Below, one piece after another: positions 1-64,000 of a DNA stretch of 64,000 bases. The stretch covers positions 287,702 to 351,701 of the forward strand of contig MKVH01000002.1 in NCBI GenBank assembly GCA_001899175.1. Direction: 5' to 3'. The notes under the pieces are model-generated. The model worked only from the letters and a program-made list of their open reading frames with translations. It was not told the origin of the DNA and made no database searches. How positions within the stretch are numbered: position 1 is the stretch's first letter; each line of letters opens with the position of its first letter. The DNA is from Candidatus Kapaibacterium thiocyanatum. Its GTDB lineage: Bacteria > Bacteroidota > Ignavibacteria > Kapaibacteriales > Kapaibacteriaceae. The translations under genes and the position numbers were made by a program.

Positions 1-631
1 AGAAGATCCCGTACCGCCGGGAGAAGGCACTCAGCGTATCCGTAAGATCGACCATGGCACTGTCCATGGCGTGAAGCCTGGTTTCCAGATAGCTCGTCGC
101 CTTCGTAGCTTCCTCGCGCTGGATGCGGTTGGCCAGATCGTTGGCGAAGCTCACGAACGTCGTGCACATCGTCACGGCCTTCTGCGGCTCGCGGCTCCAG
201 AAGGTGATCTCGTAATTGCCTTCGGCATGGAGGTTGATCTCGAGGTTCTTCTCCAGCTCCTCGCGGACGTACATCCGGGGCTTGCCCTCGAGTTCGTACT
301 CCTTCGCGAGGTCGAAGCGCGAGATCATCGAATCGCGCAGCGTACGGCTGTACAGCAGGACGATGAACTCGTAGCTGTCGCCTCCCTTGCCGCCGAGCTT
401 CGTCAGACCGAAGTCCTTGAGTGTGGAGGAAATGCCCCCCAGGGCTCCACCCAGCAATGAATTGTCGCTTTTCGGCGGAACGCAGTTGACGGTCGAACGG
501 AAGTATTCGGGCAACGTACGTGCATAGAGATAGGCACCTACGGCCGACACGACGGCGACGATCAGGATGATCCATTTGCGGCGCATCAGCATGCGCAGCA
601 ATGCTACCGTCGGGAAGGAAGCTTGGGACAT
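1..631 (-). CDS. Polysaccharide chain-length determinant (Wzz/GumC-like) protein, N-terminal part; 3' end lies beyond the window start
   Basis: The reverse-strand frame is open from ATG at 631 to the window edge. Its translation begins MSQASFPTVALLRMLMRRKWIILIVAVVSAVGAYLYARTLPEYFRSTVNCVPP..., the typical Wzz-type N-terminal TM anchor, and it sits beside the GT genes. The 71..460 (+) ORF is its antisense shadow. Confidence 0.5.
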   Translation of the reverse strand, partial: MSQASFPTVALLRMLMRRKWIILIVAVVSAVGAYLYARTLPEYFRSTVNCVPPKSDNSLLGGALGGISSTLKDFGLTKLGGKGGDSYEFIVLLYSRTLRDSMISRFDLAKEYELEGKPRMYVREELEKNLEINLHAEGNYEITFWSREPQKAVTMCTTFVSFANDLANRIQREEATKATSYLETRLHAMDSAMVDLTDTLSAFSRRYGIF

Positions 632-720
632 TCGGGTACTCGGGGATGGGACATCGACGTCAAAAATACAACGCATCCGACTGCGTCACCGCAGGTTCCT
701 GACGCAGATACTGGAGGATT

Positions 721-1860
721 ATGATAGTCGGCCTGAACGCCAGATTGCTGTTGCCGAGAAAAATGGAGGGAATAGGCTGGTATACCCACGAACTGTTCCG
801 CCGAATCGTGCAGAATCACCCGGAACACCGGTTCGTGATGATGTTCGACCGGAAGTGGGATCCACGCTTCATCTACGGGCCCAACGTCACTCCGGTTTCG
901 GCAGGACCCCAGGCCCGACGTCATGCCCTGTATTACATGTGGTACAACCTGAGCCTGCCCCGTATGCTCAGGAAGTACCGGTGCGACGTCCTGGTATCCC
1001 TGAACGGCTTCATCCCTCTGAAATCTCCCGTGCCCACCGTCAACGTCTTTCACGACATGGGCTATATCCACGTTCCGGAGCAGATCGAACCGATCACGCG
1101 TGCCTACTATCGCTGGATGTTCGCGGCCTGTGCCCGCGCTTCCACGCGGCTGGCCACGATATCGGAGTTCTCCCGCAGGGACATCTCCGAGAACTGCCAT
1201 ATTCCCGTCGACGGTATCTCGATCGTTTCCAACGGCGTGCGGGATATCTTCCATCCGCTCGACGAATCCGGGCGCCAGCAGGTGCGCGACAGGTTCTGCC
1301 GCGGCTTGCCGTTCTTCCTCTTCGTCGGAGTCCTTCAACCACGCAAGAACGTCGTCAACCTCCTTCGTGCCTTCGCACGGTTCAAGGCGGAAACGGCAAG
1401 CACCACATGCCTGCTCATCGCCGGACGACGCGGATGGAGGGACGATGCGATAGGGAAGACGTTCGAGGCGCTGCCGTGCAAGGACGACATCATCTTCACC
1501 GGATATCTCGAGGACGAAGATCTCGCCCGTGTGATGGCGGCTGCGACGGCACTCACCTTCGTACCGTTCTTCGAAGGATTCGGCGTGCCCGTCGTGGAGG
1601 CCATGGCGAGCGGAACACCCGTGCTCACGTCGAACGTGAGCTCGCTTCCCGAAGTCGCAGGCGATGCGGCGCTGATGGTGGACCCGCATGACGTGGAGGC
1701 CATGGTGGACGGCATGCGCCGTCTGGACGGCGACGCCGGACTCCGGGCGTCGTTACGGACGGCAGGCCTGGCCCGTGCGCCGATGTATTCGTGGGATCGT
1801 TCTGCGGAGCGGCTCTGGGAGTTGATCGAGGAGGCCGCCGCTACTTCCGTGCGACGATGA
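721..1860 (+). CDS. Glycosyltransferase family 4 (GT-B, EX7E motif region PFFEGFGVPVVEAMASGTPV)
   Basis: 379-aa ORF with strong GC3 bias and a C-terminal GT1/GT4 signature. Confidence 0.8.
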   Translation: MIVGLNARLLLPRKMEGIGWYTHELFRRIVQNHPEHRFVMMFDRKWDPRFIYGPNVTPVSAGPQARRHALYYMWYNLSLPRMLRKYRCDVLVSLNGFIPLKSPVPTVNVFHDMGYIHVPEQIEPITRAYYRWMFAACARASTRLATISEFSRRDISENCHIPVDGISIVSNGVRDIFHPLDESGRQQVRDRFCRGLPFFLFVGVLQPRKNVVNLLRAFARFKAETASTTCLLIAGRRGWRDDAIGKTFEALPCKDDIIFTGYLEDEDLARVMAAATALTFVPFFEGFGVPVVEAMASGTPVLTSNVSSLPEVAGDAALMVDPHDVEAMVDGMRRLDGDAGLRASLRTAGLARAPMYSWDRSAERLWELIEEAAATSVRR

Positions 1861-2569
1861 TCATGTTCGGCGTATCGAGATAGTAGGACTGTGGCATGCC
1901 GTAGACGATGCCGAGGATACGCCTGTGCAATGACGCAAAAGGGCGGACGATGCTTCTGATGGTCCGGGCAACGAGGTTGCCCCCGACGGGGGGTACGGGC
2001 AGAACTCCGACGTTCGTATACGGCAACGACGCGAACAGTTCGTTAGCCGAGAGCTTGTTCAGATGCAGTTCGTGCGTAAGGTCCCCGTAGGAGAGAACGG
2101 TGCCGAAGGCGGCATCGACATTCGGCGTACGCAGGATCAGCCGTCCACCGGGTGCCAGGGCCCGGTGACACGCCGACAGTACGGAAATGGCTTCGTTGCG
2201 GTTGAGATGTTCGATCACGTCGATCATCGTGATGCACTGGACGTCGCTCCGTTCGGCGAGCAGTTCCATGACGTCGCCTGCGCGGACGTTCCGCACACCG
2301 AGCGCACGGGCCGTGGTCACTTGTTCTTCACTCAGGTCGATTCCTTCGCACTTCTCGTAGCCCATGTCCTGAAGTAGCAGCAGGAAGGCGCCGTAGCCGC
2401 AGCCGAGGTCGATGACGTGAGCCGTACGTTCCGTCGGAAGGTAGCCGCATATCGTGGCACGATAGTCGTTCTGCTGGTTCGCCACGTTCGAGCGCAATGC
2501 GGCTTCGTCGGCGAAGCGGCCCTGGACCGTCGTGTACTGTCCGTACAAGTGCTGCCTGTAGTCCGTCAT
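1841..2569 (-). CDS. Class I SAM-dependent methyltransferase
   Basis: Motif I VIDLGCGYGAFLLLL. 4-bp ATGA stop/start overlap with the upstream GT4 on the same strand. Confidence 0.75.
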   Translation of the reverse strand: MTDYRQHLYGQYTTVQGRFADEAALRSNVANQQNDYRATICGYLPTERTAHVIDLGCGYGAFLLLLQDMGYEKCEGIDLSEEQVTTARALGVRNVRAGDVMELLAERSDVQCITMIDVIEHLNRNEAISVLSACHRALAPGGRLILRTPNVDAAFGTVLSYGDLTHELHLNKLSANELFASLPYTNVGVLPVPPVGGNLVARTIRSIVRPFASLHRRILGIVYGMPQSYYLDTPNMIIVARK

Positions 2570-3753
2570 CGTTTCCTCGTTGGCAAGGTTTCGTATACGC
2601 CGGCGATGGCCTCGGCGAGACGTTCGTTCGTGTAGTGCTGGTGTACGCGCCGCTCGCCTGCGATGGCGAGGCGCCGACGCTCGTCCGGGTCGTCGCGCAT
2701 TCGTACGATGGCGTTGGCCAGTGCCTGTGCGTCACCTTCGGGCGTGACGATACCGGCATCACCGATGACCCACGGAATCTCGCCGGAATCCGAGCCGATC
2801 ACCGGAACCCTGCATGCCATGGCCTCGATGATGACGCGGCCGAACTGCTCGCGCCAGTGCGGTGCAGAGAGCGAGGGAACCGTGAGGACGTCGAAGGCAT
2901 TCAGGATGTCGGGAACCTCCCGCGCCGGTACTCCGGCAAGGAAGCGGATGTTGTCGGCGACACCACTGTTCCTCGCACGTTCGCGTACGGCATCGGCATA
3001 GTCTCCATCGCCGAGAATGGCCACGGTGATGCCTTTATCCTTCGTCATCGTGAGCGCGTCGACGAGTACGTCGAGTCCCTTCATCCGCATCACGCGTCCG
3101 ACGAAACCCACGACGAGGCTATTGCCGTGCAGGCCGAGACGTTCGCGTACCGCATCGCGGCGGTCGGGGAGCGGACGATACAGCCCGGGGTCGACACCGT
3201 ACTGCGGAATGAGCGATACGGGGCCTTCATAGCCGAGCTTCCGGTATTCCGGTTCGGCATCGTGCGTTCCCGCGATGATGGCGTCGAGGTGCGGTATCGT
3301 GATGCCCTGCAACAGGGAGAACAGGATGCGTTTCGGATGCCATAGGGGCCAGTGCGGATAGGGCATGGGCCAGTTGCGCCAGGTGAAGCCGACGATGGAC
3401 GGCGGACGTTTCATGCGCAGTGCGTGGCGTACGAGCTGCACGGAAACGAGGCTTTCCGGCTCTTCCTCGAGATGGAGGATGTCGGGGCGAACGGTGCGGA
3501 AGACGGAACGCAGTCCACGGAACCAGAAGCCGTTCTGCCGTCCCCGTTCCGCGAATGGCGCAGGGCGCGTGATCACTCGATAGGTGCCGTCACCCTTGTA
3601 TGCTTCGACGACGCGATTGCCTTCGCGATACCGTTCCGGTAACAGCAACGTCAGCTCGATACCGGGCTGACGTGCGAGATGACGGAGTTTGTCCTGATAG
3701 ACGTCCACGACGGAAGAGTGGGAAACGAGCAGGACACGACGGGGTTCGGACAT
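2566..3753 (-). CDS. Glycosyltransferase family 4
   Basis: GT4 signature GFVGRVMRMKGLDVL...EQFGRVIIEAMACRVPVIGSD. Start chosen at internal Met (MSEPRRVLLVSHSS) because the longer ORF to 3966 would overlap the divergent GT4. Confidence 0.7.
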   Translation of the reverse strand: MSEPRRVLLVSHSSVVDVYQDKLRHLARQPGIELTLLLPERYREGNRVVEAYKGDGTYRVITRPAPFAERGRQNGFWFRGLRSVFRTVRPDILHLEEEPESLVSVQLVRHALRMKRPPSIVGFTWRNWPMPYPHWPLWHPKRILFSLLQGITIPHLDAIIAGTHDAEPEYRKLGYEGPVSLIPQYGVDPGLYRPLPDRRDAVRERLGLHGNSLVVGFVGRVMRMKGLDVLVDALTMTKDKGITVAILGDGDYADAVRERARNSGVADNIRFLAGVPAREVPDILNAFDVLTVPSLSAPHWREQFGRVIIEAMACRVPVIGSDSGEIPWVIGDAGIVTPEGDAQALANAIVRMRDDPDERRRLAIAGERRVHQHYTNERLAEAIAGVYETLPTRKR

Positions 3754-3789
3754 ACGGGCAAAGATACGGGCTATATTTGCGGCTTCATC

Positions 3790-5049
3790 ATGCGCATTCT
3801 CGTCATCCTTCCACGCATTCCGTATCCGCCTCGCGATGGCGGCGCCATCGTCATGTTCGAAACCGTGCGTGAACTGACGAAGGCTGGTCACGATGTCGAT
3901 GTCTTCGTGCTGAATACGTCGCGGCACCGGCAACCGCCGGGCGTCGTGGCGGATATCTGCTCCCACGTCGTATCCGTCGACATCGATACGGAGATCACGG
4001 CACCCGGTGCGCTGAAGAATCTGTTCATGCCGCGGCGTGTATCGTCCGATGGCGGAACGATTCCACTATCGTATTGGCTCGAGCGTTTCGTCAGCGATGC
4101 CGCACTCGGCCGCCTCTTCGACCTCCTCGACGAGCGTGGTCCCTACGACGTCATCCAGTGCGAGTCACTGTTCACCGCCTGGTATGGCCTGGCGATACGC
4201 AGGGCGGGCCGCGCATGGAGTGACACTCCCGTCGTCCTGCGAGCCCACAACGTCGAGCACAGGATCATGGAGCGCCTTGCCGGTGAGCGGCGGCTTTCGG
4301 TGATGGAGCGCAGATACCGACGCCATCTGGCGGAGAGGACGAAGCGATTCGAAATGGAGGCCGTGCGCGCCCTGTCGGGGGTGGCGGCGATCTCTCCCGA
4401 CGATGCCGCGTGGTTCCGGTCGGTGGCACCCGGTACCGTCGTCGACGTCGTCATGCCGGGAATCATGATGCCACCGGACGATACCCTCGACGCCATCGAG
4501 GTGGAGCCCTTCACGCTCTGCATCCTTTCCAGCATGGAATGGGCGCCGAACGTCGAAGGTGCGATATGGTTCATCGAGCGGGTCATGCCATCGATCGTCG
4601 AGCGGCTGCCCCAGGCCGTGCTGCATGTCGCTGGGCGGAATCCCGGCGCGGATATCCTGGCCCTGCATGACGGTCGGCATGTCGTCGTCCACGGCGAGAT
4701 CGACGACGCGCTCGTCTTTCGCCGAAGCAAGGCCGTTTCCGTCGTTCCGCTCTTCAGCGGCAGCGGTGTACGGATCAAGATCATCGAATCGATGGCCGCG
4801 GGTGTCGCACTCGTGACGACGAGTGTCGGTGCCGAGGGGCTGCCGGTCGTCAACGGCGGCCAGGTCGTCATCGCCGATGACATCGGGAGTTTCGCCGATG
4901 CCTGCGTGGATCTGCTGGTCAATGGTGAGCATGCTCGGGCGATGGGAGAACGGGGGCGTGCCTTCGCGAAGGCAGAATTCTCGTGGGATCGCAGGGTGAA
5001 GGATCTCGTCGGCCTCTATCGTGCCGTCATATCGCCTGCAGGCGGGTGA
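3790..5049 (+). CDS. Glycosyltransferase family 4
   Basis: [29 protein letters not shown]... N-terminus plus C-terminal GT4 fold. Diverges from the preceding GT4 with a ~36-bp spacer. Confidence 0.7.
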
Positions 5050-7048
5050 TCTCGTCCCGAAGTTCGGCTGCGCGTTCGAAGTCCAGGTCGCGGGCGGCGT
5101 TCTTCATCTCCACGAACATCTGGTCGATCATTTCCTTGCGCTGTTCGGGCGTGAGGTACTTCGCGATGGGCTCCGCAGCACGCTTCAGGCGGGCATGTTC
5201 CTTTTCGGCCTGACGTTCCACACGCTTCGTCTGCATGTCCGCTACCGATGTGGATTCGAGTATCTCTTCGAGAGATTTATAAACTGTCTTAGGATCGATG
5301 CCGTGTTCCCGGTTGTAGTCTTCCTGCAGGGCACGACGGCGATTCGTCTCGTCCATCACTGCCTTCATCGAATTGGTGATGCGGTCAGCGTAGAAGATGA
5401 CGAGGCCGTTGGCGTTACGGGCCGTCCGTCCTGCCGTCTGCATGAGTGAACGTTCGCTGCGTAGGAAACCCTCCTTGTCGGCATCGAGAATGGCCACCAG
5501 GGTCACCTCGGGCATGTCGAGGCCTTCGCGCAGGAGGTTGACGCCGATGAGGACGTCGAACTGTCCGAGACGCAGATTGCGGATGATCTCCACACGTTCC
5601 AGCGAGTCGACGTCGGAATGGATGTAGGCTACGCGGATGTTCAGGTTGTGGAGGTAGTCGGTGAGGTCCTCGGCCATCCGCTTCGTCAGCGTCGTCACGA
5701 GGATACGTTCGCTTCTCGTCACGCGATCCCGGATCTCGCCCAGCAGGTCGTCGATCTGGTTCTTCACCGGACGTACGTCGATGTGGGGATCGAGCAGGCC
5801 GGTAGGACGGATCACCTGTTCGACGACGACGCCCATGCTCTTCTCGAGTTCGTACGTGCCCGGCGTGGCGCTCACGTAGATGGCCTGGTTGACGTGGGCC
5901 TCGAACTCCTCGAACTTGAGCGGACGGTTCTCCAGTGCGCTCGGCAGGCGGAAGCCGTGCTCCACGAGCGTCGTCTTGCGCACGCGGTCGCCGTTGTACA
6001 TGGCGCGTACCTGCGGGACCGTGACGTGGCTCTCGTCGATGACGAGCAGGAAGTCGTCGGGGAAGTAGTCGAGCAGGCAGTTCGGCTTGTCGCCGGGCTT
6101 GCGTCCGCTCAGATGCATGGAATAGTTCTCGATACCGGAACAGTATCCCACTTCCTTCATCATCTCGATGTCGAAGAGCGTCCGCTGTTCGAGGCGTTGT
6201 GCTTCGAGCAGCTTGCCCATGTCGCGCAGTTCCTTCAGACGGTGCACGAGCTCGTCCTTGATGTCGACGATGGCACGGGCGAGGTTCGACTGCGAGGTCA
6301 CGAAGAGGCGTGCAGGATAGAGGAGCATGGAGCCGATGCGTTCGAGCACCTTGCCGTCGCGGCGGTCGATCCACGAGACCTTCTCGATCTCGTCGCCGAA
6401 ATACTCCACGCGGATGGCACGGTTGTCTTCATAAGCGGGCATGATGTCCACCACGTCTCCGCGTACACGGAACGTGCCGCGGGCGAACTCGAAGTCGTTC
6501 CTCGAATAGTGGATGTCGGACAATCGATACAGCAGTTTCTGTCTGCTGAGTTCCATGCCTTCCTTGATCAACAGCAACTGGTCCTTGAAGTCCTCCTTCG
6601 CACCGATGCCGTAGATGCAGGAGACCGAGGCGACGACGATCGTATCGCGCCGGCCTTCCACCAGGGCGCTCGTGGCGCGGAGGCGGAGCCGGTCGATCTC
6701 GTCGTTGATGGAGAAGTCCTTGTCGATGAACACGTCCGTCGACGGGATGTAGGCCTCGGGCTGGTAGTAGTCGTAGTAGGAGATGAAGAATTCGACGGCG
6801 TTGTTGGGGAAGAAGCTCTTGAATTCACCGTAGAGCTGGGCGGCCAGGGTCTTGTTCGGCGAGATGACGAGGGTGGGCCGCTGGATCTCGCTGATGACGT
6901 TCGAGACGGTGAAGGTCTTTCCGGAACCCGTCACCCCTAGCAGCGTCTGATGCTGCTGGCCGGAACGCAGCCCTTCCAGCAGTTCGGCGATGGCCTTGGG
7001 CTGATCGCCCGACGGTGCGTACTTGGTCTGGAGCTGAAAATCTGACAT
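5027..7048 (-). CDS. uvrB: Excinuclease ABC subunit B
   Basis: 673 aa. N-terminus [27 protein letters not shown], Walker [11 protein letters not shown], helicase motifs, C-terminal UvrB/UvrC interaction helix ...[10 protein letters not shown]. Confidence 0.97.
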
Positions 7049-7253
7049 GGGAGCGTGTCCGAAACGAAAACAAGCCGTTATGATACGTCGGAAACCACAT
7101 CAACACCAAAAAACCTTCTAAGTGCCTTATCTGTCAACGTTCACCGAGAACAATGACAAAAAATTCATTGAAGAGGGGGTGTTCGGAGCCGTATTTTTGC
7201 CCTCTTTGAACCGCGGCGAAGTACGCGGAATCCAGCGTCTGCAAGGAGAACCC

Positions 7254-8300
7254 ATGAAATTGTCGGAATTTAAATTCACGGTCCCCAAGGCATCCGTTGC
7301 CAAATTTCCTTCCGATCCCCGTGAGGCCTCCAAGATGATGGTGGTCAACCGTGAGACCGGTGAAATCGAAGACCGGGAATTCAAGGACATTCTGAGTTTC
7401 TTCGACAAGGGCGACGTCATCGTGGTGAACGAGACGAAGGTGTTCCCGGCTCGGCTGTTCGGCAAGAAGGAAAAGACGAATGCGAAGATCGAGGTAATGC
7501 TGCTGCGCGAGCTGAAGGCCCAGGAGCGTATATGGGACGTCCTCGTCGAGCCCGCACGCAAGGTACGGATCGGTAACAAGATCTACTTCGACAACAACCG
7601 GTTCTATTGCGAAATCATCGATAACACGACGTCGCGTGGTCGTACGGTGCGTTTCTCGTACGATGGTGACCTCCATCAGGTGATCGAACGCATCGGCCAG
7701 ATGCCGCTGCCCGAATACATCAAGCGCGAGCCCACGGAGCTCGACAAGGAAACGTATCAGTGCGTCTTCGCCAATCCGGACAAGGTAGGCTCCATCGCTC
7801 CGCCGACGTCGGGCCTGCATTTCTCCGAGAAGCTCCTCAAGGCAGCCGAGAAGAAGGGGGTCAAGGTCGCGCGCGTCACGTTGAACATCGGTCAGGGAAT
7901 CTTCGAGACGATCGAAGTGGAAGATCTCACCAAGCACCGCATGTACAGTGAATACTTCGAGATCTCGAAGGATGCCGCCGACACGATCAACAAGGCCCTG
8001 AAGTCAAAGAAGAACGTCTATGCCGTCGGCTGCAGCGTCGTACGCGCCCTGGAGTCGAGCGTTCTCACGAGCGGTATCGTGAAGCCCAACCGCGGATGGA
8101 CGGACAAGTTCATCCATCCTCCCTACGAATTCAAGATCGCCAACCGCTTCATCACCAACTTCCACCTTCCGGCATCGCCGTCGCTGCTCCTGGCAACGGC
8201 CTATGCAGGTGGCAAGGACACGATCTTCAAGGCCTACAAGCGTGCCATGAAGAGCGAGTACAGGTTCTTCGCCTACGGTGACGCGATGCTGATCATCTGA
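7254..8300 (+). CDS. queA: S-adenosylmethionine:tRNA ribosyltransferase-isomerase
   Basis: MKLSEFKFTVPKASVAKFP...VVNETKVFPARLFG... is a classic QueA N-terminus. AAGGAG-like RBS at 7242-7249. Confidence 0.9.
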   Translation: MKLSEFKFTVPKASVAKFPSDPREASKMMVVNRETGEIEDREFKDILSFFDKGDVIVVNETKVFPARLFGKKEKTNAKIEVMLLRELKAQERIWDVLVEPARKVRIGNKIYFDNNRFYCEIIDNTTSRGRTVRFSYDGDLHQVIERIGQMPLPEYIKREPTELDKETYQCVFANPDKVGSIAPPTSGLHFSEKLLKAAEKKGVKVARVTLNIGQGIFETIEVEDLTKHRMYSEYFEISKDAADTINKALKSKKNVYAVGCSVVRALESSVLTSGIVKPNRGWTDKFIHPPYEFKIANRFITNFHLPASPSLLLATAYAGGKDTIFKAYKRAMKSEYRFFAYGDAMLII

Positions 8301-8344
8301 CGGTCGGTGTACCAATGAGCGAACATTTGTCAACAGGGTGTACC

Positions 8345-9841
8345 ATGGAAGACTACAACCGGCTGAAGAAAATCATGAATACCGTCAGCGATCTCGGATC
8401 GGCCGTGGCGGTACTCGGATGGGACCAGGAAACGTACATGCCCGACGGTGCCGTCGAAGCCCGTTCGGAGCAACTCGCGACGCTGTCGACGCTGATCCAC
8501 GATTTCATGACGAACGATGCCGCGCGCGCGGCCGTGGCCGCCGTGCCCAGCTATATCGGGACGCTGAGCGACCGCGATCAACGCGTGGTGAAGACCTTCG
8601 TCAAGGATCATACGCGCACGATCCGGTTGCCGGCAGATCTCGTCGAGGAACAGGCCCGCGTGGCCTCGCTCGCACAGGATGCATGGAAGCGTGCACGCCA
8701 GGCCAGCGACTTCTCGATCTTCCAGCCGATGCTCGAGCGCACGGTCGACCTCAAGCGCCGTGAAGCCGAGCTGCTCGGTCCTGCCGATCATCCCTACGAC
8801 AATCTGATCGATACCTACGAACCCTCCGCTACGGTGGGGTCGCTGACGCCCGTCTTCGACAGGCTGCGCGCCGGTACGGTCGATCTTCTGTCGAAGATCG
8901 GTCCGCTCCAGGACAAGGTCCCGGACGATGTGCTCTACCGCACCTACGACGGGAACAAGCAACTGGACATGGCCAGGCAGATCATCGACATCCTCGGCTT
9001 CCGGTTCGAGACCGGCCGTATCGATCTCTCCGCACATCCGTTCTGCACGACGTTCGCCATCTCCGATGTGCGCCTCACGACGCGTATCCGCGAGAACGAT
9101 CTGCGTTCCTGCCTCTTCGGCCTTATCCATGAGGCAGGGCACGGCATGTACGAACAGGGCGTATCCCGCGAACTGGCGCGCACTCCGTCGGCGCAGGGTG
9201 CCAGCATGGGCATCCACGAATCGCAGTCCCTCTTCTGGGAGAACGTCATCGCACGCAGCGAGGAGTTCTGGCAATGGGCCTTCCCGCGGTTGCGCGCGGC
9301 CTTCCCGGATCAACTGGCCGACCAGACGCCGGAGTCGTTCTTCAAGGCCATCAACAAGATGCGTCCGTCGCTCAACCGTGTGGAAAGCGACGAACTCACC
9401 TACAACATGCACATCATCCTCCGCTTCGAGATCGAACGCGACCTCATCGGTGGCACCATCGAAGTGAAGGACATTCCCGAACTCTGGCGCACGAAGATGC
9501 AGGCGTCGCTCGGCGTCGTTCCTCCGAACGATGCGGAAGGCTGTCTGCAGGACGTCCACTGGTCCTTCGGTGGTATCGGATACTTCCCGTCCTATACGCT
9601 CGGCAAGCTCTACGCAGCCATGGAGTGGAATGCGCTCGAACGGCAGATGCCGGACGCACGTACGCGCATCGTCAACGGCGACTTCGCTCCCATCCGCGAA
9701 TGGCTCCGCACGCATATCCACGATAACGGCCGTACGGAAACGCCCGACGAGATCATCCGTCGCGTCGCAAGCCGTCCGCTGACGGAAGTGGACTTCCTCG
9801 ACTATGTCGGCCGCAAGGCCGCGCGTGTCTACGGATTCTGA
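8345..9841 (+). CDS. Carboxypeptidase, M32 (Taq) family
   Basis: HEAGHGMYEQG (HExxH) motif and Taq-carboxypeptidase-like N-terminus (WDQETYMP). Alternative start at 8315. Confidence 0.85.
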   Translation: MEDYNRLKKIMNTVSDLGSAVAVLGWDQETYMPDGAVEARSEQLATLSTLIHDFMTNDAARAAVAAVPSYIGTLSDRDQRVVKTFVKDHTRTIRLPADLVEEQARVASLAQDAWKRARQASDFSIFQPMLERTVDLKRREAELLGPADHPYDNLIDTYEPSATVGSLTPVFDRLRAGTVDLLSKIGPLQDKVPDDVLYRTYDGNKQLDMARQIIDILGFRFETGRIDLSAHPFCTTFAISDVRLTTRIRENDLRSCLFGLIHEAGHGMYEQGVSRELARTPSAQGASMGIHESQSLFWENVIARSEEFWQWAFPRLRAAFPDQLADQTPESFFKAINKMRPSLNRVESDELTYNMHIILRFEIERDLIGGTIEVKDIPELWRTKMQASLGVVPPNDAEGCLQDVHWSFGGIGYFPSYTLGKLYAAMEWNALERQMPDARTRIVNGDFAPIREWLRTHIHDNGRTETPDEIIRRVASRPLTEVDFLDYVGRKAARVYGF

Positions 9842-9842
9842 G

Positions 9843-10553
9843 ATGGACTTCGGCGAGCGTGTCGCGCGATTCCTGACGACGCTGAAACTCGACGTGGACC
9901 TTCCCGAAGGATTCGAAGTCCTCGATCCGTATCGCGATGCGGAAGTGCGTCGTGTCGTTCGTGAGTTCTGCGGCAGGTATTATGCGAGCGGTCACGCACG
10001 TATCGGTGTCTGGGGAATCAATCCCGGGCGTTTCGGTGCAGGCGTCACCGGACTCTCGTTCACCGATCCCGTATCGCTGAGCGATCAGCTCGGAATCGCG
10101 ACGTCGATCGGAGGTCGACGCGAGCTGTCGGCGGAGTTCATCGGCATGGTGATCGATGCCTACGGCGGTCCGCAACGATGGTACCACGACGTCTTCCTCT
10201 CGGCGCTCAGTCCGCTGGGCTTCGTGCGGGATGGCGTCAACATCAACTTCTACGACGATCGCACGCTCGAACGGAACATCGTGCCCTTCGTTCTGGACGG
10301 ACAACGGGCGATGATCGAAGCCGGTGTGGCGAAGTCCGGCTGTGTGATCCTCGGCAGCGGCAAGCTCAAGTCGTTCGTCCAGCGCTACGTCCAGCCCGTG
10401 ATCGGCTACGACGACGTGCACTATCTTGATCATCCGAGATTCATCATGCAGTATCGGCGCAAGCAGGTGACGTCCTACGTCGAGCGCTACGTGACGACAA
10501 TTCGTGGCCTCGTCGAAAAAACGTTCTTGCACGAAAGGGCATCCGCGTCGTAA
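9843..10553 (+). CDS. Uracil-DNA glycosylase superfamily protein (DUF4918-like)
   Basis: GINPGRFGAGVTGLSFTDP motif resembling the UDG fold. The ORF begins 2 nt after the M32 stop. The opposite-strand 259-aa ORF is a D/E/R-rich shadow. Confidence 0.5.
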   Translation: MDFGERVARFLTTLKLDVDLPEGFEVLDPYRDAEVRRVVREFCGRYYASGHARIGVWGINPGRFGAGVTGLSFTDPVSLSDQLGIATSIGGRRELSAEFIGMVIDAYGGPQRWYHDVFLSALSPLGFVRDGVNINFYDDRTLERNIVPFVLDGQRAMIEAGVAKSGCVILGSGKLKSFVQRYVQPVIGYDDVHYLDHPRFIMQYRRKQVTSYVERYVTTIRGLVEKTFLHERASAS

Positions 10554-10574
10554 CTTTGTACTCTTAATGAGCGC

Positions 10575-10650
10575 GCCAACGTAGCTCAGCTGGTAGAGCA
10601 GCTCATTCGTAATGAGCAGGTCACCGGTTCAAGTCCGGTCGTTGGCTCCA
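10575..10650 (+). tRNA. tRNA-Thr (anticodon CGU)
   Basis: Manually folded 76-nt cloverleaf: acceptor gccaacg/cgttggc, D-arm gctc-agctggta-gagc, anticodon arm gctca-ttCGTaa-tgagc, T-arm accgg-ttcaagt-ccggt, discriminator T and encoded CCA. Confidence 0.85.
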
Positions 10651-10654
10651 CGAC

Positions 10655-10689
10655 AAGCCCTTGGATCACGTGATCTCAAGGGCTTTTTC
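10655..10689 (+). terminator. Rho-independent terminator after tRNA-Thr
   Basis: Hairpin aagcccttg ... caagggctt followed by TTTTT. Confidence 0.6.
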
Positions 10690-10735
10690 GTTATCCGATG
10701 GGTGGGTCACGGTGGAACGGAAAAGGAGAGGGTGA

Positions 10736-12607
10736 ATGTTCACGATACGTCAACGTATACGGTACTCCGTCGATAACCTGTTCTCGCGCGGTACGGGAGC
10801 GATGCTCTTCGCGCTGTCGGCAGGTATGGTCATCATCATCGTCAGCGTCTTCATCGTGATGGTGATGCTCGGTACGCGTCCGGGTGACGACGCTACGTCG
10901 CTCGACAGTTTGTGGACGATCTTCATCTATACCTTCGATCCTTCGGGGGTGCCCTACAACGAAGGGGACTGGTCGTATCGCATCCTCATGTTCATGGCGA
11001 GCTTCGGCGGTATCATCGTCCTTTCCACGTTGATCGGCATCCTGGCCACCGGTTTCACGAACATGCTCGAGACGCTCCGCAAGGGGAAGTCGCTCGTGAT
11101 CGAAACGAGGCATACACTCATCCTCGGCTGGTCCGAACAGATCTATTCCATCGTCCATGAACTGATTCTCGCCAACGAGAATCTCGATGAGGCCTGTGTC
11201 GTCGTCCTCGCCGAGAAGGACAAGATGGAAATGGAAGATGCGTTGCGGGCACGCATTCCGGAGACCGGTGTGACGCGCATCGTCTGCCGGTCAGGATCTC
11301 CGCTCGATATCACCGACCTCGCCATTGTACGTCCTGACGAGGCACGTGCCGTCATCATCGTGGCGCCCGACGACATTCAGGACCCCGATGCCGTTGTCGT
11401 GAAGATCCTGCTGGCCCTGCTCAATGCACCGGACGTTGGGACCACGCGTGGTACGGTCGTGGCCACGATGCGCGACGAAGACAACATCCAGGTGGCCCGC
11501 ATCATCGCCGGTGAGCGGGCCCGGCTGATTCCCGGCGAGCTCGTCATCTCCCAGATCATCACGCAGACATGCCGGCAGCCGGGGCTCTCCATGGTCTACA
11601 CCGAGCTGCTCGACTTCGGTGGCGATGAACTCTACATCCATGAAGAACCCGCGCTCACGGACAGGACGTTTCTCGAAGCACTGTCGATGTACGAGGATTC
11701 CACACTGTTCGGGCTCCGAACGGCCGAAGGCCGCATCCTCGTCAACCCGCCGATGGATACCATCATCGGCAGGGGTGATGCCGTCATCGCACTGTCGAAG
11801 GACGACGATACGGTCGTGCTGCGTCAGGGCACGGCACCGGCCGTCGACGCTGCGGCCATCGTGACGCGCGATGCGTCGCCGCGCCATGCCGAGAACATCC
11901 TCGTGCTCGGATGGAACGAACGCGGCCGCTTCATCATGCGGGAACTGGATCAGTACGTCGCGGTAGGCACGAAGCTCCATCTGATCGACGACGAGGATCA
12001 CGAAGCGGCGCTGGACGATCTACGGCGGGACGTGAAGAACATCATGCTGGGAGCGACCATCGGTACGACGACATCACGTGCCGTGCTCGATGCCGCGAAC
12101 GTTCCTTCCTTCGACAGCGTCATCGTCCTTGCCGACACCCGGCGCCCCGTCCAGGAAGCGGATGCCCGGACGTTGATGACGCTCATCCATCTGCGCGACA
12201 TCGCCGCCAGGCATGGCAAGGACATCAACATCGTCACGGAAATGCTCGACGATCGGAACCGTGCCCTCGCCACGATGGACAGCACGAACGACTTCATCGT
12301 CAGCAACAAGATCACGTCCATGCTGCTCACGCAGATCGCCGAGAATTCGGAACTCTACGACGTCTTCCGCGATCTGTTCGATGCTCAGGGCAGTGAGCTC
12401 TATCTCAAACCGTCGGGCGACTACGTGCTGCCCGGCAGGGAGGTGAATTTCGCCACGGTCGTAGCTGCCGCAGGACGCCGCGGTGAGATCGCCGTCGGGG
12501 TCAAGCGATACGTCGGTGACAAGGCCCAGGTGCGGGTCAACATCCCCAAATCGGAATGCCTGACGTTCCGGCCCGGCGATATGATCATCGTTCTGGCCGA
12601 GGACTGA
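10736..12607 (+). CDS. CASTOR/POLLUX-like ion channel with tandem RCK (TrkA-N) domains
   Basis: 623 aa. Two N-terminal TM helices and a pore-like region, then RCK-like segments (TLILGWSEQIYSIVHEL..., ENILVLGWNERGRFIMREL...). Confidence 0.6.
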   Translation: MFTIRQRIRYSVDNLFSRGTGAMLFALSAGMVIIIVSVFIVMVMLGTRPGDDATSLDSLWTIFIYTFDPSGVPYNEGDWSYRILMFMASFGGIIVLSTLIGILATGFTNMLETLRKGKSLVIETRHTLILGWSEQIYSIVHELILANENLDEACVVVLAEKDKMEMEDALRARIPETGVTRIVCRSGSPLDITDLAIVRPDEARAVIIVAPDDIQDPDAVVVKILLALLNAPDVGTTRGTVVATMRDEDNIQVARIIAGERARLIPGELVISQIITQTCRQPGLSMVYTELLDFGGDELYIHEEPALTDRTFLEALSMYEDSTLFGLRTAEGRILVNPPMDTIIGRGDAVIALSKDDDTVVLRQGTAPAVDAAAIVTRDASPRHAENILVLGWNERGRFIMRELDQYVAVGTKLHLIDDEDHEAALDDLRRDVKNIMLGATIGTTTSRAVLDAANVPSFDSVIVLADTRRPVQEADARTLMTLIHLRDIAARHGKDINIVTEMLDDRNRALATMDSTNDFIVSNKITSMLLTQIAENSELYDVFRDLFDAQGSELYLKPSGDYVLPGREVNFATVVAAAGRRGEIAVGVKRYVGDKAQVRVNIPKSECLTFRPGDMIIVLAED

Positions 12608-12663
12608 ACCGGCCGTTCTTCCGTATTTTCGACGGCATTTTCCGTCATTACCGATCGAACGAC

Positions 12664-13119
12664 ATGTCCGCCGTCAGAACTCATCTTCTCGCCTTCGTCA
12701 TCATCGTGATCACCCTCGTGTCCGGATGCTCCAAGGACGACTTCCGGGGCACCAGGCCCGACGAGACGCAGAACGCTCTCACCGTTTCCCAGGCCGTCGA
12801 TCCCGTGAACTATGGGCGTACGATCCGTGTGAGGGGAGCCATCGACGCCATCTGCCAGGAGGAAGGCTGCTGGATGGTCATTTCCGACGGCTCGAAGAAG
12901 TTGCGCATTTCGTTCAAGGACGAGGCCTTCACCGTTCCCATGAAGCTGCAGGGCCAGGTTCTGGTGGAAGGTACCGTCAAGGAGGAACTGCTCGCCGAGG
13001 ACGTGGCCAAGGCCATCGGTCCGACGATAGGGAAGTCCGACGCCGAGATCGCCGCAATGAGCGGTGACCAGCGCATTCCCCTCATGACCGCCACGGGCGT
13101 GCTGTTCGACATCCAGTGA
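12664..13119 (+). CDS. DUF4920-like lipoprotein
   Basis: Signal peptide with lipobox LVSGC. The 12556 ORF start is probably an over-extension. Confidence 0.5.
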   Translation: MSAVRTHLLAFVIIVITLVSGCSKDDFRGTRPDETQNALTVSQAVDPVNYGRTIRVRGAIDAICQEEGCWMVISDGSKKLRISFKDEAFTVPMKLQGQVLVEGTVKEELLAEDVAKAIGPTIGKSDAEIAAMSGDQRIPLMTATGVLFDIQ

Positions 13120-13129
13120 AACTTCGACG

Positions 13130-15343
13130 ATGAGCCCCCGTATCGCCAGCGTCTCGACGACGCATCTCGATACGGGGGCATTCAGGGACGACATGATCAA
13201 ACTGCCGGACGATCCATCGACACAACGCTCAGTAGCGACGACACTGATCATTTCCGGCGTCGTCCTCATGCTCGTGCGCATGGTGCTTGTCCTGTTCTGG
13301 AGCGTCATCGGCGGTCATCCCGTCGCCTCGAACATCTGGATCGAGATCGCCCTCGCACTCATGAGCGATCTCGTGCTGGCCTGCATCGTCGGCGTCAGCG
13401 TCATCTATTTCGGCCGACGTGCGAACAACGAAATGTCGTACGAGACCATCGCCGGTGCCATCACCACCTATGCCGTTTCTGCGCTCGCACTGCTGCTCGT
13501 GGCCGCACTCCTGCCACCCGACATCGAGGCTGGCAGACCGATCGGCGTCGTCGACCTCATCATGTCGAACGTCATCGCGCTCGGGACCTTCACGATCTCC
13601 ATAGGTTTCGCTGGCTTCCTGACCCAGGTATTGCTGGCACGACGTCATGCCAAGACGCGTATGCTGCTGCTGGTGCAGTTCTTCCTGTTGCTCTGCATCT
13701 GGCTCTGCGAGGCACTGGATTCGTACAGCAGCTTCTTCGGCATCCTGGGATTCCTCCTGACCGTCGTCGGCGCCATCGTGATGCTGATCAACATCCGCCG
13801 CCTTAACTGGGTCGCGGGCATCACCATGGACAAGAAGATCCGTCTGCTGTGGCTGACGGCATGTGGAGCTTTCGCGGCCCTCATCCTGTCGCTGACCCAT
13901 TCGTTCGGAGAAGAGGCTGCCGTGACGGAATCGGCGCAACTCTTCATCCGCAGTGGAGCCGTCCTGCCCTATACGATCAACTTCTTCGGCTTCGTATTCT
14001 TCGTCCGCCTGCTCTTCGCCATCGTGGCATCACTGCCCAACAGCGGAATCGTGGATCGCCGTTCCAACGAAGTCGAATCCCTGGCCTATCTCACGCGTCT
14101 CATGGCCGAAACGGCCGACGTGGAGCAACTGCTGACGTCAGTGACGCAGTTCGCCCTTCGCGTATGCCGTGCCCACGGTGCGTGGTGCGAGACCTACGAG
14201 GACGATGGGGAAGTCCGCGTGATCGCGGCCCAGCTCGTCCATCCCGACTACGTACGCGCGCTCCATTCGAACCGTCAGTTGCACCGTCTGCTGCAGACGT
14301 CCGAGCGGCCCGTGCTCATCGAATCCGTCGCCGACCATCTTCCCGAAGCAGATCGTTCCCTCGCGGTGCGCTCCCTGATCGCCGTTCCGCTCGTATCGAA
14401 CCATCACCGTACCGGTACGCTCGTCATGTTCAGCACGGTCGAGTTCGGATTCGAGGCCGACGATCTGCGCCTCCTCACGGCATTCGGCGATACGATCAGT
14501 ATCGCCCTCGATCAGGCCCGTCTCATGGAGGCGGCCATCGAGAAGGAACGGCTGCAGAAGGAGTTCGACGTGGCCCAGCGTATCCAGTCCTCCCTCCTGC
14601 CCGTCACGGCGCCGTCGATCGACCGGTTCGCCGTCGACGCGATCACCATTCCGGCTACGGAGGTCGGCGGGGACTACTTCGACTACGTGCGCTTCGCCAA
14701 CGGCAGTACCGGAGTCCTCATCGCCGACGTGTCAGGCAAGGGTATTCCGGCCGCCCTCTACATGGCCACGCTCAAGGGAGCCGTGCTTGCCGAGATGCGG
14801 TATGCGACGGGTCCGGCCGACCTGCTGCGTCGCATCAATGCTGCCCTGTTCGGCTCGATGGAACGTCAGATGTACATCACCATGGCCTGCATCTCGTATC
14901 ATCCCGATTCGCGTTCGCTACGTGTGGCACGGGCCGGACATACCCCGGTCCTCGTCCGTACGGGCGAGGACGTCCACGTCCTCACGCCGCGGGGCGTGGC
15001 CATCGGCATCGTTGGGCCCGTCATGTTCGATGCGGCTCTCGTGGAAGAAGCGTTGATGGTTTCGGACGGGGACATCTGCCTGCTGACGACGGACGGCGTG
15101 AACGAACGTCGCAACGAACGTCTGGCCGAGATCAGCCTGGATCCCGTCGTCGAACTCATCCGTGCCCAGTGCGACAGCACGGCCTCCGATATCGTGAGGG
15201 CCACGCTGGAACTGCTGGAACGGCATGCCGACGGCGCGGAACAGCACGACGATCTCACCATCGTCGCCATCCGTTTCGGAGGGGCGAGTGAAACCAGAAC
15301 GCATCAGGAACGTATTGAGGTCGTTACCGGAGTATCAGCATGA
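13130..15343 (+). CDS. Membrane-anchored PP2C/SpoIIE-family serine phosphatase (RsbU-like) with multi-TM N-terminal region and GAF-like domain
   Basis: ~8 predicted TM helices, a central GAF-like region, and a C-terminal PP2C signature EVGGDYFDYV...LIADVSGKGIPAALYMA...LLTTDGVNE. Confidence 0.8.
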   Translation: MSPRIASVSTTHLDTGAFRDDMIKLPDDPSTQRSVATTLIISGVVLMLVRMVLVLFWSVIGGHPVASNIWIEIALALMSDLVLACIVGVSVIYFGRRANNEMSYETIAGAITTYAVSALALLLVAALLPPDIEAGRPIGVVDLIMSNVIALGTFTISIGFAGFLTQVLLARRHAKTRMLLLVQFFLLLCIWLCEALDSYSSFFGILGFLLTVVGAIVMLINIRRLNWVAGITMDKKIRLLWLTACGAFAALILSLTHSFGEEAAVTESAQLFIRSGAVLPYTINFFGFVFFVRLLFAIVASLPNSGIVDRRSNEVESLAYLTRLMAETADVEQLLTSVTQFALRVCRAHGAWCETYEDDGEVRVIAAQLVHPDYVRALHSNRQLHRLLQTSERPVLIESVADHLPEADRSLAVRSLIAVPLVSNHHRTGTLVMFSTVEFGFEADDLRLLTAFGDTISIALDQARLMEAAIEKERLQKEFDVAQRIQSSLLPVTAPSIDRFAVDAITIPATEVGGDYFDYVRFANGSTGVLIADVSGKGIPAALYMATLKGAVLAEMRYATGPADLLRRINAALFGSMERQMYITMACISYHPDSRSLRVARAGHTPVLVRTGEDVHVLTPRGVAIGIVGPVMFDAALVEEALMVSDGDICLLTTDGVNERRNERLAEISLDPVVELIRAQCDSTASDIVRATLELLERHADGAEQHDDLTIVAIRFGGASETRTHQERIEVVTGVSA

Positions 15344-15702
15344 GCCAGAAATCATTTTCCTCTTCAGCAACCAAACGGGAACGCGGTACCTGCGTGATCG
15401 AACTTGCAGGCTATCTCGATGCCCATACGGCCACGGAGCTGGAAAACATGATGCAGTCGGTGATCAACGGCGGCTGCCGTCGCCTTGTCATCGACTTCTC
15501 CGATCTCGAATACATCAGCAGCGCCGGTCTGGGCGTCTTCATGGTCTTCATCGAAAGCGTCCGTTCCGATGGCGGAGACATCAAGCTCGCCGCCATGAAG
15601 CCGAAGGTCTTCACGGTCTTCGATCTCCTCGGCTTCCCGGTCCTGTTCGAAATCCACGCAACCGTCGACGAGGCCATCGCGGCCTTTCCGCAAGAAGCAT
15701 GA
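15340..15702 (+). CDS. STAS-domain anti-sigma-factor antagonist (RsbV/SpoIIAA-like)
   Basis: 120 aa. Phosphorylatable Ser context DLEYISSAGLGVF. ATGA overlap with the upstream phosphatase. Confidence 0.8.
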   Translation: MSQKSFSSSATKRERGTCVIELAGYLDAHTATELENMMQSVINGGCRRLVIDFSDLEYISSAGLGVFMVFIESVRSDGGDIKLAAMKPKVFTVFDLLGFPVLFEIHATVDEAIAAFPQEA

Positions 15703-16139
15703 GCAGGGCAGCACAACATCGCGATACACTTCGCGTCGCCGCGACCACGGAAAACCTCCATGTCGTGCGTGACTTCGTACGCCTGCGCATCGGCGAGCTC
15801 GGCTTCTCCGATTTCGAGGAGAACGGCATCATCCTTGCCGTCGACGAGGCTTGCTCCAATCTCATCCGTCACGCCTATCACAACGATCCGTCGCAGACCA
15901 TCGAAATCGCCGTGACGATCAGGCAGGACTCCGTATCCGTGAATATTGCCGATACGGCCGAAGCCTTCGACCCGTGCCATGCGCCATTGCCGGACATGAC
16001 CGACTATCTCGAGGAGCGCCGCCACGGCGGTCTAGGCATCCTGATCATGACGCGCGTCATGGACGATATCGCCTACGTTCCGGCCGGCGAAAGCTGCCAC
16101 CAAAACATGTTGATCCTTACGAAGCGTCGCACTGCGTAA
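15699..16139 (+). CDS. Anti-sigma regulatory factor, HATPase_c serine kinase (RsbW/SpoIIAB-like)
   Basis: EACSNLIRHAY, GGLGILIM motifs. ATGA overlap with the STAS gene. Confidence 0.75.
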   Translation: MSRAAQHRDTLRVAATTENLHVVRDFVRLRIGELGFSDFEENGIILAVDEACSNLIRHAYHNDPSQTIEIAVTIRQDSVSVNIADTAEAFDPCHAPLPDMTDYLEERRHGGLGILIMTRVMDDIAYVPAGESCHQNMLILTKRRTA

Positions 16140-16150
16140 TTTTGAGGGAT

Positions 16151-17224
16151 ATGAAGTATCTCCTCATGCTCGGCGGCGTGGGCCTCGGCCTTCTTCTGGG
16201 GTTCATGCCCTCAATCTCGCGTCCCAAACCGATGTGGTGGCGCATCCTGACCATCGCAGCGGTGACGCTGACCGTCCTGTTCTCCCTGCTGCCGCCCATC
16301 GGAGGTACCCTTACCGACGTCATGATGGCCTCGCGTGCCGATTCCACAAAGGCGGTGCCGTTCTATGCCGTCGTCGAGGACGAAGTCGCCCCGAAGGAAG
16401 GTGGCGCAGCGCCCGACATCATGCTGCGTGACGCACGCGACAGCCGTATTTCCGCCGTCCTGAGCGCCGATGCTTCCACCGTGGCGGCATTGCGTGCGAA
16501 CAAGGGCAGGAGCGTGATCGTCAACGTACGACGTGGAGCCAATGACGTCCAGCTCGTGGCTGCACCCACCAATACCATCGTCGCCGTCGAACCGGCCATC
16601 ACCCTGCCCTACATCATGGGCCTGGAGGAACGTGCACGGATCATCTTCTTCCACGTACCGATGTCGTGGACGGCTGTCGTGGCCTATCTGATCGCCATGA
16701 TCTTCGGCATCCGCTACCTCAGGAGCCGCGATCTCGCCCACGATGCCGCCTCGGCCGCAGCGGCCGGCGTAGGAACCCTCTATTGCATCCTGGCGACGAT
16801 CACCGGTGCCGTATGGGCCAAGTTCAACTGGGGCTCGTTCTGGAACTGGGACCCCCGCGAGACATCGATCTTCGTCCTGCTCCTGATCTACTTCGCCTAC
16901 TTCCTCCTGCGTACGTCGATAGACGATGATGAGCGTCGTGCACGTCTTAGCAGTGTCTACGGCATCGTGGCCTTCGTCACGGTACCGTTCTTCATCTTCA
17001 TCCTGCCTCGGCTGCTGCCGGGCCTGCATCCGGGAAGTTCGGACGATACCACGGCCGGCCCGCTGCTGAGCCCCAAGTCCGAGGCGATCAACCCGACGAA
17101 ACAGGTGGTGTTCGCCTTGTCGCTCATGGCATTCACCCTCATCTATTTCTGGCTCATGAACCTGCGTCTGCGTGCTACGAACCTCGAACGCACGATGGAG
17201 CAGCAACGTCTGGAGAACGTATGA
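16151..17224 (+). CDS. ccmC: Heme exporter protein CcmC with ~160-aa N-terminal extension
   Basis: C-terminal two-thirds carry the CcmC WWD region (WGSFWNWDPRETS). The N-terminal part has TM helices plus a soluble segment. Confidence 0.8.
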   Translation: MKYLLMLGGVGLGLLLGFMPSISRPKPMWWRILTIAAVTLTVLFSLLPPIGGTLTDVMMASRADSTKAVPFYAVVEDEVAPKEGGAAPDIMLRDARDSRISAVLSADASTVAALRANKGRSVIVNVRRGANDVQLVAAPTNTIVAVEPAITLPYIMGLEERARIIFFHVPMSWTAVVAYLIAMIFGIRYLRSRDLAHDAASAAAAGVGTLYCILATITGAVWAKFNWGSFWNWDPRETSIFVLLLIYFAYFLLRTSIDDDERRARLSSVYGIVAFVTVPFFIFILPRLLPGLHPGSSDDTTAGPLLSPKSEAINPTKQVVFALSLMAFTLIYFWLMNLRLRATNLERTMEQQRLENV

Positions 17225-17370
17225 TCGACTTTCTGACGAACAATCCTGCCTACGTCGTTCTTACCGCCGCGCTTCTGATATGGTCGGGCATCGCATGGTA
17301 CATCATGCGTGTGGACCGGAAGCTCGGCCAACTCGAAGCCACCGCAAAGTCCGAGAAGGGACGATCATGA
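17221..17370 (+). CDS. ccmD: CcmD-like small membrane protein (49 aa)
   Basis: Not in the ORF track (<60 aa). MIDFLTNNPAYVVLTAALLIWSGIAWYIMRVDRKLGQLEATAKSEKGRS. ATGA overlaps at both ends place it exactly between ccmC and ccmE. Confidence 0.5.
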   Translation: MIDFLTNNPAYVVLTAALLIWSGIAWYIMRVDRKLGQLEATAKSEKGRS

Positions 17371-17756
17371 AACCACGCTATATCATCGCCGCCCTCATTG
17401 CCGTTGCCCTCCTCGCCGTCGGATACATGGCCCTCGATTCGAGTGCCATCGAATACGCCGACGTCGACAAGGCCGAACGTATGGGCAAAACCGTCCAGGT
17501 CGTCGGTACCTGGGTCAAGGAAGAAGGCATGTCCTACGACAACGTCTCGAACATCTTCCGCTTCACGATGAAGGACGAGCACGGCCGCCGCATTCCCGTG
17601 GAGCTGGCCGGGCCCAAGCCGAACAACTTCGAGATCGCCGTGAGCGTCGTGGTCAAGGGCCGTGTCGAGAACGGAACCTTCATGGCCTCGAACGTCCTCA
17701 CCAAGTGTCCTTCCAAGTACGAAGGACAGCCTGCCGAATCGATGAAGGCTTCATGA
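17367..17756 (+). CDS. ccmE: Cytochrome c maturation chaperone CcmE, CxxxY variant
   Basis: TM anchor plus OB-fold. C-terminus FMASNVLTKCPSKYEG aligns with E. coli ILAKEVLAKHDENYTP, with Cys replacing the heme-binding His. Confidence 0.75.
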   Translation: MKPRYIIAALIAVALLAVGYMALDSSAIEYADVDKAERMGKTVQVVGTWVKEEGMSYDNVSNIFRFTMKDEHGRRIPVELAGPKPNNFEIAVSVVVKGRVENGTFMASNVLTKCPSKYEGQPAESMKAS

Positions 17757-18112
17757 TGTTGCGTCGCATCATCATCATCGTCGCAGTCCTGACCATTCCC
17801 GTCGTCATCTACATCGCAGCCCAGTACGGACGTCTTACGGAAACGACGTTCGCAGGCGCCATCACGGCGACGTCGACGGGTGGGGAAGGCGATCAGGCTC
17901 CGAAGGTCATCATCGTCACCACCATCGACAACCCGGATGCGGGCGATGGCTACATGACCGGCCATGACGGTTCGGGACGTGCCTTCCGCATCCAGTACAC
18001 GGGCTCGGTTCCCGAGCAGCCTTTCTCGAAGGGCACGACAGTACGATTCGTCGGCCACGTCCACGGTGCCGACGACGGATATTTCCATGCTACACAGGTA
18101 TACGGCAAATGA
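17753..18112 (+). CDS. CcmE-fold paralog (membrane-anchored OB-fold protein)
   Basis: 119 aa. N-terminal TM helix, C-terminus ...TTVRFVGHVHGADDGYFHATQVYGK. ATGA-coupled to both neighbours. Confidence 0.55.
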   Translation: MMLRRIIIIVAVLTIPVVIYIAAQYGRLTETTFAGAITATSTGGEGDQAPKVIIVTTIDNPDAGDGYMTGHDGSGRAFRIQYTGSVPEQPFSKGTTVRFVGHVHGADDGYFHATQVYGK

Positions 18113-20484
18113 TCGGACAACTGCTCATTCACGCCCTGTTCGGGCTCACGGTGGTAACGACCATCATGTATGCGCTGGCATACTTCCGCCGTAATCCTTC
18201 CCTTGCGGGTGCGGCACGGCAGATGTTCGGCCTCATCGCCATCTGTCTCGTCGCCTGTGCGTCGATGCTCGTCGTGAACATCATCCAGCACCGGTTCGAC
18301 TATACCTACGTCTACAGCTATTCGTCGACGGAACTGCCGCTTCATCTGCTGATCGCGAGCTTCTACTCTGGACAGGAGGGGAGCTTCCTGCTGTGGACGA
18401 TGCTCGTGAGCATTATCGGCGTCGTCCTGCTGCCATATGCGCGGAAACAGGATTATGAAGCTCCGATGATGATGTTCTACGGACTCATCCTGTGCTTCCT
18501 GACGTTGCTGCTCGTGGCCAAGAATCCGTTCGCCTATTACTACGAGACCTTCGCCGCGCAGGGGATATCGGTAGCCGACGTACCGAACAATGGCCGCGGC
18601 CTCAATCCGCTGCTGCATAATGCATGGATCACGATCCATCCGCCCATCCTCTTCACGGGTTTCGCTGCCATGAGCGTAAGCTTCGTCTTTGCCATGGCCG
18701 GATTGATCAAACGTGACTATCATCGGTGGATCACGGTGGCATTGCCGTGGACGCTTCTCGCGACGGCCGTGCTCGGCTTCGGCATCATGCTCGGTGGGTT
18801 CTGGGCCTACGAAACGCTCGGCTGGGGCGGTTTCTGGGGATGGGATCCCGTGGAGAATTCGTCGCTGATCCCGTGGCTCGTGAGCGTGGCTCTCGTGCAT
18901 ACGATGCTCGTGCAGAAGCGTACACGAGGCCTCGTCAAGACCAACATGATCCTTGCGGTCCTGGCCTTCGTCATGGTGCTGTATTCCACGTTCCTCACGC
19001 GGAGCGGTATCCTCGGCGACACGTCGGTGCACTCCTTCGTCGATCCGGGCAAGTTCGCCTTCTGGATCCTGCTGGCCTTCATGCTCACGTTCACCGTCAT
19101 CGGTCTGTGGCTGGTTCTCTCGCGCCGGTCGGACATGAACGTACGGCGCGAGGACTTCTCGCCTCGTACGCGGGAATTCATGTTGTCCATCGGTGCGGCC
19201 CTCGTGATGGCCAGTGCGGTCTTCGTGACCATCGGTACGTCGTGGCCCGTCATCATGGAAGTGATCGGTCAGCCGAAGGTCGCCGTCTCGGTCGACTTCT
19301 ACAACAAGGTCCACATCATTCTCGTACCGGCCATTCTCATCGTCAATGCGCTGTCGTTGCTGCTGCAATGGCGGAGCACGCCCGGAAGCCTCTTCCGCCG
19401 TCGTGTGCTGACGTCCGGTGTCGTGGCCATTGCCGCCACGGCCGTTGCCGCGATCCTGGGAATCCGCGACGTCGTGTCGCTCGTCCTGATGGTATCGGCA
19501 TGGTTCGCCCTCGTGGTCAACGCACAGATGGGATGGAACTTCGCGCAGCGCTCGCCGGCCATGCTGGGAGCCTACGTATCCCACCTCGGAATCGCCCTGC
19601 TGATCTTCGGCGTCATCACGACGGCGAACTATACGGAGGCGCATCACGCGATGCTGCCGCAGAACGTGCCGACGAAGGTGGGCGATTTCACGCTGACGTA
19701 TCTCGGTTCGCGTGAGATCGACACGACCTTCAAGGACCGCAGGAAAATGGAGTATCTCGTTCGCATCGAACGCGACGGAGCGAAGGCCATGGTGGCGCCC
19801 GTTCTGTACTGGAGCGACTTCAACAAGCGTCAGTCACCCTTCCTCGAGCCCGGTATCCGATGGGGTCTGATGAACGACCTCTATGTGTCTCCGAAGGCCG
19901 AACCCTACATGGACGGCATCTCCGAAGCCGTGACGATACAGCGCAGCGGTACGATCCGCGTACCGGTGGATACGACGCGTACGCTGACCCTGGAGCGGTT
20001 CACGATGCCGATGGAAGAAGGTTCCGCCCAGGACGGACGCATGCAGATGGCGGCGATGCTGGTGGCGACCGATGCCGGTGGCCATCGTGATACCATCAAG
20101 GCGCTGACGAGGATCACGATGGGTGAGAACGGTCCGGGCTTCGATCCCGTATGGGCATCCATTCCCGGTACGACGATCGGCGTGGGCCTGGTACGTATCG
20201 AACGCAACAATGCCGATCCGTCGAAATCCCTCGGCGACCTGGTCTTCCGCGACATCTCCAAGGATGCGCGCGAGGTGTTCACCGTGGAATTCTCCGTCAA
20301 GCCTTTCATCAGCCTCGTATGGTTCGGCGTGATCACGATGGTGGCAGGCTTCGCCTTCTCCATCGTGCGTTATCTACGTCTGAGCAAACAGCAGGGTGCG
20401 CTCGCCGGCACCGACCTCACGCCACGTGCCGACGGCAAGGTCTCCGAGTCCGAGCATGCCGATACGAACGCGGAGCAGACGTAA
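18109..20484 (+). CDS. ccmF: Cytochrome c-type biogenesis protein CcmF (heme lyase component)
   Basis: 791 aa, multi-TM, WWD motif WGGFWGWDPVENSS. C-terminal ~140 aa extend beyond the usual CcmF length. Confidence 0.9.
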   Translation: MIGQLLIHALFGLTVVTTIMYALAYFRRNPSLAGAARQMFGLIAICLVACASMLVVNIIQHRFDYTYVYSYSSTELPLHLLIASFYSGQEGSFLLWTMLVSIIGVVLLPYARKQDYEAPMMMFYGLILCFLTLLLVAKNPFAYYYETFAAQGISVADVPNNGRGLNPLLHNAWITIHPPILFTGFAAMSVSFVFAMAGLIKRDYHRWITVALPWTLLATAVLGFGIMLGGFWAYETLGWGGFWGWDPVENSSLIPWLVSVALVHTMLVQKRTRGLVKTNMILAVLAFVMVLYSTFLTRSGILGDTSVHSFVDPGKFAFWILLAFMLTFTVIGLWLVLSRRSDMNVRREDFSPRTREFMLSIGAALVMASAVFVTIGTSWPVIMEVIGQPKVAVSVDFYNKVHIILVPAILIVNALSLLLQWRSTPGSLFRRRVLTSGVVAIAATAVAAILGIRDVVSLVLMVSAWFALVVNAQMGWNFAQRSPAMLGAYVSHLGIALLIFGVITTANYTEAHHAMLPQNVPTKVGDFTLTYLGSREIDTTFKDRRKMEYLVRIERDGAKAMVAPVLYWSDFNKRQSPFLEPGIRWGLMNDLYVSPKAEPYMDGISEAVTIQRSGTIRVPVDTTRTLTLERFTMPMEEGSAQDGRMQMAAMLVATDAGGHRDTIKALTRITMGENGPGFDPVWASIPGTTIGVGLVRIERNNADPSKSLGDLVFRDISKDAREVFTVEFSVKPFISLVWFGVITMVAGFAFSIVRYLRLSKQQGALAGTDLTPRADGKVSESEHADTNAEQT

Positions 20485-20946
20485 CGTCGGCAGCCCCACG
20501 GATGCCGTCATCCGTCGAACCTGCCTGTTCTTGCCCTCGATCAGTTCCAGTTCGAGCCAGTCCACGGGAACGTTCTTCCGCTCGCGGATCGGCGGTATGC
20601 GCTCGTGTACCGTCGGTGCAGGATGCAATCTCCGTGCCCGGCATGGGCGGGTACGATAGTCTCCGATCATGACTCCACGACGAAGTGCGGCAAGTGCCTC
20701 GTCCGAGATCGTGCCCTCGACCTGCGACCAGTAGGTACGCCAGTGTGCCTGCGATGGATCGAGCAGGCGCGAAGTCAATCCCTTCTCGTCGCCGAGCAGC
20801 AACATCCCCTCACTGTCCGCATCCAGGCGTCCGACAGGATAGACACCGGCAGGGAAGTCGAACGCAGCCAGCGTTCCGTAGGTGCTGCCGGGTTCCGGTG
20901 TGAATTGCGAGAGAATGCCGAAGGGTTTGTTGAAGAGAAGAAGCAT
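20374..20946 (-). CDS. rluE: 23S rRNA pseudouridine synthase RluE
   Basis: LLFNKPFGILSQFTPE...GRLDADSEGMLLL...NRQVRRMTASVGLPTLRLLRVRIG, close to E. coli RluE throughout. Confidence 0.85.
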   Translation of the reverse strand: MLLLFNKPFGILSQFTPEPGSTYGTLAAFDFPAGVYPVGRLDADSEGMLLLGDEKGLTSRLLDPSQAHWRTYWSQVEGTISDEALAALRRGVMIGDYRTRPCRARRLHPAPTVHERIPPIRERKNVPVDWLELELIEGKNRQVRRMTASVGLPTLRLLRVRIGMLGLGDLAVGTWREVGAGERTLLFAQT

Positions 20947-20995
20947 CGCGCAAGATACCGCACAGGAGCGATGGAGTCTGCTCCACCTGACATCG

Positions 20996-23149
20996 TCAAC
21001 GCATGAAGCCCGGAACGACCTCGCTCACGCGTCCGTCACTCACGCGCAGCCAGTACGGTCCGGAAGGTATGGTCTGCGGATCGTATACGGCCGGCAGTCC
21101 TTTCACGAGCGATAGCCTCGTCCCATGGATGACACGGCCCAGGAGATCGACGACGTCCATCGTGACCGTCACGTTCCTGTCCGCATGCAGCATCACGGCC
21201 GCACGGCCGTCGTTGCCCGTCACGTATTCCATACGAAGCGAGCCCGCGACGGACGGATCGAAGAGCCGCACCTTGCCATCGCGGCATAATGAATCCACCG
21301 TGATGCTGCCCTGGTCGACGATGGTACGGATGCCGATGGACATGTCCTGGTCGTCATACCATGTCGGCTCGAGAAGGAGGGAGGAATCCGATTCCATCGG
21401 ACCCATCACGATGCGGCCGGGAATGCGGATGAGCGTATCGCCGACGTTGATCCCACTCAGCGAATCGATGTCGATGGTATACGTGCGCTCGAAGGTCGAG
21501 GCCGTGATGCGTGTCGACGTGCCTGCGTCGGGAACGAAGAGGGCATCGTTCCACTGCAGTCTGAAGCTGAGTCGTTCGGGATGGAAGGCGGAATAGACCG
21601 CTGTATCGCTCACGCCTTCGAACGTGACGGCGATAGTGGAAGCGTCTCCCGGCATACCGGCGATGTCGTTCACTTTCAGGACATAGTAGGGCTTGTACAG
21701 CCGCTCGAAGGCCATGCCGCCCGTATAGCCATAGGATTCGGCAGGACCGTATCCGTAGATCGAAATACCGAATGCCGAATCACAGACGATGGTATGGGAA
21801 CCGTAGGCGACGGAAATGTGGGCATAGCTGTGACGCGTACCCGGTATCGGAACGTAGTTCACATTCGGAGATATCCCATCGACACGGAGGGAGGACGTTG
21901 CGCCGTTCGCGCAGACGACGGTTAAGGTATGCTCGTTGTAGAACGGGGTGAAGCCGGGCTGCGGTTCGATATTCGCCACCGTATATCCGCTCAGATACTG
22001 TTCCGTTGGCGGTACGATGAGAAGGAATGGATCACCGCTGCGGATGTTCATGGTTCCCGTGGGAGAGCTGGAACGATCGATGATCGCACAAAGCACGGGG
22101 CTGGTCGCCGAGACGACGACCGGCTGCCTGAGGAGACCTTCCAGCCAGGCTCCCGCATCGAGCCTGACGGGAGCCTGGCCGTTGATGCTGACCATCGTTC
22201 CGTTCTCGCTGCCGAGAATGCGATACAGTGGAGCGTCGTTCGGATTGGTATAGACGGCGTCGGCCGGTGGTCTTGGTGGAATGACGATGCAGCTCTTTCC
22301 CCACGTATCGACGGGCAGGACCTGTTCGATCAGGATATCGCGGCTGGTATTCGTACTGGCCAACGGTGCGCGGGCACGCATATGGCCGGAGATCACGGCG
22401 ATGGGGCGGGTGGACCGGACCAGCGAACCCGTGAGATCGTCGGTCAGGTCGGTCTCGGATGCCCAGGCCTGTACCAGATAGGTTTCGCCCTTGTCCAGAC
22501 GCGTCGTGCGACGTCCGCCCGGACCCATGGACGTCCTGCCCGGTACCGCGTCGATGGTGATGTCCGTCGAGTCCTGTGTCGCGATGACGACGAACTGGCT
22601 CGGGAATGCGGACAGGGTCGATCCTCCGAAGGGATTCGGGGTGACCGTGACGAGGGATGGGTAGGACATGATACGATGGTCGATTCCGAGGACGTCGGTC
22701 GGCAGGACGAGCCAGGCATCCGTCGTGAGGAATTCGCGTGAGGCCGCATAGACCGTGACCTCGTCGTCGGAGACGATATGGAGCGAGTACGGCGTCGCCC
22801 GTTCGTCGTCATGCTGGCGGTCCAGCACGTAGTCATGGGAACGCAGCTCGAAGTCCTGATAGGCCAGATCGACCAATACCATTTCGTTGGCATTCGGAAG
22901 GTCGACGTCCATGCGGAACGGAGCACCGCTCCGCTGCACGCCTGTGATCGTGGCCTTCGTCGGACGTTCGGCCGTGATGTAGATGTACAGGCCCGGATTC
23001 TGGGACGATGCATGATCGTTGGGAGGGAAGGCCAGCCAGAAGTCCGTTCCCTTGCTGTCCCGAAGGGATTGTGCCGACGTGTAGGACGACGCTGCCATGA
23101 TCAGCAGCGCGATCATGGTCAGCGATACGAAGCGATGGTGCGTGTACAT
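20996..23149 (-). CDS. Secreted protein with IgGFc-binding-like N-terminal domain (GTDFWLAFPPN) and T9SS C-terminal sorting domain
   Basis: Signal peptide MYTHHRFVSLTMIALLIMAASSYTSAQ. C-terminal ~80 aa resemble a Por/T9SS CTD. Confidence 0.6.
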   Translation of the reverse strand: MYTHHRFVSLTMIALLIMAASSYTSAQSLRDSKGTDFWLAFPPNDHASSQNPGLYIYITAERPTKATITGVQRSGAPFRMDVDLPNANEMVLVDLAYQDFELRSHDYVLDRQHDDERATPYSLHIVSDDEVTVYAASREFLTTDAWLVLPTDVLGIDHRIMSYPSLVTVTPNPFGGSTLSAFPSQFVVIATQDSTDITIDAVPGRTSMGPGGRRTTRLDKGETYLVQAWASETDLTDDLTGSLVRSTRPIAVISGHMRARAPLASTNTSRDILIEQVLPVDTWGKSCIVIPPRPPADAVYTNPNDAPLYRILGSENGTMVSINGQAPVRLDAGAWLEGLLRQPVVVSATSPVLCAIIDRSSSPTGTMNIRSGDPFLLIVPPTEQYLSGYTVANIEPQPGFTPFYNEHTLTVVCANGATSSLRVDGISPNVNYVPIPGTRHSYAHISVAYGSHTIVCDSAFGISIYGYGPAESYGYTGGMAFERLYKPYYVLKVNDIAGMPGDASTIAVTFEGVSDTAVYSAFHPERLSFRLQWNDALFVPDAGTSTRITASTFERTYTIDIDSLSGINVGDTLIRIPGRIVMGPMESDSSLLLEPTWYDDQDMSIGIRTIVDQGSITVDSLCRDGKVRLFDPSVAGSLRMEYVTGNDGRAAVMLHADRNVTVTMDVVDLLGRVIHGTRLSLVKGLPAVYDPQTIPSGPYWLRVSDGRVSEVVPGFMR

Positions 23150-24231
23150 AGCTCTATCATCTCCCTCGCAGAACGTTCCCACGTAAAGGTGGATGCCCAG
23201 CGCACGGCACCTTCGCTCAGACGACGACACTCCTCGTCGTTCACCAGTACGTGTTTGATTGTTCGTGCTAGACTATCGATATCGCCATATTGATACAGTT
23301 TCCCCGATTCTCCATCGCGGATGGAGTCCCTCAGCCCGGGCACGTCGGCGCTTATCACCGGTGTTCCGCAGGCATTGGCTTCGATGTTCGTGATTCCCCA
23401 GCCCTCCTTGACGGAGGTATTGACGGCCACATGGGCCTCGGACAACATACGTACCTTTTCCTCATCGGTGACGAAGCCGGTGAAGGTCACGTTGTCCGCG
23501 ATTCCCAGTTCGCGGCACAGATCCTCGAGTCTCGGCCGGTCGTCACCCGTTCCCATGATATTGACGCGCAGGTCGGGAATGTCCCGCTTGACCATCGCTG
23601 CGGCGAGGAGGAGATGGTCGACGGACTTGTACTTCTTGAGACGTCCGAAATAGACGATGGTAGGGCGTGCATTCTTCGTTCCGACCGTCATGGGAAAGGC
23701 GTGCTGGTCGATGGCGTTATGGATCACGCTGATGTGCGATCCGTCGAGGCCGCGTTCGATGCATTCCTTGCGCGTGCTTTCCGAGACGACGTTGATCGGT
23801 GTGTTGCGATAGATCCGCCCTATACGATCCTCGAAGAACTTGACGTAGGCGCCGGCGGCGAAGCCGGCCTGCTGGAAGATCGCGGGACCGAAGAAATGAT
23901 GGATCAGGGCGAGGAGCGGGCGTCGCACATAGAGCGGCGTGAAGAACGGAATCTTGTTGATGTCGTCGATGACGATATCGGGTGCCAGGGCATCGACGTG
24001 ACGACGATACCAGCGGGGGACGGTGTAGTTGAACGTGGACCTGTTACCTGCCCGGATGACGTCGATACCATCGAGCGTTTCACGATGCGGCGCATCGTCG
24101 TAGTGGCTGCAGAACAACGTCACCGGGTGTCCTGCAGCCGCTATGCGTCCGAAAATTTCATGGAGATGGGTTTCGGCACCACCCGCCTGGGGATTCGTGC
24201 GATCCTGCCAGTTAAGAACGAGAATGCGCAT
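23119..24231 (-). CDS. Glycosyltransferase family 4
   Basis: MRILVLNWQDRTNPQAGGAETHLHEIF... and C-terminal GT4 motif GWGITNIEANACGTPVISAD. Confidence 0.8.
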   Translation of the reverse strand: MRILVLNWQDRTNPQAGGAETHLHEIFGRIAAAGHPVTLFCSHYDDAPHRETLDGIDVIRAGNRSTFNYTVPRWYRRHVDALAPDIVIDDINKIPFFTPLYVRRPLLALIHHFFGPAIFQQAGFAAGAYVKFFEDRIGRIYRNTPINVVSESTRKECIERGLDGSHISVIHNAIDQHAFPMTVGTKNARPTIVYFGRLKKYKSVDHLLLAAAMVKRDIPDLRVNIMGTGDDRPRLEDLCRELGIADNVTFTGFVTDEEKVRMLSEAHVAVNTSVKEGWGITNIEANACGTPVISADVPGLRDSIRDGESGKLYQYGDIDSLARTIKHVLVNDEECRRLSEGAVRWASTFTWERSAREMIELCTRTIASYR

Positions 24232-24234
24232 CGA

Positions 24235-26298
24235 TCAGCGTTGGGGCGTTTCCACGAGCACTTCCACCGTACGCGAGTAGAAGCGTCCTTCCGGTGTGTC
24301 GTTATTGTAGAGTGGCAGACGTTCGCCGAGGCCGGATGCACTCGCTTCGCCGACACCGAGGGCCTTTGCGACCGTCCGTGCCCGCTGTTCGCTCAGGCGC
24401 TGGTTGTAGTCCTCGGAGCCCGTCCTGTCCGTATAGCCTACGACGCGCACCTGCGACGTCGGCTGGATACGTTCCTTCACGTCGTTGACGACGCTCTGGT
24501 TCGCCGGTGAAAGGTCGGCCTTGTCGAAGGCGAAGAGAATGAGGCTGTAGCGATCGATCGTCTTGTCGGTACTGCCCGACGAACGCTTGCTGTCGATGGT
24601 CACTTCGCTGATGGGCAGTTTCGAGGACTGGGAAGGAATCACCATGCCGCTCGAATCCCGAACGACGAGCAGGTACTTGAGTTCGCCTGATCCATGCGGG
24701 ATATAGGCGGATTGCTCTTCGATTCTCCAGTCCACGCTGGGTGGAATCGGATTGCCATCGTGGAAGGTCTTGATGATGCGGTCGTTATTCGTGACGAACA
24801 GCGTCCACGTTGCGATGGGAATGCGCGGATCGATAGACGGCTGGAAGCGGATACCGGCTGGCTGGAAGACACGCATGGTATCGCGCGATTCCACGGGGGC
24901 GAGGATGGCGGGTGACGACGAGCTGATCTCGACGCGTCTGTTCTCCGCACGACCATCGACGTCGGCTTCGTTCGACGGCTTGTCCGGGAGGCCACGCGTT
25001 TCGATGTTCACATGGGATGGATCGACATCCCACATCCCCACGAGGTAACTCTTCACCGCAGCGGCACGCGATGTCGCGATGCCCGTATTTCTCGATGCTT
25101 CCGTACCGTCCGTGCATCCCGTCAGGGTGATGCTTGCCGACGGATCCTGTTGCATCCGCTTGCCGATGATGTTCAGCAGGTGATAGTAGGTGTGCATTGC
25201 GTCGAGGTTGTAGAAGTTCTCGACGGCGAACGCTTCCGTCTGTTCATCCCTGAGGCGGCGATACCGGACCGGTACGTCCGACGAGTTCTCGTCGAAGAAG
25301 ACGTAGGGAAGGATGGGGCGTACGCGTCGTGAAGCGAATTCCTCGATCCGTATCGACGTTCCCGTCGTGCGGCCGTCTTCCGTCAGGCCTGTGGCCGAAA
25401 CGGCGGACGTGAACGGGATACCGGGAGTATTCTTCGTCGGCGGGGTGATCGTGCGTGCGAAATCATAGAGTTCCGCATCCGACAGCGAGTCGTCCACAAC
25501 GTCGGGCGGGATGAAGGACAGGGCAAGTCCCGCACGGATCTGATGCGTGTTCCACGAGAGGCCCGAGACGACGGGCATCGGCGAGAACGTGAAGAGGACT
25601 TCAGGGCTCAGGAGGACCGTCTTGTCGGCATTCAGAGGGATGTCGTACGAGGCGCCGACGGTGACGCCGAGGGCGAGTTGACTGGCCTTGGGAATGTCGC
25701 CCGAGACGACATTGCGCTGACGCTGGTCGTTGGAGAAGGTGGCATTGGACGGCGAGACCAGCACTTCGGCCTGGTCGAACGTCGCACCCAGCAGGTAGCC
25801 TGCGGTGAATCCGCCATGCAACGTGAATTCGGGATTGACATGATAACCGAACAATGGTTCTATGCTGATCTGCTTGAACGAGGCCGTGAGGTCATGGCGG
25901 ATCGTGGCGGGGCCTGTCGTTCCGTCCGACATCATGATGGTCTTGTTCTCCGTGGCCGAGAAGGGTGCCTGATACTGACCGTAATGCAGACGTATCGCGA
26001 TCTGCGTCGTCGCGTTGAAGGGCGAGATGTAGGTAAGACCTGCGAACCATCCCGTACCCGTCACACCGGAGAATTCCGGGCAGCAATTGGGGACGGTGGG
26101 CAGACTCGAGAAGGAAGCGGAATGCAGACCGATGGCGTAGTTACCGAACAGGCCGATGCGCGGGCGGAGCAGGGGATCGGTCTGTACCTGGGCCTCGAGC
26201 TGTTGCGCGAACGTGCATACGAACAGTGCAGCGAGAAGAAAACGCATCATGACGGTCCTGGGTGTAGTCGTTCGATTGGGGGCTTGGTTGGAGATCAC
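24235..26298 (-). CDS. OmpA-family outer-membrane protein with tandem OmpA-like domains (paralog A)
   Basis: C-terminal VVGYTDRTGSEDYNQRLSEQRARTVAKAL, plus an internal LTGCTDGT...NRRVEI OmpA-like domain. N-terminal predicted barrel has a CCP motif. Likely signal peptide starts at M17 (26250). Confidence 0.8.
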   Translation of the reverse strand: MISNQAPNRTTTPRTVMMRFLLAALFVCTFAQQLEAQVQTDPLLRPRIGLFGNYAIGLHSASFSSLPTVPNCCPEFSGVTGTGWFAGLTYISPFNATTQIAIRLHYGQYQAPFSATENKTIMMSDGTTGPATIRHDLTASFKQISIEPLFGYHVNPEFTLHGGFTAGYLLGATFDQAEVLVSPSNATFSNDQRQRNVVSGDIPKASQLALGVTVGASYDIPLNADKTVLLSPEVLFTFSPMPVVSGLSWNTHQIRAGLALSFIPPDVVDDSLSDAELYDFARTITPPTKNTPGIPFTSAVSATGLTEDGRTTGTSIRIEEFASRRVRPILPYVFFDENSSDVPVRYRRLRDEQTEAFAVENFYNLDAMHTYYHLLNIIGKRMQQDPSASITLTGCTDGTEASRNTGIATSRAAAVKSYLVGMWDVDPSHVNIETRGLPDKPSNEADVDGRAENRRVEISSSSPAILAPVESRDTMRVFQPAGIRFQPSIDPRIPIATWTLFVTNNDRIIKTFHDGNPIPPSVDWRIEEQSAYIPHGSGELKYLLVVRDSSGMVIPSQSSKLPISEVTIDSKRSSGSTDKTIDRYSLILFAFDKADLSPANQSVVNDVKERIQPTSQVRVVGYTDRTGSEDYNQRLSEQRARTVAKALGVGEASASGLGERLPLYNNDTPEGRFYSRTVEVLVETPQR

Positions 26299-29200
26299 TT
26301 CGAAATCTCCAGTCGTTGTGAGCGGCGTTCCGTCGGAGTCGTCATGAGGATGTAGTAGGCACCGTTCGACATCGTCGTGACGTCGAAGGGCAGGCGGTAC
26401 ACACCCGGCTGGAGATAGCGATCAACGATCGTCGCGAGCGTGCGTCCGGTCATGTCGACGACGGTCACGGTCGTATGGCCGCGTTCGACGACGGCCACGT
26501 CGATCGTCGCCGGTCCGGTCGCAGGCTGCGGTGAGACGTGGATGCCGGCTCCCTGTGCCGCAAGCTTGATGAGTCGTGGTCCACCCTGGCGGCAAAGGTC
26601 GTCGAGGATGACCTGTCCGGGTTGCGTGCGTACCAGGATGGTATCCGCTACGCGGATGTTCGTGAAGGCGACGGTGGACGCCGTGTCGTTGCCCCACAGC
26701 GAATGGAAGCGGAGTGTCGTCGCGAGCGAGTCGTTGCCAGCGGGAATCGTGATGCGTACGGGAATCGTTCGCATGCCGTTGCTGACCGTACCGACAGGTG
26801 TCTGCCCCGAAGGCATCAGCAGGGTGGCGTTGACGATGACATCGACATCGATGTCACGGACCGTCGTGCGGTCGAGGTTGATCTTGTCGGTGATGTAGAC
26901 CGGTACGTCGATGCCACGGTCCGTATGTACGCGCATCGTGTCGGCACGGAGCAGGACACCGATATAGGTGCTGACGGTGGCACGGAATTGCAGCGTCTGA
27001 TTGTGGTTGCAGGTCGAGTCCATGAACGTGTACGATGCCGTATAGGCATTACCTGCCGTGCCCCCGCGGAAGCGGACGACGACGGTCGAGATGCCGCCCG
27101 GCGGTGTTACGTCGGGAAGGATGGATTCGATCCGGAAGGTTCCGAGTTCGATGGGCCCCTTGGGCCAGCGCAGTGATACCGTTCCGGTGTTGAGGATCTG
27201 GAACGTCTCCGTTGCAGGTGTATTCTCCGGAACGTTATCGAATGCGACGACGGGACGTGTGAGTTCGAAGCCGATCGAATCCTTGCGGGCAACGAGTTGC
27301 GTATAGGTTTCGCCGCCGATGGCATTCATGGCCGTCGACGTGAAGATCGCCTGCGCCGTGCGGATGCCCGGAATCATCGGCGTGAAGCGGATGATGAAGT
27401 CCTGCTTCGCCTTCGCTGCGAGTTCGAGCGGAAACTGTATCGATCCCACCGGAGTGATGGTGAATTCGGAGGCGTTCAGTCCGGCGACGCGTGCCTCGAA
27501 CAGGAGGAGCGATGAGTTGCCCGTATTCGACACGGTGATGGTCCGCTCCACCGGTGTGCTGTTGCAGGCATCGACGTCGAAGACGACCGACTGAACCGTC
27601 GAGATGGTGGCGTCGCCGCTGCCCTCACCGTAGAGTTTGACGACGATGGGAGCGCCAGATTCCGTCGTGAGGGTGACCTGTGCCGCGAAGCGGCCAAGGT
27701 CGGTGGGTTCGAAGCGCAGGATCAGGGAACGCGTCTCACCCGGAGCGAGGGTGAAGAATCCACCGCCCTGGACGATGGAGAACTGTCCTGATGCCGGGCC
27801 CGTCAGCGACGTTCCGGTGACGCGTACGGCCTCCGTGGCCGATGCCGGTAGGCTGATCACGATGGTCGTGTCGTTGGTGCCGAGGTTGGCGACCTTGCGT
27901 CCGAAGTCGACGAGATACGGTACCTGGAGTTGGGGCAAGGTACCGTTGCCGAAGACGCGTGTGCGGATCGTTCCCGTACCGGTTTCGATATCCAGATCTG
28001 CGCTACGGGCTCCTGCGGCCGTCGGTGCGAAGGCGAACTCCACGTCGAGAGCGGCACCGGGTGCCAGCATCGTGGACGTCGGAACGGAGACCATGTCGAA
28101 GTCCGTGAGATCGCCGGATGCGAGCCTGACGCTACGGATGGCAAGCGGCGTCGTACCGGTGTTGCGCACCACGGTCGCCGTCTTGTCGATACCGTTGCGG
28201 ACCATGACCGTCCCCATGTCGACGTCGCTGCCCGTTGCCGTACCGCCGACGACGGAGAAGGTGGCGTCGGAGACGTCCTCAGTGAGACGAAGGCCACCGA
28301 GGTTCCATATCCGTGCCGTGAAGTCCGTGGAGGCGGTGATGACGGACGTTCCGTTCTGACCGTATCGTGCGCTGTAGACCAGCCCGCGGTGGCCGGCGAG
28401 GAAGTTCGTCATGCGCAGCGTTCCCGCATCCAGGAACTTCGCCGTGCCATCGCCGCCTGCGGCGAGGATCTGGCTGCCGTTCGGAGAGTATCGTACGGAC
28501 AGGATGGAACCGCTGGACGGATTCGACTGCGTTCGTTGCTGGCCGGTGGACGCATTCCAGGTCCGTACCGTGAGATCGGCACTGCCTGAGACGACGGTGC
28601 TGCCGTCAGGCGAGATGTCCGCGCTGTAGACCGGACCGGTATGTCCGGTGAAACGCTGGATGACGTCCATCTGGTTGACGTCACGGATGACGGCGGTCTG
28701 TCCCTCGCCGCAGACGAGGCGCGTACCGTCGCCGTTCATGACGATGGAGTGTACGGCGCCCGTGACCTGCGTCTGCTGTCCGGCGATGGCGCCGTTCTGG
28801 ATCACCGTCAGGGCGTTGTCCTGTCCTACATATAGCTTGGATCCGTCCTTCGAGAAGACGAGCGACCATACGCGGCTACCGACCGGGATGGTCTGGATGA
28901 GCTGACGCGTATCGATGTCGAAGAATCGCACGGTGCCGTCGAAACTGCCGCTGGCCACGACGGGTTGCGTCGGGTGGCCCGCCACGGACGATACCCAGTC
29001 ACCATGCGTACCGAGACGGGCGATATGTTCACCGGTCTGTGCATTCCAGAGATTGACGCCGCCATCATGGCCGCCCGTTACCGCCCGGGTTCCACCTGCC
29101 ACGAATTCTGCCGTATAGAGGGGCTGTTCACCCGACAGGACGACGACCTTCGATGCATCGATGACCGTCTGCTGGATACGGACCTTGGCATGAGTCGTTT

Positions 29201-30593
29201 GTACAGGGCCGGGAACCCATCGATAGGAAAGTCCCGTCGCCGATTCCGTCAGGCTGGCCCACGTCGTTCCGTCGTCCGTACTCAGATCGATGCGTACGGG
29301 ATCGTCTGGCAACGAGCCTGTCCATGTGATGACGGTGTCGATACCGGCCGTGAGCGTTTCACCGCCGTTGGGGGAAACGACCCGAAGCGTGTTGTCGCGT
29401 GACCGGAAACCGGCCTTGGCACGGATGGTCTGGGACGAGCAGGCGTCGCTCGTCACGGTGATCGTGGCGAACTGTCCCGTCGAATCCTGGGCATCGTATC
29501 GGATGGTGATGTCGTGGCTCTGATCGGGCTGTAGTGTCACGTTCGGCGGTACGGCGCCACTCGTGATGGTGAAACGGGGGTTGTCGACGACGATGTTCGT
29601 GATGGTCACGGGCTTGTTGCGTGCCGTGAGGGTGACGGTGCGCGTGGCCGATGAGGAGACGGCCACTTCGCCGAAGGCGAGGCCGGTCGTACTGGCGTCG
29701 AGGAGCGAGCGTGAGCCGACGGGTACCGAATACGAACGATTCCTGGTAGTGGTGGTCCTGGTCAGGACGATGGCCCTGTCGGCGTTGCAGTTTGCGGAAG
29801 CCGTCCAGCTCACCGTACAGGAACCGAGCTGCTTGGCATCGGCGACGAAGGCACGTGCGTGGATCGTGGCTTCCAGAGCGGTCTGGATGTTTTCGGCCCA
29901 TGTGCCGCCGGACTCGGTGGCGAGGGTACGAAGGGATTCGGAGACGGGTGTTCCGACCCCGATGACGTAGATCCTGATGTGGAAGGTGCGCGCCAGCGAG
30001 AGCAGGGCCTCGACGTCGATACGGGTATTACCGTCCGTCATCAGGAGGAGCGTGCGATCGTAGCGTGCGTTCAGGAGCTGGTTGATCGCTCCCATCGGGC
30101 TTTCGTTGAGGCCGTTGGTCAGGTTCGTACCCTTGCCGACCTGCAGTGCGTCGACGGCAGAGGCGAAGCGCGGACGGTTCGACGTCGGTCCGAGCTGAAG
30201 CATCGGATGCTGATCGTAACCGATGAGACCTGCCTCATCGGCGGGATTCGTCAGTACGGCTTCGATGGCCTTCGCACCGGTCTTCTGGATGTCGAGGACC
30301 TGTGCCTGTGTCGATGCCGAGATGTCGCATGCCACCATCAGCGACAGGATACGCGCCGTACCCGCGGGAGGGCATACCGTCTGCGACGGCAGGACCTGGC
30401 CGTCTTCCCTGACGGTGATATCGTTGGCACCGGATTCGATGGTTTCGAGATCGCCCGATCCATTGAAGCCGAAGACGCGTGTGGAGATGGCAGGATAATT
30501 CCTGGAGTCCACGTTCATGACCACGAAGGACTGTGCCGTAAGTCCGATCGTAGTGAGTAACGTGCATAGAACGAACAGGGTAGCAGTGCGCAT
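26295..30593 (-). CDS. Giant secreted protein: vWA domain + WD40 beta-propeller + multiple Ig-like/ASPM-type beta domains + T9SS C-terminal sorting domain
   Basis: Signal peptide MRTATLFVLCTLLTTIGLTAQ. vWA-like metal-site region (LLLMTDGNT...IRIYVIGVG). Multiple WD repeats (SGSFDGTVRFFD, GSADLTVRTWN). T9SS-type C-terminus ...YRLPFDVTTMSNGAYYILMTTPTERRSQRLEISK. Alternative starts at 30599/30614. Confidence 0.75.
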   Translation of the reverse strand: MRTATLFVLCTLLTTIGLTAQSFVVMNVDSRNYPAISTRVFGFNGSGDLETIESGANDITVREDGQVLPSQTVCPPAGTARILSLMVACDISASTQAQVLDIQKTGAKAIEAVLTNPADEAGLIGYDQHPMLQLGPTSNRPRFASAVDALQVGKGTNLTNGLNESPMGAINQLLNARYDRTLLLMTDGNTRIDVEALLSLARTFHIRIYVIGVGTPVSESLRTLATESGGTWAENIQTALEATIHARAFVADAKQLGSCTVSWTASANCNADRAIVLTRTTTTRNRSYSVPVGSRSLLDASTTGLAFGEVAVSSSATRTVTLTARNKPVTITNIVVDNPRFTITSGAVPPNVTLQPDQSHDITIRYDAQDSTGQFATITVTSDACSSQTIRAKAGFRSRDNTLRVVSPNGGETLTAGIDTVITWTGSLPDDPVRIDLSTDDGTTWASLTESATGLSYRWVPGPVQTTHAKVRIQQTVIDASKVVVLSGEQPLYTAEFVAGGTRAVTGGHDGGVNLWNAQTGEHIARLGTHGDWVSSVAGHPTQPVVASGSFDGTVRFFDIDTRQLIQTIPVGSRVWSLVFSKDGSKLYVGQDNALTVIQNGAIAGQQTQVTGAVHSIVMNGDGTRLVCGEGQTAVIRDVNQMDVIQRFTGHTGPVYSADISPDGSTVVSGSADLTVRTWNASTGQQRTQSNPSSGSILSVRYSPNGSQILAAGGDGTAKFLDAGTLRMTNFLAGHRGLVYSARYGQNGTSVITASTDFTARIWNLGGLRLTEDVSDATFSVVGGTATGSDVDMGTVMVRNGIDKTATVVRNTGTTPLAIRSVRLASGDLTDFDMVSVPTSTMLAPGAALDVEFAFAPTAAGARSADLDIETGTGTIRTRVFGNGTLPQLQVPYLVDFGRKVANLGTNDTTIVISLPASATEAVRVTGTSLTGPASGQFSIVQGGGFFTLAPGETRSLILRFEPTDLGRFAAQVTLTTESGAPIVVKLYGEGSGDATISTVQSVVFDVDACNSTPVERTITVSNTGNSSLLLFEARVAGLNASEFTITPVGSIQFPLELAAKAKQDFIIRFTPMIPGIRTAQAIFTSTAMNAIGGETYTQLVARKDSIGFELTRPVVAFDNVPENTPATETFQILNTGTVSLRWPKGPIELGTFRIESILPDVTPPGGISTVVVRFRGGTAGNAYTASYTFMDSTCNHNQTLQFRATVSTYIGVLLRADTMRVHTDRGIDVPVYITDKINLDRTTVRDIDVDVIVNATLLMPSGQTPVGTVSNGMRTIPVRITIPAGNDSLATTLRFHSLWGNDTASTVAFTNIRVADTILVRTQPGQVILDDLCRQGGPRLIKLAAQGAGIHVSPQPATGPATIDVAVVERGHTTVTVVDMTGRTLATIVDRYLQPGVYRLPFDVTTMSNGAYYILMTTPTERRSQRLEISK

Positions 30594-31424
30594 CGTCATG
30601 CAACCAGGCCTCAAATAGATTCAACGACGTATCGAGTCAAGCACGAGCCATAAAAGTACCATTTCGGTGATGGCGCGACAAACTTTCTTTGACGGGGCGA
30701 AGACCGGGTATCGGCCGGTCGCGGTGGCCCGTTCTCCATCGCTCGTGCCATCAGGAATGGAGAACGCCGATCGTCAGCGGTCCGTTACAGGGATACCTGT
30801 CCGGACGGACTCGGAACCCGGTGCCGATCTGCATCGTCGCGACCGAACGACGCAGCACCGGTGTGAGGATCATTGTCGATTCGTCCGCAGTTCGTCCGCA
30901 GTGTCTTGCCGGAGTGCCTTGATGGGGGGAGATGGGAGGCGAGTACGACCGGAACGACGGGAGGGGCCGGTACGTGAAGGCGAATTCACGAACTGCGACG
31001 TTCGGTCGGTCGAAGGCGAATTCCTGGAAGGGAACGGGTGACGAATGGAGGCGATGCCGACGACCTTCCATATCAGGACGAAGGGTTCCGGCACTGGCCG
31101 CCGTGTAACGGAGGAACGACAGAACAGGACGATGGACGAAAGACCGATGAGGATGTCGAAGCTCCAGCCCGTGAAGCTCATGATGGCCCGAACCTTATGC
31201 TGCAGGGAAAGCCGATGCAGTACCAGGTCCACGGGGAAACGCAGGGCATGCCAGGCATCGTGGAACGCCCGGTAGTATCATGGATAACCGTACGCGATGT
31301 CGTATGAAGACGGTCTCAATGTCACGAAAACAGCGGTATCGGTACGAGAAGAGATGACCGACGCAGCCCGTGATGGAAGGGCTACGCCGGTCATGATGGA
31401 CTCACTGGATCGTCATGGGGCGCA

Positions 31425-33455
31425 TCACTCGATCGGAGTTTCGACCACGACCGTCACGGTGCGGCTGTATGCACGTCCCTCCGGGAGGTGGACATCGTAG
31501 GGCGACTGCTCTCCGAGCGATCGTACGTCTGCTCCTTGCAGCTTGAGTACGCGCGCCGTTTCGTTCGCACGACGTCGCGACAGCTCCAGATTGTACATGT
31601 CCGAACCGATGTTATCGGTGAAGCCACTCACGGTGACCGTCGATGCGGGACGTATACGCTGGGCGATGAGGTCGATGATGGCAGCATTCGCTCCCTTGAT
31701 GGCGGCGTCGTTGAAGTCGAAGAGGATGAGACTGAAGCGATCGATCTCCTTGTCGGCGATGCGCTCGATACGCTTCTTGCGGATCGTCATCTGCTGCACG
31801 CCGATCTGTTTCGCCGGTGGCATCAGCACGCTTCCGGCACGATCCTCGAGGGTCAGTTGATAGTCGACGGCGCTTTCGCTGCGGGGGATGGCCGTACGAT
31901 CGGAAGTCACGTCCCACGTCACGAACGTGGGAAGGGTATCCCTGCCATGCATGGAATACAGCGTACGTCCATCCTGTCTGGCTTCCACCTTCCATGTGGC
32001 GAGGCCAGCCGACGCGACGGACGTGAGATCGAAGCGTACCTGTTGCGGTGTCGATGTCCGCAACGTATCCGTCGTGAAGACCGGACGCAGGATCCTGCTG
32101 TCCGAACTGGTGATCTCCACACGACGATTCTCTTCGTGAGCGAGGGGAATGTCCGCCGGATCGCTCGCCCGCGTGGGATGTTCCGGCAGGAGACGCTGCT
32201 GGATCCGTATCCGCGACGTATCGATACCGCAGACATCGATGAAGTAGGCACGTACGGTCTTCGCCCGTGCCAGCGCCAGTGCGGTGCCTGCATCGCGACC
32301 CGTCTCGGACGTGCACCCCGTCAGTGTGAGCGTCGCCGCCGGATTGTCCCGCATGCGTCGTCCGACGATGTTCAGGATATGGTAGTAGGTCTCCAGTGTT
32401 CCTTGTGCATAGAGCTGCTCTTCCCTGAACGACTGTACGGACGAAGGATCGAGATTCCTGTATCGTGCCGGTAATGTGGAACTGCCTTCGTCGAAGAAGA
32501 TGTAGTTCAGGAGCGGCCGCAGGTCCGTGGCCACGATTTCCTCGATGCGCAGTGTGACGTCGTCGATCAACCGCCCATCGTCCTCTATGCCGTGCGCTTC
32601 GATGTCGCCACCGAGGAAGGGTCTGACGGGTGGTGGAGGCGGAACGGTATCGGGCGGCGGAGGTGGTGGAGCAGGAGGTTCGGAGATCGGCGACCAGCCG
32701 AGTGCCAGTCCGAACCGGAGTTGATGGGCCTTCCACGAGACACCGTCCGCCACACCGGTGAGGGCATGATGGTAGAAGATTTCGGGGGCGAGGAAGGTCG
32801 TGCCGCGTGTATTGAGGGGCAGGACGTACCGGGCACCGACGGCGATGGTGGCCCGCAATGTGGACGCACCCGGAATGTCCTTCGAAACGTCGACCCATAC
32901 ACGGTCACTACCGAGATAGGCGCCGTAGTCCGCGGGTTCGATCATCGTTTCCGTCTGATGGACCGACGACGTCGTGACGTAGGCGAGACGTCCGCCGACG
33001 AACAGATCCAGCCCACCGATGGCGCGCCAGCCGATCATCGGCTCGAGACCGATGCTGGACAATGTGGCATCGAGGTCATGGCGGAACAGCGCCTCGACGA
33101 CGCGAGCGGAGTCGCGCAGATCCGCTACGACCGTACGTTCGTCATCGGACTGACGTCCTCCTTCACCGGCATAGGTGAGGCGAAGGTGGAGCTTCCACCG
33201 GTCATCGAGCGGAAGCGTGCCGAAGGCACCCAGATAGAAGCCATTGCCCGACCCTCCGTCGAACGACGGGCAGCAGGACGGGATGTCGCCGAGTTTCCGG
33301 AAAGAGGCCACGTGACTGTTGCGCCCGTATCCTCCGAGGATGCCGAGTTCGGGGCGTGCGGCAGGAGCCTGTTGTCCATGCGCGGAGACGAGAACCGTCG
33401 ACGTCAGTACCAGGGCCGAGAGTATGGTTCGAAGCATAGTCGCAATTCCCGTCAT
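31425..33455 (-). CDS. OmpA-family outer-membrane protein with tandem OmpA-like domains and poly-Pro linker (paralog B)
   Basis: Same architecture as 24235..26298: CCPSF motif, LTGCTSETG...NRRVEI, C-terminal VSGFTDNIGSDMYNLELSRRRANETARVL. Linker PPAPPPPPPDTVPPPPPV. Confidence 0.8.
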   Translation of the reverse strand: MTGIATMLRTILSALVLTSTVLVSAHGQQAPAARPELGILGGYGRNSHVASFRKLGDIPSCCPSFDGGSGNGFYLGAFGTLPLDDRWKLHLRLTYAGEGGRQSDDERTVVADLRDSARVVEALFRHDLDATLSSIGLEPMIGWRAIGGLDLFVGGRLAYVTTSSVHQTETMIEPADYGAYLGSDRVWVDVSKDIPGASTLRATIAVGARYVLPLNTRGTTFLAPEIFYHHALTGVADGVSWKAHQLRFGLALGWSPISEPPAPPPPPPDTVPPPPPVRPFLGGDIEAHGIEDDGRLIDDVTLRIEEIVATDLRPLLNYIFFDEGSSTLPARYRNLDPSSVQSFREEQLYAQGTLETYYHILNIVGRRMRDNPAATLTLTGCTSETGRDAGTALALARAKTVRAYFIDVCGIDTSRIRIQQRLLPEHPTRASDPADIPLAHEENRRVEITSSDSRILRPVFTTDTLRTSTPQQVRFDLTSVASAGLATWKVEARQDGRTLYSMHGRDTLPTFVTWDVTSDRTAIPRSESAVDYQLTLEDRAGSVLMPPAKQIGVQQMTIRKKRIERIADKEIDRFSLILFDFNDAAIKGANAAIIDLIAQRIRPASTVTVSGFTDNIGSDMYNLELSRRRANETARVLKLQGADVRSLGEQSPYDVHLPEGRAYSRTVTVVVETPIE

Positions 33456-33497
33456 GATGAACCAGGGTATACGTGCTGCATATGACTCTGAACGTGA

Positions 33498-34160
33498 CTA
33501 TTTGTGACCCGGCATGAAGGCCGATGGACACAATGCGGTGATGGTGCATTCCGAACAACGCGGACGCCGCGCAATACAGGTACGGCGTCCATGCGTGATG
33601 ATGCGATGATTGAAGCTGTTCCACAGCTCCGGCTCCATGAGGTCCATCAGCGTGAACTCGATACGCACGGGATCGGTATCGTCCACAAGCTTCAGCAGAT
33701 TGCTGATGCGGATGACATGGGTATCGACCGTGATCCCCGGGATGCCGTAGTAATTGCTGAGGACACAGTTCGCCGTCTTTCGTCCCACACCGGGTAGCGA
33801 CACCAGTTCCTCGAGCGTGGCGGGGACTTCGCCGTCGAAGTCGTCGATCAGCTTCGCACAGCATCCCCGTATGTTCTTCGCCTTGTTCTTGTAGAAGCCT
33901 GTGGAACGGATATCCTCCTCCAGTTCCTCGGCGGGTACGAGCAGGTAGTCTTCCGGTGTGCGGTACTTCTTGAAGAGGGACTTGGTGACGATGTTGACGC
34001 GTTCGTCCGTGCACTGCGCGGACATGATGGTGGCCACGAGGAGTTCGAGGGCATTGGTGAAGTCCAGCCCCGCTTTCGCATCGGGATAGGTCTTGCCCAG
34101 GATGTTGATGATCGATGCGAGGCGTGTGCGGCGTGCCGCACGGGATTCACGTTTGGCCAT
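33498..34160 (-). CDS. nth: Endonuclease III
   Basis: HhH-GPD motif LVSLPGVGRKTANCVL and the C-x6-C-x2-C-x5-C [4Fe-4S] cluster. Start set at the internal Met (MAKRES...). Confidence 0.85.
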   Translation of the reverse strand: MAKRESRAARRTRLASIINILGKTYPDAKAGLDFTNALELLVATIMSAQCTDERVNIVTKSLFKKYRTPEDYLLVPAEELEEDIRSTGFYKNKAKNIRGCCAKLIDDFDGEVPATLEELVSLPGVGRKTANCVLSNYYGIPGITVDTHVIRISNLLKLVDDTDPVRIEFTLMDLMEPELWNSFNHRIITHGRRTCIARRPRCSECTITALCPSAFMPGHK

Positions 34161-34827
34161 GGTTCGAACAGAGACTGTCGGGAGTATCCCGATGATAGAT
34201 ATAGGTGGGGTGATCCGTCCTGGCGATGACGACGCCTTCGTGCGAAGCGCGTTCGTGCAGCATTGCGTCGTCGGCATATCGTACGGCGTCGAACCCTCCC
34301 AGAGCCGTCAGGACGTCGCGGCGGATGACGAAGGTGCCGCCCACGACGCATTCCGCGATATGGATGGACTTCGTGGGATCGTCCTTGTCGGCCACGTAGG
34401 GCGTACCGACGATGTCCACGCCGCCGTGGAGGAATTCCACCATCGGATGGTCGAGCAGCATGCGCTTGCGGGAAGCCAGATGGTCGGGCAGGTATTCGTC
34501 ATCCGAGTCGAGGAAGGTCACGAAGAGCCCGCTGCTCGCCTGCAGGCCTGCGTTCCGGGACAGTCCGGTGCCCCTGTTCGTATGGTACAAGCCGCGTATG
34601 GTTCTGTGTGCGGCTGCGTACCTTTGCACGACGGCGGCCGTGTCATCGGTCGAGCCGTCGTCCACGACGATCGCCTCCCAATCCGTTTCCGTCTGTGCGA
34701 GCAGCGAGTCGAGAGCGCGGGGCAGCAGCGCTGCCCGATTGTACGTGCAGATGACGACGCTGAAGAACGGACGTCGTTCGACGCGCAGGGAACTGGTGGA
34801 TTCGGAAAACATGGAATCGGAGCTCAT
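34147..34827 (-). CDS. Glycosyltransferase family 2
   Basis: FSVVICTYNRAALLPRALDSLLAQT...VVDDGSTDDT, a GT2 (GT-A) signature. Start could be M6 (34812). Confidence 0.75.
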   Translation of the reverse strand: MSSDSMFSESTSSLRVERRPFFSVVICTYNRAALLPRALDSLLAQTETDWEAIVVDDGSTDDTAAVVQRYAAAHRTIRGLYHTNRGTGLSRNAGLQASSGLFVTFLDSDDEYLPDHLASRKRMLLDHPMVEFLHGGVDIVGTPYVADKDDPTKSIHIAECVVGGTFVIRRDVLTALGGFDAVRYADDAMLHERASHEGVVIARTDHPTYIYHRDTPDSLCSNHGQT

Positions 34828-34879
34828 GGATCAAAACTACGACGACTTGGAAGAACCGCTCGACCACGGTGCGGAATCG

Positions 34880-35545
34880 ATGACGAAGATCGATTTCTGG
34901 ACGGCGTGCTCGTCGAACGGCATCATTCTCGACATCGAGCAGATGGAGCGCCTGGAGCGGTATCATGACGAGCTCCGCTACTGGAACGAAAAGGTGAACA
35001 TGATCTCGCGCAAGGACGTGTCGAACATCTGGGAACGGCACATCCTCCATGCGCTGGCACTGGTGAAGTATGCGACCTTTCCCCAGAAGGCGCGTGTGCT
35101 GGACGTCGGTACCGGGGGCGGGCTGCCGGGCATTCCGCTCAAGATCGCCCGGCCGGATCTGCGCATGCTGATGATGGATTCCATCCGCAAGAAGGTGACC
35201 TGTACCGAGATGTTCGCCCAGCATACCGGACTCAAGGACATCGAGGTCCGGTGCGGTCGTGTGGAAGATCTCGTGAAGGAATCAAACTACCGGCGCGGGT
35301 TCGACGTTATTGTTTCACGGGCCGTGGCGCGTACGGGAGTCCTTCTGGACTGGGTACGCCCCCTCATGAAGCCGGCCGGCGGCGTCTGCTACTTCCTGAA
35401 GGGCGGAGACCTGCGCGAGGAATTCGCCGAAGCGCGGGAACGCCATCCCGGACTGCACATCGAGGAGACGCCGATCGATCTGTTCGGCGTGCCGGGCTTC
35501 AAAACGGATGACAAGAAGATCATTACCTGCAGCTATGCGCTATAG
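34880..35545 (+). CDS. rsmG: 16S rRNA (guanine527-N7)-methyltransferase
   Basis: VLDVGTGGGLPGIPL motif, collinear with E. coli RsmG from MTKIDFWTACS.... The longer ORF from 34811 would overlap the divergent GT2 start. Confidence 0.8.
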   Translation: MTKIDFWTACSSNGIILDIEQMERLERYHDELRYWNEKVNMISRKDVSNIWERHILHALALVKYATFPQKARVLDVGTGGGLPGIPLKIARPDLRMLMMDSIRKKVTCTEMFAQHTGLKDIEVRCGRVEDLVKESNYRRGFDVIVSRAVARTGVLLDWVRPLMKPAGGVCYFLKGGDLREEFAEARERHPGLHIEETPIDLFGVPGFKTDDKKIITCSYAL

Positions 35546-36233
35546 TATCATCTGTCTGACGATCGTGTTCTGCGTGACCGCAGGCATGGCCCAGGTGCGC
35601 GGCCCCGTGTCCGAGCCCCAGGCCGCGCCGGGTTCGAAGAGTGCCGTCAAGCTCGCACGCGTGAAGTACAACGGCGGGGGGGACTGGTACAACGATCCCA
35701 GTGCCGAAATCAACCTGCTGCGGTACGTTCGCGCGAACACGAACATCCTCGTCGACCCGGTCTACGAATTCGTGGACCTGGCCAGCGACAACCTGTTCCT
35801 GTATCCGATCATCTTCATGACGGGTCACGGTACGGTGAACTTCACGGACGTCGAGGCGCGGAAACTGCGTGCCTATCTCGAGAACGGCGGCTTCCTCTAC
35901 GTCGACGACGACTACGGTATGGATGTCTCCATCCGCAAGGAGCTGAGGAAGGTCTTTCCCGACCAGGAGCTGGTGGAGCTGCCCTTCGATCATCCGATCT
36001 ACTCCGCACATTTCGTCTTCAGGAACGGCGTGCCGAAGATCCATGAACACGACGCCAAGCCTCCCCAGGGATTCGGATTGTTCTCGAACGGACGTCTCTG
36101 CGTATTCTATACCTTCGAGTCGAATCCGAGTGATGGCTGGGCGGATCCTGAAGTCCATCACGACCCGCCCGAACGCCGCGAAGCGGCGCTTCGCTTCGGT
36201 ACCAACATCATCGTCTACGCCCTTTCCAAATGA
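35535..36233 (+). CDS. DUF4159-domain protein (signal peptide; secreted/periplasmic)
   Basis: MRYSIICLTIVFCVTAGMAQ signal peptide. Conserved segments ...YNGGGDWYNDPSAEINL...IIFMTGHG... Confidence 0.55.
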   Translation: MRYSIICLTIVFCVTAGMAQVRGPVSEPQAAPGSKSAVKLARVKYNGGGDWYNDPSAEINLLRYVRANTNILVDPVYEFVDLASDNLFLYPIIFMTGHGTVNFTDVEARKLRAYLENGGFLYVDDDYGMDVSIRKELRKVFPDQELVELPFDHPIYSAHFVFRNGVPKIHEHDAKPPQGFGLFSNGRLCVFYTFESNPSDGWADPEVHHDPPERREAALRFGTNIIVYALSK

Positions 36234-39200
36234 TGCAGACACAGCAACGATACCGTGCGATCGTCGGCCGCCTGAAATCCGTCAGGAGGGCCGAGCAGAT
36301 GCACGAAGCAGGGCGCGGGCTGGCGACGGCCGTCACCATCGGTGCGGCTGCGATGCTTGCCATGATCCTGTTCGAGGCATGGATGCACGGTACGGTGCAG
36401 CTACGCACGGCGATGGTCCTGGCATGGATCGGCGTGACCGTCGCTTCGCTGATCGTGCTCACGGGACCGGCCATCCTGCGCCTCATGGGGCTGATGCAGG
36501 GCGATACGGTCGAACGCATGGCCTTGCGCGTAGGACGCGCCTACGACGACGTGGGCGACATGCTCTGCAACGTCCTGCAACTGGTCCAGCCGGCTGCGGC
36601 CGGTGCCGCCGATCTCGCCAATGCGGCCTTCGAACGGACGGTCGCAGTCGCGGAACCGAAGGACTTCTCCGTCATCATCGATCGTCGACCCATACGGCGT
36701 GCGGCACTCTGGATGCTGCTGAGCCTTGTGCTCGTCATCGGATTGCCGCTCGCCATGCCATCCAGCCTGGGGGCCTCCTTCCAGCGCCTCGCCGCCTACG
36801 ATACGTCCTTCCTGCCACCGGCTCCCTACAGGTTCACCATCGAACCCAGGGATACGACGGTGATGCGGGGAACGACGCTGCGTGTGACGGCGCATGCCAT
36901 CGGAACGCCGCCGCCGTCCATCACGGTGTGGATCCGCGAACTGCCCAACGAACGCTACCAGCCCTTCACCGTACGGGCCGACTCGGCAGGGACCTATCAC
37001 TATCAGATGTCGGGCCTCACCGGTTCCGTCGAATGGTATGCCCAGGGCGCCTGGCTCGATGATGGGGTGATATCGGATACCGGAAGGATCACGGTCATCG
37101 ACCGCCCTCTCGTGCGCACCCTGCAGGGCCGCGTATCGCCACCGTCCTATACCATGCTCGGTCCTACGGAGCTCACGGAGCAGCAGGCCGACGTGACTGC
37201 ACTGAACGGTTCCACGGTCGATCTCTCCATCGTTTCCAACAAGGAATTGCGCTCGGCATCGATCCTCGTCATGCGTGGCGGATCCGATTCGTCGGCAACC
37301 GATACGACGCGCGTTCCCATGCAGGTGCGCGGCTCGTCGGCCAGCGGCCGTTTCCCCGTGCAGTTTACGGGCGCCTACGCCATCGTGCTCGAAGACAAGG
37401 ACGGACAGGGCAATGCCGAGCCCGTGCGCTACGCCATCGTCGCGCTGACGGACGGACATCCCACGATCGCCCTCATCCAGCCCACGACGGATGCAGAAGT
37501 GGATCAGCGGGCCGTCCTTCCCGTGACCGTGGCGATCGCCGACGACTACGGTTTCTCGTCGCTGAAGCTCCACTATCGTCTGGTCGCGTCGAAGTATGCT
37601 CGTCCGGAAGAGAAGTATTCGTCCATCGACCTGCCCTTCACCAACAACGGTGCGGCGATCGAAGTGCCCTACGTATGGAATCTCGGCAAGCTCGGAATCT
37701 CGCCGGAAGACGTCTACGAATTCTACGTGGAAGTGGCGGACAACGACCGCGTGCGAGGACCGAAGACGGCACGGACATCGACGATGAAGGTGCGTCTGCC
37801 CTCGCTCGACGAGGTCTTCGCCCAGACCGATCGCACACAGGACGAAGCCGCACGCGAACTCAAGGAGATCGCCAAGGAAGCGGAGGAAGTACGCAAGGAA
37901 GCCGAACAGCTCCAGCGCGAGATGGCCAAGCAGTCGCAGAAGCCGGCGGAACAGGTCGACTGGAAGGAAAAGAAGAAGGCCGAAGACCTCCTCAAGCGCC
38001 AGGAAGCGCTCGAGAAGAAGATGGAACAGGTGGTGGAGAAGATCGAGCAGATGACGGAACAGTTGCAGCAGCACAACGCCATCTCTCCCGAAACCCTGCA
38101 GAAGTACATGGAACTCCAGAAGCTCATGCAGCAGGTGAAGTCTCCCGAACTCCAGCGCATGCAGGAACAGATGCGGAAGGCCATGGAACAGATGTCGCCC
38201 GAAGAACTGCAGAAGGCGATGAAGGACTTCAAGTTCAATGAAGAGGATTTCAAGAAGAACATCGAACGGACGATGAACCTGCTCAAGCGCACGCAGGCGG
38301 AACAGAAGGCCGACGAACTTTCGAAGCGCGCCGAGGAACTCGCGCAGAAGCAGGACGAACTGCAGCAGCGCACCGAGAACACGAATGCATCGAACAAGGA
38401 AGAACGTCAACGCATCGCCGAAGAGCAGAAGCGTCTGCAGGATGATCTGCAGAAGCTCGGTCAGGAGACGAAGGATCTGGAAAAGCTCATGAAGGAACTC
38501 GGCGCCGACATGCCGATGGACCAGATGGAGAAAGCGCAGAAGGAGCTCAACCAGGACGAGACGCAGCAACAGATGGAACAGGCCGAACGTGACGCCCAGA
38601 AGGGCGACATGCAGAACGCCCGCAAGAAACAGCAGCAGGCTTCCGACAATCTGCAGCGCTTCGCACAGCAGATGAAGAACATGAAGCGCGACATGAAGCG
38701 TAATTCTGCACGCGAGGCCATGCGGCAGATGCAGCGTTCGATGAACGACATGCTCGACCTGTCGCGTCAGCAGGAAGCCCTGCGGGACCAGACGCAGTCG
38801 CTCGATCCCAATTCCGCACAGTATCCGCAGATGGCCCAGAAGCAGCAGCGCATCCAGGAAGCCATGTCCAACATCGCCAACAACATGATGCAGCTCGCCC
38901 AGAAGTCCACCAGCGTGTCGCAGGAAATGGCACAGGACATGGGCAATTCGCTGCAGAACATGAAGGATGCCATCCAGCAGTTGCAGGACCGGAACGGACA
39001 GATGGCTGCGAAGAACCAGAGCGGCGCCATGAGTTCGATGAACAGCGCCGTGCAACGGATGAGCGATGCCCTCGGACAGATGATGCAGGGCGAAGGCCAG
39101 GCCCAGGGCGGTCAGGGACAGAAGCCCGGCATGGGTGAAGGGAACGGTCAGAGTCCATTCCAGCGTCTGCAGAATCTGGCCAATCAGCAGAAGTCCATCA

Positions 39201-39709
39201 ACGAAGGTTCGCAGTCCATGGGTGGTAACGGTCAACCCATGAACGAGCAGCAGCGCGCGGAGATGGGGCGCCTTGCGGCGCAACAGGGCAAGGCACTCAA
39301 GGCGATGGACGAACTCGAGAAAGAACGTCAGCAGATCAACGGCGGAAAGAAGCCGATCGGTGACCTCAAGGCCATCGCCGACGATATGCGGGAAGTGATG
39401 ACGGACATGCAGACGGGTTCCATCACATCCGAAACGCGTATGCGTCAGGAACGCATTCTCTCGCGTCTGCTGAATGCCTCGCGAAGCATCAACGACCGTG
39501 ACTACGAGAAGACGCGTGAATCACGTGCCGGACAGGACGTCAACCGCAAGAGCCCGTCGGCACTCGACATGCGCCTGCTCGAAGGCAAGACGCAGTCCAT
39601 GCGAGACCTTCTCAACAAGCTTCGCGAAGGATACACCAAGGACTACGAGAATCTGATCAGGTTGTATTTCGAAGCGCTGCAGAAACAGAACGTCAACGTC
39701 GGACAGTGA
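36230..39709 (+). CDS. DUF4175-like giant membrane-anchored protein with ~600-aa Q/E/K-rich coiled-coil C-terminal half
   Basis: 1159 aa. N-terminal TM helices, a beta-rich middle region, then a long heptad-like Q/E/K/M low-complexity stretch. ATGA-coupled to the DUF4159 gene. Confidence 0.6.
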   Translation: MMQTQQRYRAIVGRLKSVRRAEQMHEAGRGLATAVTIGAAAMLAMILFEAWMHGTVQLRTAMVLAWIGVTVASLIVLTGPAILRLMGLMQGDTVERMALRVGRAYDDVGDMLCNVLQLVQPAAAGAADLANAAFERTVAVAEPKDFSVIIDRRPIRRAALWMLLSLVLVIGLPLAMPSSLGASFQRLAAYDTSFLPPAPYRFTIEPRDTTVMRGTTLRVTAHAIGTPPPSITVWIRELPNERYQPFTVRADSAGTYHYQMSGLTGSVEWYAQGAWLDDGVISDTGRITVIDRPLVRTLQGRVSPPSYTMLGPTELTEQQADVTALNGSTVDLSIVSNKELRSASILVMRGGSDSSATDTTRVPMQVRGSSASGRFPVQFTGAYAIVLEDKDGQGNAEPVRYAIVALTDGHPTIALIQPTTDAEVDQRAVLPVTVAIADDYGFSSLKLHYRLVASKYARPEEKYSSIDLPFTNNGAAIEVPYVWNLGKLGISPEDVYEFYVEVADNDRVRGPKTARTSTMKVRLPSLDEVFAQTDRTQDEAARELKEIAKEAEEVRKEAEQLQREMAKQSQKPAEQVDWKEKKKAEDLLKRQEALEKKMEQVVEKIEQMTEQLQQHNAISPETLQKYMELQKLMQQVKSPELQRMQEQMRKAMEQMSPEELQKAMKDFKFNEEDFKKNIERTMNLLKRTQAEQKADELSKRAEELAQKQDELQQRTENTNASNKEERQRIAEEQKRLQDDLQKLGQETKDLEKLMKELGADMPMDQMEKAQKELNQDETQQQMEQAERDAQKGDMQNARKKQQQASDNLQRFAQQMKNMKRDMKRNSAREAMRQMQRSMNDMLDLSRQQEALRDQTQSLDPNSAQYPQMAQKQQRIQEAMSNIANNMMQLAQKSTSVSQEMAQDMGNSLQNMKDAIQQLQDRNGQMAAKNQSGAMSSMNSAVQRMSDALGQMMQGEGQAQGGQGQKPGMGEGNGQSPFQRLQNLANQQKSINEGSQSMGGNGQPMNEQQRAEMGRLAAQQGKALKAMDELEKERQQINGGKKPIGDLKAIADDMREVMTDMQTGSITSETRMRQERILSRLLNASRSINDRDYEKTRESRAGQDVNRKSPSALDMRLLEGKTQSMRDLLNKLREGYTKDYENLIRLYFEALQKQNVNVGQ

Positions 39710-39714
39710 TCGGC

Positions 39715-40077
39715 ATGAAACTGCTCTTGTTCTGCGTGCTGCAGTCCGCTCTCGGAGTCGGTGGTACCGCCCTGCTGACGCAGGCCTTGCACGGACGTGA
39801 CATCTCGGTGGCATCGATCACGTCGGCGACGATGACGTGGCAGGGAATCGGCGGACTCGTTCTGCTGTTCTCGTCCTTTCTCGTGATGGGCGTCATCCTC
39901 TCCTTCGCGAAGATGGCCGCCTACATTCCCCTCAATACGGCGCTTACCTTCCTGTTCACGGTCGTCCTCACCATCGTGGTGCAGCGGGATGCGGTGTCCT
40001 GGCCGCTCGTAGGTGGAATGGCGCTGATCTTCGTCGGCGTGCTGCTGGTGAGTGCGGCCACTACTCCTCGTCCGTAA
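39715..40077 (+). CDS. Small 4-TM membrane protein (SMR/DMT-like)
   Basis: ~120 aa with four hydrophobic helices. A GTG at 39706 overlaps the upstream stop. Confidence 0.4.
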
Positions 40078-41239
40078 GGGACATCGTGATTCCGGCCGCC
40101 GTCGACGTGGCCAGGGCTCTCAATACATCGATATCGGTATCCGGCGCGCCATAGGCGAGGGCTACGCCCATGCGGCGATAGCGCCGCGTCGTGGGCTTGC
40201 CGAAGATCCGCACGTCCGTATGCGGTGTCGCCAGCACGGCTTCCAGTCCATCGAAGACGGGCGGTACCGTTTCGTTGCCGGAGGCGAGGACGACGGCGCT
40301 GGCGCCCGCACGATCGAGCGTGATATGGGGAATCGGATACCCGAGCACTGCGCGTGCGTGAAGCTCGAACTCGTTCAGATTCGTCGTGCCCGCCAACGTG
40401 ACCATACCCGTGTCGTGGGGACGGGGCGACAGCTCGCTGAAGTAGACATCGTCGGACGTGAGGAAGAATTCCACGCCCCAGATGCCTGCACCCGTCAGGG
40501 CAGCCGTGACCTGCGCGGCCATTTCCTGCGCCTTCTTCAGCAGTTCGGGCTTCACCGCATGAGGCATCCAGCTTTCCATGTAGTCGCCGCGTTCCTGGCG
40601 ATGGCCGATGGGTGGACAGAACAGCGTCGGCCCGTTCTTCTGCGTCACGGTCAGGAGCGTGATCTCGCTCTCGAACGGAATGAATTCCTCGACGATGACT
40701 TCGCGCAGATCGCCCCGTGATCCTTCCATGGCGTAGGTCCATGCCGCCTGTACGTCGGCTGCGGTGCGGATGATGCTCTGGCCCTTGCCGCTCGACGACA
40801 TCAGGGGTTTCACGACGCAGGGAATACCGATGTCGCGCACGGCATCCAGATACTCCTCTTCCGTCGATGCATAGGCATAGTTGGCGGTACGTACGCCGAG
40901 TTCCCGCGCTGCGAGATCGCGGATGGCCTTGCGGTTCATCGTCATGTTCGCGGCGCGTGCGCTGGGCACGACGTGAATGCCCTGCTCCTCGTAGGCGAAC
41001 AGACGTTCCGTACGGATGGCTTCGATCTCCGGTACGATGATGTCCGGTTGCACATCACTCACCGCGGCATCGAGCTCGGCGGCGTTGAGCATGTTGACGA
41101 TACGCCGGTCGTCGGCTACCTGCATGGCCGGAGCATCGTCGTAGGAGTCGACGGCGACGACCCGGTGTCCGAGGCGTTTGACGGAGATCGTGAACTCCTT
41201 GCCGAGTTCACCTGAGCCGAGGAGGAGGATGGTCTTCAT
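40061..41239 (-). CDS. purT: Formate-dependent phosphoribosylglycinamide formyltransferase
   Basis: [16 protein letters not shown]...ATP-grasp...[12 protein letters not shown], a PurT signature along the whole length. Confidence 0.92.
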
Positions 41240-41248
41240 GGCGCGAAT

Positions 41249-43771
41249 CTACAACGAGCCGCTGGCATCGACATCAACGGTGACGCGGATGGATGCGGCC
41301 GCCCAGGATGAATGATAGGCATCGAGAGCACCGTTCAGCGCGGCACGCAGATGCCTGCCCGACGGGTCGGTGTGCTTGAAGCCCTTGACGACGATGATCT
41401 GACGATAGCGGTTGCGCAGACGGGCGATGGTTGGCACGACGGCCGGCAGGCGGACGAGATGTTCCGTCCGTTCGGGAATGAGCTGCTGCACGATACGGGC
41501 ATGATGCGCGACCTGCGCTTCATCCAGTCCCGACAATTCGATGACGACGAAGCGTACGTATGGCGGATACATGGCCTCGCGTCGCGAGGCGAATTCCTCT
41601 TCGAGCCAGGGAGCGTAGTTGCCGGTCACGGCTGCGACGACGGCCGGGTGGTCGGGACTGCTGGTCTGGATCACCACCTCGCCCGGTTTGTCGGCCGTAC
41701 GTCCCGCACGCCCGGAAACCTGCGTCAGGAGTTGTACGGTACGCTCTGCGGCACGGAAGTCGCTCTGATGGAGCTGCTGGTCCGCATTCACCACACCGAC
41801 CAGCGTTACGCGGCCGATGTCGAGTCCCTTGGCGATCATCTGCGTGCCGATGAGGACGTCGATACCGCCGTCGGAGAAGCGTTGGAGGATGGTGCGATGT
41901 GCACCCCTGCGTGTGGTCGAGTCGGCGTCCATGCGGTGGATCGTGGCGTCGACGTTGTGCTGGCGCAGGTAGTCGGCGAGTTCCTCTTCGATCCGCTGCG
42001 TGCCGGTTCCCGTTTCCCTGAGCGAGATGCCACCGCACGTCGTGCATACGGTACGTACCGGTTCGGCATAGCCGCAGTAGTGGCAGCGCAGGGAGAACGA
42101 GGCCTTGTGATAGGTGAGGGCGACGTCGCAGTTCATGCACATCGGAACATCGCCGCAGTCCGTACACTGGAGCTGTGCCGAATATCCGCGGCGATTGAGG
42201 AAGACCAGTGAGCCTTCCTTCCGCAGGATGCGCTGTTCGATCTCGTGCAGGAGCATCGGGCTGTAGGCGCCCGTCGCCGGATTCGCCTTGCGTTCGGTGC
42301 GCATGTCGACCACCCGGATCGATGGCATGATGGCGCCGTCCACACGCGTGGTGAGACGCAGGTGATGATAGCGGCCGGTGTTGACGTTGTGGATGGTTTC
42401 GAGCGACGGTGTCGCCGAACCGAGGACGACAGGACATGCTTCGAGATTCGCCCGCATGACGGCTGCGTCGCGTCCGTGATAGCGTGGTGCAGGGTCGTCC
42501 TGCTTGTAGGTGGATTCGTGTTCTTCATCCACGATGACGATGCCGACATCGGGCAGGGGCGCGAAGATAGCCGAGCGTGCACCGATGACGAGGGGCGACG
42601 TTCCGTCCTTGATGGAACGCCAGGTGTCGGCACGTTCGCCGACGCTCATGCGACTGTGCAGGAGGGCCACACGTTCGCCGAACATCGCACGGAATCGGTC
42701 GGACAGTTGCGGTGTGAGCGATATCTCGGGTACGAGAAGGAGTGCGGTCCGCCCCTGTTCCAGCGCATGTGCGATGACACGCTGATAGACCAGCGTCTTT
42801 CCCGATCCCGTGATACCCTCGAGCAGGAACGGCACGAAGGTCTTCGTGTCGATGGCCTGGACGATGGCATCGACGGCCGTCCGTTGTTCCGGTGTGAGCT
42901 CCAGGTCCGTCTCGTCACGCGATGACAGCCGTCCTTCACGGTGGCCATCGTGATCGCGTACGACGTCGATCTCGACGATGTCGACGAGTCCCTTCTTCAC
43001 CAGTGCGTCCAGCGCCGATGCAGTCGTGTCGTTATCCTGGAGAAGCTGGCTGCGGAGCGAGGGCCCTTCTCCACGCATGGCAGCGAGGTAGAGCTGGCTC
43101 AGGAGCAGCGACTGTTTCGGAGCACGATGGTCGAGCTGATCGAGGGCATTGCGCAGAGCCTGGTCGTCATCGAGCAATGCGGAGGCGATACGCGCGGCCT
43201 TCTGTCGTTTGGGACCGGCCTGCGCTTCGATATCCGTCACGATCCGGATCAATCCTGCACGTTGGAGAGCATCGAGCTGGTCGGCGATCGTCGTCGAGTC
43301 GAGTTTCTTCTGGAGATAGGCTACGGTGACGTCGCCGGTATGACCGTGCAGGGCTTCGAGCAGGGCGGCGCGTTTCGGTGCGCGCCTCTGCAGATGCGTC
43401 CATTCCTCGTCCGTGGGTTCGCGCAGCATGCTCACACGGATGACGCCTTCGGGCGACAGGCCCGACGGCAATGCCGCATGGAGGGCTTCGCCCCACGAGC
43501 ACAGATAGTATTCGGCCATCCAGCGCGTCAGCGAGAGCACGGGAGCGGGGAAGGCAGGCTCGTCGTCGAGGAGTTCCAGGATCGGGCGTACTTTGGGATG
43601 CGCCTCGACGTCCATCGCCACGATCGTACCTGTGAGGATCCGTTTGCCCAACGGTACGAGTACCCGGCATCCTGCACGCGCATGGGCCGCTTCTTCGGGC
43701 AGCGCATACGTGAAGACGTCCTGTCGGGGGACGGGCAGTGCGACGGAAACACAGGAACGATGGGTGAACAC
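41249..43771 (-). CDS. priA: Primosomal protein N' (replication restart helicase PriA)
   Basis: DEEH helicase motifs, Cys4 zinc-finger pair (CTDCGDVPMCMNCDVALTYHK...CHYCGY...CTTCGG). PriA-like sequence begins at VSVALPVPRQDVFTYALPE; a GTG at 43771 is the likely start. The ORF stays open upstream to 44107. Confidence 0.8.
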   Translation of the reverse strand: MFTHRSCVSVALPVPRQDVFTYALPEEAAHARAGCRVLVPLGKRILTGTIVAMDVEAHPKVRPILELLDDEPAFPAPVLSLTRWMAEYYLCSWGEALHAALPSGLSPEGVIRVSMLREPTDEEWTHLQRRAPKRAALLEALHGHTGDVTVAYLQKKLDSTTIADQLDALQRAGLIRIVTDIEAQAGPKRQKAARIASALLDDDQALRNALDQLDHRAPKQSLLLSQLYLAAMRGEGPSLRSQLLQDNDTTASALDALVKKGLVDIVEIDVVRDHDGHREGRLSSRDETDLELTPEQRTAVDAIVQAIDTKTFVPFLLEGITGSGKTLVYQRVIAHALEQGRTALLLVPEISLTPQLSDRFRAMFGERVALLHSRMSVGERADTWRSIKDGTSPLVIGARSAIFAPLPDVGIVIVDEEHESTYKQDDPAPRYHGRDAAVMRANLEACPVVLGSATPSLETIHNVNTGRYHHLRLTTRVDGAIMPSIRVVDMRTERKANPATGAYSPMLLHEIEQRILRKEGSLVFLNRRGYSAQLQCTDCGDVPMCMNCDVALTYHKASFSLRCHYCGYAEPVRTVCTTCGGISLRETGTGTQRIEEELADYLRQHNVDATIHRMDADSTTRRGAHRTILQRFSDGGIDVLIGTQMIAKGLDIGRVTLVGVVNADQQLHQSDFRAAERTVQLLTQVSGRAGRTADKPGEVVIQTSSPDHPAVVAAVTGNYAPWLEEEFASRREAMYPPYVRFVVIELSGLDEAQVAHHARIVQQLIPERTEHLVRLPAVVPTIARLRNRYRQIIVVKGFKHTDPSGRHLRAALNGALDAYHSSWAAASIRVTVDVDASGSL

Positions 43772-43889
43772 GGGAGAAGACGTCGGTGGGAAACCTCGAA
43801 AATACGGTCCATTTCCTTGCCACGATGGACTCAATACGTGGACGATCCCATCGTCATCGGCACGGATACGGCTATTTTTGCAGGAAGAT

Positions 43890-45107
43890 ATGCAACACCT
43901 CAAACAGCTCGTCGCCGCCTTTCTCATGGCCCTGGCGGCCCATCCTCTGGCCTCGTGCGCGCCCGGTCCGGAACCGGCCGCCGAAGCGCCGCTGTACACC
44001 GAATCGAGGGCCGTCGTCGCGGACGACGATATCTCGACGTCGAGGCAGAACGCCATCACGCGTGCCGTGAAGAACTGCTCGCCGGCCGTCGTCGGCATCA
44101 ACGTCACGGAAGTGCACGAGCAGGTCTACAGGGATCCGTTCGATGCCTTCTTCGAAGACGATCCGGTATTCCGCCGATACTTCCAGCCGAGGGCATACAA
44201 GCGTCAGTATACGGTGCGCGGCCTGGGCTCCGGCTTCCTGATCTCGAAGGATGGCTACATCATCACGAACGACCACGTCGCCGGCAACGCATCGAAGATC
44301 GTCGTCACCTTGACCAATGGCGAGAAGTACGACGCCGAAATCATCGGCACGGATCCCACGACCGACGTAGCGCTACTGAAGATCAAGGGCGAGAACTTCC
44401 CGTATCTCAAGCTGTCCAACAGCGAGGACGTCCAGGTCGGGGAATGGGCCATCGCCTTCGGCAATCCGTTCGGACTGTTCGACAACAACGCCAAACCGAC
44501 CGTCACGGTGGGTGTGGTGAGCAACATCGGCGTGAACTTCACGCAGCCGGACGAACGCGGCGGAGACCGTGTCTATCGAGGTATGATCCAGACCGACGCG
44601 GCCATTTCGTCGGGCAATTCCGGCGGACCGCTCGTCAACGCACTCGGCGACGTCATCGGTGTGAATACGGTCATCTATTCCACGGCACAGAATGCCCGTG
44701 GCGCGGGATCCATCGGTATCGGATTCTCGATTCCGATCAACCGCGTGAGGACCATCGTCGATCGCATCCGCAAGCACGGTACCATCAACCGGGACTTCTG
44801 GACCGGACTCGAGATGCAGGGGATCACGGAAGAAGTGGCCTCGTACTTCAAGATCGATCGTACGGACGGCGTCTTCGTCACGCGCGTCTATCCGAACAGC
44901 CCTGGAGCGCGTGCGGGTATCGAGCCCGGTGATATCATCGTGGCCATCGACGGCAGGCCGGTCGTGAAGAACGAAGACGTGAACGTCGCCGTCCTCGACG
45001 GTGAAGTAGGCAATACACTCAAACTGACGATCGTGCGGGGCAGCAAGGAAGAAACGGTGTCCCTCACGCTTACACAACGTCCCCGGAGCGGCAGTGCCAG
45101 AAACTAG
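43890..45107 (+). CDS. htrA: Trypsin-like serine protease with PDZ domain (HtrA/DegQ family)
   Basis: Signal peptide [23 protein letters not shown]. Catalytic triad context TNDHV...DVALLKI...GNSGGPL. C-terminal PDZ. AGGAAG RBS. Confidence 0.88.
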
Positions 45108-45855
45108 TACAAGCGGTCAGACAGGCAGCATCCTTCGTGCGCAGGATCTGATGAAGGTCTACAAGAAGCGTACGGTGGTGAAGGGAAGTACCCTCTCCGT
45201 CAAGCAGGGTGAGGTCGTAGGATTGCTCGGTCCCAACGGTGCGGGCAAGACGACGACGTTCTACATGATGGTGGGGATGGTGAAGCCGAACAGGGGGCGC
45301 GTCTTTCTCGATGATGGCGACATCACGGGAACGGCCATGTACAAGCGTGCCCGCCGTGGGATCGCCTATCTTCCGCAGGAAGCGTCGATCTTCCGCCGGC
45401 TCTCCGTCGAACAGAACATCACGGCCATCCTTCAGCTCAAGCGTATGTCGTCTGCCAGACGCAAGGAACGTCTGGAGGAACTGCTCGAGGAATTCGGTAT
45501 CACGCGTATCCGCAAGAGCAAGGGCTACATGCTCTCGGGGGGCGAACGTCGCCGCTGCGAGATCGCCCGGGCCCTCGCCACGGATCCGAAATTCGTCCTG
45601 CTCGACGAGCCCTTCGCCGGTATCGACCCCATCGCGGTCGAGGATATCATGCAGATCGTGCGACAACTGCGCACGAAAGGAATCGGCGTCCTGATCACCG
45701 ATCATAACGTCCATGAGACGCTGTCCATCACGGACCGCGCCTATATTCTCATCGACGGAAGCATCTTCGTGAACGGTACGGCCGAAGACATCGCAGCCAA
45801 TGCCGAAGTACGCCGCCGTTATCTCGGCGAGAATTTCACGCTCGGCCGTTACTGA
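45094..45855 (+). CDS. lptB: LPS export ABC transporter ATP-binding protein
   Basis: Walker [17 protein letters not shown], signature [15 protein letters not shown], Walker [13 protein letters not shown]. Length and N-terminus are LptB-like. Confidence 0.8.
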
Positions 45856-48062
45856 CCCCAGGAGAGCTGAAGGAAGACACTCTGCGATGGACCGAGATTG
45901 GCCACCGTCTCCGTATAGGCATAGTTGAGCACGTTACGCCCGCCGAGCGTCAGTTTCAGCGGGAGCTTCGTCATGGCGTTCATCGACCAGACGAGACGCG
46001 CATCGACGATATGCGTCGGGACGCGGGCATCGGCATCGGCGATGAAGAGTTTCAGCCGATCGTCCACCCGCTCCACACGATTGAGAAACCGGTAATCGCA
46101 TTGCAGTTCGACGGCGTCGAACGGACGCCAGAACGCACGGCTGTACCAGATGATGTTGTTGCGGAACGGCAGTGTATTGTCCTGGACCAGATCCCGCGGC
46201 AGCATGGCCGTGATCCCGGTTTCCATGCCGAGTCCGTCGGCGATCATCATGCGGGCCGTGGCTTCCGCACCGAGGACACGTGCGCGCGTGACGTTGCGGA
46301 AGACGATGGGGCTACCCGGCTGTGCGAAGTCGAACGTCGGTTCTATGAGATCGTAGAGTTCGTTGTCGAACACGGCGATGTCGAGTTCGACGGGCAGCAG
46401 CAGGACGCCCGTGTGATGGGCTCCGATCTCGGCCGATACGGAGCTTTCGGCAAGGATGTTCTCGTTCGGGCTTACCTGGAACGGACCGTACCGTATGCGG
46501 GCATAGCGTTCCGCGATGGTCGCCGCACGGAAGCCTCTGCCTACGGATGCGCGCAGTGTGGTCTGTTCCGAGGCATGCCACGTCATGCCGAACTTCGGAC
46601 TGAATTCGAGCTGCGACGTGCGTCCACCCGTTTCTTCGCGATCGGCACGTACGCCGGCCGTGACGATGAGATCGTCGACGAAGGTGAACTCCGCCTGCGC
46701 ATAGCCGCTGACGACGCTCTGGAGCTGGTTGCCGTAGACGTCCGAACGTACGCTGTTCAATCGGGCGTTGAGTCCTGCCGTGATGACGGTCGTCGATGAG
46801 AGCATCGACGTGAGCTGCGCTTCGGCGTTATAGGTGGAGGCCGTAGACTGGTTGGAATCGACGGGCGTGCCTGTCTGCGTATTCTCGAATCGGGTGACGA
46901 AGACACCGGGGCGTACGACGAGGGACGTCGTACCGGACAGGATCTGACTGAATTCGAGGGCCGCCGCCAGTTTCGTGGAACGCAGCCGCTCGTCCGGCTT
47001 CTGATCCGTGGGCGGGAAGGTGGCGCGCGCCAGACTCTCCCAATAGAGGTAGTTCTCCTTGTCGTCCACCGCTCCCAGAGCGAACAGCTTGAGCGATGTT
47101 CTTTCGTTCGGCTGCCACCCCAGCTTCGTGTAGCCGAAGCCGCGTACACCTGCATCGAAATCGCGATAGCTCTGGTCCTGACGGATGCCGCCGCTGGCGT
47201 TCACGCTGAACTGTCCGAAGGCCCTGGCATATCGAAGGTCGGCGCCCGACTGGATCGACGGTACATCCGAATACCGCCATTGCTGATACTTCGGCAGTGG
47301 ATAGACACCCGCATAGATCCTTGCATTCAGTTCACCGGTATCCGTCGCCTCCTTCGTGATGAGACTCACCACACCTCCGAGGGCCCCCGTACCGTAGAGT
47401 GCCGAGCCTGCACCCTTGATGACTTCCACGCGTTCGATGTCCGCCACGGGCAGGACGTCGAACTTGATGTCGCCGTTATCTCCCGACAGGAGCGGGAAGC
47501 CGTCCATCAATACCATCGTGCGCGAGCCTACGCCGAAGGCGAAGCCGGAAGAACCGCGGATGTTGACCTGGTCCTTCGCGACGGTGACGCCACTGACGTA
47601 GCCGAGTGCTTCGTCCAGACGCGTGATGTTGCGTCTGGACAGGTCGGCCTGATTCATCACGGCGACGCTGATGGGAACGTCCTGTACGGCCTGGACGCGT
47701 TTGTTCGCGCTGACGACGACTTCGTTGGTACGGATAGGCGAGGCGAGCATCGTGAAGACGACGTCGCGTGTTTCATCGCGGTTCAGGAAGACCTGCGTCC
47801 GTGTCGGTTCATAGCCCACGAGCGAGGCGGCTATCGTGACGTTACCCGAAGGAAGCCCCTTGATATGGAAGCGTCCGTTCGAATTCGAGATCGCGCCCTG
47901 CCGCGTGCCTTCGATGCGGATGGTGACGCCGCCGAGGGGATCACCCGTGGCACGGTCCGTCACGAGACCGGTGATGGTGCCGAGATCGGCATGCAGCAGC
48001 ACCGATGAATACAGCAATGCCATGACGGTGATCAGGACGCGATACATCGGGAGGCGATTCAT
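45849..48062 (-). CDS. TonB-dependent receptor with N-terminal carboxypeptidase-regulatory-like domain
   Basis: Signal peptide, CarbopepD_reg-like [23 protein letters not shown], plug (TonB box region) and 22-strand-barrel length. C-terminal aromatic residue. Confidence 0.85.
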
Positions 48063-48553
48063 TCGAAGGGCTGGGGAGGCAGGTTAGCGAAGTCGACGGT
48101 GAAGTCGATGTTGACGCGTCGATCCCGTTCGACGTGAACGGAGGCGGGGCGTGACGGATCGCCGTCGATGTCGACGACGCTGAGCATCCTCCAGTCGGCC
48201 GCGATGTCCGGTCCATACCTCATCGCCACGACGACGTAGGTGAAGGTGCGCGGAGCACCGGGAATCTGCAGTTCGTACGTCGACGATTCGACGCGGGCGG
48301 GAAGCTGCGTCGTGAAGACGGCCTTGCCGCCGAGAATGGCGGGCAGGATCTGTTGTGGCGTTCTCGGGATGGAGTCGAAGACGACGACGCGAACGTCGTA
48401 GACGGAATCCGCCGGCCATGCCGCCGGACCATCCTTGTAGGTGATGGTGCCGCTCAGGCCCGTGAAGGGCGGTGGTGCGATGGTAGGATCGAGGCCATCG
48501 CAACCGCACAGGATGACGATGGCGATACATACGGGAAGGAGCCAGCGAATCAT
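48059..48553 (-). CDS. Hypothetical lipoprotein
   Basis: MIRWLLPVCIAIVILCGCDG signal/lipobox-like. ATGA overlap with the downstream TonB receptor start. Confidence 0.45.
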   Translation of the reverse strand: MIRWLLPVCIAIVILCGCDGLDPTIAPPPFTGLSGTITYKDGPAAWPADSVYDVRVVVFDSIPRTPQQILPAILGGKAVFTTQLPARVESSTYELQIPGAPRTFTYVVVAMRYGPDIAADWRMLSVVDIDGDPSRPASVHVERDRRVNIDFTVDFANLPPQPFE

Positions 48554-48601
48554 GGCGCAACTTACGCATTGCATGGAACGCTGCCTGCGTATTATTGAAC
48601 C

Positions 48602-50101
48602 ATGAAACCAGTACTGGATCCTGTATCCGTTCGAACGCTCGATGCTGCATGCATCGCCGAAGCCGGGTTGTCCGCCGCCGGATTGATGGAGCAGGCGGCA
48701 CGGTCCGCGTCGAAGATCGTGAAGACGCTGCTGCGTCCTGATCGACGATCACGGATACTGATCGCATGCGGAGCGGGCAACAACGGCGGCGATGGTTATG
48801 CGATCGCATGGATGCTCGCGGATATCGCCGACGTCACCGTCATCGCCACGGAAACGTCACGGCATACGACCCCGGAGACGCATACGAATCGCCGCAAGGC
48901 CGAAGCATGCCGCCCCATTCGCCCGATACACGATATCGATACCATCGTGAGCGAAGGTTGGGACGTCGTGATCGATGCCCTGATCGGCGTCGGTGGTTCG
49001 GGGAACCTGCGCGATCCCCTGCGTCATGTCGTCGACGCACTGAACGGTGTCCATGCGTTGAAGGTAGCAATCGACGTTCCGACCGGACTCGATGCATCGA
49101 CGGGTGCGTGTGACGGTCCCGTCTTCCATGCCCATCATACGATCACCATGGCCGCGCTGAAGCCCGGGCTGCTACGTGGACGTGGTCGACGCGTCTGTGG
49201 AGTCCTGCACGAAGCCGACATCGGCGCTCCCGACGACCTGGTGTGGCGATACATCCGTGGCTTCGTGATGGAAGGATCGGACATACGGAACCTGTTGCCA
49301 CGACGCGATGACGCGACGTCGAAGTTCGACTACGGTCGCATACTCGTGATCGCCGGATCGACGGCCATGCCGGGCGCAGCTTCGCTGTGCGCTCATGCCG
49401 CCATCGCTTCGGGTGCGGGACTCGTCGAGCTCGCCACACCGTCCGTGCATCCGCACACACCGCGTGAAGTGATCACGCACGTCATGCCCACGACCGATAC
49501 GGGAACGATCGCACCGTCGGCGAAGGAATCCCTGCATACCCTTGCAGAACGGGCGACGGTACTTGCCGTAGGGCCCGGTCTCGGTATGCATGCCGAGACC
49601 ATCGCCATGGTGGCCGATCTCGTGAACGGGCTTCCGGAGACGAAGCCCGTCGTCATCGATGCCGATGGTTTGCGCATCGTGCCCCTGCTGACGCGTCCCA
49701 TGGATAACGTCATCCTCACGCCGCATCTCGGTGAGTTCGCGCGGCTCCTCGGTGAAGAACGTACGTCCATCGTCGATACCGTGATCGAACGTGCCGATGT
49801 GTATGCACGCGAACGTGGCTGCATCATGCATGTCAAGGATGTGCCGTCCGTCACGACCGACGGTACGACGATCTGCTATACGATCGGCGGCAATCCGGGA
49901 ATGTCGACGGCAGGGAGTGGCGATGTCCTTACGGGTATCATCGCCGCGATGTGTGCGCAGCACGTACGACCCTATATGGCCGCTTCGCTCGGCGCCTTCC
50001 TTCATGCGACGGCCGGTGACATCCTGGCCGTATCGCAGCCCATGGAAACGATGATGGCCGGTGATCTGATCGGGGCGATGAAGGGAGCGATTCCACGATG
50101 A
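48602..50101 (+). CDS. nnr: Bifunctional NAD(P)H-hydrate repair enzyme (epimerase/dehydratase)
   Basis: N-terminal YjeF_N (ILIACGAGNNGGDGYAIA) and C-terminal carbohydrate-kinase-like dehydratase (GPGLG..., GSGDVLTG). Confidence 0.88.
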   Translation: MKPVLDPVSVRTLDAACIAEAGLSAAGLMEQAARSASKIVKTLLRPDRRSRILIACGAGNNGGDGYAIAWMLADIADVTVIATETSRHTTPETHTNRRKAEACRPIRPIHDIDTIVSEGWDVVIDALIGVGGSGNLRDPLRHVVDALNGVHALKVAIDVPTGLDASTGACDGPVFHAHHTITMAALKPGLLRGRGRRVCGVLHEADIGAPDDLVWRYIRGFVMEGSDIRNLLPRRDDATSKFDYGRILVIAGSTAMPGAASLCAHAAIASGAGLVELATPSVHPHTPREVITHVMPTTDTGTIAPSAKESLHTLAERATVLAVGPGLGMHAETIAMVADLVNGLPETKPVVIDADGLRIVPLLTRPMDNVILTPHLGEFARLLGEERTSIVDTVIERADVYARERGCIMHVKDVPSVTTDGTTICYTIGGNPGMSTAGSGDVLTGIIAAMCAQHVRPYMAASLGAFLHATAGDILAVSQPMETMMAGDLIGAMKGAIPR

Positions 50102-50541
50102 CGTCGACCGGCCGCCGTTGGCTTCTGTCCGCGCCGTTGATCGGCGCATCCATCACGTTGTTCTGGTTGTCGTCGATTCCCGGGCTCACCGTTCCGGATC
50201 TCGGCTTCGGCTGGCAGGACAAGCTCGTGCATGCGGCAGCCTATGCCGTCTATGGCATCGCCGTACAACTCGCCGTGATAGGGAACAGACCTAGCGTGTC
50301 CGCTTTCGGGCTCGCTTCGTGGTCGCTTTCTGTCGGCCTTGCTTTTGCGTTGACCGACGAATGGCACCAGTCGTACGTCCCGCACCGCGTTGCCGGATTC
50401 GATGACGTGGTTGCTGACGTTGTGGGGTTGCTGTTTTCCTGCGCACTGATTTCTTCGGTGCGATCGCGCTTCGGCGTTCGGGAGCAGGAGGCACGACGGC
50501 CGCAGCAGGGGGGGGGACGACGACGGGAGTCCGGTAACTGA
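50098..50541 (+). CDS. VanZ-family membrane protein
   Basis: DEWHQSYVPHRVAGFDDVVADVVG motif. ATGA-coupled to nnr. The 3' ~80 codons overlap dacB on the opposite strand. Confidence 0.7.
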   Translation: MTSTGRRWLLSAPLIGASITLFWLSSIPGLTVPDLGFGWQDKLVHAAAYAVYGIAVQLAVIGNRPSVSAFGLASWSLSVGLAFALTDEWHQSYVPHRVAGFDDVVADVVGLLFSCALISSVRSRFGVREQEARRPQQGGGRRRESGN

Positions 50542-52078
50542 AGGCTGCCAGTATCGCACCGGCATCGTTCTCCCTGGCCTTGTATGTACCGACGCTCGGA
50601 CCATTGGAGATGAAGGAGAAGGCGAGCGGTTCGCCATCGGCGGTAGTCACGTAGCCGGAAAGAGCGCTCACGTTCCGCAGCGTACCCGTCTTGCCCACGA
50701 GGTTGGCCTCGGCGCGCGTTCCCGTCATCCTGCCGCGCAACGTACCGTCGCGTCCGGCGATGGCCAGCGTCGCCCGGAACTCGTCCGCATAGGGCTGCGT
50801 GGCGATCTCGCGCAGGAGGTTGGTTTCGATGGACGCCGACACGCGGTTGCGTCGGGAGAGTCCGCTGCCGTCGTTGAACAGACATCCCGTTCGCTGGATG
50901 TCGAGCGAGTCGAGGATCTCGAGCATCGCCTTCTTCGCACGCACGGCCGTTGTCGTATGATCACCGCAATGGGCGCCGACCATCTTGAAGACATGCTCTG
51001 CGAGATAGTTGTCGCTGCGCTTGTTCACCACCGAGGCGAAGTCGACGAGGGGACGCTGGAACGAGACGAGGCGTCGTGCGGCCGGGGGCGCATGCTTTTC
51101 CGAAACGGTACCGTCGATGTCGATGCCGCCCGCCCGCAGTCTGCTGTAGAGCGTTCCCGCCGCCGCGAGTGCGGGACGTGACATCGAAACGTACTTCGAC
51201 ACGGTACGGTTGGCACCGGGTGAGCCGCTCACGACGAACTGCTGGAAGCCGTTGTCGAGCGTTCTGCTGTTGACCTGGAGCCGTCCGCGTCGTGCACGTC
51301 TGCCTTTCGCCGGTGCGCCTCCCGCAATGACGACATCGAAGGTCTCGCTCGACGGAATGGTCTGTACCGAAACGCGTCCACCGACGGAACCCGTCACGAG
51401 AACGGTGACGGTTCCCTTGTTGACCGTGAGCGCAGCGACGGGCGGCATGGGCTGTACCTGTTCACCATCGCCACTGTAGACGGCCCGGTCGCCGACGGGA
51501 TCGAAGTGCGAGTTGTCCGCATAGACGTTACCCGTGATGCGTTTCACGCCCGCGGCACGGACCTTGTCCGCGAGGTCTTCGAGATCGTTGACGGTGAGCA
51601 GGGCATCGCCACGGCCGATGAGATAGACGTTGCCGTGCAGCGTTCCCTTGTCGTCGAGTCGTCCGTCCGTATGGATGTCCGTGTTGATGCCGCCGTTCGG
51701 ACCGAAGAGATGGAAGGCCGCAGCGGTGGAGAAGAGCTTCGTCGTGGATGCCGGCGTCAGCATGAGGTTGGGATTGCGCTCGTAGAGCACGTTCCCTCGC
51801 TTGAGCGAGACGACGTAGCCGCTGAACTGCGCACTGCGATGGGCAGGACCACCGAAGACGGCATCGAGCCTGCTGCGCAATGCGGCGAGCGCCTTCGTGC
51901 TGTCGTATTGCGAAGGGATCGGAAGATTGATGGACGTTGGTTGCTGACGGGATGAATCCTGGGCACTGGCGCCGAAGCATGAGGCAAGGGCAACGATCGC
52001 CGTCAGCAGCGAAGGTATCGTCGAGCGGATGGACAACGGGAGTTCCTCAGTGGCTGCCGTGCAAAAATACGAGATCAT
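50291..52078 (-). CDS. dacB: D-alanyl-D-alanine carboxypeptidase/endopeptidase, PBP4 (peptidase S13) family, with basic C-terminal tail
   Basis: Active-site STTK (PASTTKLFSTAAAF). The C-terminal ~75 aa are K/R/Q-rich and encoded antisense to vanZ. Confidence 0.75.
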   Translation of the reverse strand: MISYFCTAATEELPLSIRSTIPSLLTAIVALASCFGASAQDSSRQQPTSINLPIPSQYDSTKALAALRSRLDAVFGGPAHRSAQFSGYVVSLKRGNVLYERNPNLMLTPASTTKLFSTAAAFHLFGPNGGINTDIHTDGRLDDKGTLHGNVYLIGRGDALLTVNDLEDLADKVRAAGVKRITGNVYADNSHFDPVGDRAVYSGDGEQVQPMPPVAALTVNKGTVTVLVTGSVGGRVSVQTIPSSETFDVVIAGGAPAKGRRARRGRLQVNSRTLDNGFQQFVVSGSPGANRTVSKYVSMSRPALAAAGTLYSRLRAGGIDIDGTVSEKHAPPAARRLVSFQRPLVDFASVVNKRSDNYLAEHVFKMVGAHCGDHTTTAVRAKKAMLEILDSLDIQRTGCLFNDGSGLSRRNRVSASIETNLLREIATQPYADEFRATLAIAGRDGTLRGRMTGTRAEANLVGKTGTLRNVSALSGYVTTADGEPLAFSFISNGPSVGTYKARENDAGAILAAFSYRTPVVVPPPAAAVVPPAPERRSAIAPKKSVRRKTATPQRQQPRHRIRQRGAGRTTGAIRRSTQKQGRQKATTKRARKRTR

Positions 52079-53028
52079 CCCGTGTAAGAACGTATCAGCA
52101 TCTCATATGCCGTATCGGTGATGATCTTTTCCGCGATTCCTGCAGGATCGCCCTCGTACCAGCGATAGCGCCGGTCTCTACCGAACCACGTAAGCTGACG
52201 CTTCGCGTAGTTGCGCGTCGACTGCTTCATCCGCTCGAGAGCGGTCGCTGCGTCCATCTCTCCGTGCAGTACGGCGAGCGCTTCCGTATAGCCCACGGTA
52301 TGCAGGGCCTGCGCAGTCGGCGGGATACCCAGTGCGAGGACGCGTTCCGTTTCCTGCACCAGGCCTGCCTCCCACATGAGGTCGCAGCGATGGTTGATGC
52401 GCTCGTACAGGATGGGACGAGGTTGCGTGACGACGATACGATGCGGTTCGTACGGTCCTGGTGTGCGTGGTGCATCCCATGTGGACGAGAAGGGCATTCC
52501 CGTCATCCGGTGATACTCGAGAGCACGGAGCACGCGCCGGGGATTCATGTCCGTATACCGTGCCGCAGCGCGCGGATCGATGATGGAGAGCTCGCGATAC
52601 AATGCCTCGCGTCCTTCTCGCTCGAAGCGCTCGTGCATATGGGCACGCACATCGGGATCGGTGGCGATGACCGTTTCCGACAGACCGTCCAGGAGCGCAT
52701 CGATGTAGAGCCCCGATCCTCCTACGAGGACAGGGAGGACGTCCGGGGCGATCCCCGCGATCGCCTTCGCGGCATCCCGTGCGTAGTCGGCCGCATTGTA
52801 CGGTTCCGACGGCTCGAGAAGGTCGATGCAGTGATGCGGGCAAACCCGTTGCTCGTCCGGTGTCGGCTTGGCCGTACCGATGTCGAGATGGCGGTAGACC
52901 TGACGCGCATCGGCACAGACGACTTCGATCCGGAGTCGTGCGGCGAGAGCGAGTGAGACGGCCGTCTTTCCTGCGGCCGTTGGACCGGCGATGACGAGAA
53001 CGGGACGATGGTCAGCGACCGGAGGCAT
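52075..53028 (-). CDS. miaA: tRNA dimethylallyltransferase
   Basis: P-loop VLVIAGPTAAGKT and a MiaA fold throughout. Start at the internal Met (MPPVADHRP). Confidence 0.88.
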   Translation of the reverse strand: MPPVADHRPVLVIAGPTAAGKTAVSLALAARLRIEVVCADARQVYRHLDIGTAKPTPDEQRVCPHHCIDLLEPSEPYNAADYARDAAKAIAGIAPDVLPVLVGGSGLYIDALLDGLSETVIATDPDVRAHMHERFEREGREALYRELSIIDPRAAARYTDMNPRRVLRALEYHRMTGMPFSSTWDAPRTPGPYEPHRIVVTQPRPILYERINHRCDLMWEAGLVQETERVLALGIPPTAQALHTVGYTEALAVLHGEMDAATALERMKQSTRNYAKRQLTWFGRDRRYRWYEGDPAGIAEKIITDTAYEMLIRSYTG

Positions 53029-53692
53029 CTTCCCATCCCTGGCGTCCGATGAGCGGAACGAACTTGAACGGCCCCAGGTCGTCGACCGACCACGTCTCGT
53101 CGCCCGTACGTGTGACGCGATAGAGCGTCTGCTGGTTGGTGTCACCTACAGGGACGAGCAGACGTCCTCCGATGGTGAGCTGTCGTGCCAGGGCTTCGGG
53201 AACGTCTGGTGCACCTGCCGTAACGATGATGCCGTCATAGGGTGCATGCTCCGTCCAGCCTATCGTACCGTCGCCATGACGGCACGTCACACGATAGCCG
53301 AGGGATTCGAGGATGGCGCGCGATTTCTGGTGAAGCGCGGCATGGCGTTCGATGGTATAGACGCGGGCGCCGAGTTCGGCGAGTACGGCTGCCTGGTATC
53401 CGCTGCCCGTTCCGATTTCGAGCACCTTCATACCCGGCACGACGGCCAGGTATTGCGTCATGAACGCAACGGTGAAGGGCTGGGAGATGGTCTGACGGTC
53501 GTCGATGGGCAGTGCCGTGTCTTCATAGGCGCGGCTGCGTATCGCCTGCGGTACGAACTGTTCGCGCGGGATGCGTCCTATCGCCGCGAGGACGTTCTGG
53601 TCGGTGATGCCACGCTGACGGAGCTGGAAGAGGAGGTGTTGACGTTGTTCGTCGAATACCGTGTTCGTTCTGGGATGATGACGGGATACCAT
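53012..53692 (-). CDS. pcm: Protein-L-isoaspartate O-methyltransferase
   Basis: VLEIGTGSGYQAAVLAEL SAM motif, PCMT fold. Confidence 0.88.
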   Translation of the reverse strand: MVSRHHPRTNTVFDEQRQHLLFQLRQRGITDQNVLAAIGRIPREQFVPQAIRSRAYEDTALPIDDRQTISQPFTVAFMTQYLAVVPGMKVLEIGTGSGYQAAVLAELGARVYTIERHAALHQKSRAILESLGYRVTCRHGDGTIGWTEHAPYDGIIVTAGAPDVPEALARQLTIGGRLLVPVGDTNQQTLYRVTRTGDETWSVDDLGPFKFVPLIGRQGWEDASGR

Positions 53693-53708
53693 GAAGATCG
53701 GAATGGGG

Positions 53709-54488
53709 TCATGATGCGGCCATTGCCGCGATATGTTCCTGGAGAAGGCTCTTGAGGTGCTCGGGAGCGATGTCTATTTCGAGGTCGCCCTGGTAGGCGA
53801 TGCTGATGGAGCCGGTTTCCTCCGAGACGATGAGGGCTACGATGTCGGCCTGTTCGCTGAGGCCCAGGCCGGCCCGGTGCCGGGTGCCGAGATTCTTCGT
53901 GCCCACCTTCTGCTGGCTGCTGAGAGGCAGGACGCAGCGTGCGGCTACGACGGTCTGGTTGTCGATCACCACGGCACCATCGTGCAGTGGCGAGCGGGGA
54001 TTGAAGATCGACAGCAGCAGTTCCGCCGATACGGCTGCCTGGAGTTCGATCCCGGTTTCGATGGTGACCTTGATATGTTCGGAACGGGAGAAGACGATGA
54101 GTGCACCGATGTGCTTGGCGGCCATTTCACGTGCGGCATCGACCACGTCGTCGATCGTCTCGTTGTCGCTGGTCCTGATGAACAGACGGAACAGACGTGA
54201 TTGTGTGAGCATGAGCAGCACGCGGCGCAGTTCGGGCTGGAACAGGACGATGAAGGCGATGAGACCGATGTCCGCGATACGTCTGAGCACCCAGTTCACA
54301 GTCTTCAGGTTCGCCGCCTCCGTGATGAAGGACAGGGCGAGGAGGATGACGAGGGCGAAGAGGATCTGGACGGCGACGGTATCGCGCAGGGCGCGATAGA
54401 CTACATAGAACAGGATGGCGATCACGAGCACGTCGATCACGTCGACGAGCCATACCGATAGAAAACCGATGCGGAACAGTTCGATCAT
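53709..54488 (-). CDS. cdaA: Diadenylate cyclase (c-di-AMP synthase), membrane-anchored CdaA type
   Basis: Three N-terminal TM helices plus a DAC domain (DGAVVI...GTRHRAGLGLSEQADIVALIVSEETG). Confidence 0.9.
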   Translation of the reverse strand: MIELFRIGFLSVWLVDVIDVLVIAILFYVVYRALRDTVAVQILFALVILLALSFITEAANLKTVNWVLRRIADIGLIAFIVLFQPELRRVLLMLTQSRLFRLFIRTSDNETIDDVVDAAREMAAKHIGALIVFSRSEHIKVTIETGIELQAAVSAELLLSIFNPRSPLHDGAVVIDNQTVVAARCVLPLSSQQKVGTKNLGTRHRAGLGLSEQADIVALIVSEETGSISIAYQGDLEIDIAPEHLKSLLQEHIAAMAAS

Positions 54489-55465
54489 GCAGTGGAGCCG
54501 TTGTTCAAATCCGCACGCTCGTAAGCGCCGATGATTTCCGCGACGAGACGGTGACGCACGACGTCGACCTTGTCGAATTCGACGAAGCCGATTCCCTGGA
54601 TTCCCTTGAAGAGCTGATGGACGTCCGTGAGGCCCGAGTCCGTACGTCTGGCGAGGTCGATCTGTGTGACGTCACCCGTGACGATCGCCTTGGAGTTCTT
54701 GCCGAGGCGCGTGAGGAACATCTTCATCTGCATCCTCGTCGAGTTCTGCGCTTCGTCGAGGATGATGAAAGAGTTGTTCAGCGTGCGGCCTCTCATGTAG
54801 GCGAGGGGAATGATCTCGACGATACGGCGATCGAGCATGCTCTTCAGCTTGTCGGGGCTCACCATATCGGCCAGGGCATCGAGCAGGGGGCGCAGATAGG
54901 GGTCGACCTTCTCCGAGATGTCGCCCGGAAGAAAGCCGAGCGATTCGCCTGCCTCCACGGCCGGACGGGACAGGATGATGCGTGTGACTTCGTTGGCGCG
55001 GAGCGCGCTCAGGGCCATGGCCACGGCGAGGAAGGTCTTGCCCGTACCTGCCGGCCCGATACAGAAGACGAGATCGTTCGATTGTGCCTTCTGATAGTAT
55101 TCCATCTGCCGCGGCGTGCGGGCGCGAATGACTTCCTTCTTGCCCCAGAGGATGACGCTGTCCAGTTCGTCCGTGCTCACCTGCGGGGCCTGGCCGGCAC
55201 GGCCGCCATCCACGAGGTCGATGATCATGGAGACATCCGTCAGGCTCAGCTTGCCGTTGCGTTGCAGCGTATAGAGAAGTTCATTGAAGATCATCTCGAT
55301 CTTGCGCACTTCGGCCGGCTCGCCGCGCAGGATGATCGTATCCCCGCGCACTGTGATGGCCGTATCGAACTTGTTCTCGATGAGCTGCAGGTTGGACTCC
55401 TGCGAACCGAACAGGTCGAGCGGGTCGACGTCGGTGATCTTGATCTTCTTTTCGACGATATGCAT
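54485..55465 (-). CDS. phoH: PhoH-family ATPase (YbeZ-like)
   Basis: Walker A GPAGTGKTFLAVAMAL, PhoH signature. Start at the internal Met (MHIVEKKI). ATGA overlap with cdaA. Confidence 0.85.
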   Translation of the reverse strand: MHIVEKKIKITDVDPLDLFGSQESNLQLIENKFDTAITVRGDTIILRGEPAEVRKIEMIFNELLYTLQRNGKLSLTDVSMIIDLVDGGRAGQAPQVSTDELDSVILWGKKEVIRARTPRQMEYYQKAQSNDLVFCIGPAGTGKTFLAVAMALSALRANEVTRIILSRPAVEAGESLGFLPGDISEKVDPYLRPLLDALADMVSPDKLKSMLDRRIVEIIPLAYMRGRTLNNSFIILDEAQNSTRMQMKMFLTRLGKNSKAIVTGDVTQIDLARRTDSGLTDVHQLFKGIQGIGFVEFDKVDVVRHRLVAEIIGAYERADLNNGSTA

Positions 55466-55559
55466 GCGTAGAAGGTTGGTTAGGGAATGGTTCGGCAACA
55501 TACGAAAAGGGCCGACCCTTTTGGGAGTCGGCCCTTGTGAAGATTCTTCGAACGGCTGA

Positions 55560-56393
55560 TCAATGACCTGCTTCGCTGCTCTTCTTTTCCGTTGCGGGAG
55601 CGGGCGTCGTTGCCGTGGTGGCGTCGGCGGCACGGACGGCTGCAGCGCGCTTCTTGCGCCAGTAGGAACGTTCAGCCTTCATTTCGTCGGAGGTCTTCGG
55701 ACCGGCCGGAGGAACCGTCAGTACCCAGCCCGGCTGGATGACGTCGGGGTTCTTGATCTTGTCGGTGTTGGCTTGCCAGATCTTGGGCCACTGGAACGGA
55801 TCGGCATAGATTTCGGGACGGCCGGAGATGTTCCAGAGGCAGTCGCGGTTTTCGGCCCACGTACCGACGGTGTACCCCTTGATCTTCTTCTCGCGGTAGA
55901 GACCCTTGATGTCACGGGCCAGGGCGATGATGCGATCGTAGAATTCGGGAAGGATGGAAACGCGTTCCTTGCGCATGTCGTTCAGTTGCGTTTCGAGTGC
56001 CTTCACTTCGTCCTGCTTGTCGGCGAGTTGATCGTCCGACATCCGCTGCATTTCACGAACGCGACCTTCGAGCTGGCCAAGGCGTTGGCGGAAGCTGGCG
56101 ACATCCGCTTCCGTTGCACCGAGCATCGAATAGATGTCGTCGTTGCATGCCTTCAGTCCCTGGACGGCTGCGGCGAGGTCGGACTCGGATTTCTGGATGT
56201 CGGTCTTGATGCCACCGAGCTTGGTGGACAGGGTGCCGTTCGAGCCCTTGTACTGGAGGATGCGTGCATCCGCTTCGTCGCACGTCAGTTCTTCATCGGG
56301 CTTCGTTGCCGGCGGCGGCGGTGTCTGGTCTTGCGCGAGTGCCGGGGCGATCATACCGCCACACAGCAATGCGATCAACAGAAGGTTCTTCAT
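55560..56393 (-). CDS. Secreted coiled-coil protein with C-terminal LysM peptidoglycan-binding domain
   Basis: Signal peptide MKNLLLIALLCGGMIAPALAQ, a heptad-rich middle, and LysM-like YTVGTWAENRDCLWNISGRPEIYADPFQWPKIWQAN. Confidence 0.6.
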   Translation of the reverse strand: MKNLLLIALLCGGMIAPALAQDQTPPPPATKPDEELTCDEADARILQYKGSNGTLSTKLGGIKTDIQKSESDLAAAVQGLKACNDDIYSMLGATEADVASFRQRLGQLEGRVREMQRMSDDQLADKQDEVKALETQLNDMRKERVSILPEFYDRIIALARDIKGLYREKKIKGYTVGTWAENRDCLWNISGRPEIYADPFQWPKIWQANTDKIKNPDVIQPGWVLTVPPAGPKTSDEMKAERSYWRKKRAAAVRAADATTATTPAPATEKKSSEAGH

Positions 56394-56449
56394 TGGTTTG
56401 ATCTCTTGAGTTGTTTCGTATTCAGTTCATTGGCAGGGAAGACAGGGGC

Positions 56450-56803
56450 TCAACGCTTCTTCTTCGTGTCCGTCTTCACCGGTTCGGTGGGAGCGGGCAC
56501 TGCGTTGGGGTTGTAATCTGGCCATACGTTGTCCGGCCACTTTGCCAATTTGTCCTGCACGAATGCCTTCTGTTCGTTGCATTTCCGAACGTCGTTCTGG
56601 CGCGAGCTCAACTCACCGGAGATGCGTGTCTTGTCACGCTCGGCCTTTTCGATATCGGCCGTGAGTTGTTTTTCTTCGGTGCGAAGCTGGCGTATCGACG
56701 CCAACTGCTCATCCTTGATCTTGCAAGTACACGACGAGAGCACGACTGCCGCACCCAGCGACAGTATGGCGGCGGCTCCTACCCCTACACGTGGAAAACG
56801 CAT
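56450..56803 (-). CDS. Small coiled-coil lipoprotein (hypothetical)
   Basis: MRFPRVGVGAAAILSLGAAVVLSSC lipobox, then a charged helical segment. Confidence 0.45.
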   Translation of the reverse strand: MRFPRVGVGAAAILSLGAAVVLSSCTCKIKDEQLASIRQLRTEEKQLTADIEKAERDKTRISGELSSRQNDVRKCNEQKAFVQDKLAKWPDNVWPDYNPNAVPAPTEPVKTDTKKKR

Positions 56804-56956
56804 AATCTCCTCCATTTGATACGACATGCGGTGAATGCACCGGGCTGCATTCGTGCTAATGCTGCTTGTGCGAGATTCGACCGCCGACTCAGGCTAATGT
56901 TCCCAAATATACTGATAACTTTGTGTACTCATCCTAGACGTTCGCGTTAACTCTCC

Positions 56957-59656
56957 ATGAATGAATTGCTGCCCAAGACCTACACTCCGGCGGATGCCGA
57001 ACCACGCTGGTATGCGGCGTGGGAACGTGCCGGACATTTCTCATCCGCTCCTTCCGAACGCGAGCCGTATTCGATCCTGATGCCGCCTCCGAACGTGACG
57101 GGTATCCTTCACTTCGGTCATGTACTGAACCATACGCTCCAGGATATGTATATCCGCTGGAATCGTCTGCGCGGCTTCGAGACATGCTGGTTTCCCGGAC
57201 TCGATCATGCCGGTATCGCCACGCAGTCGAAGGTCGAACAGGAGCTGAAGAAGGAAGGTCTCTCCCGTTACGATCTGGGTCGCGATGCCTTCGTCGATCG
57301 CGTGTGGCAATGGAAGGAGAAGTACGGTGGCATCATCCTCCAGCAGCTGCGGACTCTCGGCAACTCGTCGGACTGGGAGCGCACGCTGTTCACGATGGAC
57401 GACAGTGCTTCCAATGCCGTACGCGACGTCTTCATCCGGTTGTTCGATGAGGGACTGATCTATCGCGGCAAGCGCATCATCAACTGGTCGCCCGTGGCAC
57501 AGAGTGCGTTGAGCGACGAGGAGGTGGTATTCAAGGAAGTCAAGGAACACATCTATACGCTGCGATACCATCTCGAGGATGGTTCGGCGACGTTGCTCGT
57601 GGCGACGGTACGCCCGGAAACGATCTTCGCCGACGTCGCCGTGGCCGTGAATCCACGCGATGAACGGTATGCCCACCTGATCGGCAAATACGTCATCGTA
57701 CCGATCGGCGGACAACGCGTTCCGATCATCGCCGACGACTATGCCGATCCGACGTTCGGTACGGGCTGCGTGAAGATCACGCCCGCCCACGATCCGAACG
57801 ACTTCGAGATAGGCGTCCGTCACGGACTGCCGATGCCGTCGTGCATCAACGCCGATGCGACCCTGAACGAGCTGGCAGGGGAGTTTGCCGGTCTCGATCG
57901 CTTCAAGGGACGACGGAAGATCGTAACGGCGCTCGAAGAACGCGAGCTCATGGAGAAGGTCGAAGACTATACGCACAATGTCGGCTTCTCCGAACGTGGT
58001 GGCGAAGTCGTCGAACCGTATCTGAGCGATCAGTGGTTCGTCAACATGAAGCCTCTGGCGGAACCCGCGCTCAAGGTCGTCCTCGACGGTGAAGTCCGGT
58101 TCTATCCGGAACATTGGGTGAAGACGTACGAGCACTGGATGACGAATATCCGCGACTGGTGCATTTCGCGTCAGCTATGGTGGGGCCATCGCATTCCCGT
58201 CTACTATTCGGAGGATGGGCGCTACACTGCCGCCCATTCGTCGGAAGAAGCATGTGGAAAACTCGGCCTGCCCGCAGGAACGCCCCTGATCCAGGATCCG
58301 GACGTACTGGACACGTGGTTCTCGTCATGGCTCTGGCCGTTGACGACGATGGGATGGCAGGGCGAAGAGAACGGCAAGGAAGGCCCCGATGCCGCACGAC
58401 TCATGGACTACTACCTGCCGACCGATCTTCTCGTGACCGGGCCGGATATCATCTTCTTCTGGGTAGCACGGATGATCATGGCCACGCTCAAGTTCCGTGG
58501 TACGGTCCCGTTCAAGGATGTCTACTTCACGAGTATCATACGAGACAGCAAAGGCCGTAAGCTTTCCAAGTCGTTGGGTAATTCACCTGATCCGCTTGAC
58601 GTGATGTCGAAGTACGGCGCGGATGCAGTAAGATTTACAATGATTTACCTTGCTCCGCTCGGACAGGATGTGCGTCTCGACGTCGACGAGAAGACGCAGG
58701 ACATCCCCTCGATGGAGATCGGCCGTAACTTCGCGAACAAGCTCTGGAACGCGGCCCGTTTTCTCCAGATGAAGAAGGTCGAGGCCGATCTGCCGGAAGG
58801 AATCGCACCGTCCTTCACGTTATCAACAGCCGACATGTGGATAACGTCGCGCTACAACTCCACTGTAGCTGCTGCAACGCAAGCCCTTGAAGATTATAAG
58901 CTAACGGAATATTCGAAGACGCTCTACGACTTTGTCTGGCGGGACTTCTGCGACTGGTACGTCGAAGTCTTCAAGGTGCAGTTCAATGCGCATCAGGATG
59001 CCGGATATCGTGCGGGATTGCTCGTCTTCGCCTTCTCCATCTTCGAAGGCGTGTTGAAGCTCCTGCATCCCGTCATGCCGTTCCTTACCGACGAACTGTG
59101 GCATGGTCTGTTCGGACACGACGACGCCCGTACGGTAGGTCTCGCAGGTGTACCGGTCGTGGATGCCGCGGCCATCGTGCCTGATACGGAAGCCCGATTC
59201 GACCTGCTGCAGACCGTCGTCGAAGCCGTTCGTCGTCAGCGTGCCGAAATGGCCATTCCGCCGAGCGAACGTCTGCCGTTGCATCTGTCGTGCGATCCGG
59301 ACCTTGCCGCCTTCCTGGAAGAGCAGCGCAACATCATCGCGACGTTCGGTCGTTGCAGCGACCTCGTCATCGGTACGAATCTGCCGAAGCCTGCGGGCAG
59401 TGTCGCCGACGTCGTCCGGGGTGTGGAAGTCTTCCTCGTTCTCGAAGGCAAGGTCGATCTCGGCAAGGAACGTCAGCGTCTGACGAAGGAACTCGAGCGA
59501 CTGCGCGGGCAGATCGCCGGAATCGAGAAGAAGCTCTCCAACCAGGGATTCCTCGCCGGTGCCAGGCCCGACGTCGTGGATGTCGAACGACGGAAGCTGT
59601 CCGACTGGACCACGACGGCAACGAAGCTTGAGCAGAACATCGCCGGCCTGGCATGA
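56957..59656 (+). CDS. valS: Valine--tRNA ligase
   Basis: HIGH ([11 protein letters not shown]), KMSKS (KLSKSLGN), C-terminal coiled-coil. 899 aa. Confidence 0.97.
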
Positions 59657-59718
59657 GGCCTGTCGGCTCATGCAGGGAATATTCATCGATCACGTACACA
59701 AGAACACGACCGCTCATT

Positions 59719-60918
59719 ATGGATAGCTACATCGTTTCTCCGCTCCGCACACCTGTCGGCAAGTTCGGCGGTGCACTGCGCACGGTTCGTCCGGACGATC
59801 TCGGGGCACTCGTCATCAAGGCCGTGGTCGACCGCACGTCGGTAGCTCTGGATGCGATCGACGACGTCATCATGGGATGCGCCAACCAGGCCGGAGAGGA
59901 CAATCGTAACGTCGCGCGGATGTCGGCACTGCTCGCAGGTCTGCCCGACACTGTACCGGGCGTCACGGTCAACAGACTCTGCGCATCGTCGCTGGAAGCC
60001 GTCATCCAGGCCTCCCGTGCCGTCCGTGCCGGTGATGCGAACGTCATCGTGGCGGGTGGACTCGAAAGCATGACGCGTGCACCATATTCGATGCCCAAGA
60101 ACGTTTCCGGTGGCGCCGTCTTCGGCAACATCACCGCCTACGATACGGCGCTCGGATGGCGCTATCCGAATCCGGCCATGGAAGCCATGTTCCCCCTCGA
60201 AGCGATGGGGGAAACGGCCGAAAACGTCGCCGAGCGATGGGACATCGGGCGCGAAGAGCAGGATGCCTTCGCCTTGCGCTCGCATCAGCGGGCCGTCGCA
60301 GCGCAGGAACGGGGACTCTACGACGACGAGATCATTCCCGTCGTTCTCCCGGTGAAGAAAGGCGATCCTGTCGTCGTCGCGAAGGATGAATGTCCGCGTC
60401 AGGATACCACGCTCGAGAAGCTGGCCGTTCTGAAGCCCGCATTCAGGAAGGGTGGAAGCGTGACGCCGGGCAATGCATCGTCGTTGAACGATGGCGCGGC
60501 CGCAATGATCATCGCCAGCGAAGCGGCGTTGGAGAAGCACGCACTTGCGCCGCTCGCACGCATCATCGGTAATGGTGCGGTAGGCGTGGATCCCCGTATC
60601 ATGGGCATCGGTCCGGTCGGTGCCATTCGCATGGCATGCGAGCGTGCCGGGATCAGGGTCGCCGATCTCGGTCTGGTCGAGATCAACGAAGCCTTCGCCG
60701 CACAGAGCATCGCCTGTATCCGTGATCTGGAACTGGACACCGATATCGTGAACGTCAACGGTGGGGCGATCGCCATCGGCCATCCGCTCGGCATGAGCGG
60801 TGGCCGGATCCTCGGACATCTCGTGCGCGAGATGCACCGACGCAATGTCCGCTACGGTGCCGCTGCCCTGTGTATCGGTGTAGGTCAGGGACTGGCCGTC
60901 GTCGTCGAAAAAGCCTGA
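59719..60918 (+). CDS. Acetyl-CoA C-acetyltransferase (thiolase II)
   Basis: Active-site Cys context [10 protein letters not shown] and C-terminal [12 protein letters not shown] / CIGVGQG motifs. Confidence 0.9.
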
Positions 60919-60995
60919 GCGACACGACGATGCACGTCTTCGTCATGATACCGGGGCCGGTCCGCAACCTCTTCGTAACCGTCAGGTGATCCGTC

Positions 60996-61871
60996 ATGTC
61001 GGCACAGGACATCGATACTCTCTGGGACTACCGGGACCCCGCAGCCTCCGAAGCACGCTTCAGGGAACGTCTCGCGGTGGCCATCGCCGAAGGTGAGCCC
61101 CAGGCTCTCCATCTCGAGGTGCGCACCCAGATCGCACGTACGATGTCGTTGCGCCGCATGTTCGACGAAGCCCATGCCGAACTCGATGCCATCGAGCCAT
61201 CCGTGATCGCGACGAACGAGCCCAGGCTTCATGTGCGGTGGGCCCTCGAAAAAGGACGTACCTGCAACTCGTCCGGACGCCGCGGCGAAGCCGTCGCTGC
61301 ATTCCTGTCGGCATATGACGTGGCCGAGCGCCACGGCCTCGACTACTATACCATCGACGCGATGCACATGCTCGGCATCGCTTCGCCTGCAGAGGAAGCG
61401 CTGGACTGGAACATGCGGGCCATCGCCATGATCGAGCGTACCGACGACGTCCGCTCGAAGGGATGGCTCGGGCCGTTGTACAACAACACGGCCTGGACCT
61501 TGTTCGATATGGGGCGATATGACGAAGCCCTGGCGCTGTTCGAAAAGGATATCGTTCTGCGCACCACGATGGGCAGGGCGGAGCAGGCACGTATCGCGCG
61601 GTATTCGAAGGGCCGCGTCCTGCGTGCGCTCGGGAGGCTGGACGAAGCGGAAGTCATCCAGAACGCCAATCTCGACGAGATTGAACGGTCGCAGGCCGCC
61701 GCCGATGGCTTCGTACATGAGGAAATGGGGGAACTCCTGCTCGCCCGTGGCGACGACGCGGGGGCACGGAAGCATCTTTCACGAGCGTTCGATCTGCTGT
61801 CGGCCGACGGATGGATTTCGGCCAACGAACCCGGCAGACTGGAACGATTACGGGTTCTCACGGGCCGTTGA
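60996..61871 (+). CDS. Tetratricopeptide-repeat protein
   Basis: 291 aa, several TPR-like helical hairpins, strong GC3 coding signature. The antisense 296-aa ORF is a shadow. Confidence 0.55.
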   Translation: MSAQDIDTLWDYRDPAASEARFRERLAVAIAEGEPQALHLEVRTQIARTMSLRRMFDEAHAELDAIEPSVIATNEPRLHVRWALEKGRTCNSSGRRGEAVAAFLSAYDVAERHGLDYYTIDAMHMLGIASPAEEALDWNMRAIAMIERTDDVRSKGWLGPLYNNTAWTLFDMGRYDEALALFEKDIVLRTTMGRAEQARIARYSKGRVLRALGRLDEAEVIQNANLDEIERSQAAADGFVHEEMGELLLARGDDAGARKHLSRAFDLLSADGWISANEPGRLERLRVLTGR

Positions 61872-61879
61872 GGGAATCG
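61679..61879 (+). repeat. Direct repeat copy 1 (3' end of TPR gene)
   Basis: ~200 bp about 90% identical to 62704..62924 (e.g. ggcttcgtacatgaggaaatgggggaactcctgctcgcccgtggcgac...ggccgttgagggaat). Confidence 0.8.
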
Positions 61880-61904
61880 TACAGGAATCCTGCCAAATGG
61901 GAAA

Positions 61905-62474
61905 TCAGCGTTCCAGTGCTCCCAGGTGACGGTACGCATTGAGCAACACTCCTGTTGGCGTGGTCCTCGTACTCACAAATTCGAGGTTGCGGGCGCCGAA
62001 ACTGTCTGAAAGAAGGCGTTTGCCTCTGCCCAGCAACACCGGATATACGATAAGGATAACCTCATCCGCCAACCCCTCGTCAAGCAGGGTGGACGTTAGC
62101 GATATACTTCCGGTAAGAACCAGATCCGGGCCATCTGTCGACTTCAGGTTGCGGAGCCCCTCCAGGATATCTCCGCCCAAGCCCTGTACCGGTCCCCATT
62201 CAAGGGTCTCTGGTCTATGAGTGACGACAAACTTCGTTGCGGCGTTCATAGCGTTGGCCATCGGGAAGTCCCCGGCACCAGGCCAGTATCCCAGGAATTC
62301 ATCGTAGGTCTTGCGCCCAAGAAGCATGTCGAAGTCCTTACCGTATGCTTCCAGAAGCATATTCATCCCTGCTGGGGTACGATAAGGTGCCGTCCATCCT
62401 CCGTAGGCGTAGTTCTTGTCATGCTCGATCACGCCGTCAAGGGAGCAATGTTCAAAGATTCTGATCTTTCTCAT
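61905..62474 (-). CDS. Dihydrofolate reductase-like protein (RibD C-terminal domain family)
   Basis: MRKIRIFEHCSLDGVIE...DFDMLLGRKTYDEF...VLTGSISLTSTLLDEGLADEVILIVYPVLLGRGKRLL. Visibly more A/T-rich than flanking DNA. Confidence 0.7.
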   Translation of the reverse strand: MRKIRIFEHCSLDGVIEHDKNYAYGGWTAPYRTPAGMNMLLEAYGKDFDMLLGRKTYDEFLGYWPGAGDFPMANAMNAATKFVVTHRPETLEWGPVQGLGGDILEGLRNLKSTDGPDLVLTGSISLTSTLLDEGLADEVILIVYPVLLGRGKRLLSDSFGARNLEFVSTRTTPTGVLLNAYRHLGALER

Positions 62475-62570
62475 GTCGTTGCTTCATTGTTTCATGATTG
62501 ATTGACCAAACGTAGCGCAGACCAGATTCGCACATGGGGTGCGATGTCGACATTTACGGGTGTCATTTAA

Positions 62571-62924
62571 CCATTTGCGTTGATATCGTGATATTGCCGG
62601 TACGGAATGCGGCAGGTACGTCATCAACTTGCATACGACCATGATCGATATCCGGGAACGACGTCAGGCGCAAGGTCGGTGGATGGCCGCTCGATGTCGA
62701 TACGGGATGTGCTCCATTGACCGGACAGAGCGGTTGCAGTCTGCCGCCGGCGGCTTCGTACACGAGGAAATGGGGGAACTCCTGCTCGCCCGTGGCGACG
62801 AAGCAGGGGCATGGCAGCATCTTTCACGAGCGTTCGATATGCTGTCGGCGGACCGGTGGGTCCCTGCCGACGAACCGGGCAGACTGGAGCGATTGCGGAT
62901 CCTCGCGGGCCGTTGAGGGAATGG
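62571..62924 (+). pseudogene. Chimeric gene remnant: internal fragment of the downstream PAS histidine-kinase gene fused in frame to a copy of the TPR gene 3' end
   Basis: 62571..62694 matches 63369..63545 with a ~50-bp internal deletion. 62704..62924 matches 61679..61879. A 95-aa ORF (62629..62916) spans the junction. Confidence 0.7.
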
Positions 62925-63081
62925 CATCGGCGTACGTAATTACCAGTATACCATGTGCTTACGGCGATCAGCAACAGGTAGAAATGCGGATTGATCCGAC
63001 CGACCGGTGGGACGTACGTTTGTAGCGTCCTTAACTCAAGTTCCGATCTGTCGGTAGCAGCAACCTCCAGATCGCCACCAC

Positions 63082-64000
63082 ATGAACATTAGACAAGTGC
63101 ACGACACCATGTCGGGAATGGGAACTGACGCCATTCTTCTTCATGGTCCATCCGGGGCGGTACTCTATGCCGGCCCGACCCTTGCCCCGTTGCTGGGCAT
63201 GGATGATGTGACGTCCGTGCACAACGTACTGGATGTCGTCCATCCCGATGAACGACGCGAGTTGAAGAATGCCTTTACACGGGGTTTGATCAGAGGAACG
63301 GCATACGGTCCCGCAAGACATCGGATACATCACAGGGATATCGGCTGGAGAGACGTAGACATCGTGACACTGCCGGTACGGAACGCGACGGGTAACGTCA
63401 TCGAACTGCATACGACCATGATCGACATCACGGAACGACGTCAGGCACAGGAACGTACGGCCGTACAGGAGAAACTCCTGCGCGAGACGAACGCTCTTGC
63501 CAAGGTCGGCGGATGGCAGCTCGACGTCGATACCGGCGCACTCTACTGGTCGGACGAGGTACGGCGCATCCATGACGTCACCGACGACTACGTACCCACG
63601 CTCGATGCAGCCATCGCCTTCTTCGGTGCGGAAGCACGGCCGGTCATCGGACAGGCCATGGAAGATGCGATGACGAAGGGCGGCAATCATGACCTGGAAT
63701 TGCCGGTCGTGACGGCGAACGGCAGGAATATCTGGGTGCGTACCCTGCTCAAGACGGAGTACGGTGCGGGCGGGCGTCCGAAACGTCTGTTCGGAGCTTA
63801 TCAGGACATCACCGAACGCAAGGAACAGGAACGACGCCTGGAATCTGCCATCGACCGGCTGACGAAGCACAACAAGCAACTGGAAGAATTCGGCGAGATC
63901 ATGTCTCACAACCTGCGTGCACCGGTCAGCAACCTCGTGATGCTGCTGCACATGCTCGATCAGGTGCGGACGGAACTGGACCGGCGGGAACTGATCGCCA
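63082..64000 (+). CDS. PAS-domain sensor histidine kinase (5' part; continues beyond window)
   Basis: Frame open from ATG 63082 to the window edge. Two PAS-like segments and an H-box EIMSHNLRAPVSNL (HisKA) near the end. Confidence 0.75.
   Translation, partial: MNIRQVHDTMSGMGTDAILLHGPSGAVLYAGPTLAPLLGMDDVTSVHNVLDVVHPDERRELKNAFTRGLIRGTAYGPARHRIHHRDIGWRDVDIVTLPVRNATGNVIELHTTMIDITERRQAQERTAVQEKLLRETNALAKVGGWQLDVDTGALYWSDEVRRIHDVTDDYVPTLDAAIAFFGAEARPVIGQAMEDAMTKGGNHDLELPVVTANGRNIWVRTLLKTEYGAGGRPKRLFGAYQDITERKEQERRLESAIDRLTKHNKQLEEFGEIMSHNLRAPVSNLVMLLHMLDQVRTELDRRELIA

Follow-up and report, generated by a model that had tools for sequence, protein, structure and literature searches.

A predicted tail-less CcmE relative encoded between ccmE and ccmF in the Cys-type cytochrome c maturation operon of Candidatus Kapaibacterium thiocyanatum

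The variant of the System I cytochrome c maturation (Ccm) pathway in which CcmE carries a cysteine was named System I* in a 2011 review of System I, in which CPSKY is given as the majority motif among the variant CcmE proteins (PMC3601427). In E. coli the Desulfovibrio System I* yields holocytochrome c with neither CcmH nor CcmG present; CcmH is often, but not always, missing from Cys-type systems, about one third of which have it (PMC3601427). The Cys of CcmE was later shown to be necessary in Methanosarcina acetivorans (PMC9084895). According to the review, the chemistry by which heme is released from the thioether in System I* is unresolved, and the questions that stand open are how heme leaves the Cys-linked CcmE and what replaces CcmH (PMC3601427).

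Analysis of the window, that is the whole stretch of 64,000 nucleotides under study, indicated that five plus-strand genes in the order ccmC-ccmD-ccmE-X-ccmF occupy positions 16151-20484 and are joined by four ATGA stop/start overlaps, located at 17221 (ccmC/ccmD), 17367 (ccmD/ccmE), 17753 (ccmE/X) and 18109 (X/ccmF). The region is a translationally coupled operon of the Cys-type (System I*) pathway, in which X designates a gene belonging to an unannotated family. The operon carries the following features.

16151 to 17224, plus strand: ccmC, long form, 357 aa (Pfam Cytochrom_C_asm, 93 bits; TIGR01191 ccmC)
17221 to 17370, plus strand: ccmD, alternative type, 49 aa (PF20077 CcmD_alt, 22.3 bits; TIGR04391, 22.4 bits)
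17367 to 17756, plus strand: ccmE, Cys-type (System I*), 129 aa, with a transmembrane (TM) anchor, an OB barrel and a flexible tail (PF03100, 60.3 bits)
17706 to 17720, plus strand: heme-attachment motif of CcmE, C114-P-S-K-Y118, aligned to H130...Y134 of E. coli CcmE
17753 to 18112, plus strand: X, putative tail-less CcmE paralog, 119 aa, unannotated family (AF2 model, hhalign, synteny)
18056 to 18088, plus strand: His triad of X, H102, H104 and H112, either side of the β4-β5 hairpin (family conservation and AF2 strands)
18109 to 20484, plus strand: ccmF, heme lyase, 791 aa (Pfam Cytochrom_C_asm and CcmF_C; TIGR00353)

The ccmC reading frame starts with MKYLL and its length of 357 aa was also found in independent gene calls. 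Both scores of the ccmD product are slightly below the respective cut-offs; its homologs in synteny bear a precomputed CcmD_alt annotation, and the gene has an ATGA overlap at each end. The initial annotation had described ccmE and X as two overlapping reading frames; their coordinates, lengths and C-termini proved correct, X ending in FHATQVYGK, and the ATGA overlap between them is real and is one of the four consecutive overlaps of the operon. Since the homologs of X begin with MLR or MLK, the second ATG, at position 17756, may be the true start of X.

The product of the third gene had been taken for a CcmE, and the HMM search bore this out, with its PF03100 score lying well over the cut-off of 24.6 bits; NCBIfam CcmE equivalog models also matched the protein, but under their high cut-offs. 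The sequence includes FMASNVLTKCPSKYEG, followed by QPAESMKAS. Alignment by phmmer against PDB sequences placed LTKCPSKY of the window protein on LAKHDENY of E. coli CcmE (1SR3 and 8CE8_E), so that Cys114 stands where E. coli CcmE has the heme-binding His130, and Tyr118 where it has Tyr134, as had been proposed for the Cys; the top PDB match was 2KCT, the Cys-type CcmE of Desulfovibrio vulgaris. The AlphaFold model (pLDDT 78) has a helix at residues 3-25, six strands and a disordered tail of low pLDDT, which agrees with an anchor followed by an OB barrel, and its first five protein matches in Foldseek were all CcmE structures (8CE8_E, 1J6Q, 1LM0, 2KCT and 1SR3), with SilF also among the fold neighbours. 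The CPSKY motif was invariant in all 27 aligned CcmE homologs, was present in 120 of the 120 nearest homologs from a collection of 5.8 billion proteins, and at least 566 CPSKY-type CcmE stretches were found in a metagenome scan. Judged from its sequence, this CcmE belongs to the standard chaperones of System I*, with a predicted Cys heme attachment. Because the CPSKY form is known and is carried by all of the nearest homologs, the Cys-type CcmE half of the finding is correct but ordinary and is not new. The initial annotation had called CxxxY a rare form described for archaea and Desulfovibrio; the description stands, since functional work and a structure of the apo OB domain have been reported (PMC3601427, PMC9084895, 2KCT), while the rarity was overstated for this lineage.

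Codon composition of X (GC3 0.72 and GC2 0.47) follows a pattern resembling that of the neighbouring genes, and dN/dS, calculated for pairs with unsaturated dS, was 0.03-0.3 and comparable to that of ccmE. A total of 106 distinct homologs were collected, all with intact ORFs, and the same product of 119 aa had been called independently in 15 public contigs, including GCA_017307255.1. These sequence data indicate a genuine gene, not a chance ORF, on which purifying selection acts; a pseudogene is ruled out by dN/dS together with conservation.

Searches of X against Pfam and NCBIfam revealed no matching family, and the X protein of the window gave no PF03100 match even at E<=10. A word-indexed search returned 47 clusters of X at 90% identity, whose names, where given, are 'hypothetical protein' with the single exception of a JGI call 'CcmE', while the clusters of the more distant members are all named 'hypothetical protein'. 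An exhaustive HMMER profile search of 1.84 billion representative proteins resolved the family into 41 clusters at 50% identity. The 27 X loci found in GTDB species-representative genomes all come from MAGs, most of which bear the label Kapaibacterium or Ignavibacteria. Literature searches for a CcmE paralog, for a 'CcmE-like' protein or for ccm genes in Kapabacteria/Ignavibacteria found nothing relevant, and we consider the X family to be new, undescribed and lineage-restricted. Five loci with the syntenic operon (L010, L019, L027, L028 and L031) are labelled Didemnitutus, Hyphomicrobiales, Patescibacteria or Chitinophaga pinensis, in conflict with the Kapaibacterium/Ignavibacteria labels of their closest relatives; errors of binning or taxonomy in the public records are the probable cause.

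The AF2 model of X, built on the family alignment, reached a pLDDT of 90 and consists of a TM helix (residues 2-25), a short helix (33-42) and an OB barrel of five β-strands, with the order of structural elements identical in the X and CcmE models. Comparison of the X family with the local CcmE family by hhalign gave a probability of 97.4% (E 1.1e-11, 118 columns), which was 96% (E 2.4e-9) after removal of the TM helices and 0.3% in a reversed-sequence control. The two families align in register through D-x-x-G, Y-x-G-x-x-P-x-x-F and F-x-A-x-x-V, F91 of X being equivalent to F103 of E. coli CcmE. When the X HMM was run against all six-frame ORFs of the window, CcmE was the sole match besides X itself. 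In a permissive Pfam scan PF03100 was the commonest match among X members, being found in 10 of 38 with a best E of 2e-5, below threshold, and none of the other Pfam families was matched by more than three of the 38. In the HMM comparison proposed for the second protein, the window protein itself failed to match PF03100 and some of its relatives matched weakly; nevertheless, the model, the hhalign probabilities and these matches together uphold the proposal of a membrane-anchored OB-fold protein homologous to CcmE.

BLASTP between the CcmE of the window and X found nothing, and the relation is visible to profile methods only. The X profile had no match among PDB sequences at E<=10, and among the 1.84e9 representatives it recovered, at E<=0.001, no CcmE-like protein of CcmE length. 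The fold neighbours of the X model are generic OB folds (RPA14/32, Ten1, YgiW and LysRS-N), CcmE structures being absent from the top 50-60 matches, so the specific link between X and CcmE rests on sequence profiles and context. X is on these grounds descended from a CcmE-like ancestor and keeps its membrane anchor, its short hinge helix and its OB barrel.

The profile alignment revealed that X terminates at K119, equivalent to K113 of CcmE and one residue short of Cys114. None of the 106 X sequences has more than three residues beyond the K119 column, and the heme-attachment tail with its C/HxxxY motif is absent across the whole family. Since X ends one residue before the Cys/His, it is predicted to be unable to hold heme covalently in the manner of CcmE, and since it neither reaches the Pfam threshold nor has the heme-attachment tail, it should not be filed as CcmE. 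The initial annotation had pointed to an H-x4-Y arrangement in X. To take it as the counterpart of HxxxY proved untenable, H112 being aligned with Met106 of CcmE (Leu122 in E. coli) inside the last β-strand and Y117 being a Tyr in only 54 of 106 sequences; both the alignment register and the poor conservation of Y117 rule out a heme motif at H112-x4-Y117.

In X, conservation falls on G101-H102-x-H104, where β4 ends, and on H112 of β5. G101 is invariant among the 106 sequences, 93 of which have the triad as HHH and seven as HCH, while in two all three residues are replaced jointly; His104 is changed to Cys in eight sequences, counting the seven H-C-H ones. CcmE has no such triad and its aligned residues are G98, V100 and M106. 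The triad lies on strands 96-104 and 110-116 of the AF2 model and, judging from strand boundaries and the register of the hairpin, the three His side chains should project from the same face, at the foot of the β4-β5 loop. Residues P16, A22, Y25 and G26 are conserved at the periplasmic end of the TM helix, a pattern which suggests a helix-helix interface. A divergent subgroup (L033, L034, P0199, P0201 and P0205) has G-H-[VI]-C-S-D in place of G-H-V-H-G together with an insertion of about eight residues ahead of β4, and the joint loss of the whole triad is found in proteins P0195 and P0196.

To describe the gene neighbourhood, 35 loci were compared, 33 of which were fetched through an X relative and two through the neighbouring CcmE. 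The order ccmC-ccmD-ccmE-X-ccmF was found in the 35 loci as far as the contigs reach; in 33 X had ccmE on one side and ccmF on the other, and the remaining two end at or near a contig end. The distance between ccmE and X was -4 to +14 nt in 29 of the 33 measurable junctions, and the position between ccmE and ccmF was still kept by X members of about 32-34% identity. In the 32 closer loci identity to the window protein was 43-57% for X and 56-80% for CcmE. Among 80 metagenomic loci with a CPSKY-type CcmE, X was present in 21, chiefly those whose CcmE is nearest to that of the window, while in 46 ccmF starts at most 130 nt from ccmE, leaving no room for X. We conclude that X is a lineage-specific insertion in an older Cys-type operon and not a general System I* component, and its origin is most simply explained by tandem duplication of ccmE followed by loss of the tail.

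The CcmC of the window has 357 aa, as compared with about 220-242 aa in many other CPSKY-type loci. It contains the WWD motif and two His ligands and has an N-terminal extension of about 150 aa; the extra part (about 160 aa, 16151-16630) comprises two hydrophobic helices and a domain of about 95 aa, for which no Pfam match was found. When the extension was aligned and compared by hhalign, it matched both the X family (E 3.7e-5) and CcmE (E 3.8e-5) weakly and in register, with a probability of 71% in each case and 0.3-0.4% in the reversed controls; by this similarity the extension is possibly a further CcmE-like barrel, the third after those of CcmE and X. In all of the 19 X loci CcmC had its long form and the short form was never found together with X; 13 loci have a long CcmC without X, and strict co-occurrence of the two had to be rejected, the association being one-directional only. 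In CcmF the Pfam domains stop near residue 594 of 791, and the last 190 or so residues include one more hydrophobic helix, at about 740-760, together with an acidic tail. The protein retains its WWD motif and all four conserved His; the motifs which we take to be those of CcmF (HPP, WWD, LVH, SVHSF and SHLG) and of CcmC (FHVP, WWD and LHP) were all located. We also considered that the histidines of X might replace a ligand lost from CcmF or CcmC, but neither has lost its WWD motif or any of its own His ligands, and hence X is not compensating for a lost ligand.

Neither the operon nor the 64-kb window contained a CcmH-like gene, an LRCxxC-type protein or a thioredoxin-like Ccm gene, and no CcmG, ccmAB or CxxCH cytochrome gene was found within the window. 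The sole ABC ATPase found in the window is isolated, at 45094-45855. Directly upstream of ccmC, on the same strand and with overlapping stops and starts, lies a partner-switching module (13130-16139) made up of three genes.

13130 to 15343, plus strand: GAF-SpoIIE phosphatase
15340 to 15702, plus strand: STAS protein
15699 to 16139, plus strand: HATPase_c_2 anti-sigma-type kinase

This arrangement upstream of ccmC is conserved in related genomes (loci L001-L004) and points to an expression of the ccm genes that is regulated or that occurs in a common transcript with the module. A gene for a DUF4920 lipoprotein with a lipobox-like LVSGC and an invariant CQ[ED]EGCW lies further upstream, beyond the regulatory module, in the window (12664-13119) as in 24 related loci; the hhalign matches of the lipoprotein were weak (38% to CcmE, 12% to X), and it may be another small OB-like periplasmic protein. 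At the other end a pseudouridine synthase gene on the minus strand (20374-20946) converges on ccmF, overlapping its 3' end (20484) by about 110 nt, and the same convergent overlap occurs in L001, where ccmF extends to 8738 and PseudoU_synth_2 starts from 8628.

Our preferred reading is that X is a CcmE-derived accessory Ccm subunit, to which we give a probability of roughly one half, with less weight on the details of ligation. X would be produced in a roughly fixed proportion to CcmE and CcmF and would act as an accessory periplasmic subunit at the step from CcmE to CcmF, docking as CcmE does through its anchor and barrel. As the initial annotation suggested, CcmE and X could form a heme-handover pair. 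Its histidines might serve as ligands to heme iron, or to a metal ion, in the hand-over or release of the Cys-bound heme, and X may in this way cover part of the role filled elsewhere by CcmH. Some observations count against this reading. A cluster of three His on one face of the sheet fits a metal site better than heme ligation. In addition, no X is needed by the Desulfovibrio System I* to function in E. coli (PMC3601427), nor is the gene found in most CPSKY operons, from which it follows that X is dispensable for Cys-CcmE chemistry in general. A stronger version, which we find doubtful, is that X is an obligatory new heme-lyase subunit in this lineage, a CcmE-derived 'receiver' barrel whose His triad would become the ligand of the heme iron in place of Cys-linked holo-CcmE, help to break or bypass the CcmE thioether and substitute for CcmH, possibly within a relay of three related barrels that would include the N-terminal module of CcmC.

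The triad could also be read as belonging to a periplasmic, membrane-tethered OB protein that binds Zn, Cu, Ni or Fe and that was brought into the operon for handling or sensing a metal rather than for heme transfer. An H-x-H with a His across the strands, the replacement of His104 by Cys and the joint loss of the three residues resemble a metal site, for which sites of the carbonic-anhydrase type provide the comparison, and OB-fold periplasmic metallochaperones exist, SilF being one of the neighbours of the CcmE model. Homology to CcmE speaks against this reading, as do the placement of X between ccmE and ccmF with mostly overlapping or near-abutting codons wherever both flanks are readable and the lack of a metal transporter or regulator nearby, and we hold it to be possible though unlikely. 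The retention of anchor, hinge helix and barrel with loss of the tail, the putative interface on the TM helix and the exclusive occurrence of X in long-form CcmC loci would all suit a structural or regulatory decoy, a tail-less CcmE that fills the places where CcmE docks on CcmC or CcmF, or else forms a pair with CcmE, and tunes heme flux or stabilises the complex. The His would then be structural only, but a near-invariant set of three for which Cys is the sole common substitute seems hard to explain by packing alone, and a decoy is in our judgement not a likely function of X. That X is instead a generic OB-fold membrane protein unrelated to CcmE, the profile similarity arising from shared fold and composition, would account for the blank BLASTP, for the failure of the X profile to find CcmE in the PDB or a CcmE-like protein among the representatives, and for the omission of CcmE from the fold searches; such a view is very improbable given the hhalign result without the TM helix and its reversed control, the preference of X members for the curated Pfam CcmE model, the in-register alignment from D-x-x-G through F-x-A-x-x-V, the same topology and the adjacency of the genes. 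A decaying, functionless duplicate of ccmE would explain the lost functional tail and the faster evolution of X relative to its neighbours, and is effectively refuted by conservation: dN/dS is well below 1, the fold is confident, X is retained down to about 32% identity, and the ORFs are intact with an invariant G101 and a near-invariant triad. X was also considered as a CcmH, CcmG or CcmI, which was rejected for the absence of a conserved Cys pair and for its all-β fold.

The new part of the operon is X, the CxxxY CcmE itself being already well described. Because X is conserved, lies between the genes for the chaperone and the lyase and is apparently derived from the chaperone, it offers a natural handle on the heme hand-over step of Cys-type systems, within the limits that the X family is confined to one uncultured lineage and that other System I* organisms manage without it.

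The closest described system is System I* of Desulfovibrio desulfuricans/vulgaris and of archaea such as Methanosarcina acetivorans. It shares with the window operon a CcmE with CPSKY in place of HxxxY and the genes ccmC, ccmD, ccmE and ccmF, ccmH and ccmG being absent from the operon of the window. The latter differs in the extra gene X between ccmE and ccmF, in a CcmD of the CcmD_alt type, in a CcmC with an N-terminal extension and in the absence of ccmA and ccmB from the operon. The host is also different, being of the Kapabacteria/Ignavibacteria type, while the groups with the Cys variant in the 2011 review are delta-proteobacteria, Chloroflexi, Firmicutes and archaea (PMC3601427). Canonical CcmE (E. 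coli; PF03100; 1SR3, 1J6Q and 8CE8 chain E) has in common with X a single TM anchor at the N-terminus, a hinge helix and an OB barrel, and its landmarks D-x-x-G, Y-x-G-x-x-P-x-x-F and F-x-A-x-x-V are also present in X. In contrast, X lacks the flexible C-terminal tail and the His/Cys-x3-Tyr, scores below the Pfam cut-off or not at all, and has the β4/β5 His triad that is missing from CcmE. Small periplasmic OB proteins, namely YgiW/BOF and the metallochaperones CusF/SilF, have no detectable sequence relation to X and, unlike X, are soluble after cleavage of a signal peptide and are not encoded in ccm operons. CcmH, a three-helix bundle with LRCxxC, and CcmI, a TPR protein (PMC3601427), are unrelated to X in sequence and fold. 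X has no conserved Cys pair, being an all-β barrel without a conserved Cys and about half of its family members being without any periplasmic Cys. Nevertheless, these accessories of the CcmF heme lyase are, as X, membrane-anchored periplasmic proteins encoded beside ccmF, and by this analogy X could have an accessory role comparable to that of CcmH and CcmI.

Follow-up and report, generated by a model that had tools for sequence, protein, structure and literature searches.

What is achieved by a cell-surface locus in which a giant vWA–WD40–Ig protein is bracketed by two paralogous proteins with tandem OmpA-like domains? In 'Candidatus Kapabacteria' thiocyanatum, one contig carries such a locus on its minus strand, with OmpA_B followed by the 1434-aa giant, OmpA_A, a GT4 glycosyltransferase and an IgGFc_binding protein. 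A preliminary description took these genes for a dedicated adhesin or surface-layer module. Here, we use profile searches, AlphaFold2 models, Foldseek comparisons and gene-neighbourhood surveys to describe a pairing that recurs across many related genomes and points to a so far undescribed means of attaching type IX-secreted adhesins to the cell. We call the giant and the IgGFc protein cargos and the OmpA paralogs anchors, after the roles proposed for them below; the window is the whole 64-kb stretch of DNA analysed.

Results

All five open reading frames of the preliminary description were found on the minus strand where it had placed them (Table 1), although its lengths were those of maximal ORFs and the genes probably encode 1434, 717, 671 and 670-676 aa. 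The ATGA overlap at 26295-26298, said to couple the giant to OmpA_A, reads GTGA and exists only if translation begins at an unlikely, non-conserved GTG; the start of OmpA_A indicated by gene callers and also by the alignment of homologues is ATG 26250, after a 44-nt spacer. The successive genes are closely packed, the first two junctions measuring 44 nt and 3 nt and the third being an overlap of 31 nt. A profile search returned a clear GT4, kept at this position in close relatives only. The paralog pair and the giant stay together in 12 of the 12 close relatives recovered, with syntenic OmpA_B orthologues in ten and contigs that end inside the giant gene in the other two, but this full-block synteny also takes in the housekeeping genes nth, rluA and ccmF and therefore proves little at that depth. 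No T9SS core genes were found among the scanned ORFs of the window.

Table 1. Features of the locus, in window coordinates
Feature	Position	Strand	Description
OmpA_B, anchor paralog B	31425..33455	(-)	676 aa (callers also 670 aa); signal peptide, 8-stranded barrel, PPAPPPPPP linker
OmpA_B after linker		(-)	OmpA-like domain 1, Ig-like domain, OmpA-like domain 2
OmpA_B CC codons C61-C62	33270..33275	(-)	loop homologous to L1 of OmpA_A
OmpA_B–giant spacer	30600..31424	(-)	825 nt; only 100-300 nt in relatives
Possible Bacteroidetes-type promoter	TTTG 30682-30679, 20 nt, TACTTTTA 30658-30651	(-)	read by eye, in OmpA_B–giant spacer
Giant cargo	26295..30599	(-)	1434 aa; signal peptide, vWA, Ig, WD40 propeller, ~5 Ig (choice-of-anchor D / ASH) repeats, C-terminal module
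vWA domain of giant	29907..30338	(-)	residues ~88-231; PF00092; DISAS MIDAS motif, DxSxS from residue 92
WD40 beta-propeller of giant	28227..29156	(-)	residues ~482-791; PF00400, 2.2e-34, and many propeller families
Ig-like repeat stalk of giant	26973..28226	(-)	choice-of-anchor D / HYDIN-ASH type; NF012200, PF22544, PF07610, PF22073
Cohesin-like pre-CTD domain of giant	26610..26972	(-)	residues ~1210-1330; AF2 pLDDT >92; Foldseek
Conserved linker Cys C1336 of giant	26592..26594	(-)	motif DDLCRQGGPRL, 98 residues from C-terminus
Type-A T9SS-like C-terminal sorting domain of giant	26298..26537	(-)	sub-threshold alone; seven-strand sandwich in model
OmpA_A, anchor paralog A	24235..26250	(-)	671 aa; 44 nt downstream of giant gene
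OmpA_A 8-stranded beta-barrel	25513..26160	(-)	residues 31-246; AF2; four strands of 25-26 residues
OmpA_A vicinal CC codons C56-C57	26080..26085	(-)	extracellular loop L1; alignment and model
OmpA_A OmpA-like domain 1	24916..25353	(-)	NRRVE at 437-441
OmpA_A Ig-like beta-sandwich	24601..24894	(-)	between the two OmpA-like domains; AF2 model
OmpA_A OmpA-like domain 2	24238..24573	(-)	D608 and R623, C-terminal PEGRFYSRTV motif
GT4 glycosyltransferase	23119..24231	(-)	starts 3 nt past OmpA_A; 31-nt overlap with next gene
Second cargo	20996..23149	(-)	717 aa; signal peptide, IgGFc_binding domain, C-terminal module
IgGFc_binding domain of second cargo	21752-22720	(-)	profile match E = 1.6e-56
C-terminal module of second cargo	20999-21607	(-)	module HMM E = 2.5e-37
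Conserved linker Cys C622 of second cargo	21284..21286	(-)	motif DSLCRDGKVRL

The vWA and WD40 domains proposed for the giant both hold in profile searches, the former when the N-terminus is scanned alone (PF00092, 38.2 bits against a cutoff of 23.8), and its Ig series corresponds to five choice-of-anchor-D / ASH repeats (NF012200, 9.2e-36, five stretches). The IgGFc_binding-like N-terminal domain of the second cargo was likewise recovered. Both cargos end in a common module of ~200 aa, in which a cohesin-like domain is followed by a flexible linker with an 'LC..GG.RL' Cys motif and by a type-A T9SS sorting domain. Pairwise alignment of the two modules gives E = 9e-5, and an HMM seeded from the giant matches only these two proteins in the 64 kb (E = 1e-71 for the giant). 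The AF2 model of the module (mean pLDDT 92) consists of two beta-sandwiches joined by the linker, which is disordered at model residues 131-139 and carries the Cys motif at its start. Foldseek relates the first sandwich of the giant to cohesins (E = 1e-6, TM 0.55-0.63); the Pfam Cohesin profile PF00963 is matched by four or five family members and not by the window's own domain. This domain is carried by 287 representatives and ends ~85-90 aa before the C-terminus in the listed matches checked.

Sorting domains had been assigned to both cargos. Taken singly, neither sequence reaches the curated cutoffs (22.7 against 27 for Pfam and 19.2 against 23 for TIGR04183 in the giant; 11.7 and 12.4, respectively, in the IgGFc protein), and the assignment stands only at the level of the family, where E <= 0.01 is reached by 52-53 of the 54 modules aligned and the CTD is type A, with PNP and C-terminal motifs, always at the extreme C-terminus. 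The module is constant while the passengers vary (ASH/HYDIN Ig, Ig_7, VWA, WD40, DUF7948/SBBP and PKD, in proteins of 374-3006 aa). WD40, which the preliminary description called rare as T9SS cargo, is not a rare passenger within this family. The surface-layer alternative is not supported, the cargos being diverse, multi-domain and adhesin-like.

The anchors are paralogs that align end to end (35% identity, E = 4e-138), each with two OmpA-like stretches (PF00691, 75.9 and 61.9 bits, cutoff 27.2). The reported CCP(E/S)F motif is present, as is the proline-rich linker in paralog B. AlphaFold2 predicts the N-terminal barrel with eight strands (mean pLDDT 92), similar in Foldseek to Ail, OmpX, NspA and OmpA-TM, and the C-terminal domain of OmpA_A resembles the peptidoglycan-binding domains of OprF and OmpA. 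The peptidoglycan-binding pair D608 and R623 is invariant in the family alignment; in OmpA-like domain 1, the corresponding Asp is not kept in B-type members. A profile search gave no PorP_SprF match for the barrel, no equivalog model reaches its cutoff for the anchors, and membership of a PorE-like family is not borne out (NF052230, 29.5 bits, cutoff 600). The genomes of 185,579 species contain at least 539 matches to this uncharacterised family. Loops of outer-membrane barrels are usually less conserved than the strands. Here the pattern is reversed, as the conservation of L1 (0.68) and of L3 (0.61) exceeds that of all the strands (0.44-0.58), and across 76 homologues C56 of L1 is invariant and C57 is at least 90% conserved.

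Is the neighbourhood of cargo and anchor a property of the family? We surveyed 80 loci centred on family members of 33-62% identity in diverse genomes. A full-module gene lies within 500 nt of the anchor gene, on the same strand, in 53 of them; in the other 27 an adjacent module gene is absent, partly through contig ends. Full-module ORFs are adjacent in 48 cases and not in 20, whereas for proteins with the CTD only these numbers are 4 and 31 (Fisher p = 6e-9, which overstates independence because the loci are related). The 20 non-adjacent full modules are mostly IgGFc orthologues of close relatives, parted from an anchor by GT4 only. The giant-seeded HMM may miss divergent non-adjacent modules. 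Among family genes examined in distant lineages, 58 of 91 have a directly adjacent full-module gene, and the pairing persists in lineages that share none of the other neighbours. From the cargo side, seven of nine representatives taken from an all-against-library phmmer search have a full-length CC-bearing anchor within two genes, five of them directly adjacent. One cargo (P0251) has anchors on both sides, like the window's giant; for another (P0199), no anchor was found within 4 kb. Several anchor copies occur per genome (for example L018/L025, L030/L041 and L038/L082, each on two contigs of the same MAG), in some cases each next to its own cargo. The idea of a dedicated adhesin module is thereby supported and sharpened, in that the anchor family adjoins genes with one particular C-terminal module.

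The linker Cys follows the full module: 75 of 88 full modules have it, as do 141 of 150 representatives and every one of the 30 sequences in alignment A6, against no more than 3 of the 47 CTD-only proteins. A single case of correlated loss was seen, in which the only anchor of 91 without any Cys in L1 (L066) adjoins the only adjacent cargo without the Cys. One cargo and two anchor cysteines make three, which one simple disulfide cannot satisfy.

Discussion

On balance, we lean towards reading the locus as a cargo–anchor system by which adhesins are displayed on the cell surface. Both cargos, the giant and the IgGFc protein, would be Sec-exported, and their sorting domain would take them across the outer membrane via the type IX system. 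CTDs cut by PorU span 67-88 residues, and a PorU-type cleavage would fall in the linker before the type-A-like CTD (PMC11285876); C1336, 98 residues from the C-terminus, would thus stay on the mature protein. The cohesin-like domain and the Cys linker, so retained, may dock each cargo onto its cognate OmpA_A or OmpA_B. The anchor barrel would lie in the outer membrane, exposing the conserved L1, with its vicinal Cys-Cys, and L3, while the two periplasmic OmpA-like domains would bolt it to peptidoglycan. The vWA/WD40 head would be displayed on the Ig stalk as a metal-dependent adhesin with a mechanical link to the cell wall. More speculatively, and only tentatively, we propose a disulfide between the single cargo Cys and the CC pair of the barrel.

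Could the barrels instead be PorV- or PorP/SprF-like shuttles that help one particular cargo through secretion, rather than the final anchor? On this view they would be required to draw cargo with the module from the T9SS translocon. Type-B cargos and the PorP/SprF-like shuttles on which their secretion depends show the same gene pairing (PMC12618676), and the conserved motif of the flexible linker could be a recognition signal. The barrel is, however, 8-stranded and Ail/OmpX/OmpA-like, without similarity to PorP_SprF, its two peptidoglycan-binding OmpA-like domains with the D/R pair suggest a static, wall-fixed protein and not a mobile shuttle, and the CTD is type A, for which the studied species use the general PorV shuttle (PMC12618676). 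We consider this explanation unlikely.

It seems more doubtful still that the anchors are general envelope tethers, the major OmpA/OprF-like proteins of their lineages, which merely tend to occur in cell-surface gene neighbourhoods. Their OmpA-like architecture, their wide occurrence, the 27 loci that lack an adjacent module gene and the inclusion of housekeeping genes in close-relative synteny would fit, yet adjacency is specific to the cohesin-like and Cys module and does not extend to all T9SS cargo, it holds from the cargo side and where all other neighbours have changed, the most conserved barrel segments are extracellular loops, and both the L066 case and the copies lying beside their own cargo argue for partnership. 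Very improbable is a periplasmic or inner-leaflet complex with a degenerate, non-functional CTD, acting in envelope signalling or stress sensing after the model of BatA-type vWA proteins or PorE-like WD40/OmpA proteins: the window's CTDs do score below cutoffs and PorE, which is periplasmic, has WD40 and OmpA_C on a single chain (PMC12773672), but the family's CTD is clearly type A and terminal, the passengers consist of repeats typical of extracellular adhesins and the conserved barrel features face outward.

A cargo–anchor system would not be as foreign to known biology as the preliminary description held, since type-B cargos with PorP/SprF-like barrels and PorE form a close functional analogue, known from SprB–SprF of Flavobacterium johnsoniae and PG1035–PorP–PorE of Porphyromonas gingivalis (PMC9143113, PMC12618676). 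The Kapabacteria system may be analogous to these, built from different parts and possibly disulfide-linked. In both, a large, repeat-rich adhesin gene adjoins its own barrel gene, usually with the cargo first and the barrel directly downstream, many pairs with varied passengers occur per lineage, and, as in PG1035–PorP–PorE, an OmpA_C peptidoglycan-binding element is included. In contrast, the sorting domain here is type A and not type B, the partner barrel is 8-stranded and OmpX/Ail-like, the OmpA function is fused to it as two domains and not supplied by a separate PorE, the cargo has an extra cohesin-like domain and Cys motif, and the lineage is Kapabacteria/Ignavibacteria. PorE itself (PG1058; TPR–WD40–CRD–OmpA_C; PMC12773672) similarly brings a WD40 propeller and OmpA_C into one T9SS-related unit, whereas here the propeller is on the predicted secreted cargo and OmpA_C on the barrel.

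The anchors share with OmpA and OprF the predicted 8-stranded fold and topology and a C-terminal OmpA-like domain with the Asp/Arg pair. They differ in having two such domains with an Ig-like sandwich between them (~670 aa overall), extracellular loops that carry an invariant vicinal CC and are conserved instead of variable, and a dedicated genomic pairing with cargo. Similar to P. gingivalis type-A cargo, which the PorU/PorV/PorZ/PorQ complex attaches to anionic LPS (A-LPS), the cargos carry a type-A-like CTD after a flexible linker; what lies upstream of the CTD, a cohesin-like domain and a Cys motif that are both conserved, and the dedicated protein partner set them apart and suggest anchoring to protein rather than, or besides, A-LPS. 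The pre-CTD domain has the beta-sandwich fold of cellulosomal scaffoldin cohesins, but stands in a Gram-negative outer-membrane context with no dockerin-like partner evident.

Finally, the long spacer between OmpA_B and the giant gave no Rfam match over its 825 nt, and it holds a possible promoter of the Bacteroidetes consensus TTTG-N19-21-TAnnTTTG (Table 1).

Architecture of the locus

The locus probably encodes a cognate cargo–anchor system for surface adhesins, in which the cargo would be secreted by the T9SS and then bound and anchored by a dedicated barrel protein. Its five genes lie at the places given in the preliminary description, all on the minus strand, and encode two putative cargo proteins (the giant, with vWA, WD40 and Ig domains, and a second cargo with an IgGFc_binding domain), two putative anchors (OmpA_A and OmpA_B) and a glycosyltransferase. 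From the giant gene onward the genes are spaced by 44 nt and 3 nt and then overlap by 31 nt. An endonuclease III gene precedes OmpA_B, and the IgGFc gene is followed by one for a pseudouridine synthase and by the cluster for cytochrome-c maturation (ccm). An ATGA overlap previously placed at 26295–26298 has to be withdrawn, as the sequence there reads GTGA; this GTG is unlikely to start OmpA_A because the gene callers put the start at the ATG at 26250, as does the homologue alignment.

Features of the locus and its surroundings, in window coordinates
Feature	Position	Strand	Remarks
GAF–SpoIIE phosphatase gene	13130–15343	plus	partner-switching set, 13130–16139
STAS gene	15340–15702	plus	partner-switching set
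HATPase_c_2 anti-sigma-type kinase gene	15699–16139	plus	partner-switching set
ccm cluster	16151–20484
ccmF	18109–20484	plus
RluA-type pseudouridine synthase gene	20374–20946	minus
IgGFc_binding protein gene	20996–23149	minus	717 aa; last of five in transcription order
GT4	23119–24231	minus	glycosyltransferase
OmpA_A	24235–26250	minus	671 aa
Giant	26295–30599	minus	1434 aa
Spacer OmpA_B/giant	30600–31424		825 nt
Promoter-like element	30651–30682		Bacteroidetes-type, by eye
Small ORF in spacer	30751–30873	minus	from gene callers
Small ORF in spacer	31038–31307	plus	from gene callers
OmpA_B	31425–33455	minus	first of five in transcription order
Gene for 1159-aa protein	36230–39709	plus	DUF4175 the sole match

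Profile searches bear out most of the domain calls made from the sequence alone. Both head domains of the giant score above cutoff: the WD40 domain by PF00400 (116.9 bits against a cutoff of 27, 2.2e-34) and by many propeller families, over residues 481–790, and the vWA domain, when the N-terminus is scanned alone, by PF00092 (38.2 bits against a gathering score of 23.8). A DISAS MIDAS motif lies at residues 92–96, the later Thr and Asp having been picked out by eye only. The series of Ig domains corresponds to five choice-of-anchor-D Ig repeats (NCBIfam), the IgGFc-binding-like domain of the other cargo to IgGFc_binding (1.6e-56), and the glycosyltransferase is a clear GT4. The GT4 protein has an exact match in GCA_017307255.1 and several metagenome contigs, and is kept at this position in the close clade only. 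Databases name the four envelope proteins ‘choice-of-anchor D domain-containing protein’, ‘IgGFc-binding protein’, ‘OmpA family protein’ and ‘hypothetical protein’. The order nth–OmpA_B–giant–OmpA_A–GT4–IgGFc–rluA–ccmF is intact wherever the contigs of 12 close relatives reach, which by itself is weak evidence of linkage because the block takes in housekeeping genes (nth, rluA, ccmF).

A shared C-terminal module in the cargo proteins

When the giant was compared with 80 fetched genome loci by tblastn, many otherwise unrelated neighbours of anchor genes matched its last ~200 residues only. Of all ORFs in the 64 kb, a local, iterated HMM of this module picks out the giant, at 1e-71, and the IgGFc protein, at 2.5e-37, and no other; the C-termini of these two also align pairwise (E = 9e-5). 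Word-indexed searches with the module returned one protein from a single sequence and three from a 54-sequence profile, and were replaced by the local HMM and phmmer. The module begins with a ~105-aa domain, continues with a linker carrying the motif (D/T)(D/x)(L/I)C-x-x-G-G-x-R-L, and closes with a C-terminal sorting domain (CTD) that shows the PNP and C-terminal motifs typical of type A. In an AlphaFold2 model built from 30 representative-library sequences (pLDDT 92) it forms two beta-sandwiches, the CTD being a 7-strand sandwich, joined by a linker that is disordered at model residues 131–139 and starts with the conserved Cys. The first sandwich of the model resembles cohesins (Foldseek E = 1e-6, TM 0.55–0.63). 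The pre-CTD domain of the giant has no Pfam match, and PF00963 (Cohesin) matches 4/54 modules and 5/38 cargos, the window domain itself not being among them.

The T9SS sorting domains of the preliminary description probably stand at the level of the family. Individually, both window proteins remain below curated cutoffs (giant, 22.7 bits against 27 for PF18962 and 19.2 against 23 for TIGR04183; IgGFc protein, 11.7 and 12.4 bits, respectively), but in the alignment of 54 modules E ≤ 0.01 is reached by 52 with PF18962 and by 53 with TIGR04183 (8.6e-12 at best), and by this sequence similarity the window cargos are likely divergent members of the type-A CTD family. Type-B models (TIGR04131/PF13585) match none of the 54 modules; only type-A models do.

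Against 1.84 billion representatives, phmmer finds the pre-CTD part in 287 proteins, with a Cys at the expected site in 141 of the best 150; in those of the listed matches that were checked, the domain ends ~85–90 residues from the C-terminus. PorU-processed CTDs mapped by experiment span 67–88 residues (PMC11285876), and C1336, the linker Cys of the giant, lies 98 residues from its C-terminus and therefore would remain on the mature protein. At the other end, cargo N-termini as read from the translations are hydrophobic and end A↓Q in all, and are predicted Sec signal peptides. It is unlikely that the anchor-family barrels are instead secretion helpers for such cargo. For Ignavibacteriota and Chlorobiota the literature goes no further than that a T9SS ‘may be present’ (PMC11285876). 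None of the T9SS core genes (SprA/Sov, PorV, PorU, GldKLMN) occurs among the window ORFs scanned.

Pairing of cargo and anchor genes

The cargo–anchor reading draws on the arrangement of the genes. Among 80 genome loci centred on anchor-family members with 33–62% identity to OmpA_A, 53 have a full-module gene (pre-CTD domain, linker and CTD) on the same strand and within 500 nt of the anchor, the neighbour being upstream in 31 loci and downstream in 11, with one on either side in the other 11; counted by anchor gene, 58/91 have such a neighbour. Full-module ORFs are adjacent to an anchor in 48 cases against 20 that are not, whereas CTD ORFs without the pre-CTD domain are adjacent in 4 against 31 (Fisher p = 6e-9, over loci that are not phylogenetically independent). 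The 20 non-adjacent ORFs are mostly IgGFc orthologues of close relatives, parted from the anchor by the GT4 gene only.

As the loci are phylogenetically dependent and the giant had served as seed of the HMM, we added a cargo-side test with nine representatives out of a library-wide search. Five have an adjacent anchor (663–735 aa), two have one two genes off, one has none within 4 kb and one is on too short a contig. These anchors match OmpA_A with E ≤ 4e-65 and over the full length, barring contig-end cuts (L087, L089), and the vicinal Cys pair of the anchors (CC) is present in every one whose N-terminal part falls on the contig. One WD40 cargo, P0251, has an anchor on each side, as the window giant does. 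It is improbable that the barrel serves the envelope as a general tether whose neighbours are incidental, given that it is set beside full-module genes in these counts from both sides.

Passengers vary across 38 non-orthologous cargos of 374–3006 aa (ASH/HYDIN Ig, Ig_7, VWA, WD40, DUF7948/SBBP propellers, PKD), so it is the module and the anchor that stay constant in the cargo–anchor system. The surface-layer function considered earlier is rejected, since the cargos form a diverse set of multi-domain, adhesin-like proteins. At one locus of a relative (L086:3907–8562), a separate 239-aa vWA gene lies directly 5' of a WD40–ASH cargo gene, followed by the anchor, which suggests fusion or fission of the head domains of the giant. 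At another (L089:971–3784), a TPR–CHAT protease-like gene lies between the anchor gene and the module-bearing cargo gene. Many loci (L010, L011, L015, L017, L019, L021 and others) carry the Kapabacteria/Ignavibacteria-type family with a syntenic block in MAGs whose titles name Hyphomicrobiales, Bradyrhizobiaceae, Patescibacteria, Desulfobulbaceae or Armatimonadota; the taxonomic assignment of these bins is probably wrong.

The putative anchor family

OmpA_A and OmpA_B are paralogs along their whole length (35% identity, E = 4e-138), and the features first noted in them recur here: two OmpA stretches in each by Pfam (OmpA_C, PF00691, 75.9 and 61.9 bits; cutoff 27.2), the CCP(E/S)F motif in both and a proline-rich linker in OmpA_B. 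Hundreds of full-length homologues of OmpA_A occur in Kapabacteria, Ignavibacteria and Chlorobiota-type MAGs, and a survey of 185,579 species, each represented by a single genome, gives at least 539 confirmed matches.

In an AlphaFold2 model from an alignment of 76 sequences (mean pLDDT 92), OmpA_A has, in this order, a signal peptide, an 8-stranded barrel (31–246, four strands of 25–26 residues), a short helix, an OmpA-like domain (~300–445), an Ig-like sandwich (453–550) and a second OmpA-like domain (560–671). By Foldseek the modelled barrel resembles Ail, OmpX, NspA and the OmpA transmembrane domain, and the C-terminal OmpA-like domain resembles the peptidoglycan-binding domains of OprF, OmpA and AbOmpA (TM 0.76–0.81). 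D608 and R623, the canonical peptidoglycan-binding Asp/Arg pair of OmpA-like domains, are invariant among homologues; in the first OmpA-like domain the corresponding Asp is not kept in B-type members.

None of the curated equivalogs compared with the anchors (PorE, CHU_0125, OmpA porin, Omp38, MotB, TraB) comes near its cutoff. A resemblance to PorE/PG1058-like or MotB-like proteins, raised as a possibility in the preliminary description, fails with the PorE and MotB models far below cutoff; PorE (NF052230) reaches 29.5 and 26.3 bits against 600, in a match confined to the OmpA_C region, and TraB and MotB do not reach their score cutoffs. OmpA porin (PRK10808) scores 49.9 bits against 277, Omp38 50 against 500 and CHU_0125 23.7 against 620. 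When the barrel region is scanned at E ≤ 1, PorP/SprF (PF11751) goes unmatched, the sole matches being OMP_b-brl_2 (24.3 bits, cutoff 27), Toluene_X and DUF2490.

Loop L1 (48–59), which joins strands 1 and 2 and holds C56-C57, is placed outside the cell by topology rules applied to the model, given that the strand number is even and that the OmpA-like domains have to lie in the periplasm. It is highly improbable that cargo and OmpA-type proteins form a periplasmic complex, with this loop predicted to be extracellular. With a mean top-residue frequency of 0.68, L1 exceeds every other barrel segment in conservation, and L3 (0.61) comes next among the loops; the strands reach 0.44–0.58 and L2, L4, T1 and T2 0.30–0.41. 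Conserved surface loops are unusual in outer-membrane proteins, and the conservation of L1 and L3 suggests a conserved extracellular ligand.

Among 91 anchors the loop cysteines appear as CC in 88 and as a CxxC variant in two; one, at L066, has no loop Cys, and its cargo is the sole adjacent cargo without the module Cys. This joint loss, a single event, is what a functional link between cargo and barrel cysteines predicts. By eye, ‘PCCSP’ barrels go with ‘CRA.G’ cargos, an apparent covariation that is phylogenetically confounded.

Proposed mechanism and relation to known systems

How might cargo and anchor work together? In the cargo–anchor system that we propose, passage of the adhesin through the T9SS would depend on its type-A CTD. 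Outside the cell, the cohesin-like domain together with the Cys linker would bind surface loops of the cognate barrel, whose OmpA-like domains would in turn hold it to peptidoglycan, and the vWA/WD40 head would be displayed away from the cell on its Ig stalk. A more specific version is a tentative possibility: an undescribed, disulfide-based and cell-wall-coupled attachment in Kapabacteria, Ignavibacteria and relatives, with the one conserved linker Cys of the exported cargo, beside the cohesin-like domain, covalently hooked to the invariant CC pair in the surface loop of a dedicated 8-stranded barrel that tandem OmpA-like domains fix to peptidoglycan, each cargo having its own anchor.

To our knowledge, only two routes for surface retention of T9SS cargo are understood. 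Type-A cargo is covalently linked to anionic LPS, and type-B cargo is bound by PorP/SprF-like barrels, a route established recently. Of known systems, SprB–SprF and PG1035–PorP–PorE come closest; our locus would resemble them in its working without being a member. In these, type-B cargo binds a neighbouring PorP-like barrel, itself associated with the OmpA-domain protein PorE (PMC9143113, PMC12618676, PMC12773672). As in the type-B cargo/PorP-SprF pairs, the cargo gene here adjoins its putative cognate barrel gene on the same strand. Unlike in SprB–SprF and PG1035–PorP–PorE, the CTD is of type A and the barrel is of the 8-stranded Ail/OmpX type rather than PorP/SprF-like; moreover, the OmpA function that PG1035–PorP–PorE has in a separate protein is fused to the barrel, and the anchors do not have the TPR–WD40–CRD–OmpA_C architecture of PorE. 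In the literature searched, neither the anchor family or its mechanism nor cohesin-like adaptors for T9SS cargo are described, and the same holds for a T9SS in Kapabacteria.

A third arrangement is suggested by the locus, in classes of Bacteroidota that are little studied and for the most part uncultured, in which type-A-like cargo with a cohesin-like/Cys adaptor would be matched one-to-one with a barrel fused to peptidoglycan-binding domains. If true, this would give a function to a family whose members now go by no other names than ‘OmpA family protein’ or ‘hypothetical protein’, provide a simple prediction rule for surface-anchored adhesins in these lineages, account for the strong conservation of the extracellular loops and three cysteines, and offer a compact modular scaffold for surface display. 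The data also show ‘eukaryote-like’ vWA/WD40 scaffolding domains to be recurrent passengers of the putative surface proteins in this group.

Additional observations

The predicted signal-peptide cleavage sites of all four envelope proteins, encoded by the genes starting at 23149, 26250, 30599 and 33455 (minus strand), expose a Gln (A↓Q or G↓Q), and Q21 is at least 90% conserved over the anchor family. This is consistent with the ‘Bacteroidetes Q-rule’, which does not cover the whole FCB group (PMC5837995).

An Rfam scan of window positions 20000–35000 gave no match, and in sigma-70 promoter and terminator scans, which are uninformative for Bacteroidota-type promoters, shuffled sequences score as well. 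The spacer between OmpA_B and the giant, far shorter in relatives (100–300 nt), looks like degenerate coding sequence; it holds the two small ORFs and the promoter-like element of the table. Downstream of the five genes, the pseudouridine synthase gene and ccmF are convergent, with a called overlap of ~111 nt (20374–20484), and the partner-switching set lies immediately 5' of the ccm cluster.

Follow-up and report, generated by a model that had tools for sequence, protein, structure and literature searches.

The genome of 'Candidatus Kapabacteria' thiocyanatum carries a genuine, tightly (translationally) coupled two-gene module, in which a DUF4159 gene is followed by a DUF4175 family gene; both are members of known, so far uncharacterised families. 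We tentatively infer, at a little under an even chance, that the DUF4175 product serves a Bat/Cmd-type envelope system as a periplasmic scaffold arm of fixed length. The window referred to below is the whole 64-kb stretch of DNA that was analysed.

A conserved and coupled gene pair

34853..35545, + strand: rsmG, 16S rRNA m7G527 methyltransferase (Pfam GidB E 5e-40, TIGR00138 E 1.6e-37)
35508-36233, + strand: DUF4159 gene, 241 aa (PF13709, E 2e-67)
36230-39709, + strand: DUF4175 family gene, 1159 aa (PF13779, E 1e-22 (9.7e-23))
36401..39283, - strand: spurious antisense ORF of 960 codons, in the codon-aligned antisense frame
39706-40077, + strand: small protein, 123 aa, with ~4 hydrophobic/TM segments; GTGA overlap with the DUF4175 gene

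The DUF4159 and DUF4175 genes overlap by ATGA (sequence CCAAATGATGCAG at 36226-36238), and both products match Pfam above the gathering scores (227 bits versus 25.9 for PF13709; 80.5 bits versus 27.3 for PF13779, with a strong stretch only at aa 297-525), as the first-pass annotation had read them. The DUF4159 protein is 100% identical to a 'Candidatus Kapabacteria' thiocyanatum protein for which NCBI places the start 9 codons later, at 35535. The DUF4175 protein has 77 full-length homologues; its family comprises 10,277 clusters (50% identity) at E ≤ 1e-30, and sense-frame homologues match it over the whole length at 20-97% identity. In 65 of 80 genome loci the DUF4159 and DUF4175 genes lie next to each other, mostly with gaps of -32 to +30 nt, and two Gemmatimonadota-like loci have the identical ATGA overlap. 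Conservation of the pair in the FCB group was correctly noted at first pass, and the literature holds neither a published function for it nor experimental work on any long-form member.

The 3′ end of rsmG overlaps the DUF4159 start, so that the transcript of the pair probably begins with rsmG; in 37 of the 80 related loci, too, rsmG precedes the pair. It is context, outside the module. The small 4-TM protein described earlier as following DUF4175 is indeed encoded there, but its synteny is only lineage-specific: 17 of 80 loci have it, and these all belong to the closest relatives. Its gene is probably co-transcribed and is a neighbour outside the conserved module. The product has only a weak Pfam match to TMEM234, below threshold, and an ATG at 39715 is an alternative start. 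The genes around the pair within the window are housekeeping genes, and PADLOC models of anti-phage defence, including MoxR-vWA conflict systems, gave 0 matches for the three proteins.

The DUF4159 protein

35508..35591, + strand: predicted Sec signal peptide, aa 1-28 (hydrophobic segment aa 6-30)
35649..36224, + strand: DUF4159 domain, aa 48-239 (from alignments)

The predicted signal peptide agrees with the earlier description of DUF4159 as a secreted partner. Gln29 is near-invariant behind a small residue in 31 homologues and is followed by a variable P/Q-rich linker. As Bacteroidetes signal peptides show a pattern with Gln at +1, cleavage is predicted after ...AGMA, directly before Gln. 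In alignments, the domain carries the subfamily-specific invariant motifs GGGDWYND, TGHG, DDDYG, PKIHEHD and NPxDGW. Its AF2 model (pLDDT 86.8) has the same fold as PDB 4I66, a structural-genomics DUF4159 structure (Hoch_4089 of Haliangium ochraceum; Foldseek E 2.8e-14, TM 0.82; profile E 6e-10). In contrast to the paired FCB subfamily, in which TGHG, DDDYG and HEHD are invariant, 4I66 lacks these motifs (23% identity to the window protein), and they are also missing from a copy in a Gemmatirosa MoxR cluster.

GATase domains are distant fold matches (Foldseek E 1e-3 to 0.1), and DUF4159 is a predicted Sec-exported protein with a GATase1-like fold. Catalytic class I glutamine amidotransferases use a Cys-His-Glu triad with the Cys on the nucleophile elbow. 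At the elbow position, assigned by inspection, the DUF4159 strand-turn (aa 101-108) reads FMTGHG and has no Cys. The motifs suggest that the His/Asp-rich pocket (TGHG, DDDYG, HEHD) may bind a metal or a ligand rather than act as a glutaminase. Pfam clan membership likewise gives DUF4159 a distant class-I glutamine amidotransferase-like fold (PMC4702930). Homology between DUF4159 and the GATase1-like part of BatA proteins was not significant by hhalign.

Architecture of the DUF4175 protein

36317..36466, + strand: TM1 (aa 30-48) and TM2 (aa 61-79), a hairpin (hydropathy scan, charge counts; AF2 helices 2-52 and 56-86)
36467..36700, + strand: cytoplasmic helical insert, aa 80-157, 78 residues (alignment consensus)
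36701..36757, + strand: TM3, aa 158-176 (hydropathy; AF2 helix 153-175)
36827..37795, + strand: beta-sandwich region, aa 200-522, ~320 residues (AF2 strands, pLDDT mostly >90)
37805..39493, + strand: Q/E/K/M-rich helical region, aa 526-1088, ~560 residues (17 predicted helices of 10-63 residues)
39098..39154, + strand: G/Q-rich disordered hinge, aa 957-975 (pLDDT <50)
39494..39571, + strand: conserved non-helical linker, aa 1089-1114 (low pLDDT; invariant R1096 and P1109)
39572..39697, + strand: C-terminal helical hairpin, aa 1115-1156 (motif GYTKDYExLIRxYFEAL, invariant Y1146; AF2 and alignments)

Hydropathy, the positive-inside rule and AF2 give a topology with three TM helices, the N-terminus inside and ~980 residues in the periplasm. 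The N-terminus is basic (7 K/R in aa 1-30) and was assigned to the cytoplasm, the RRPIRR stretch directly before TM3 agrees with the positive-inside rule, and everything C-terminal to TM3 is predicted to be periplasmic. The cytoplasmic insert has the motif A-x-R-x-G-x-x-Y/F-P-D/E-x-x-D-x-L-x-N-A-x-Q-L and is also conserved in short planctomycete-type relatives. From the strand pattern of the model, the beta region reads as about three tandem Ig/FN3/macroglobulin-like domains; its Foldseek matches are MG arrays of complement C3/C4/C5 and FN3 triplets (E ~1e-6), and it holds the invariant Asp-rich motifs DDYGFS (aa 438-443) and DND (aa 504-506). The TM segments and strands bear out the membrane anchor and beta-rich region of the first-pass annotation. 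The AF2 monomer model has a mean pLDDT of 80.7 and a pTM of only 0.47, so that it fixes neither the relative arrangement of the domains nor the overall length. Coiled coils between molecules could also escape a monomer model.

The C-terminal half, previously called low-complexity and allowed to be possibly unconserved in orthologues, proved to be almost free of gaps and constant in length in 146 diverse representatives, whose median identity to the window protein is 31%; the conservation of this half equals that of the rest of the protein and exceeds that of the N-terminus. Three helical blocks (aa 526-720, 721-956 and 976-1088) keep their lengths to within a few residues in these representatives. 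The G/Q hinge is the only length-variable segment (5-30 residues, 55% gaps), and the linker has a length of 26 ± 0.8 residues and 39% identity. In the AF2 model the helices are separated by short loops, with four-helix-bundle and talin fold matches and no single long rod, and the segments are predicted to fold into hairpins or bundles.

Strand composition and the antisense frame

Base composition and codon counts confirm that the Q/E/K/M-rich half carries a purine strand bias. At 37800-39709 the + strand has A 0.30, T 0.12, G 0.31 and C 0.27, a purine fraction of 0.60 that peaks at 0.64 over 600 nt. The eight windows richest in purine across the 64 kb are all in the 3′ half of the DUF4175 gene; the coding strands of 25 other genes in the window have a mean of 0.493 ± 0.018 and do not exceed 0.534. 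The bias is one of A over T (AT skew +0.35 to +0.54; GC skew only ~0 to 0.15). It results from the Q/E/K/M-rich helical region: residues 525-1159 are Q 15%, E 11%, K 9%, A 8.5%, L 8% and M 7.6%, and the commonest of the 635 codons are CAG (92), AAG (54), ATG (48) and GAA (47). The reported local GC drop is also present (0.55-0.60 versus 0.63-0.665 in the 5′ half).

There is virtually no chance that the 960-codon antisense ORF is the real gene, or that the region is non-coding repeat DNA. The ORF exists, as was noted, and had already been called spurious. When the codon order of the DUF4175 gene was shuffled, the stop-free run in the antisense frame averaged 710 codons, and the 1039 codons observed were reached by 2.8% of shuffles, which makes the ORF a by-product of DUF4175 codon usage. 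In orthologues the frame is closed, with antisense runs of only 111-502 codons, whereas the sense frame has a GC3 of 0.79, like other genes, and the end-to-end homologues described above. We therefore rejected the antisense ORF as a gene.

A link to MoxR-DUF58-BatA-VWA operons

Shorter DUF4175 homologues share the TM, cytoplasmic-insert and beta-domain parts with the long form and belong to the standard gene set of MoxR-DUF58-BatA-VWA operons in the Planctomycetota and Verrucomicrobiota, a link that the first-pass annotation missed. Locus L085 encodes MoxR, DUF58 and BatA together with a protein of 807 aa and one that is DUF4175-like; L084 encodes BatA, an 830-aa protein and P0201 (hhalign probability 99.6 over residues 20-619); and L087, on a Planctomyces plasmid, combines DUF58, BatA and VWA with a DUF4175 homologue. 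The Gemmatirosa locus (L086) holds DUF4159, MoxR, DUF58, a BatA/VWA/GATase1-like protein and, encoded after BatA, a DUF4175-like protein of 1268 residues with similar beta domains. At L034, MoxR lies directly upstream of a long-form DUF4175 gene.

The resemblance to Bat/Cmd operons lies in the short homologues, which are encoded after BatA and VWA. In contrast, the pair has no MoxR (AAA_3), DUF58, BatA or VWA gene near it, either within the 64-kb window or within 10 kb in most of the 80 related loci, so that it may work independently of MoxR systems. The double-TM BatA_N protein (TIGR02226) with a VWA domain, which adjoins short homologues elsewhere, is absent from the window. The classical Bacteroides Bat (aerotolerance) operon encodes BatA-E, with TPR and SH3 proteins, and not DUF4175 (PMC5700661).

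PF13779 was presumably seeded from the alphaproteobacterial TIGR02302 family, whose proteins have N-terminal TM helices and a long extracytoplasmic C-terminal region with Gln/Gly-rich sequence. The window protein is similar in its N-terminal TM helices, large extracytoplasmic region and Gln/Gly-rich segment, whereas the FCB form is longer (~1130 aa), has a much larger, length-invariant helical region and is paired with a stand-alone DUF4159. Neither the window DUF4175 protein nor its distant relatives matched TIGR02302 or any other NCBIfam family at E ≤ 0.01, so that NCBIfam offers no tie to the alphaproteobacterial family with known phenotypes. In that family, an Azorhizobium mutant overproduces exopolysaccharide, according to a title cited in PMC6842974.

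Proposed role and alternatives

The first-pass annotation saw in the C-terminal half a long fibrous coiled coil and suggested an envelope-spanning structural or mechanosensing element. On this reading the half would be a single rod, probably oligomeric, that acts as a tether or mechanosensor, which we consider unlikely. Many single helices do have a narrow hydrophobic a/d stripe (occupancy 0.7-1.0 versus 0.0-0.1 elsewhere, z up to 4.5), hydrophobic residues make up only 22%, a constant length would suit a tether, and an AF2 monomer model cannot reveal intermolecular coiled coils. The longest predicted helix, however, has 63 residues and the 19 helices are joined by loops, a dominant 3.5-residue periodicity was not found over aa 530-1060, and helices 671-717 and 794-856 fall out of the heptad register. 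This does not fit a canonical long coiled coil, whose heptads run unbroken for hundreds of residues. The talin rod and domain II of TolA are analogies of form, with no sequence homology to DUF4175: the talin likeness comes from generic bundle matches, TolA has just one TM helix followed by one long helix, and DUF4175 has no TolQ/TolR partners. It is improbable, too, that the Met/Gln-rich helices offer a surface for binding in the periplasm, whether as a Spy/CpxP-like holdase for unfolded envelope proteins or as a buffer for a metal such as Cu, with DUF4159 as cofactor; no Pfam match to Spy/CpxP (LTXXQ, PF07813) or related models was found at E ≤ 0.01.

A transmembrane signal relay, in which the periplasmic region senses the state of the envelope and the insert signals to cytoplasmic partners such as MoxR or DUF58, overlaps with the scaffold reading, the role being sensing instead of structural. 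The insert is common to short MoxR-operon relatives, a TM hairpin plus a third TM helix is a plausible relay geometry, and the MoxR ATPase is cytoplasmic, whereas the VWA domain of at least one BatA-type protein lies in the periplasm (PMC5700661). With no recognisable output domain (such as a kinase, HAMP or GGDEF) in the Pfam search and no regulator gene linked in the window or related loci, we regard a relay, like the rod, as unlikely. An analogy with AdvA of Acinetobacter baumannii, an inner-membrane protein with two TM helices and an envelope/division phenotype, would make DUF4175 a divisome protein. Among characterised proteins, AdvA alone is reported to match DUF4175; it is essential and localizes to mid-cell, and its depletion yields filaments (PMC7481262); a TIGR02302 family gene is also among the CenR-bound targets in Rhodobacter (PMC9275681). 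Compared by description, however, AdvA matches DUF4175 only in its N-terminal membrane part, with transposon-tolerant residues 203-238 downstream of the match, and is not paired with DUF4159; nor are division genes linked to the pair in the window. A divisome role has, in our view, a very small chance.

The scaffold reading, our tentative preference, would have the DUF4159 and DUF4175 products form a periplasmic complex, a physical interaction suggested by gene coupling only. DUF4175 would be a fixed-length, membrane-anchored scaffold or spacer of Bat/Cmd-type envelope-maintenance machinery: its beta domains and helical bundles would hold DUF4159 at a defined periplasmic position, and partners in the cytoplasm, for example MoxR or DUF58, would probably make contact through its cytoplasmic insert. 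The MoxR operon of Rhizobium (RL3499-RL3502, Cmd) has envelope phenotypes, as cited in PMC3893208 and PMC5700661. If DUF4175 is such a scaffold, its loss would be expected to cause envelope-integrity or morphology defects, as reported for that operon.

Gene organization and strand composition

The DUF4159–DUF4175 pair lies within a run of four plus-strand ORFs that touch or overlap one another.

Plus-strand ORFs of the region
~34853–35545, + strand, rsmG (16S rRNA methyltransferase; GidB, E 5e-40)
35508–36233, + strand, DUF4159 protein, 241 aa (PF13709, E 2e-67)
36230–39709, + strand, DUF4175 protein, 1159 aa (PF13779, E 1e-22)
39706–40077, + strand, hydrophobic ORF, 123 aa

The stop codon of DUF4159 overlaps the start codon of DUF4175 as ATGA, confirming the coupling described in the first-pass annotation. 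The mechanical ORF holding rsmG starts at 34412, ~147 codons 5′ of the GidB domain; the translated extension (34412–34852) is rich in Ser, Arg and Cys and does not look like a protein domain, which puts the probable rsmG start near 34853. The remainder of the window contains housekeeping genes (nth, purT, priA, uvrB, valS and others). On the minus strand at 24235–33455, two ~680-aa OmpA-family proteins lie on either side of a 1439-aa protein that combines a WD40 propeller with ASH/HYDIN-like Ig and DUF1573 domains; this looks like a separate envelope-associated cluster ~3–12 kb 5′ of the pair. A 468-aa WD40 protein is also encoded directly 5′ of DUF4175 in one related locus (L043).

The 3′ part of the DUF4175 gene had been described as purine-biased, dominated by a few codons and locally depleted in GC, and measurement bore this out. 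From ~37800, the coding strand consists of A 0.30, T 0.12, G 0.31 and C 0.27, giving a purine content of 0.60 (0.64 in the best 600-nt window), compared with a mean of 0.493 ± 0.018 for the coding strands of 25 other window genes. All eight of the most purine-rich windows in the entire 64 kb fall in this part. The bias is one of A over T (AT skew reaching +0.54, with a small GC skew), GC drops to 0.55–0.60, and CAG, AAG, ATG and GAA are the top codons; the C-terminal 635 residues accordingly contain 15% Q, 11% E, 9% K and 7.6% M. In 18 orthologues spanning GC contents of 0.32–0.74, the 3′ half always retains the purine excess (0.58–0.66), and amino-acid composition therefore accounts for the strand bias.

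The antisense ORF at 36401–39283, previously judged spurious, is indeed a by-product of codon usage. It occupies the codon-aligned antisense frame, in which stops are rare because only sense TTA, CTA and TCA codons create them and these are scarce at a GC3 of 0.79. When the codon order of the DUF4175 gene was shuffled, the open antisense run still averaged 710 codons versus the 1039 observed, and several other window genes have an antisense strand open over 90–99% of their length. The longest antisense runs in 18 orthologues are 111–502 codons. GC3, the codon shuffles and the short runs in orthologues together rule out the antisense ORF as a real gene, and the coding frame is the sense one. 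For annotation, the case illustrates how amino-acid composition alone can produce both a long antisense reading frame and an anomaly in strand composition.

Architecture of the DUF4175 protein

Hydropathy and charge distribution identified three transmembrane segments in the DUF4175 protein (aa 30–48, 61–79 and 158–176), predicting a basic, cytoplasmic N-terminus and an external location for everything past residue 176. The 78-residue, K/R-rich insert between the second and third segments is predicted to be cytoplasmic. An AlphaFold2 model built from 71 sequences (mean pLDDT 80.7, pTM 0.47) places strands at aa 200–522, mostly with pLDDT >90, and Foldseek matched this region to arrays of tandem macroglobulin, FN3 and Ig domains (such as complement C3/C4/C5 and fibronectin 12–14; E ~1e-6); on our reading, the modelled region comprises roughly three domains. 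Within the last beta-sandwich domain, invariant Asp-rich motifs (DDYGFS and E-x-x-DND-x-x-x-GPK; 37541–37549, aa 438–440, and 37739–37747, aa 504–506) may resemble the Ca2+-binding inter-domain motifs of cadherin-like domains.

The Q/E/K/M-rich C-terminal half, from aa ~526, had been called low-complexity. Instead, it is a real, constrained domain that is conserved in orthologues. In an alignment of 26 sequences reaching down to 20% identity, region 526–1159 is conserved equally to or more than the N-terminal 190 residues and is almost gap-free. The AlphaFold2 model contains nineteen helices of 10–63 residues at aa 526–1156, joined by loops of 1–9 residues and broken up by two disordered stretches (956–973 and 1088–1118). 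Segment lengths hardly vary across 146 representatives, whose median identity to the window protein is 31%.

Segment lengths of the helical half in 146 representatives
aa 526–720, 191 ± 5
aa 721–956, 233 ± 6
aa 957–975 (G/Q stretch), variable, 5–30
aa 976–1088, 113 ± 8
aa 1089–1114 (low-confidence linker), 26 ± 0.8

The proposed single ~600-residue coiled coil found no support. A Fourier test over aa 530–1060 revealed no dominant 3.5-residue period, and the two longest helices keep no register, although many single helices carry a narrow a/d hydrophobic stripe. The helical half is therefore probably a segmented region folding into hairpins or bundles. A test for internal repeats among the helical blocks returned weak similarities (hhalign probability 80–91%) that could be compositional.

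The DUF4159 partner

The DUF4159 protein, 100% identical to one from 'Candidatus Kapabacteria' thiocyanatum, begins with a hydrophobic signal ending ...A|Q, followed by a variable P/Q-rich linker and the domain, in which very many residues are invariant. Among them are the motifs GGGDWYND, TGHG, DDDYG, PKIHEHD and NPxDGW, constant in 31 homologues sharing 65–80% identity; with this level of identity between genera, DUF4159 ranks among the best-conserved proteins that these genomes encode. Its model (pLDDT 86.8) matches PDB 4I66 (Hoch_4089) with a TM score of 0.82, and sequence and profile searches also recover 4I66, whereas glutamine amidotransferase and ThuA-like domains are distant matches only. 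On the basis of structure, Pfam assigns DUF4159 to the GATase1 clan (PMC4702930). No Cys is found at the presumed nucleophile turn.

The His/Asp motifs are kept in paired stand-alone DUF4159 proteins, including those of Gemmatimonadota-like loci, but neither 4I66 nor the Gemmatirosa copy has them. By sequence comparison, they mark a site particular to this subfamily, perhaps serving a metal or the partner, and not a catalytic centre common to the whole family. The idea of DUF4159 as a detached BatA domain found no support: hhalign gave no significant match between DUF4159 and the GATase1-like portion of BatA.

A stand-alone DUF4159 that is 43% identical to the window protein occurs on an actinobacterial plasmid (Corynebacterium crudilactis pCRULAC1; L083, 12070–12687), adjoining a dihydrofolate reductase gene amid IS26/IS6 elements and aminoglycoside/sulfonamide resistance genes. 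The plasmid probably acquired it as a piece of chromosome from a distant phylum.

Family size and linkage

A word-indexed protein search with the full-length DUF4175 protein returned 77 full-length homologues, versus 5 matches with an N-terminal profile (A4); the word index seems to have been overwhelmed by low-complexity words. Only an exhaustive representative search and a genome scan showed how large the family is. The scan, with one genome per species, revealed at least 585 relatives, the best 80 of which come almost entirely from Kapabacteria or Ignavibacteria MAGs. The profile search of 1.84 billion cluster representatives yielded 10,277 clusters at E ≤ 1e-30. Nearly all of the best 150 clusters align end to end, and their full-length representatives (n = 146) have a median length of 1131 aa (interquartile range 1121–1151). 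With >10,000 clusters at 50% identity, essentially all of ~1130 residues, long-form DUF4175 is one of the larger families still lacking an assigned function.

Eleven of the loci (L011, L022, L024, L029, L031, L032, L041, L046–L048 and L050) come from records titled Hyphomicrobiales, Patescibacteria or Desulfobulbaceae. Their DUF4175 copies are clearly of the Kapabacteria/Ignavibacteria type, some with rsmG–DUF4159–DUF4175 synteny, and these titles are likely taxonomic mislabels or binning errors; a DUF4159 match named Candidatus Didemnitutus may be another mislabel.

Among the best 80 of the at least 585 relatives, DUF4159 lies directly 5′ of DUF4175 in 65 loci, mostly with a gap of −32 to +30 nt; several of the loci without an upstream DUF4159 are truncated contigs, and in three loci an AbgT transporter gene lies between the two. 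The ATGA overlap recurs in two distant Gemmatimonadota-like contigs. The small transmembrane gene noted 3′ of DUF4175 is present in the window but extends to only the 17 closest of the 80 loci, and rsmG precedes the pair in 37 of them; both genes represent lineage synteny and lie outside the module. The upstream gene in both Gemmatimonadota-like loci (L081 8479–9309, L082 4582–5427) is a TP_methylase of ~280 aa, putatively RsmI-like by size and family. The occurrence of a 16S rRNA methyltransferase gene upstream of the pair in two distant lineages, at 34853–35545 in the window, may be coincidence.

In four loci, genes for a TPR protein (520–620 aa) and a highly conserved exported protein (336–442 aa) adjoin the pair, either 3′ of DUF4175 (L081 13368–16449, L082 9398–12531) or convergent and just downstream (L062 14159–17338, L073 ~14121–17267, both minus strand). 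The exported protein matches no Pfam or NCBIfam family, shows 54% identity between the Gemmatimonadota-like and the Ignavibacteria loci, and carries the motifs GKILIPMD..HLKAYG, GGHDPED and PGYRLILNN. Neither gene occurs in the window or the remaining loci, so a four-gene module was rejected and they were left out of the system.

Both families are already catalogued, under the NCBI names 'DUF4175 family protein' and 'DUF4159 domain-containing protein'. NCBIfam gave no match for DUF4175, DUF4159 or the distant relatives, a PDB sequence search with DUF4175 returned generic helical matches only, defence-system models gave no match, and none of the literature found on DUF4175 or DUF4159 treats the pair. 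New here are the length-constrained helical architecture of the 'low-complexity' half, the family size and the tie to MoxR–DUF58–BatA–VWA operons.

Relation to MoxR–BatA operons

Distant homologues recovered with the N-terminal profile are shorter (744 aa, 779 aa and a third of at least 817 aa that ends at a contig edge). Two were confirmed over the region spanning the transmembrane segments, cytoplasmic insert and beta domains (hhalign probability 99.6, residues 20–619, and 99.1).

Operon contexts of DUF4175 relatives
L085, Roseibacillus: MoxR, DUF58, BatA, 807-aa protein, homologue
L084, MAG GCA_030432695.1: BatA, 830-aa protein, homologue, ..., TPR, NPCBM
L087, Planctomyces sp. SH-PL62 plasmid: DUF58, BatA, VWA, homologue
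L086, Gemmatirosa kalamazoonensis plasmid 1: DUF4159 domain, MoxR, DUF58, BatA_N+VWA+GATase1-like, 1268-aa DUF4175-like protein

In an Ignavibacteria MAG (L034, 6871–13552), MoxR (AAA_3) and a 703-aa protein without a family precede a long-form DUF4175 whose start overlaps the stop of the 703-aa protein gene; no DUF4159 is present within 10 kb 5′. These operon contexts show that the FCB pair has relatives among the components of MoxR operons of the Bat/Cmd type, and the regular membership of DUF4175 relatives in MoxR–DUF58–BatA–VWA operons ties the family to Bat/Cmd systems. MoxR, DUF58 and BatA are absent from the window and from within 10 kb in most relatives. For such operons, PMC3893208 and PMC5700661 report envelope and morphology defects (Rhizobium RL3499–RL3502) and disputed roles in aerotolerance.

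Discussion

We are confident in the description of the module, comprising its gene structure and coupling, predicted topology, domains, conservation, family size and the operon contexts of its relatives. As a mechanism, we tentatively propose that the DUF4159 and DUF4175 proteins would form a periplasmic complex, in which DUF4175 would act as a fixed-length, membrane-anchored scaffold or spacer, its cytoplasmic insert would contact cytoplasmic partners, and the pair would serve envelope maintenance. This mechanism taken by itself is unlikely enough to be held loosely; description and scaffold together stand somewhat short of an even chance.

Several other roles for DUF4175 were considered. A long coiled-coil tether would draw on the a/d stripes of single helices and conflicts with the segmentation of the helical half; intermolecular coiled coils may still form in a DUF4175 oligomer. 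A Met/Gln-rich surface for binding or holdase activity, a signal relay and, by analogy, a division protein like AdvA (a comparison resting on PMC7481262) would be further candidates. A more specific version of the scaffold, which we regard as improbable, holds that the helical half forms ~4–5 helix bundles whose length is fixed by selection. These would act as a periplasmic ruler setting a metal-dependent DUF4159 enzyme, with His in place of the amidotransferase Cys, at a fixed distance from the inner membrane (such as the level of the peptidoglycan or of the outer-membrane leaflet), and the FCB pair would be the autonomous core of Bat/MoxR systems.

The strict helical block lengths turn a protein otherwise dismissed as a low-complexity coiled coil into a concrete, testable spacer or ruler hypothesis. 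What Bat/Cmd systems contribute to envelope integrity and aerotolerance has been a standing question since 1999; if the ruler and autonomous-core reading were true, it would provide a handle on what these long-enigmatic envelope systems do. Nothing here runs against expectation, and the pair offers a clean entry into a large uncharacterised family and into the old Bat/MoxR question.

Follow-up and report, generated by a model that had tools for sequence, protein, structure and literature searches.

The main finding of this study is that the DNA between a TPR-repeat gene and a PAS sensor histidine kinase gene in 'Ca. Kapabacteria thiocyanatum' is a genuine, well-resolved, and mechanistically ordinary horizontal-transfer scar from illegitimate recombination, very probably the decaying trace left when this genus once, long ago, acquired a gene horizontally. 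In the window—the whole 64,000-nt stretch of DNA that was analysed—the parts occur in the order TPR gene, foreign segment, kinase fragment, second TPR tail, original spacer, and intact kinase. Single foreign genes are probably often gained without a recombinase, yet few cases retain joints that can be read, which makes the locus valuable as an example: the foreign segment can be delimited to a few bases and appears to have brought its own promoter region, and the duplicated native DNA is still recognisable. The locus reveals no new kind of system and is a clean but ordinary case of gene acquisition and later loss.

Layout of the locus and its repeated parts

The TPR-repeat gene (60996..61871, plus strand) is intact and encodes 291 aa, as judged from its ORF and from matches to Pfam TPR families. 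Its functional tail of ~65 codons, together with the stop codon and a stretch of ~17 nt that belonged to the original TPR-kinase spacer, constitutes copy 1 (c1; 61674..61888, plus strand) of a repeat that recurs at ~85% identity as copy 2 (c2; 62719..62933, plus strand), a non-functional duplicate after which the original spacer and the kinase follow directly. Without gaps, the repeat covers 204 nt at 85% identity (61674..61877 and 62719..62922), and the BLAST alignment spans 195 nt at 86.7% (E = 1e-63). Exact matches reach 38 nt, versus 13 nt or less in 50 shuffles. When relatives are aligned, the homology can be followed for ~10 nt beyond GGGAAT, up to 61888 and 62933. A preliminary description of this DNA had recognised the TPR 3'-end repeat, which is present at 85–87% identity, albeit at the corrected coordinates given here.

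The PAS sensor histidine kinase gene downstream is likewise intact (63082..64000 in the window, plus strand). It encodes 489 aa, ends at 64551 in an identical contig (L001), and is followed by a response regulator gene; the identical protein at NCBI is named PAS domain-containing sensor histidine kinase of 'Candidatus Kapabacteria' thiocyanatum. A pseudogene fragment of this kinase (62578..62706, 129 nt, plus strand) directly precedes c2 and is 83–89% identical to its source at 63354..63536, from which it differs by a 1-nt and a 53-nt deletion. The earlier report of a kinase-segment copy carrying a ~50-bp deletion was therefore correct in substance, although the source it gave (63369..63545) was slightly off. 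Weaker kinase homology may extend to ~62730, overlapping the start of c2.

In the joint between these two fragments, kinase DNA (~63536–63558) is connected head-to-tail to TPR position 61674, with both fragments on the plus strand and the intact parental genes on either side. This ordering of the native fragments, that of a head-to-tail duplication joint, supports the original view of a rearrangement scar composed of a TPR-3'/kinase-5' duplication and foreign DNA. The kinase segment from which the fragment came (63354..63558, plus strand) ends in the hexamer GACGAG (63553..63558), with which c1 also starts (61674..61679). The joint now reads GACCGGACAGAG after ~15% divergence and, because substitutions have blurred it, we infer the GACGAG microhomology from the two parental sequences.

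The original TPR-kinase spacer (62934..63081, plus strand) has been kept beside the intact kinase and is nearly invariant across the window, L011, L101, L013, and L014. It is not a known RNA, since no Rfam family matched 61400..63400 at E ≤ 1. Neither sigma-70 promoters nor intrinsic terminators were detected in a scan of 61600..63200, bearing in mind that promoters of the Bacteroidota group differ from the sigma-70 consensus. Searches with the exact spacer pattern had no match among GTDB species genomes and, among JGI metagenome contigs, returned the window's own population and no further lineages.

A chimeric ORF of 95 aa with a TTG start (62629..62916, plus strand) runs across the joint, which had been described as an in-frame fusion. 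The ORF does exist, but the kinase fragment falls into three pieces read in frames 1, 0, and 1, so that the native frame is kept only by the TPR tail and ~18 PAS residues, the middle third being out-of-frame kinase; the fusion is incidental, and we judge this to be a chance ORF. In L013, L099, L014, and L098 the ORF is shortened or lost, its lack of conservation being explained by the different kinase/TPR junction deletions of the lineages that carry the insert. The relatives thus have a chimeric region broken by different deletions rather than one kept intact under selection, in agreement with the proposal of a scar and not a real gene. It is extremely improbable that the ORF represents a real new gene, i.e., a PAS-TPR fusion mini-protein, or that the repeats are an assembly artefact. 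Ninety-five codons are open and gene callers annotate 69–91 aa, as would be expected of a gene, but there is no Pfam match, and public pipelines disagree on the start (giving 69, 77, or 91 aa) and even on the strand, one of them calling an opposite-strand ORF. An artefact is excluded because 10 independent assemblies (JGI, ENA, and NCBI) are 100% identical over 59001..64000, one with a single mismatch, and orthologous structures are found in diverged lineages; since c1 and c2 are ~14% different, assembly collapse is no issue either. The ORF therefore appears to be a by-product of the scar, and the hypothetical protein of 69–91 aa that spans it in public 'Ca. Kapabacteria thiocyanatum' annotations should be dropped.

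A gene of apparent Bacteroidia origin

The segment between c1 and the kinase fragment (~61889..62576, minus strand) comprises a RibD_C gene, the upstream region that belongs to it, and a few bases past its stop codon, and measures ~0.69 kb in the window; the inserted piece as a whole is put at roughly 0.7–0.76 kb. The gene (61905..62474, minus strand), annotated as 'dihydrofolate reductase family', encodes 189 aa matching PF01872 (E = 1.7e-14; 54.5 bits versus a cut-off of 24.1; profile positions 2–197 of 197). Its PDB matches include 8jsv, 'Dihydrofolate reductase family protein' (E = 2.6e-26), and YyaP, 2gd9 (E = 5e-13), and NCBIfam has no model matching it. The 'dihydrofolate reductase' label is best taken as an annotation name only, with FolA-like activity being putative.

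Several lines of evidence point to horizontal acquisition of this gene from Bacteroidia. The protein is 81–86% identical to proteins of Chitinophaga, Pedobacter, Pseudoflavitalea, and Dyadobacter; for the housekeeping ValRS, identity to any other Kapabacteria genome is at most 74%. At the nucleotide level, the gene is 80–82% identical to L096 and L097, and the segment as a whole matches L096—a Bacteroidia-type contig with a GC content of 0.43 and PorP_SprF and OmpA genes—at 79.6% over 680 nt (window 62574..61896). This homology includes ~95 nt of upstream non-coding DNA beyond the ATG and ends 3 nt from the kinase fragment. The closest RibD_C homologues lie in unrelated Bacteroidia-type gene contexts, and ~20 related Kapabacteria/Ignavibacteria loci have the arrangement ValRS-thiolase-(variable)-NuoF without RibD_C. 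Composition agrees: GC is 0.547 versus 0.606 for the window, and GC3 is 0.62 in RibD_C, 0.69–0.74 in its neighbours, and 0.51–0.55 in donor-like genes. Both earlier impressions, that a DHFR-like gene here is richer in A/T than its surroundings and that it is foreign, are thus substantiated, the latter by homology that includes upstream non-coding DNA. The donor is known only as 'Bacteroidia-like'; with nucleotide identity of just 80%, the true donor is unsampled. No vector emerged from plasmid and phage collections, in which the segment had no phage match and one weak plasmid match (64.5%, Paraburkholderia).

The gene probably arrived with a promoter. Its putative −7 motif, TACGTTTG (62507..62514, minus strand), lies 32 nt upstream of the RibD_C ATG; the corresponding motif is TAAATTTG in L096, TACGTTTG in L013 and L099, TACATTTG in L014, and TAGGTTTG in L098. 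TACGTTTG also fits TAnnTTTG, which we take to be the Bacteroidetes-type −7 promoter consensus, and occurs a second time inside the TPR-kinase spacer (63015..63022). The dN/dS of 0.11–0.18 indicates that RibD_C is functional and has been kept by purifying selection since the insertion. At the other end of the segment, L013, L014, and L099 retain an extra ~60–70 nt between c1 and the RibD_C stop codon, and the window appears to have lost ~72 nt beside c1 relative to the ancestor.

Mobile elements offer no account of the insertion. As first reported, there is no recombinase: no member of a recombinase family was annotated in the 10 kb to each side, and a repeat search found no inverted repeats at the borders of the foreign segment. 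We considered an integron cassette and rejected it, as there is no integrase or recombinase over that range, the gene came with ~95 nt of the DNA upstream of it, and no border inverted repeat is present. An insertion sequence, transposon, or MITE was likewise rejected, given the lack of border inverted repeats and of a nearby transposase, and flanking duplications that are ~200-nt pieces of two genes. A prophage was dismissed as well.

The locus in related lineages

The same insertion is present in four further lineages (L013, L014, L098, and L099), and the left boundary of the kinase fragment is identical in all of them. The five RibD_C proteins of the insert-carrying lineages are monophyletic among 120 homologues. 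For RibD_C, dS is 0.36 between the window and L013 and 0.49 between the window and L014, the kinase values being 0.36 and 0.41, which shows that the gene has co-diverged with its flanks. Together with the common boundary and the monophyly, this indicates that the insertion occurred once, before the sampled lineages split. Four different junction deletions are seen, in the window, L013/L099, L014, and L098, and c2 orthologues are truncated or frameshifted in L013, L014, L098, and L099; the native fragments appear to evolve as junk, removed by small deletions that differ between lineages. The five lineages thus offer a view of deletional decay of junk beside an acquired gene under selection. The TPR gene itself shows 89–93% amino acid identity among orthologues in sister lineages, with a dN/dS of 0.10–0.13 versus the more distant L013 and L014, and 0.31 versus the close sister L011 (13 nonsynonymous and 13 synonymous changes). 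The 3' part of c2 has acquired four nonsynonymous changes and one synonymous change since the L011 split, counts too small for a neutrality test.

A sister lineage that is ~97% identical (L011, L012, and L102) lacks the insert, and its TPR gene directly precedes the kinase; this empty site was seen in three independent samples, and in L011 the spacer begins directly after the TPR stop codon. Window-L011 dS is 0.06–0.11, and kinase differences place the empty lineage among filled ones. At 34 informative sites of the L011 TPR tail, the first nine (to 61705) are c1-type, followed by 19 c2-type and 6 c1-type sites, a mosaic supported by Fisher P = 9.5e-5 and permutation P = 0.001, this contrast being somewhat inflated because the nine c1-type sites adjoin the duplication joint, the part of c2 with the greatest divergence. 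Homoplasy in other lineages also affects some of the 'shared derived' c2/L011 sites. As the L011 tail is a copy 1/copy 2 recombinant, the insert was lost via recombination between the repeats: the sister lineage deleted the DNA between the copies and thereby restored a TPR gene with a tail drawn largely from c2. This is the reverse step of the acquisition, a repeat-mediated deletion in which a working gene was rebuilt partly from a pseudogene copy. In L098 and L101, c1 and c2 are ~94% alike and have common lineage-specific changes, which is best explained by homogenisation through gene conversion. Both TPR-tail copies therefore seem to be still capable of recombining.

The syntenic comparison called for at the outset thus did reveal a TPR gene adjoining the kinase without RibD_C, in a state that is best read as secondary loss and not as ancestral. 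That the empty site of L011 is instead ancestral, and that the insert spread by homologous recombination through conserved flanks, is very unlikely, and we rejected this possibility on dS and nesting. Flanks homologous in all lineages would make such a transfer mechanically possible, and, with only four lineages counted, presence/absence takes two events whichever scenario is assumed. Nevertheless, divergence of the insert between lineages equals that of its flanks, the junction deletions are of four lineage-specific kinds, the empty lineage, a sister of the window (dS ~0.08), is nested within four filled lineages, and import by two crossovers would need both at the same repeat position.

Origin of the joints

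We favour, with moderate confidence, an order in which duplication came first and foreign DNA was then written over part of it, with RecA-independent illegitimate recombination making the three novel joints. A head-to-tail duplication mediated by the GACGAG microhomology would have involved a ~1.88-kb unit, starting at the TPR tail and reaching kinase nt ~470, and yielded a spare copy of the spacer and kinase 5' end. The spare spacer and kinase nt 1–272 would then have been overwritten by foreign DNA through double illegitimate recombination. Such an event would have been tolerated because the intact TPR gene, the spacer/promoter, and the kinase-regulator operon all survived. The elements of duplication followed by replacement, as initially put forward, are therefore borne out, while the order of parts fits a one-step or an insertion-first route equally well.

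In the one-step route, which we consider somewhat unlikely, a break just 3' of the TPR stop codon would have been followed by a single MMBIR-like template-switching event, in which foreign DNA was copied, synthesis switched to kinase nt ~272 and, at GACGAG, back to the TPR tail. Three novel joints within 1.05 kb at one locus, direct orientation of every native piece, and the putative microhomology at the only joint whose two parents are known are what this route would produce, and no intermediate (the duplication lacking RibD_C, or RibD_C lacking copy 2) was found among all kinase-cluster members or in any of about six lineages. Against this, no datum prefers one step over two, and the copying of exogenous DNA is an extension of the mechanism that we ourselves propose; the two foreign joints cannot be read for microhomology because the true donor is unsampled. 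Taken further, the idea that all three joints stem from one template-switching event on exogenous Bacteroidia DNA, the ~215-nt repeats then acting as a reversible excision device, is rather doubtful. If true, the locus would document, in nature, how an MMBIR-like process can capture foreign DNA and so transfer it horizontally without a recombinase, and built-in excision through the repeats would account for the presence/absence polymorphism between sister lineages. It is quite unlikely that insertion came first and repair second, or that a circular molecule integrated in Campbell fashion, even though both routes yield the exact order of parts observed. Under the former, foreign DNA would have replaced the spacer and kinase nt 1–272, inactivating the kinase, and a relative's wild-type DNA would have restored it by homology-facilitated illegitimate recombination, with the kinase 3' part as anchor and the joint at GACGAG; the kinase-dead intermediate would have had to persist. 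Under the latter, a circular TPR-tail/RibD_C/kinase-fragment molecule would have entered by a single crossover in the TPR tail, and the L011 c1/c2 mosaic, being symmetrical, could equally have been left by integration into an empty site. Both are opposed by the co-divergence of RibD_C with its flanks (dS 0.36–0.49, as for the kinase) and by the nesting of the empty lineage among filled ones, from which it follows that integration predates all sampled lineages and that L011 is best read as an excision.

Comparison with known systems

Double and homology-facilitated illegitimate recombination have reportedly been described for natural transformation in Acinetobacter baylyi. As there, a short unrelated DNA was inserted without a recombinase at joints of little or no homology, resident DNA was replaced (here the spacer and 272 nt of the kinase copy), and neither transposon-type terminal repeats nor a target-site duplication is present. 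Unlike the events selected in the laboratory in Acinetobacter, the one described here is natural, ancient, and fixed in an uncultured Kapabacteria lineage, and a 1.9-kb duplication joint goes with it. A related short-patch form of illegitimate recombination has also been described (bioRxiv 10.1101/2023.11.22.568220).

A second parallel is with duplications in enteric bacteria, which the head-to-tail joint from the internal kinase to the upstream TPR gene, with its putative 6-nt common GACGAG, resembles. Microhomology-mediated tandem duplications and their RecA-dependent collapse are classical in Salmonella and E. coli. As in these organisms, the direct repeats later deleted the intervening DNA (L011) or were homogenised (L098/L101). 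The differences are that the upstream copy was mostly replaced by foreign DNA, leaving ~200 + 215 nt, and that the repeats have recombined despite being ~14% diverged. Microhomology-mediated break-induced replication (MMBIR) is said to generate complex local rearrangements, and the locus resembles its products in having several joints, short copies in direct orientation, and putative microhomology. However, the templates between which MMBIR switches are by definition resident ones, and here one of them would be exogenous DNA, for which we know of no precedent. Finally, bacterial pseudogenes reportedly decay under a deletional bias. The fragments described here behave in the same manner, with deletions of 53–150 nt between short imperfect repeats arising independently in each lineage while the selected genes stay intact, with no substantive difference from that process and in a textbook-like form across five parallel lineages.

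Structure of the locus

The intact TPR gene (60996..61871, + strand) is followed by a minus-strand RibD_C or "dihydrofolate-reductase-family" gene (61905..62474; PF01872, E = 1.7e-14), by about 600 nt in which ORF and domain calls give no credible gene, and by a + strand PAS sensor histidine kinase whose start is at 63082 and whose end, read in L001, an identical contig, is at 64551; a response regulator follows it. A repeat finder and pairwise alignments recover both duplications claimed in the preliminary description, of the TPR 3' end (61674..61877 equals 62719..62922, ungapped, 85-87% identity, BLAST E = 1e-63) and of a kinase segment (62578..62706, derived from 63354..63536 with 83-89% identity and deletions of 1 and 53 nt). 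Exact repeats reach 38 nt here, whereas shuffled sequence yields no more than 13 nt. The TPR copies do share the GGGAAT at which they were said to end, but once relatives are aligned the homology continues for about 10 nt, to 61888/62933. An assembly artefact is ruled out by ten fetched contigs (JGI, ENA and NCBI, various assemblers), nine of which are 100% identical to 59001..64000 while one has a single mismatch; the RibD_C protein is present on at least 23 contigs. NCBI assigns the identical kinase to 'Candidatus Kapabacteria thiocyanatum', and among the remaining members of the GTDB species set, Ca. Kapaibacterium/Ignavibacteria MAGs come closest (ValRS identity ≤74%). Logan short-read contigs of strains with the insert stop exactly at the longest exact stretch common to both TPR-tail copies (L103/L104 at position 1, L098 and L101 at their ends), and short-read assemblies therefore tend to fragment the locus.

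A foreign gene with its own upstream DNA

The segment carrying the RibD_C gene is foreign and sharply bordered. The gene product shares 81-86% identity with annotated proteins from Chitinophaga, Pedobacter, Pseudoflavitalea, Paraflavitalea and Dyadobacter, which far exceeds the identity of housekeeping proteins even within Kapabacteria, and the nearest homologues outside Kapabacteria lie in unrelated Bacteroidia-type neighbourhoods (PorP_SprF, SusD-like) on contigs with a GC of 0.40-0.43. The gene is indeed richer in A/T than its surroundings, as first noticed (GC 0.547 vs 0.606 for the window; GC3 0.62 vs 0.69-0.74 for its neighbours). Positions 62574..61896 align with L096, a donor-like Bacteroidia-type contig, at 79.6% identity over 680 nt; this homology covers about 95 nt 5' of the start codon, stopping 3 nt short of the kinase fragment, and at the opposite border continues a few bases beyond the stop codon, where L013, L014 and L099 retain an extra 60-70 nt now missing from the window. 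TACGTTTG, on the minus strand 5' of RibD_C (62514..62507), fits TAnnTTTG, the Bacteroidetes consensus for the -7 promoter element, and is retained in the donor-like sequence as well as in every Kapabacteria copy. Since upstream DNA and this -7-like motif are shared with the donor-like sequence, a single gene arrived with its own putative expression signals.

Age and fate of the insertion

The insertion is ancient and common to several lineages. Among relatives of the TPR protein, only three other 90%-identity clusters exceed 50% identity (93%, 89% and 89%); their contigs, with those reached via RibD_C and kinase homologues, gave the six lineages compared. The foreign DNA and the left boundary of the kinase fragment are common to all filled lineages. 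The window (also L103/L104) keeps the longest remnant, a 129-nt kinase piece and a full second TPR tail; L013/L099/L105 lack the stretch between a point within the kinase piece and position ~46 of the second tail, and also have a 2-nt indel; L014 has a larger deletion, a second tail that is ~31% diverged and a lost stop codon; and in L098 and L101 the kinase piece is reduced to ~36 nt. By Nei-Gojobori estimates, dS for RibD_C and kinase is 0.36 and 0.36 between window and L013, and 0.49 and 0.41 between window and L014: the insert co-diverged with its flanks, so it was in place before these lineages separated. The two TPR tails inside the window differ by a dS of 0.34, which dates the duplication to roughly the time of the lineage splits. 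In a set of 120 homologues, the five RibD_C proteins from Kapabacteria group as a single clade, a monophyly that supports a single acquisition, and their dN/dS of 0.11-0.18 means that the gene is kept by selection. In L098/L101 the two tails are ~94% alike and share lineage-specific substitutions, which points to gene conversion between them.

Adjacency of TPR gene and kinase, which the preliminary description proposed to look for in relatives, is seen in L011/L012/L102, where the TPR gene is followed directly by spacer and kinase without RibD_C. However, this empty site is not ancestral, and is best read as a secondary loss through recombination between the repeats. Window and L011 differ by a dS of only 0.06-0.11, and kinase differences place L011 among the filled lineages: ((window, L011), L101), L013 group, L014. 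At the 34 sites where the window's copies differ and L011 agrees with one, the L011 tail is a mosaic: it follows copy 1 (the functional tail) at each of the first nine, up to 61705, and thereafter copy 2 (the duplicate) at 19 and copy 1 at six (best breakpoint 61705/61706; Fisher P = 9.5e-5, permutation P = 0.001). These six late copy-1 matches reflect changes that occurred only in copy 2 of the window; several states common to copy 2 and L011 are derived with respect to every copy-1 sequence, and a few are homoplastic. A single crossover between the tails explains this mosaic, whereas import via two crossovers would need both to hit the same repeat position. After the split, the 3' part of the window's copy 2 acquired four non-synonymous and one synonymous changes, and the re-used tail of L011 one and about three; small as these counts are, the pattern fits junk in the former and a gene in the latter.

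The 95-aa ORF at 62629..62916 exists, but the in-frame fusion reported for it is incidental: three-frame translation places the kinase DNA in frames 1, 0 and 1, leaving only ~18 PAS residues and the TPR tail in native frame. The junction of kinase fragment and second tail differs in every filled lineage, so the chimeric ORF has not been conserved. Gene calls over the scar (62641..62916) conflict: products of 69, 77 or 91 aa are predicted from one strand and an 85-aa product from the opposite one (L001 9559..9768, L002 9559..9834, L003 9655..9912, L005 3691..3924). None of these discordant public calls has a Pfam match; the hypothetical proteins are annotation artefacts of pseudogene fragments.

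Formation of the scar

The initial observation is confirmed and its proposed interpretation as a rearrangement scar is supported, with the additions that the fusion is incidental, the event ancient and shared, and the L011 adjacency a reversal. Three novel joints, native pieces in direct orientation and intact parental genes characterize the scar, and GACGAG occurs in both parents of the kinase/TPR joint (61674..61679 and 63553..63558); we infer that the joints originated by illegitimate recombination. A microhomology-mediated tandem duplication of ~1.88 kb would have come first, and foreign DNA would then have taken the place of the spacer and kinase nt 1-272 in the spare copy. This route, duplication followed by foreign replacement, was the one initially suggested and fits the observed parts, which are fitted equally well by a one-step template-switching event and by an insertion that preceded homology-facilitated repair or a Campbell-type integration; no intermediate deciding among the three was found among the lineages compared. 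Later small deletions fall between short imperfect repeats (e.g., GCACAGG...GCCAAGG at the 53-nt deletion) and are typical slipped-strand decay.

The called genes within 10 kb on each side include no recombinase family, in line with the initial reading; the repeat finder gave no inverted repeats at the borders of the foreign segment, and phage and plasmid collections hold no record carrying it. Integron cassette, IS/MITE insertion and prophage were considered, and the defining features of each are lacking. The scar resembles the illegitimate integration of foreign DNA described from laboratory work, as well as tandem-duplication joints and repeat-mediated deletion. It is a new case of known processes, one that can be read unusually well, and does not represent a new type of element.

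Genomic neighbourhood

The spacer between TPR gene and kinase (62934..63081) is near-invariant in window, L011 and L101 and ~90% conserved in L013/L014, has no Rfam match, and holds at 63015..63022 a -7 motif identical to that 5' of RibD_C; it probably serves as promoter/leader of the kinase. Related Kapabacteria/Ignavibacteria genomes maintain the backbone ValRS-thiolase-NuoF-CTP transferase-permease-BioY (window 59653..65040 vs L016-L050). The thiolase-NuoF gap varies: mostly ~65 nt long, it houses a distant kinase and regulator in some genomes, and in that comparison TPR, (RibD_C), kinase and regulator occupy it in this genus alone; the locus resembles a hotspot of recurrent insertion. Where the thiolase begins is ambiguous: an ORF of 421 aa, the longest, runs from 59653 and overlaps the ValRS stop, while several pipelines use 59719 (399-400 aa). 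In L101, which represents the fifth lineage (SRR27460524), the place of the NuoF-like gene of other lineages is taken by a gene for an rve-family integrase (IS element) at 3207..3815, ~1.1 kb past the response regulator. Past BioY, mismatches per 200 nt between the window population and L011/L013/L014 jump abruptly from ~5 to 25-78; this second variable region (L001 1..3700, ~68800..72474 in window coordinates, beyond the window end) holds unannotated genes beside a large Por_Secre_tail protein.
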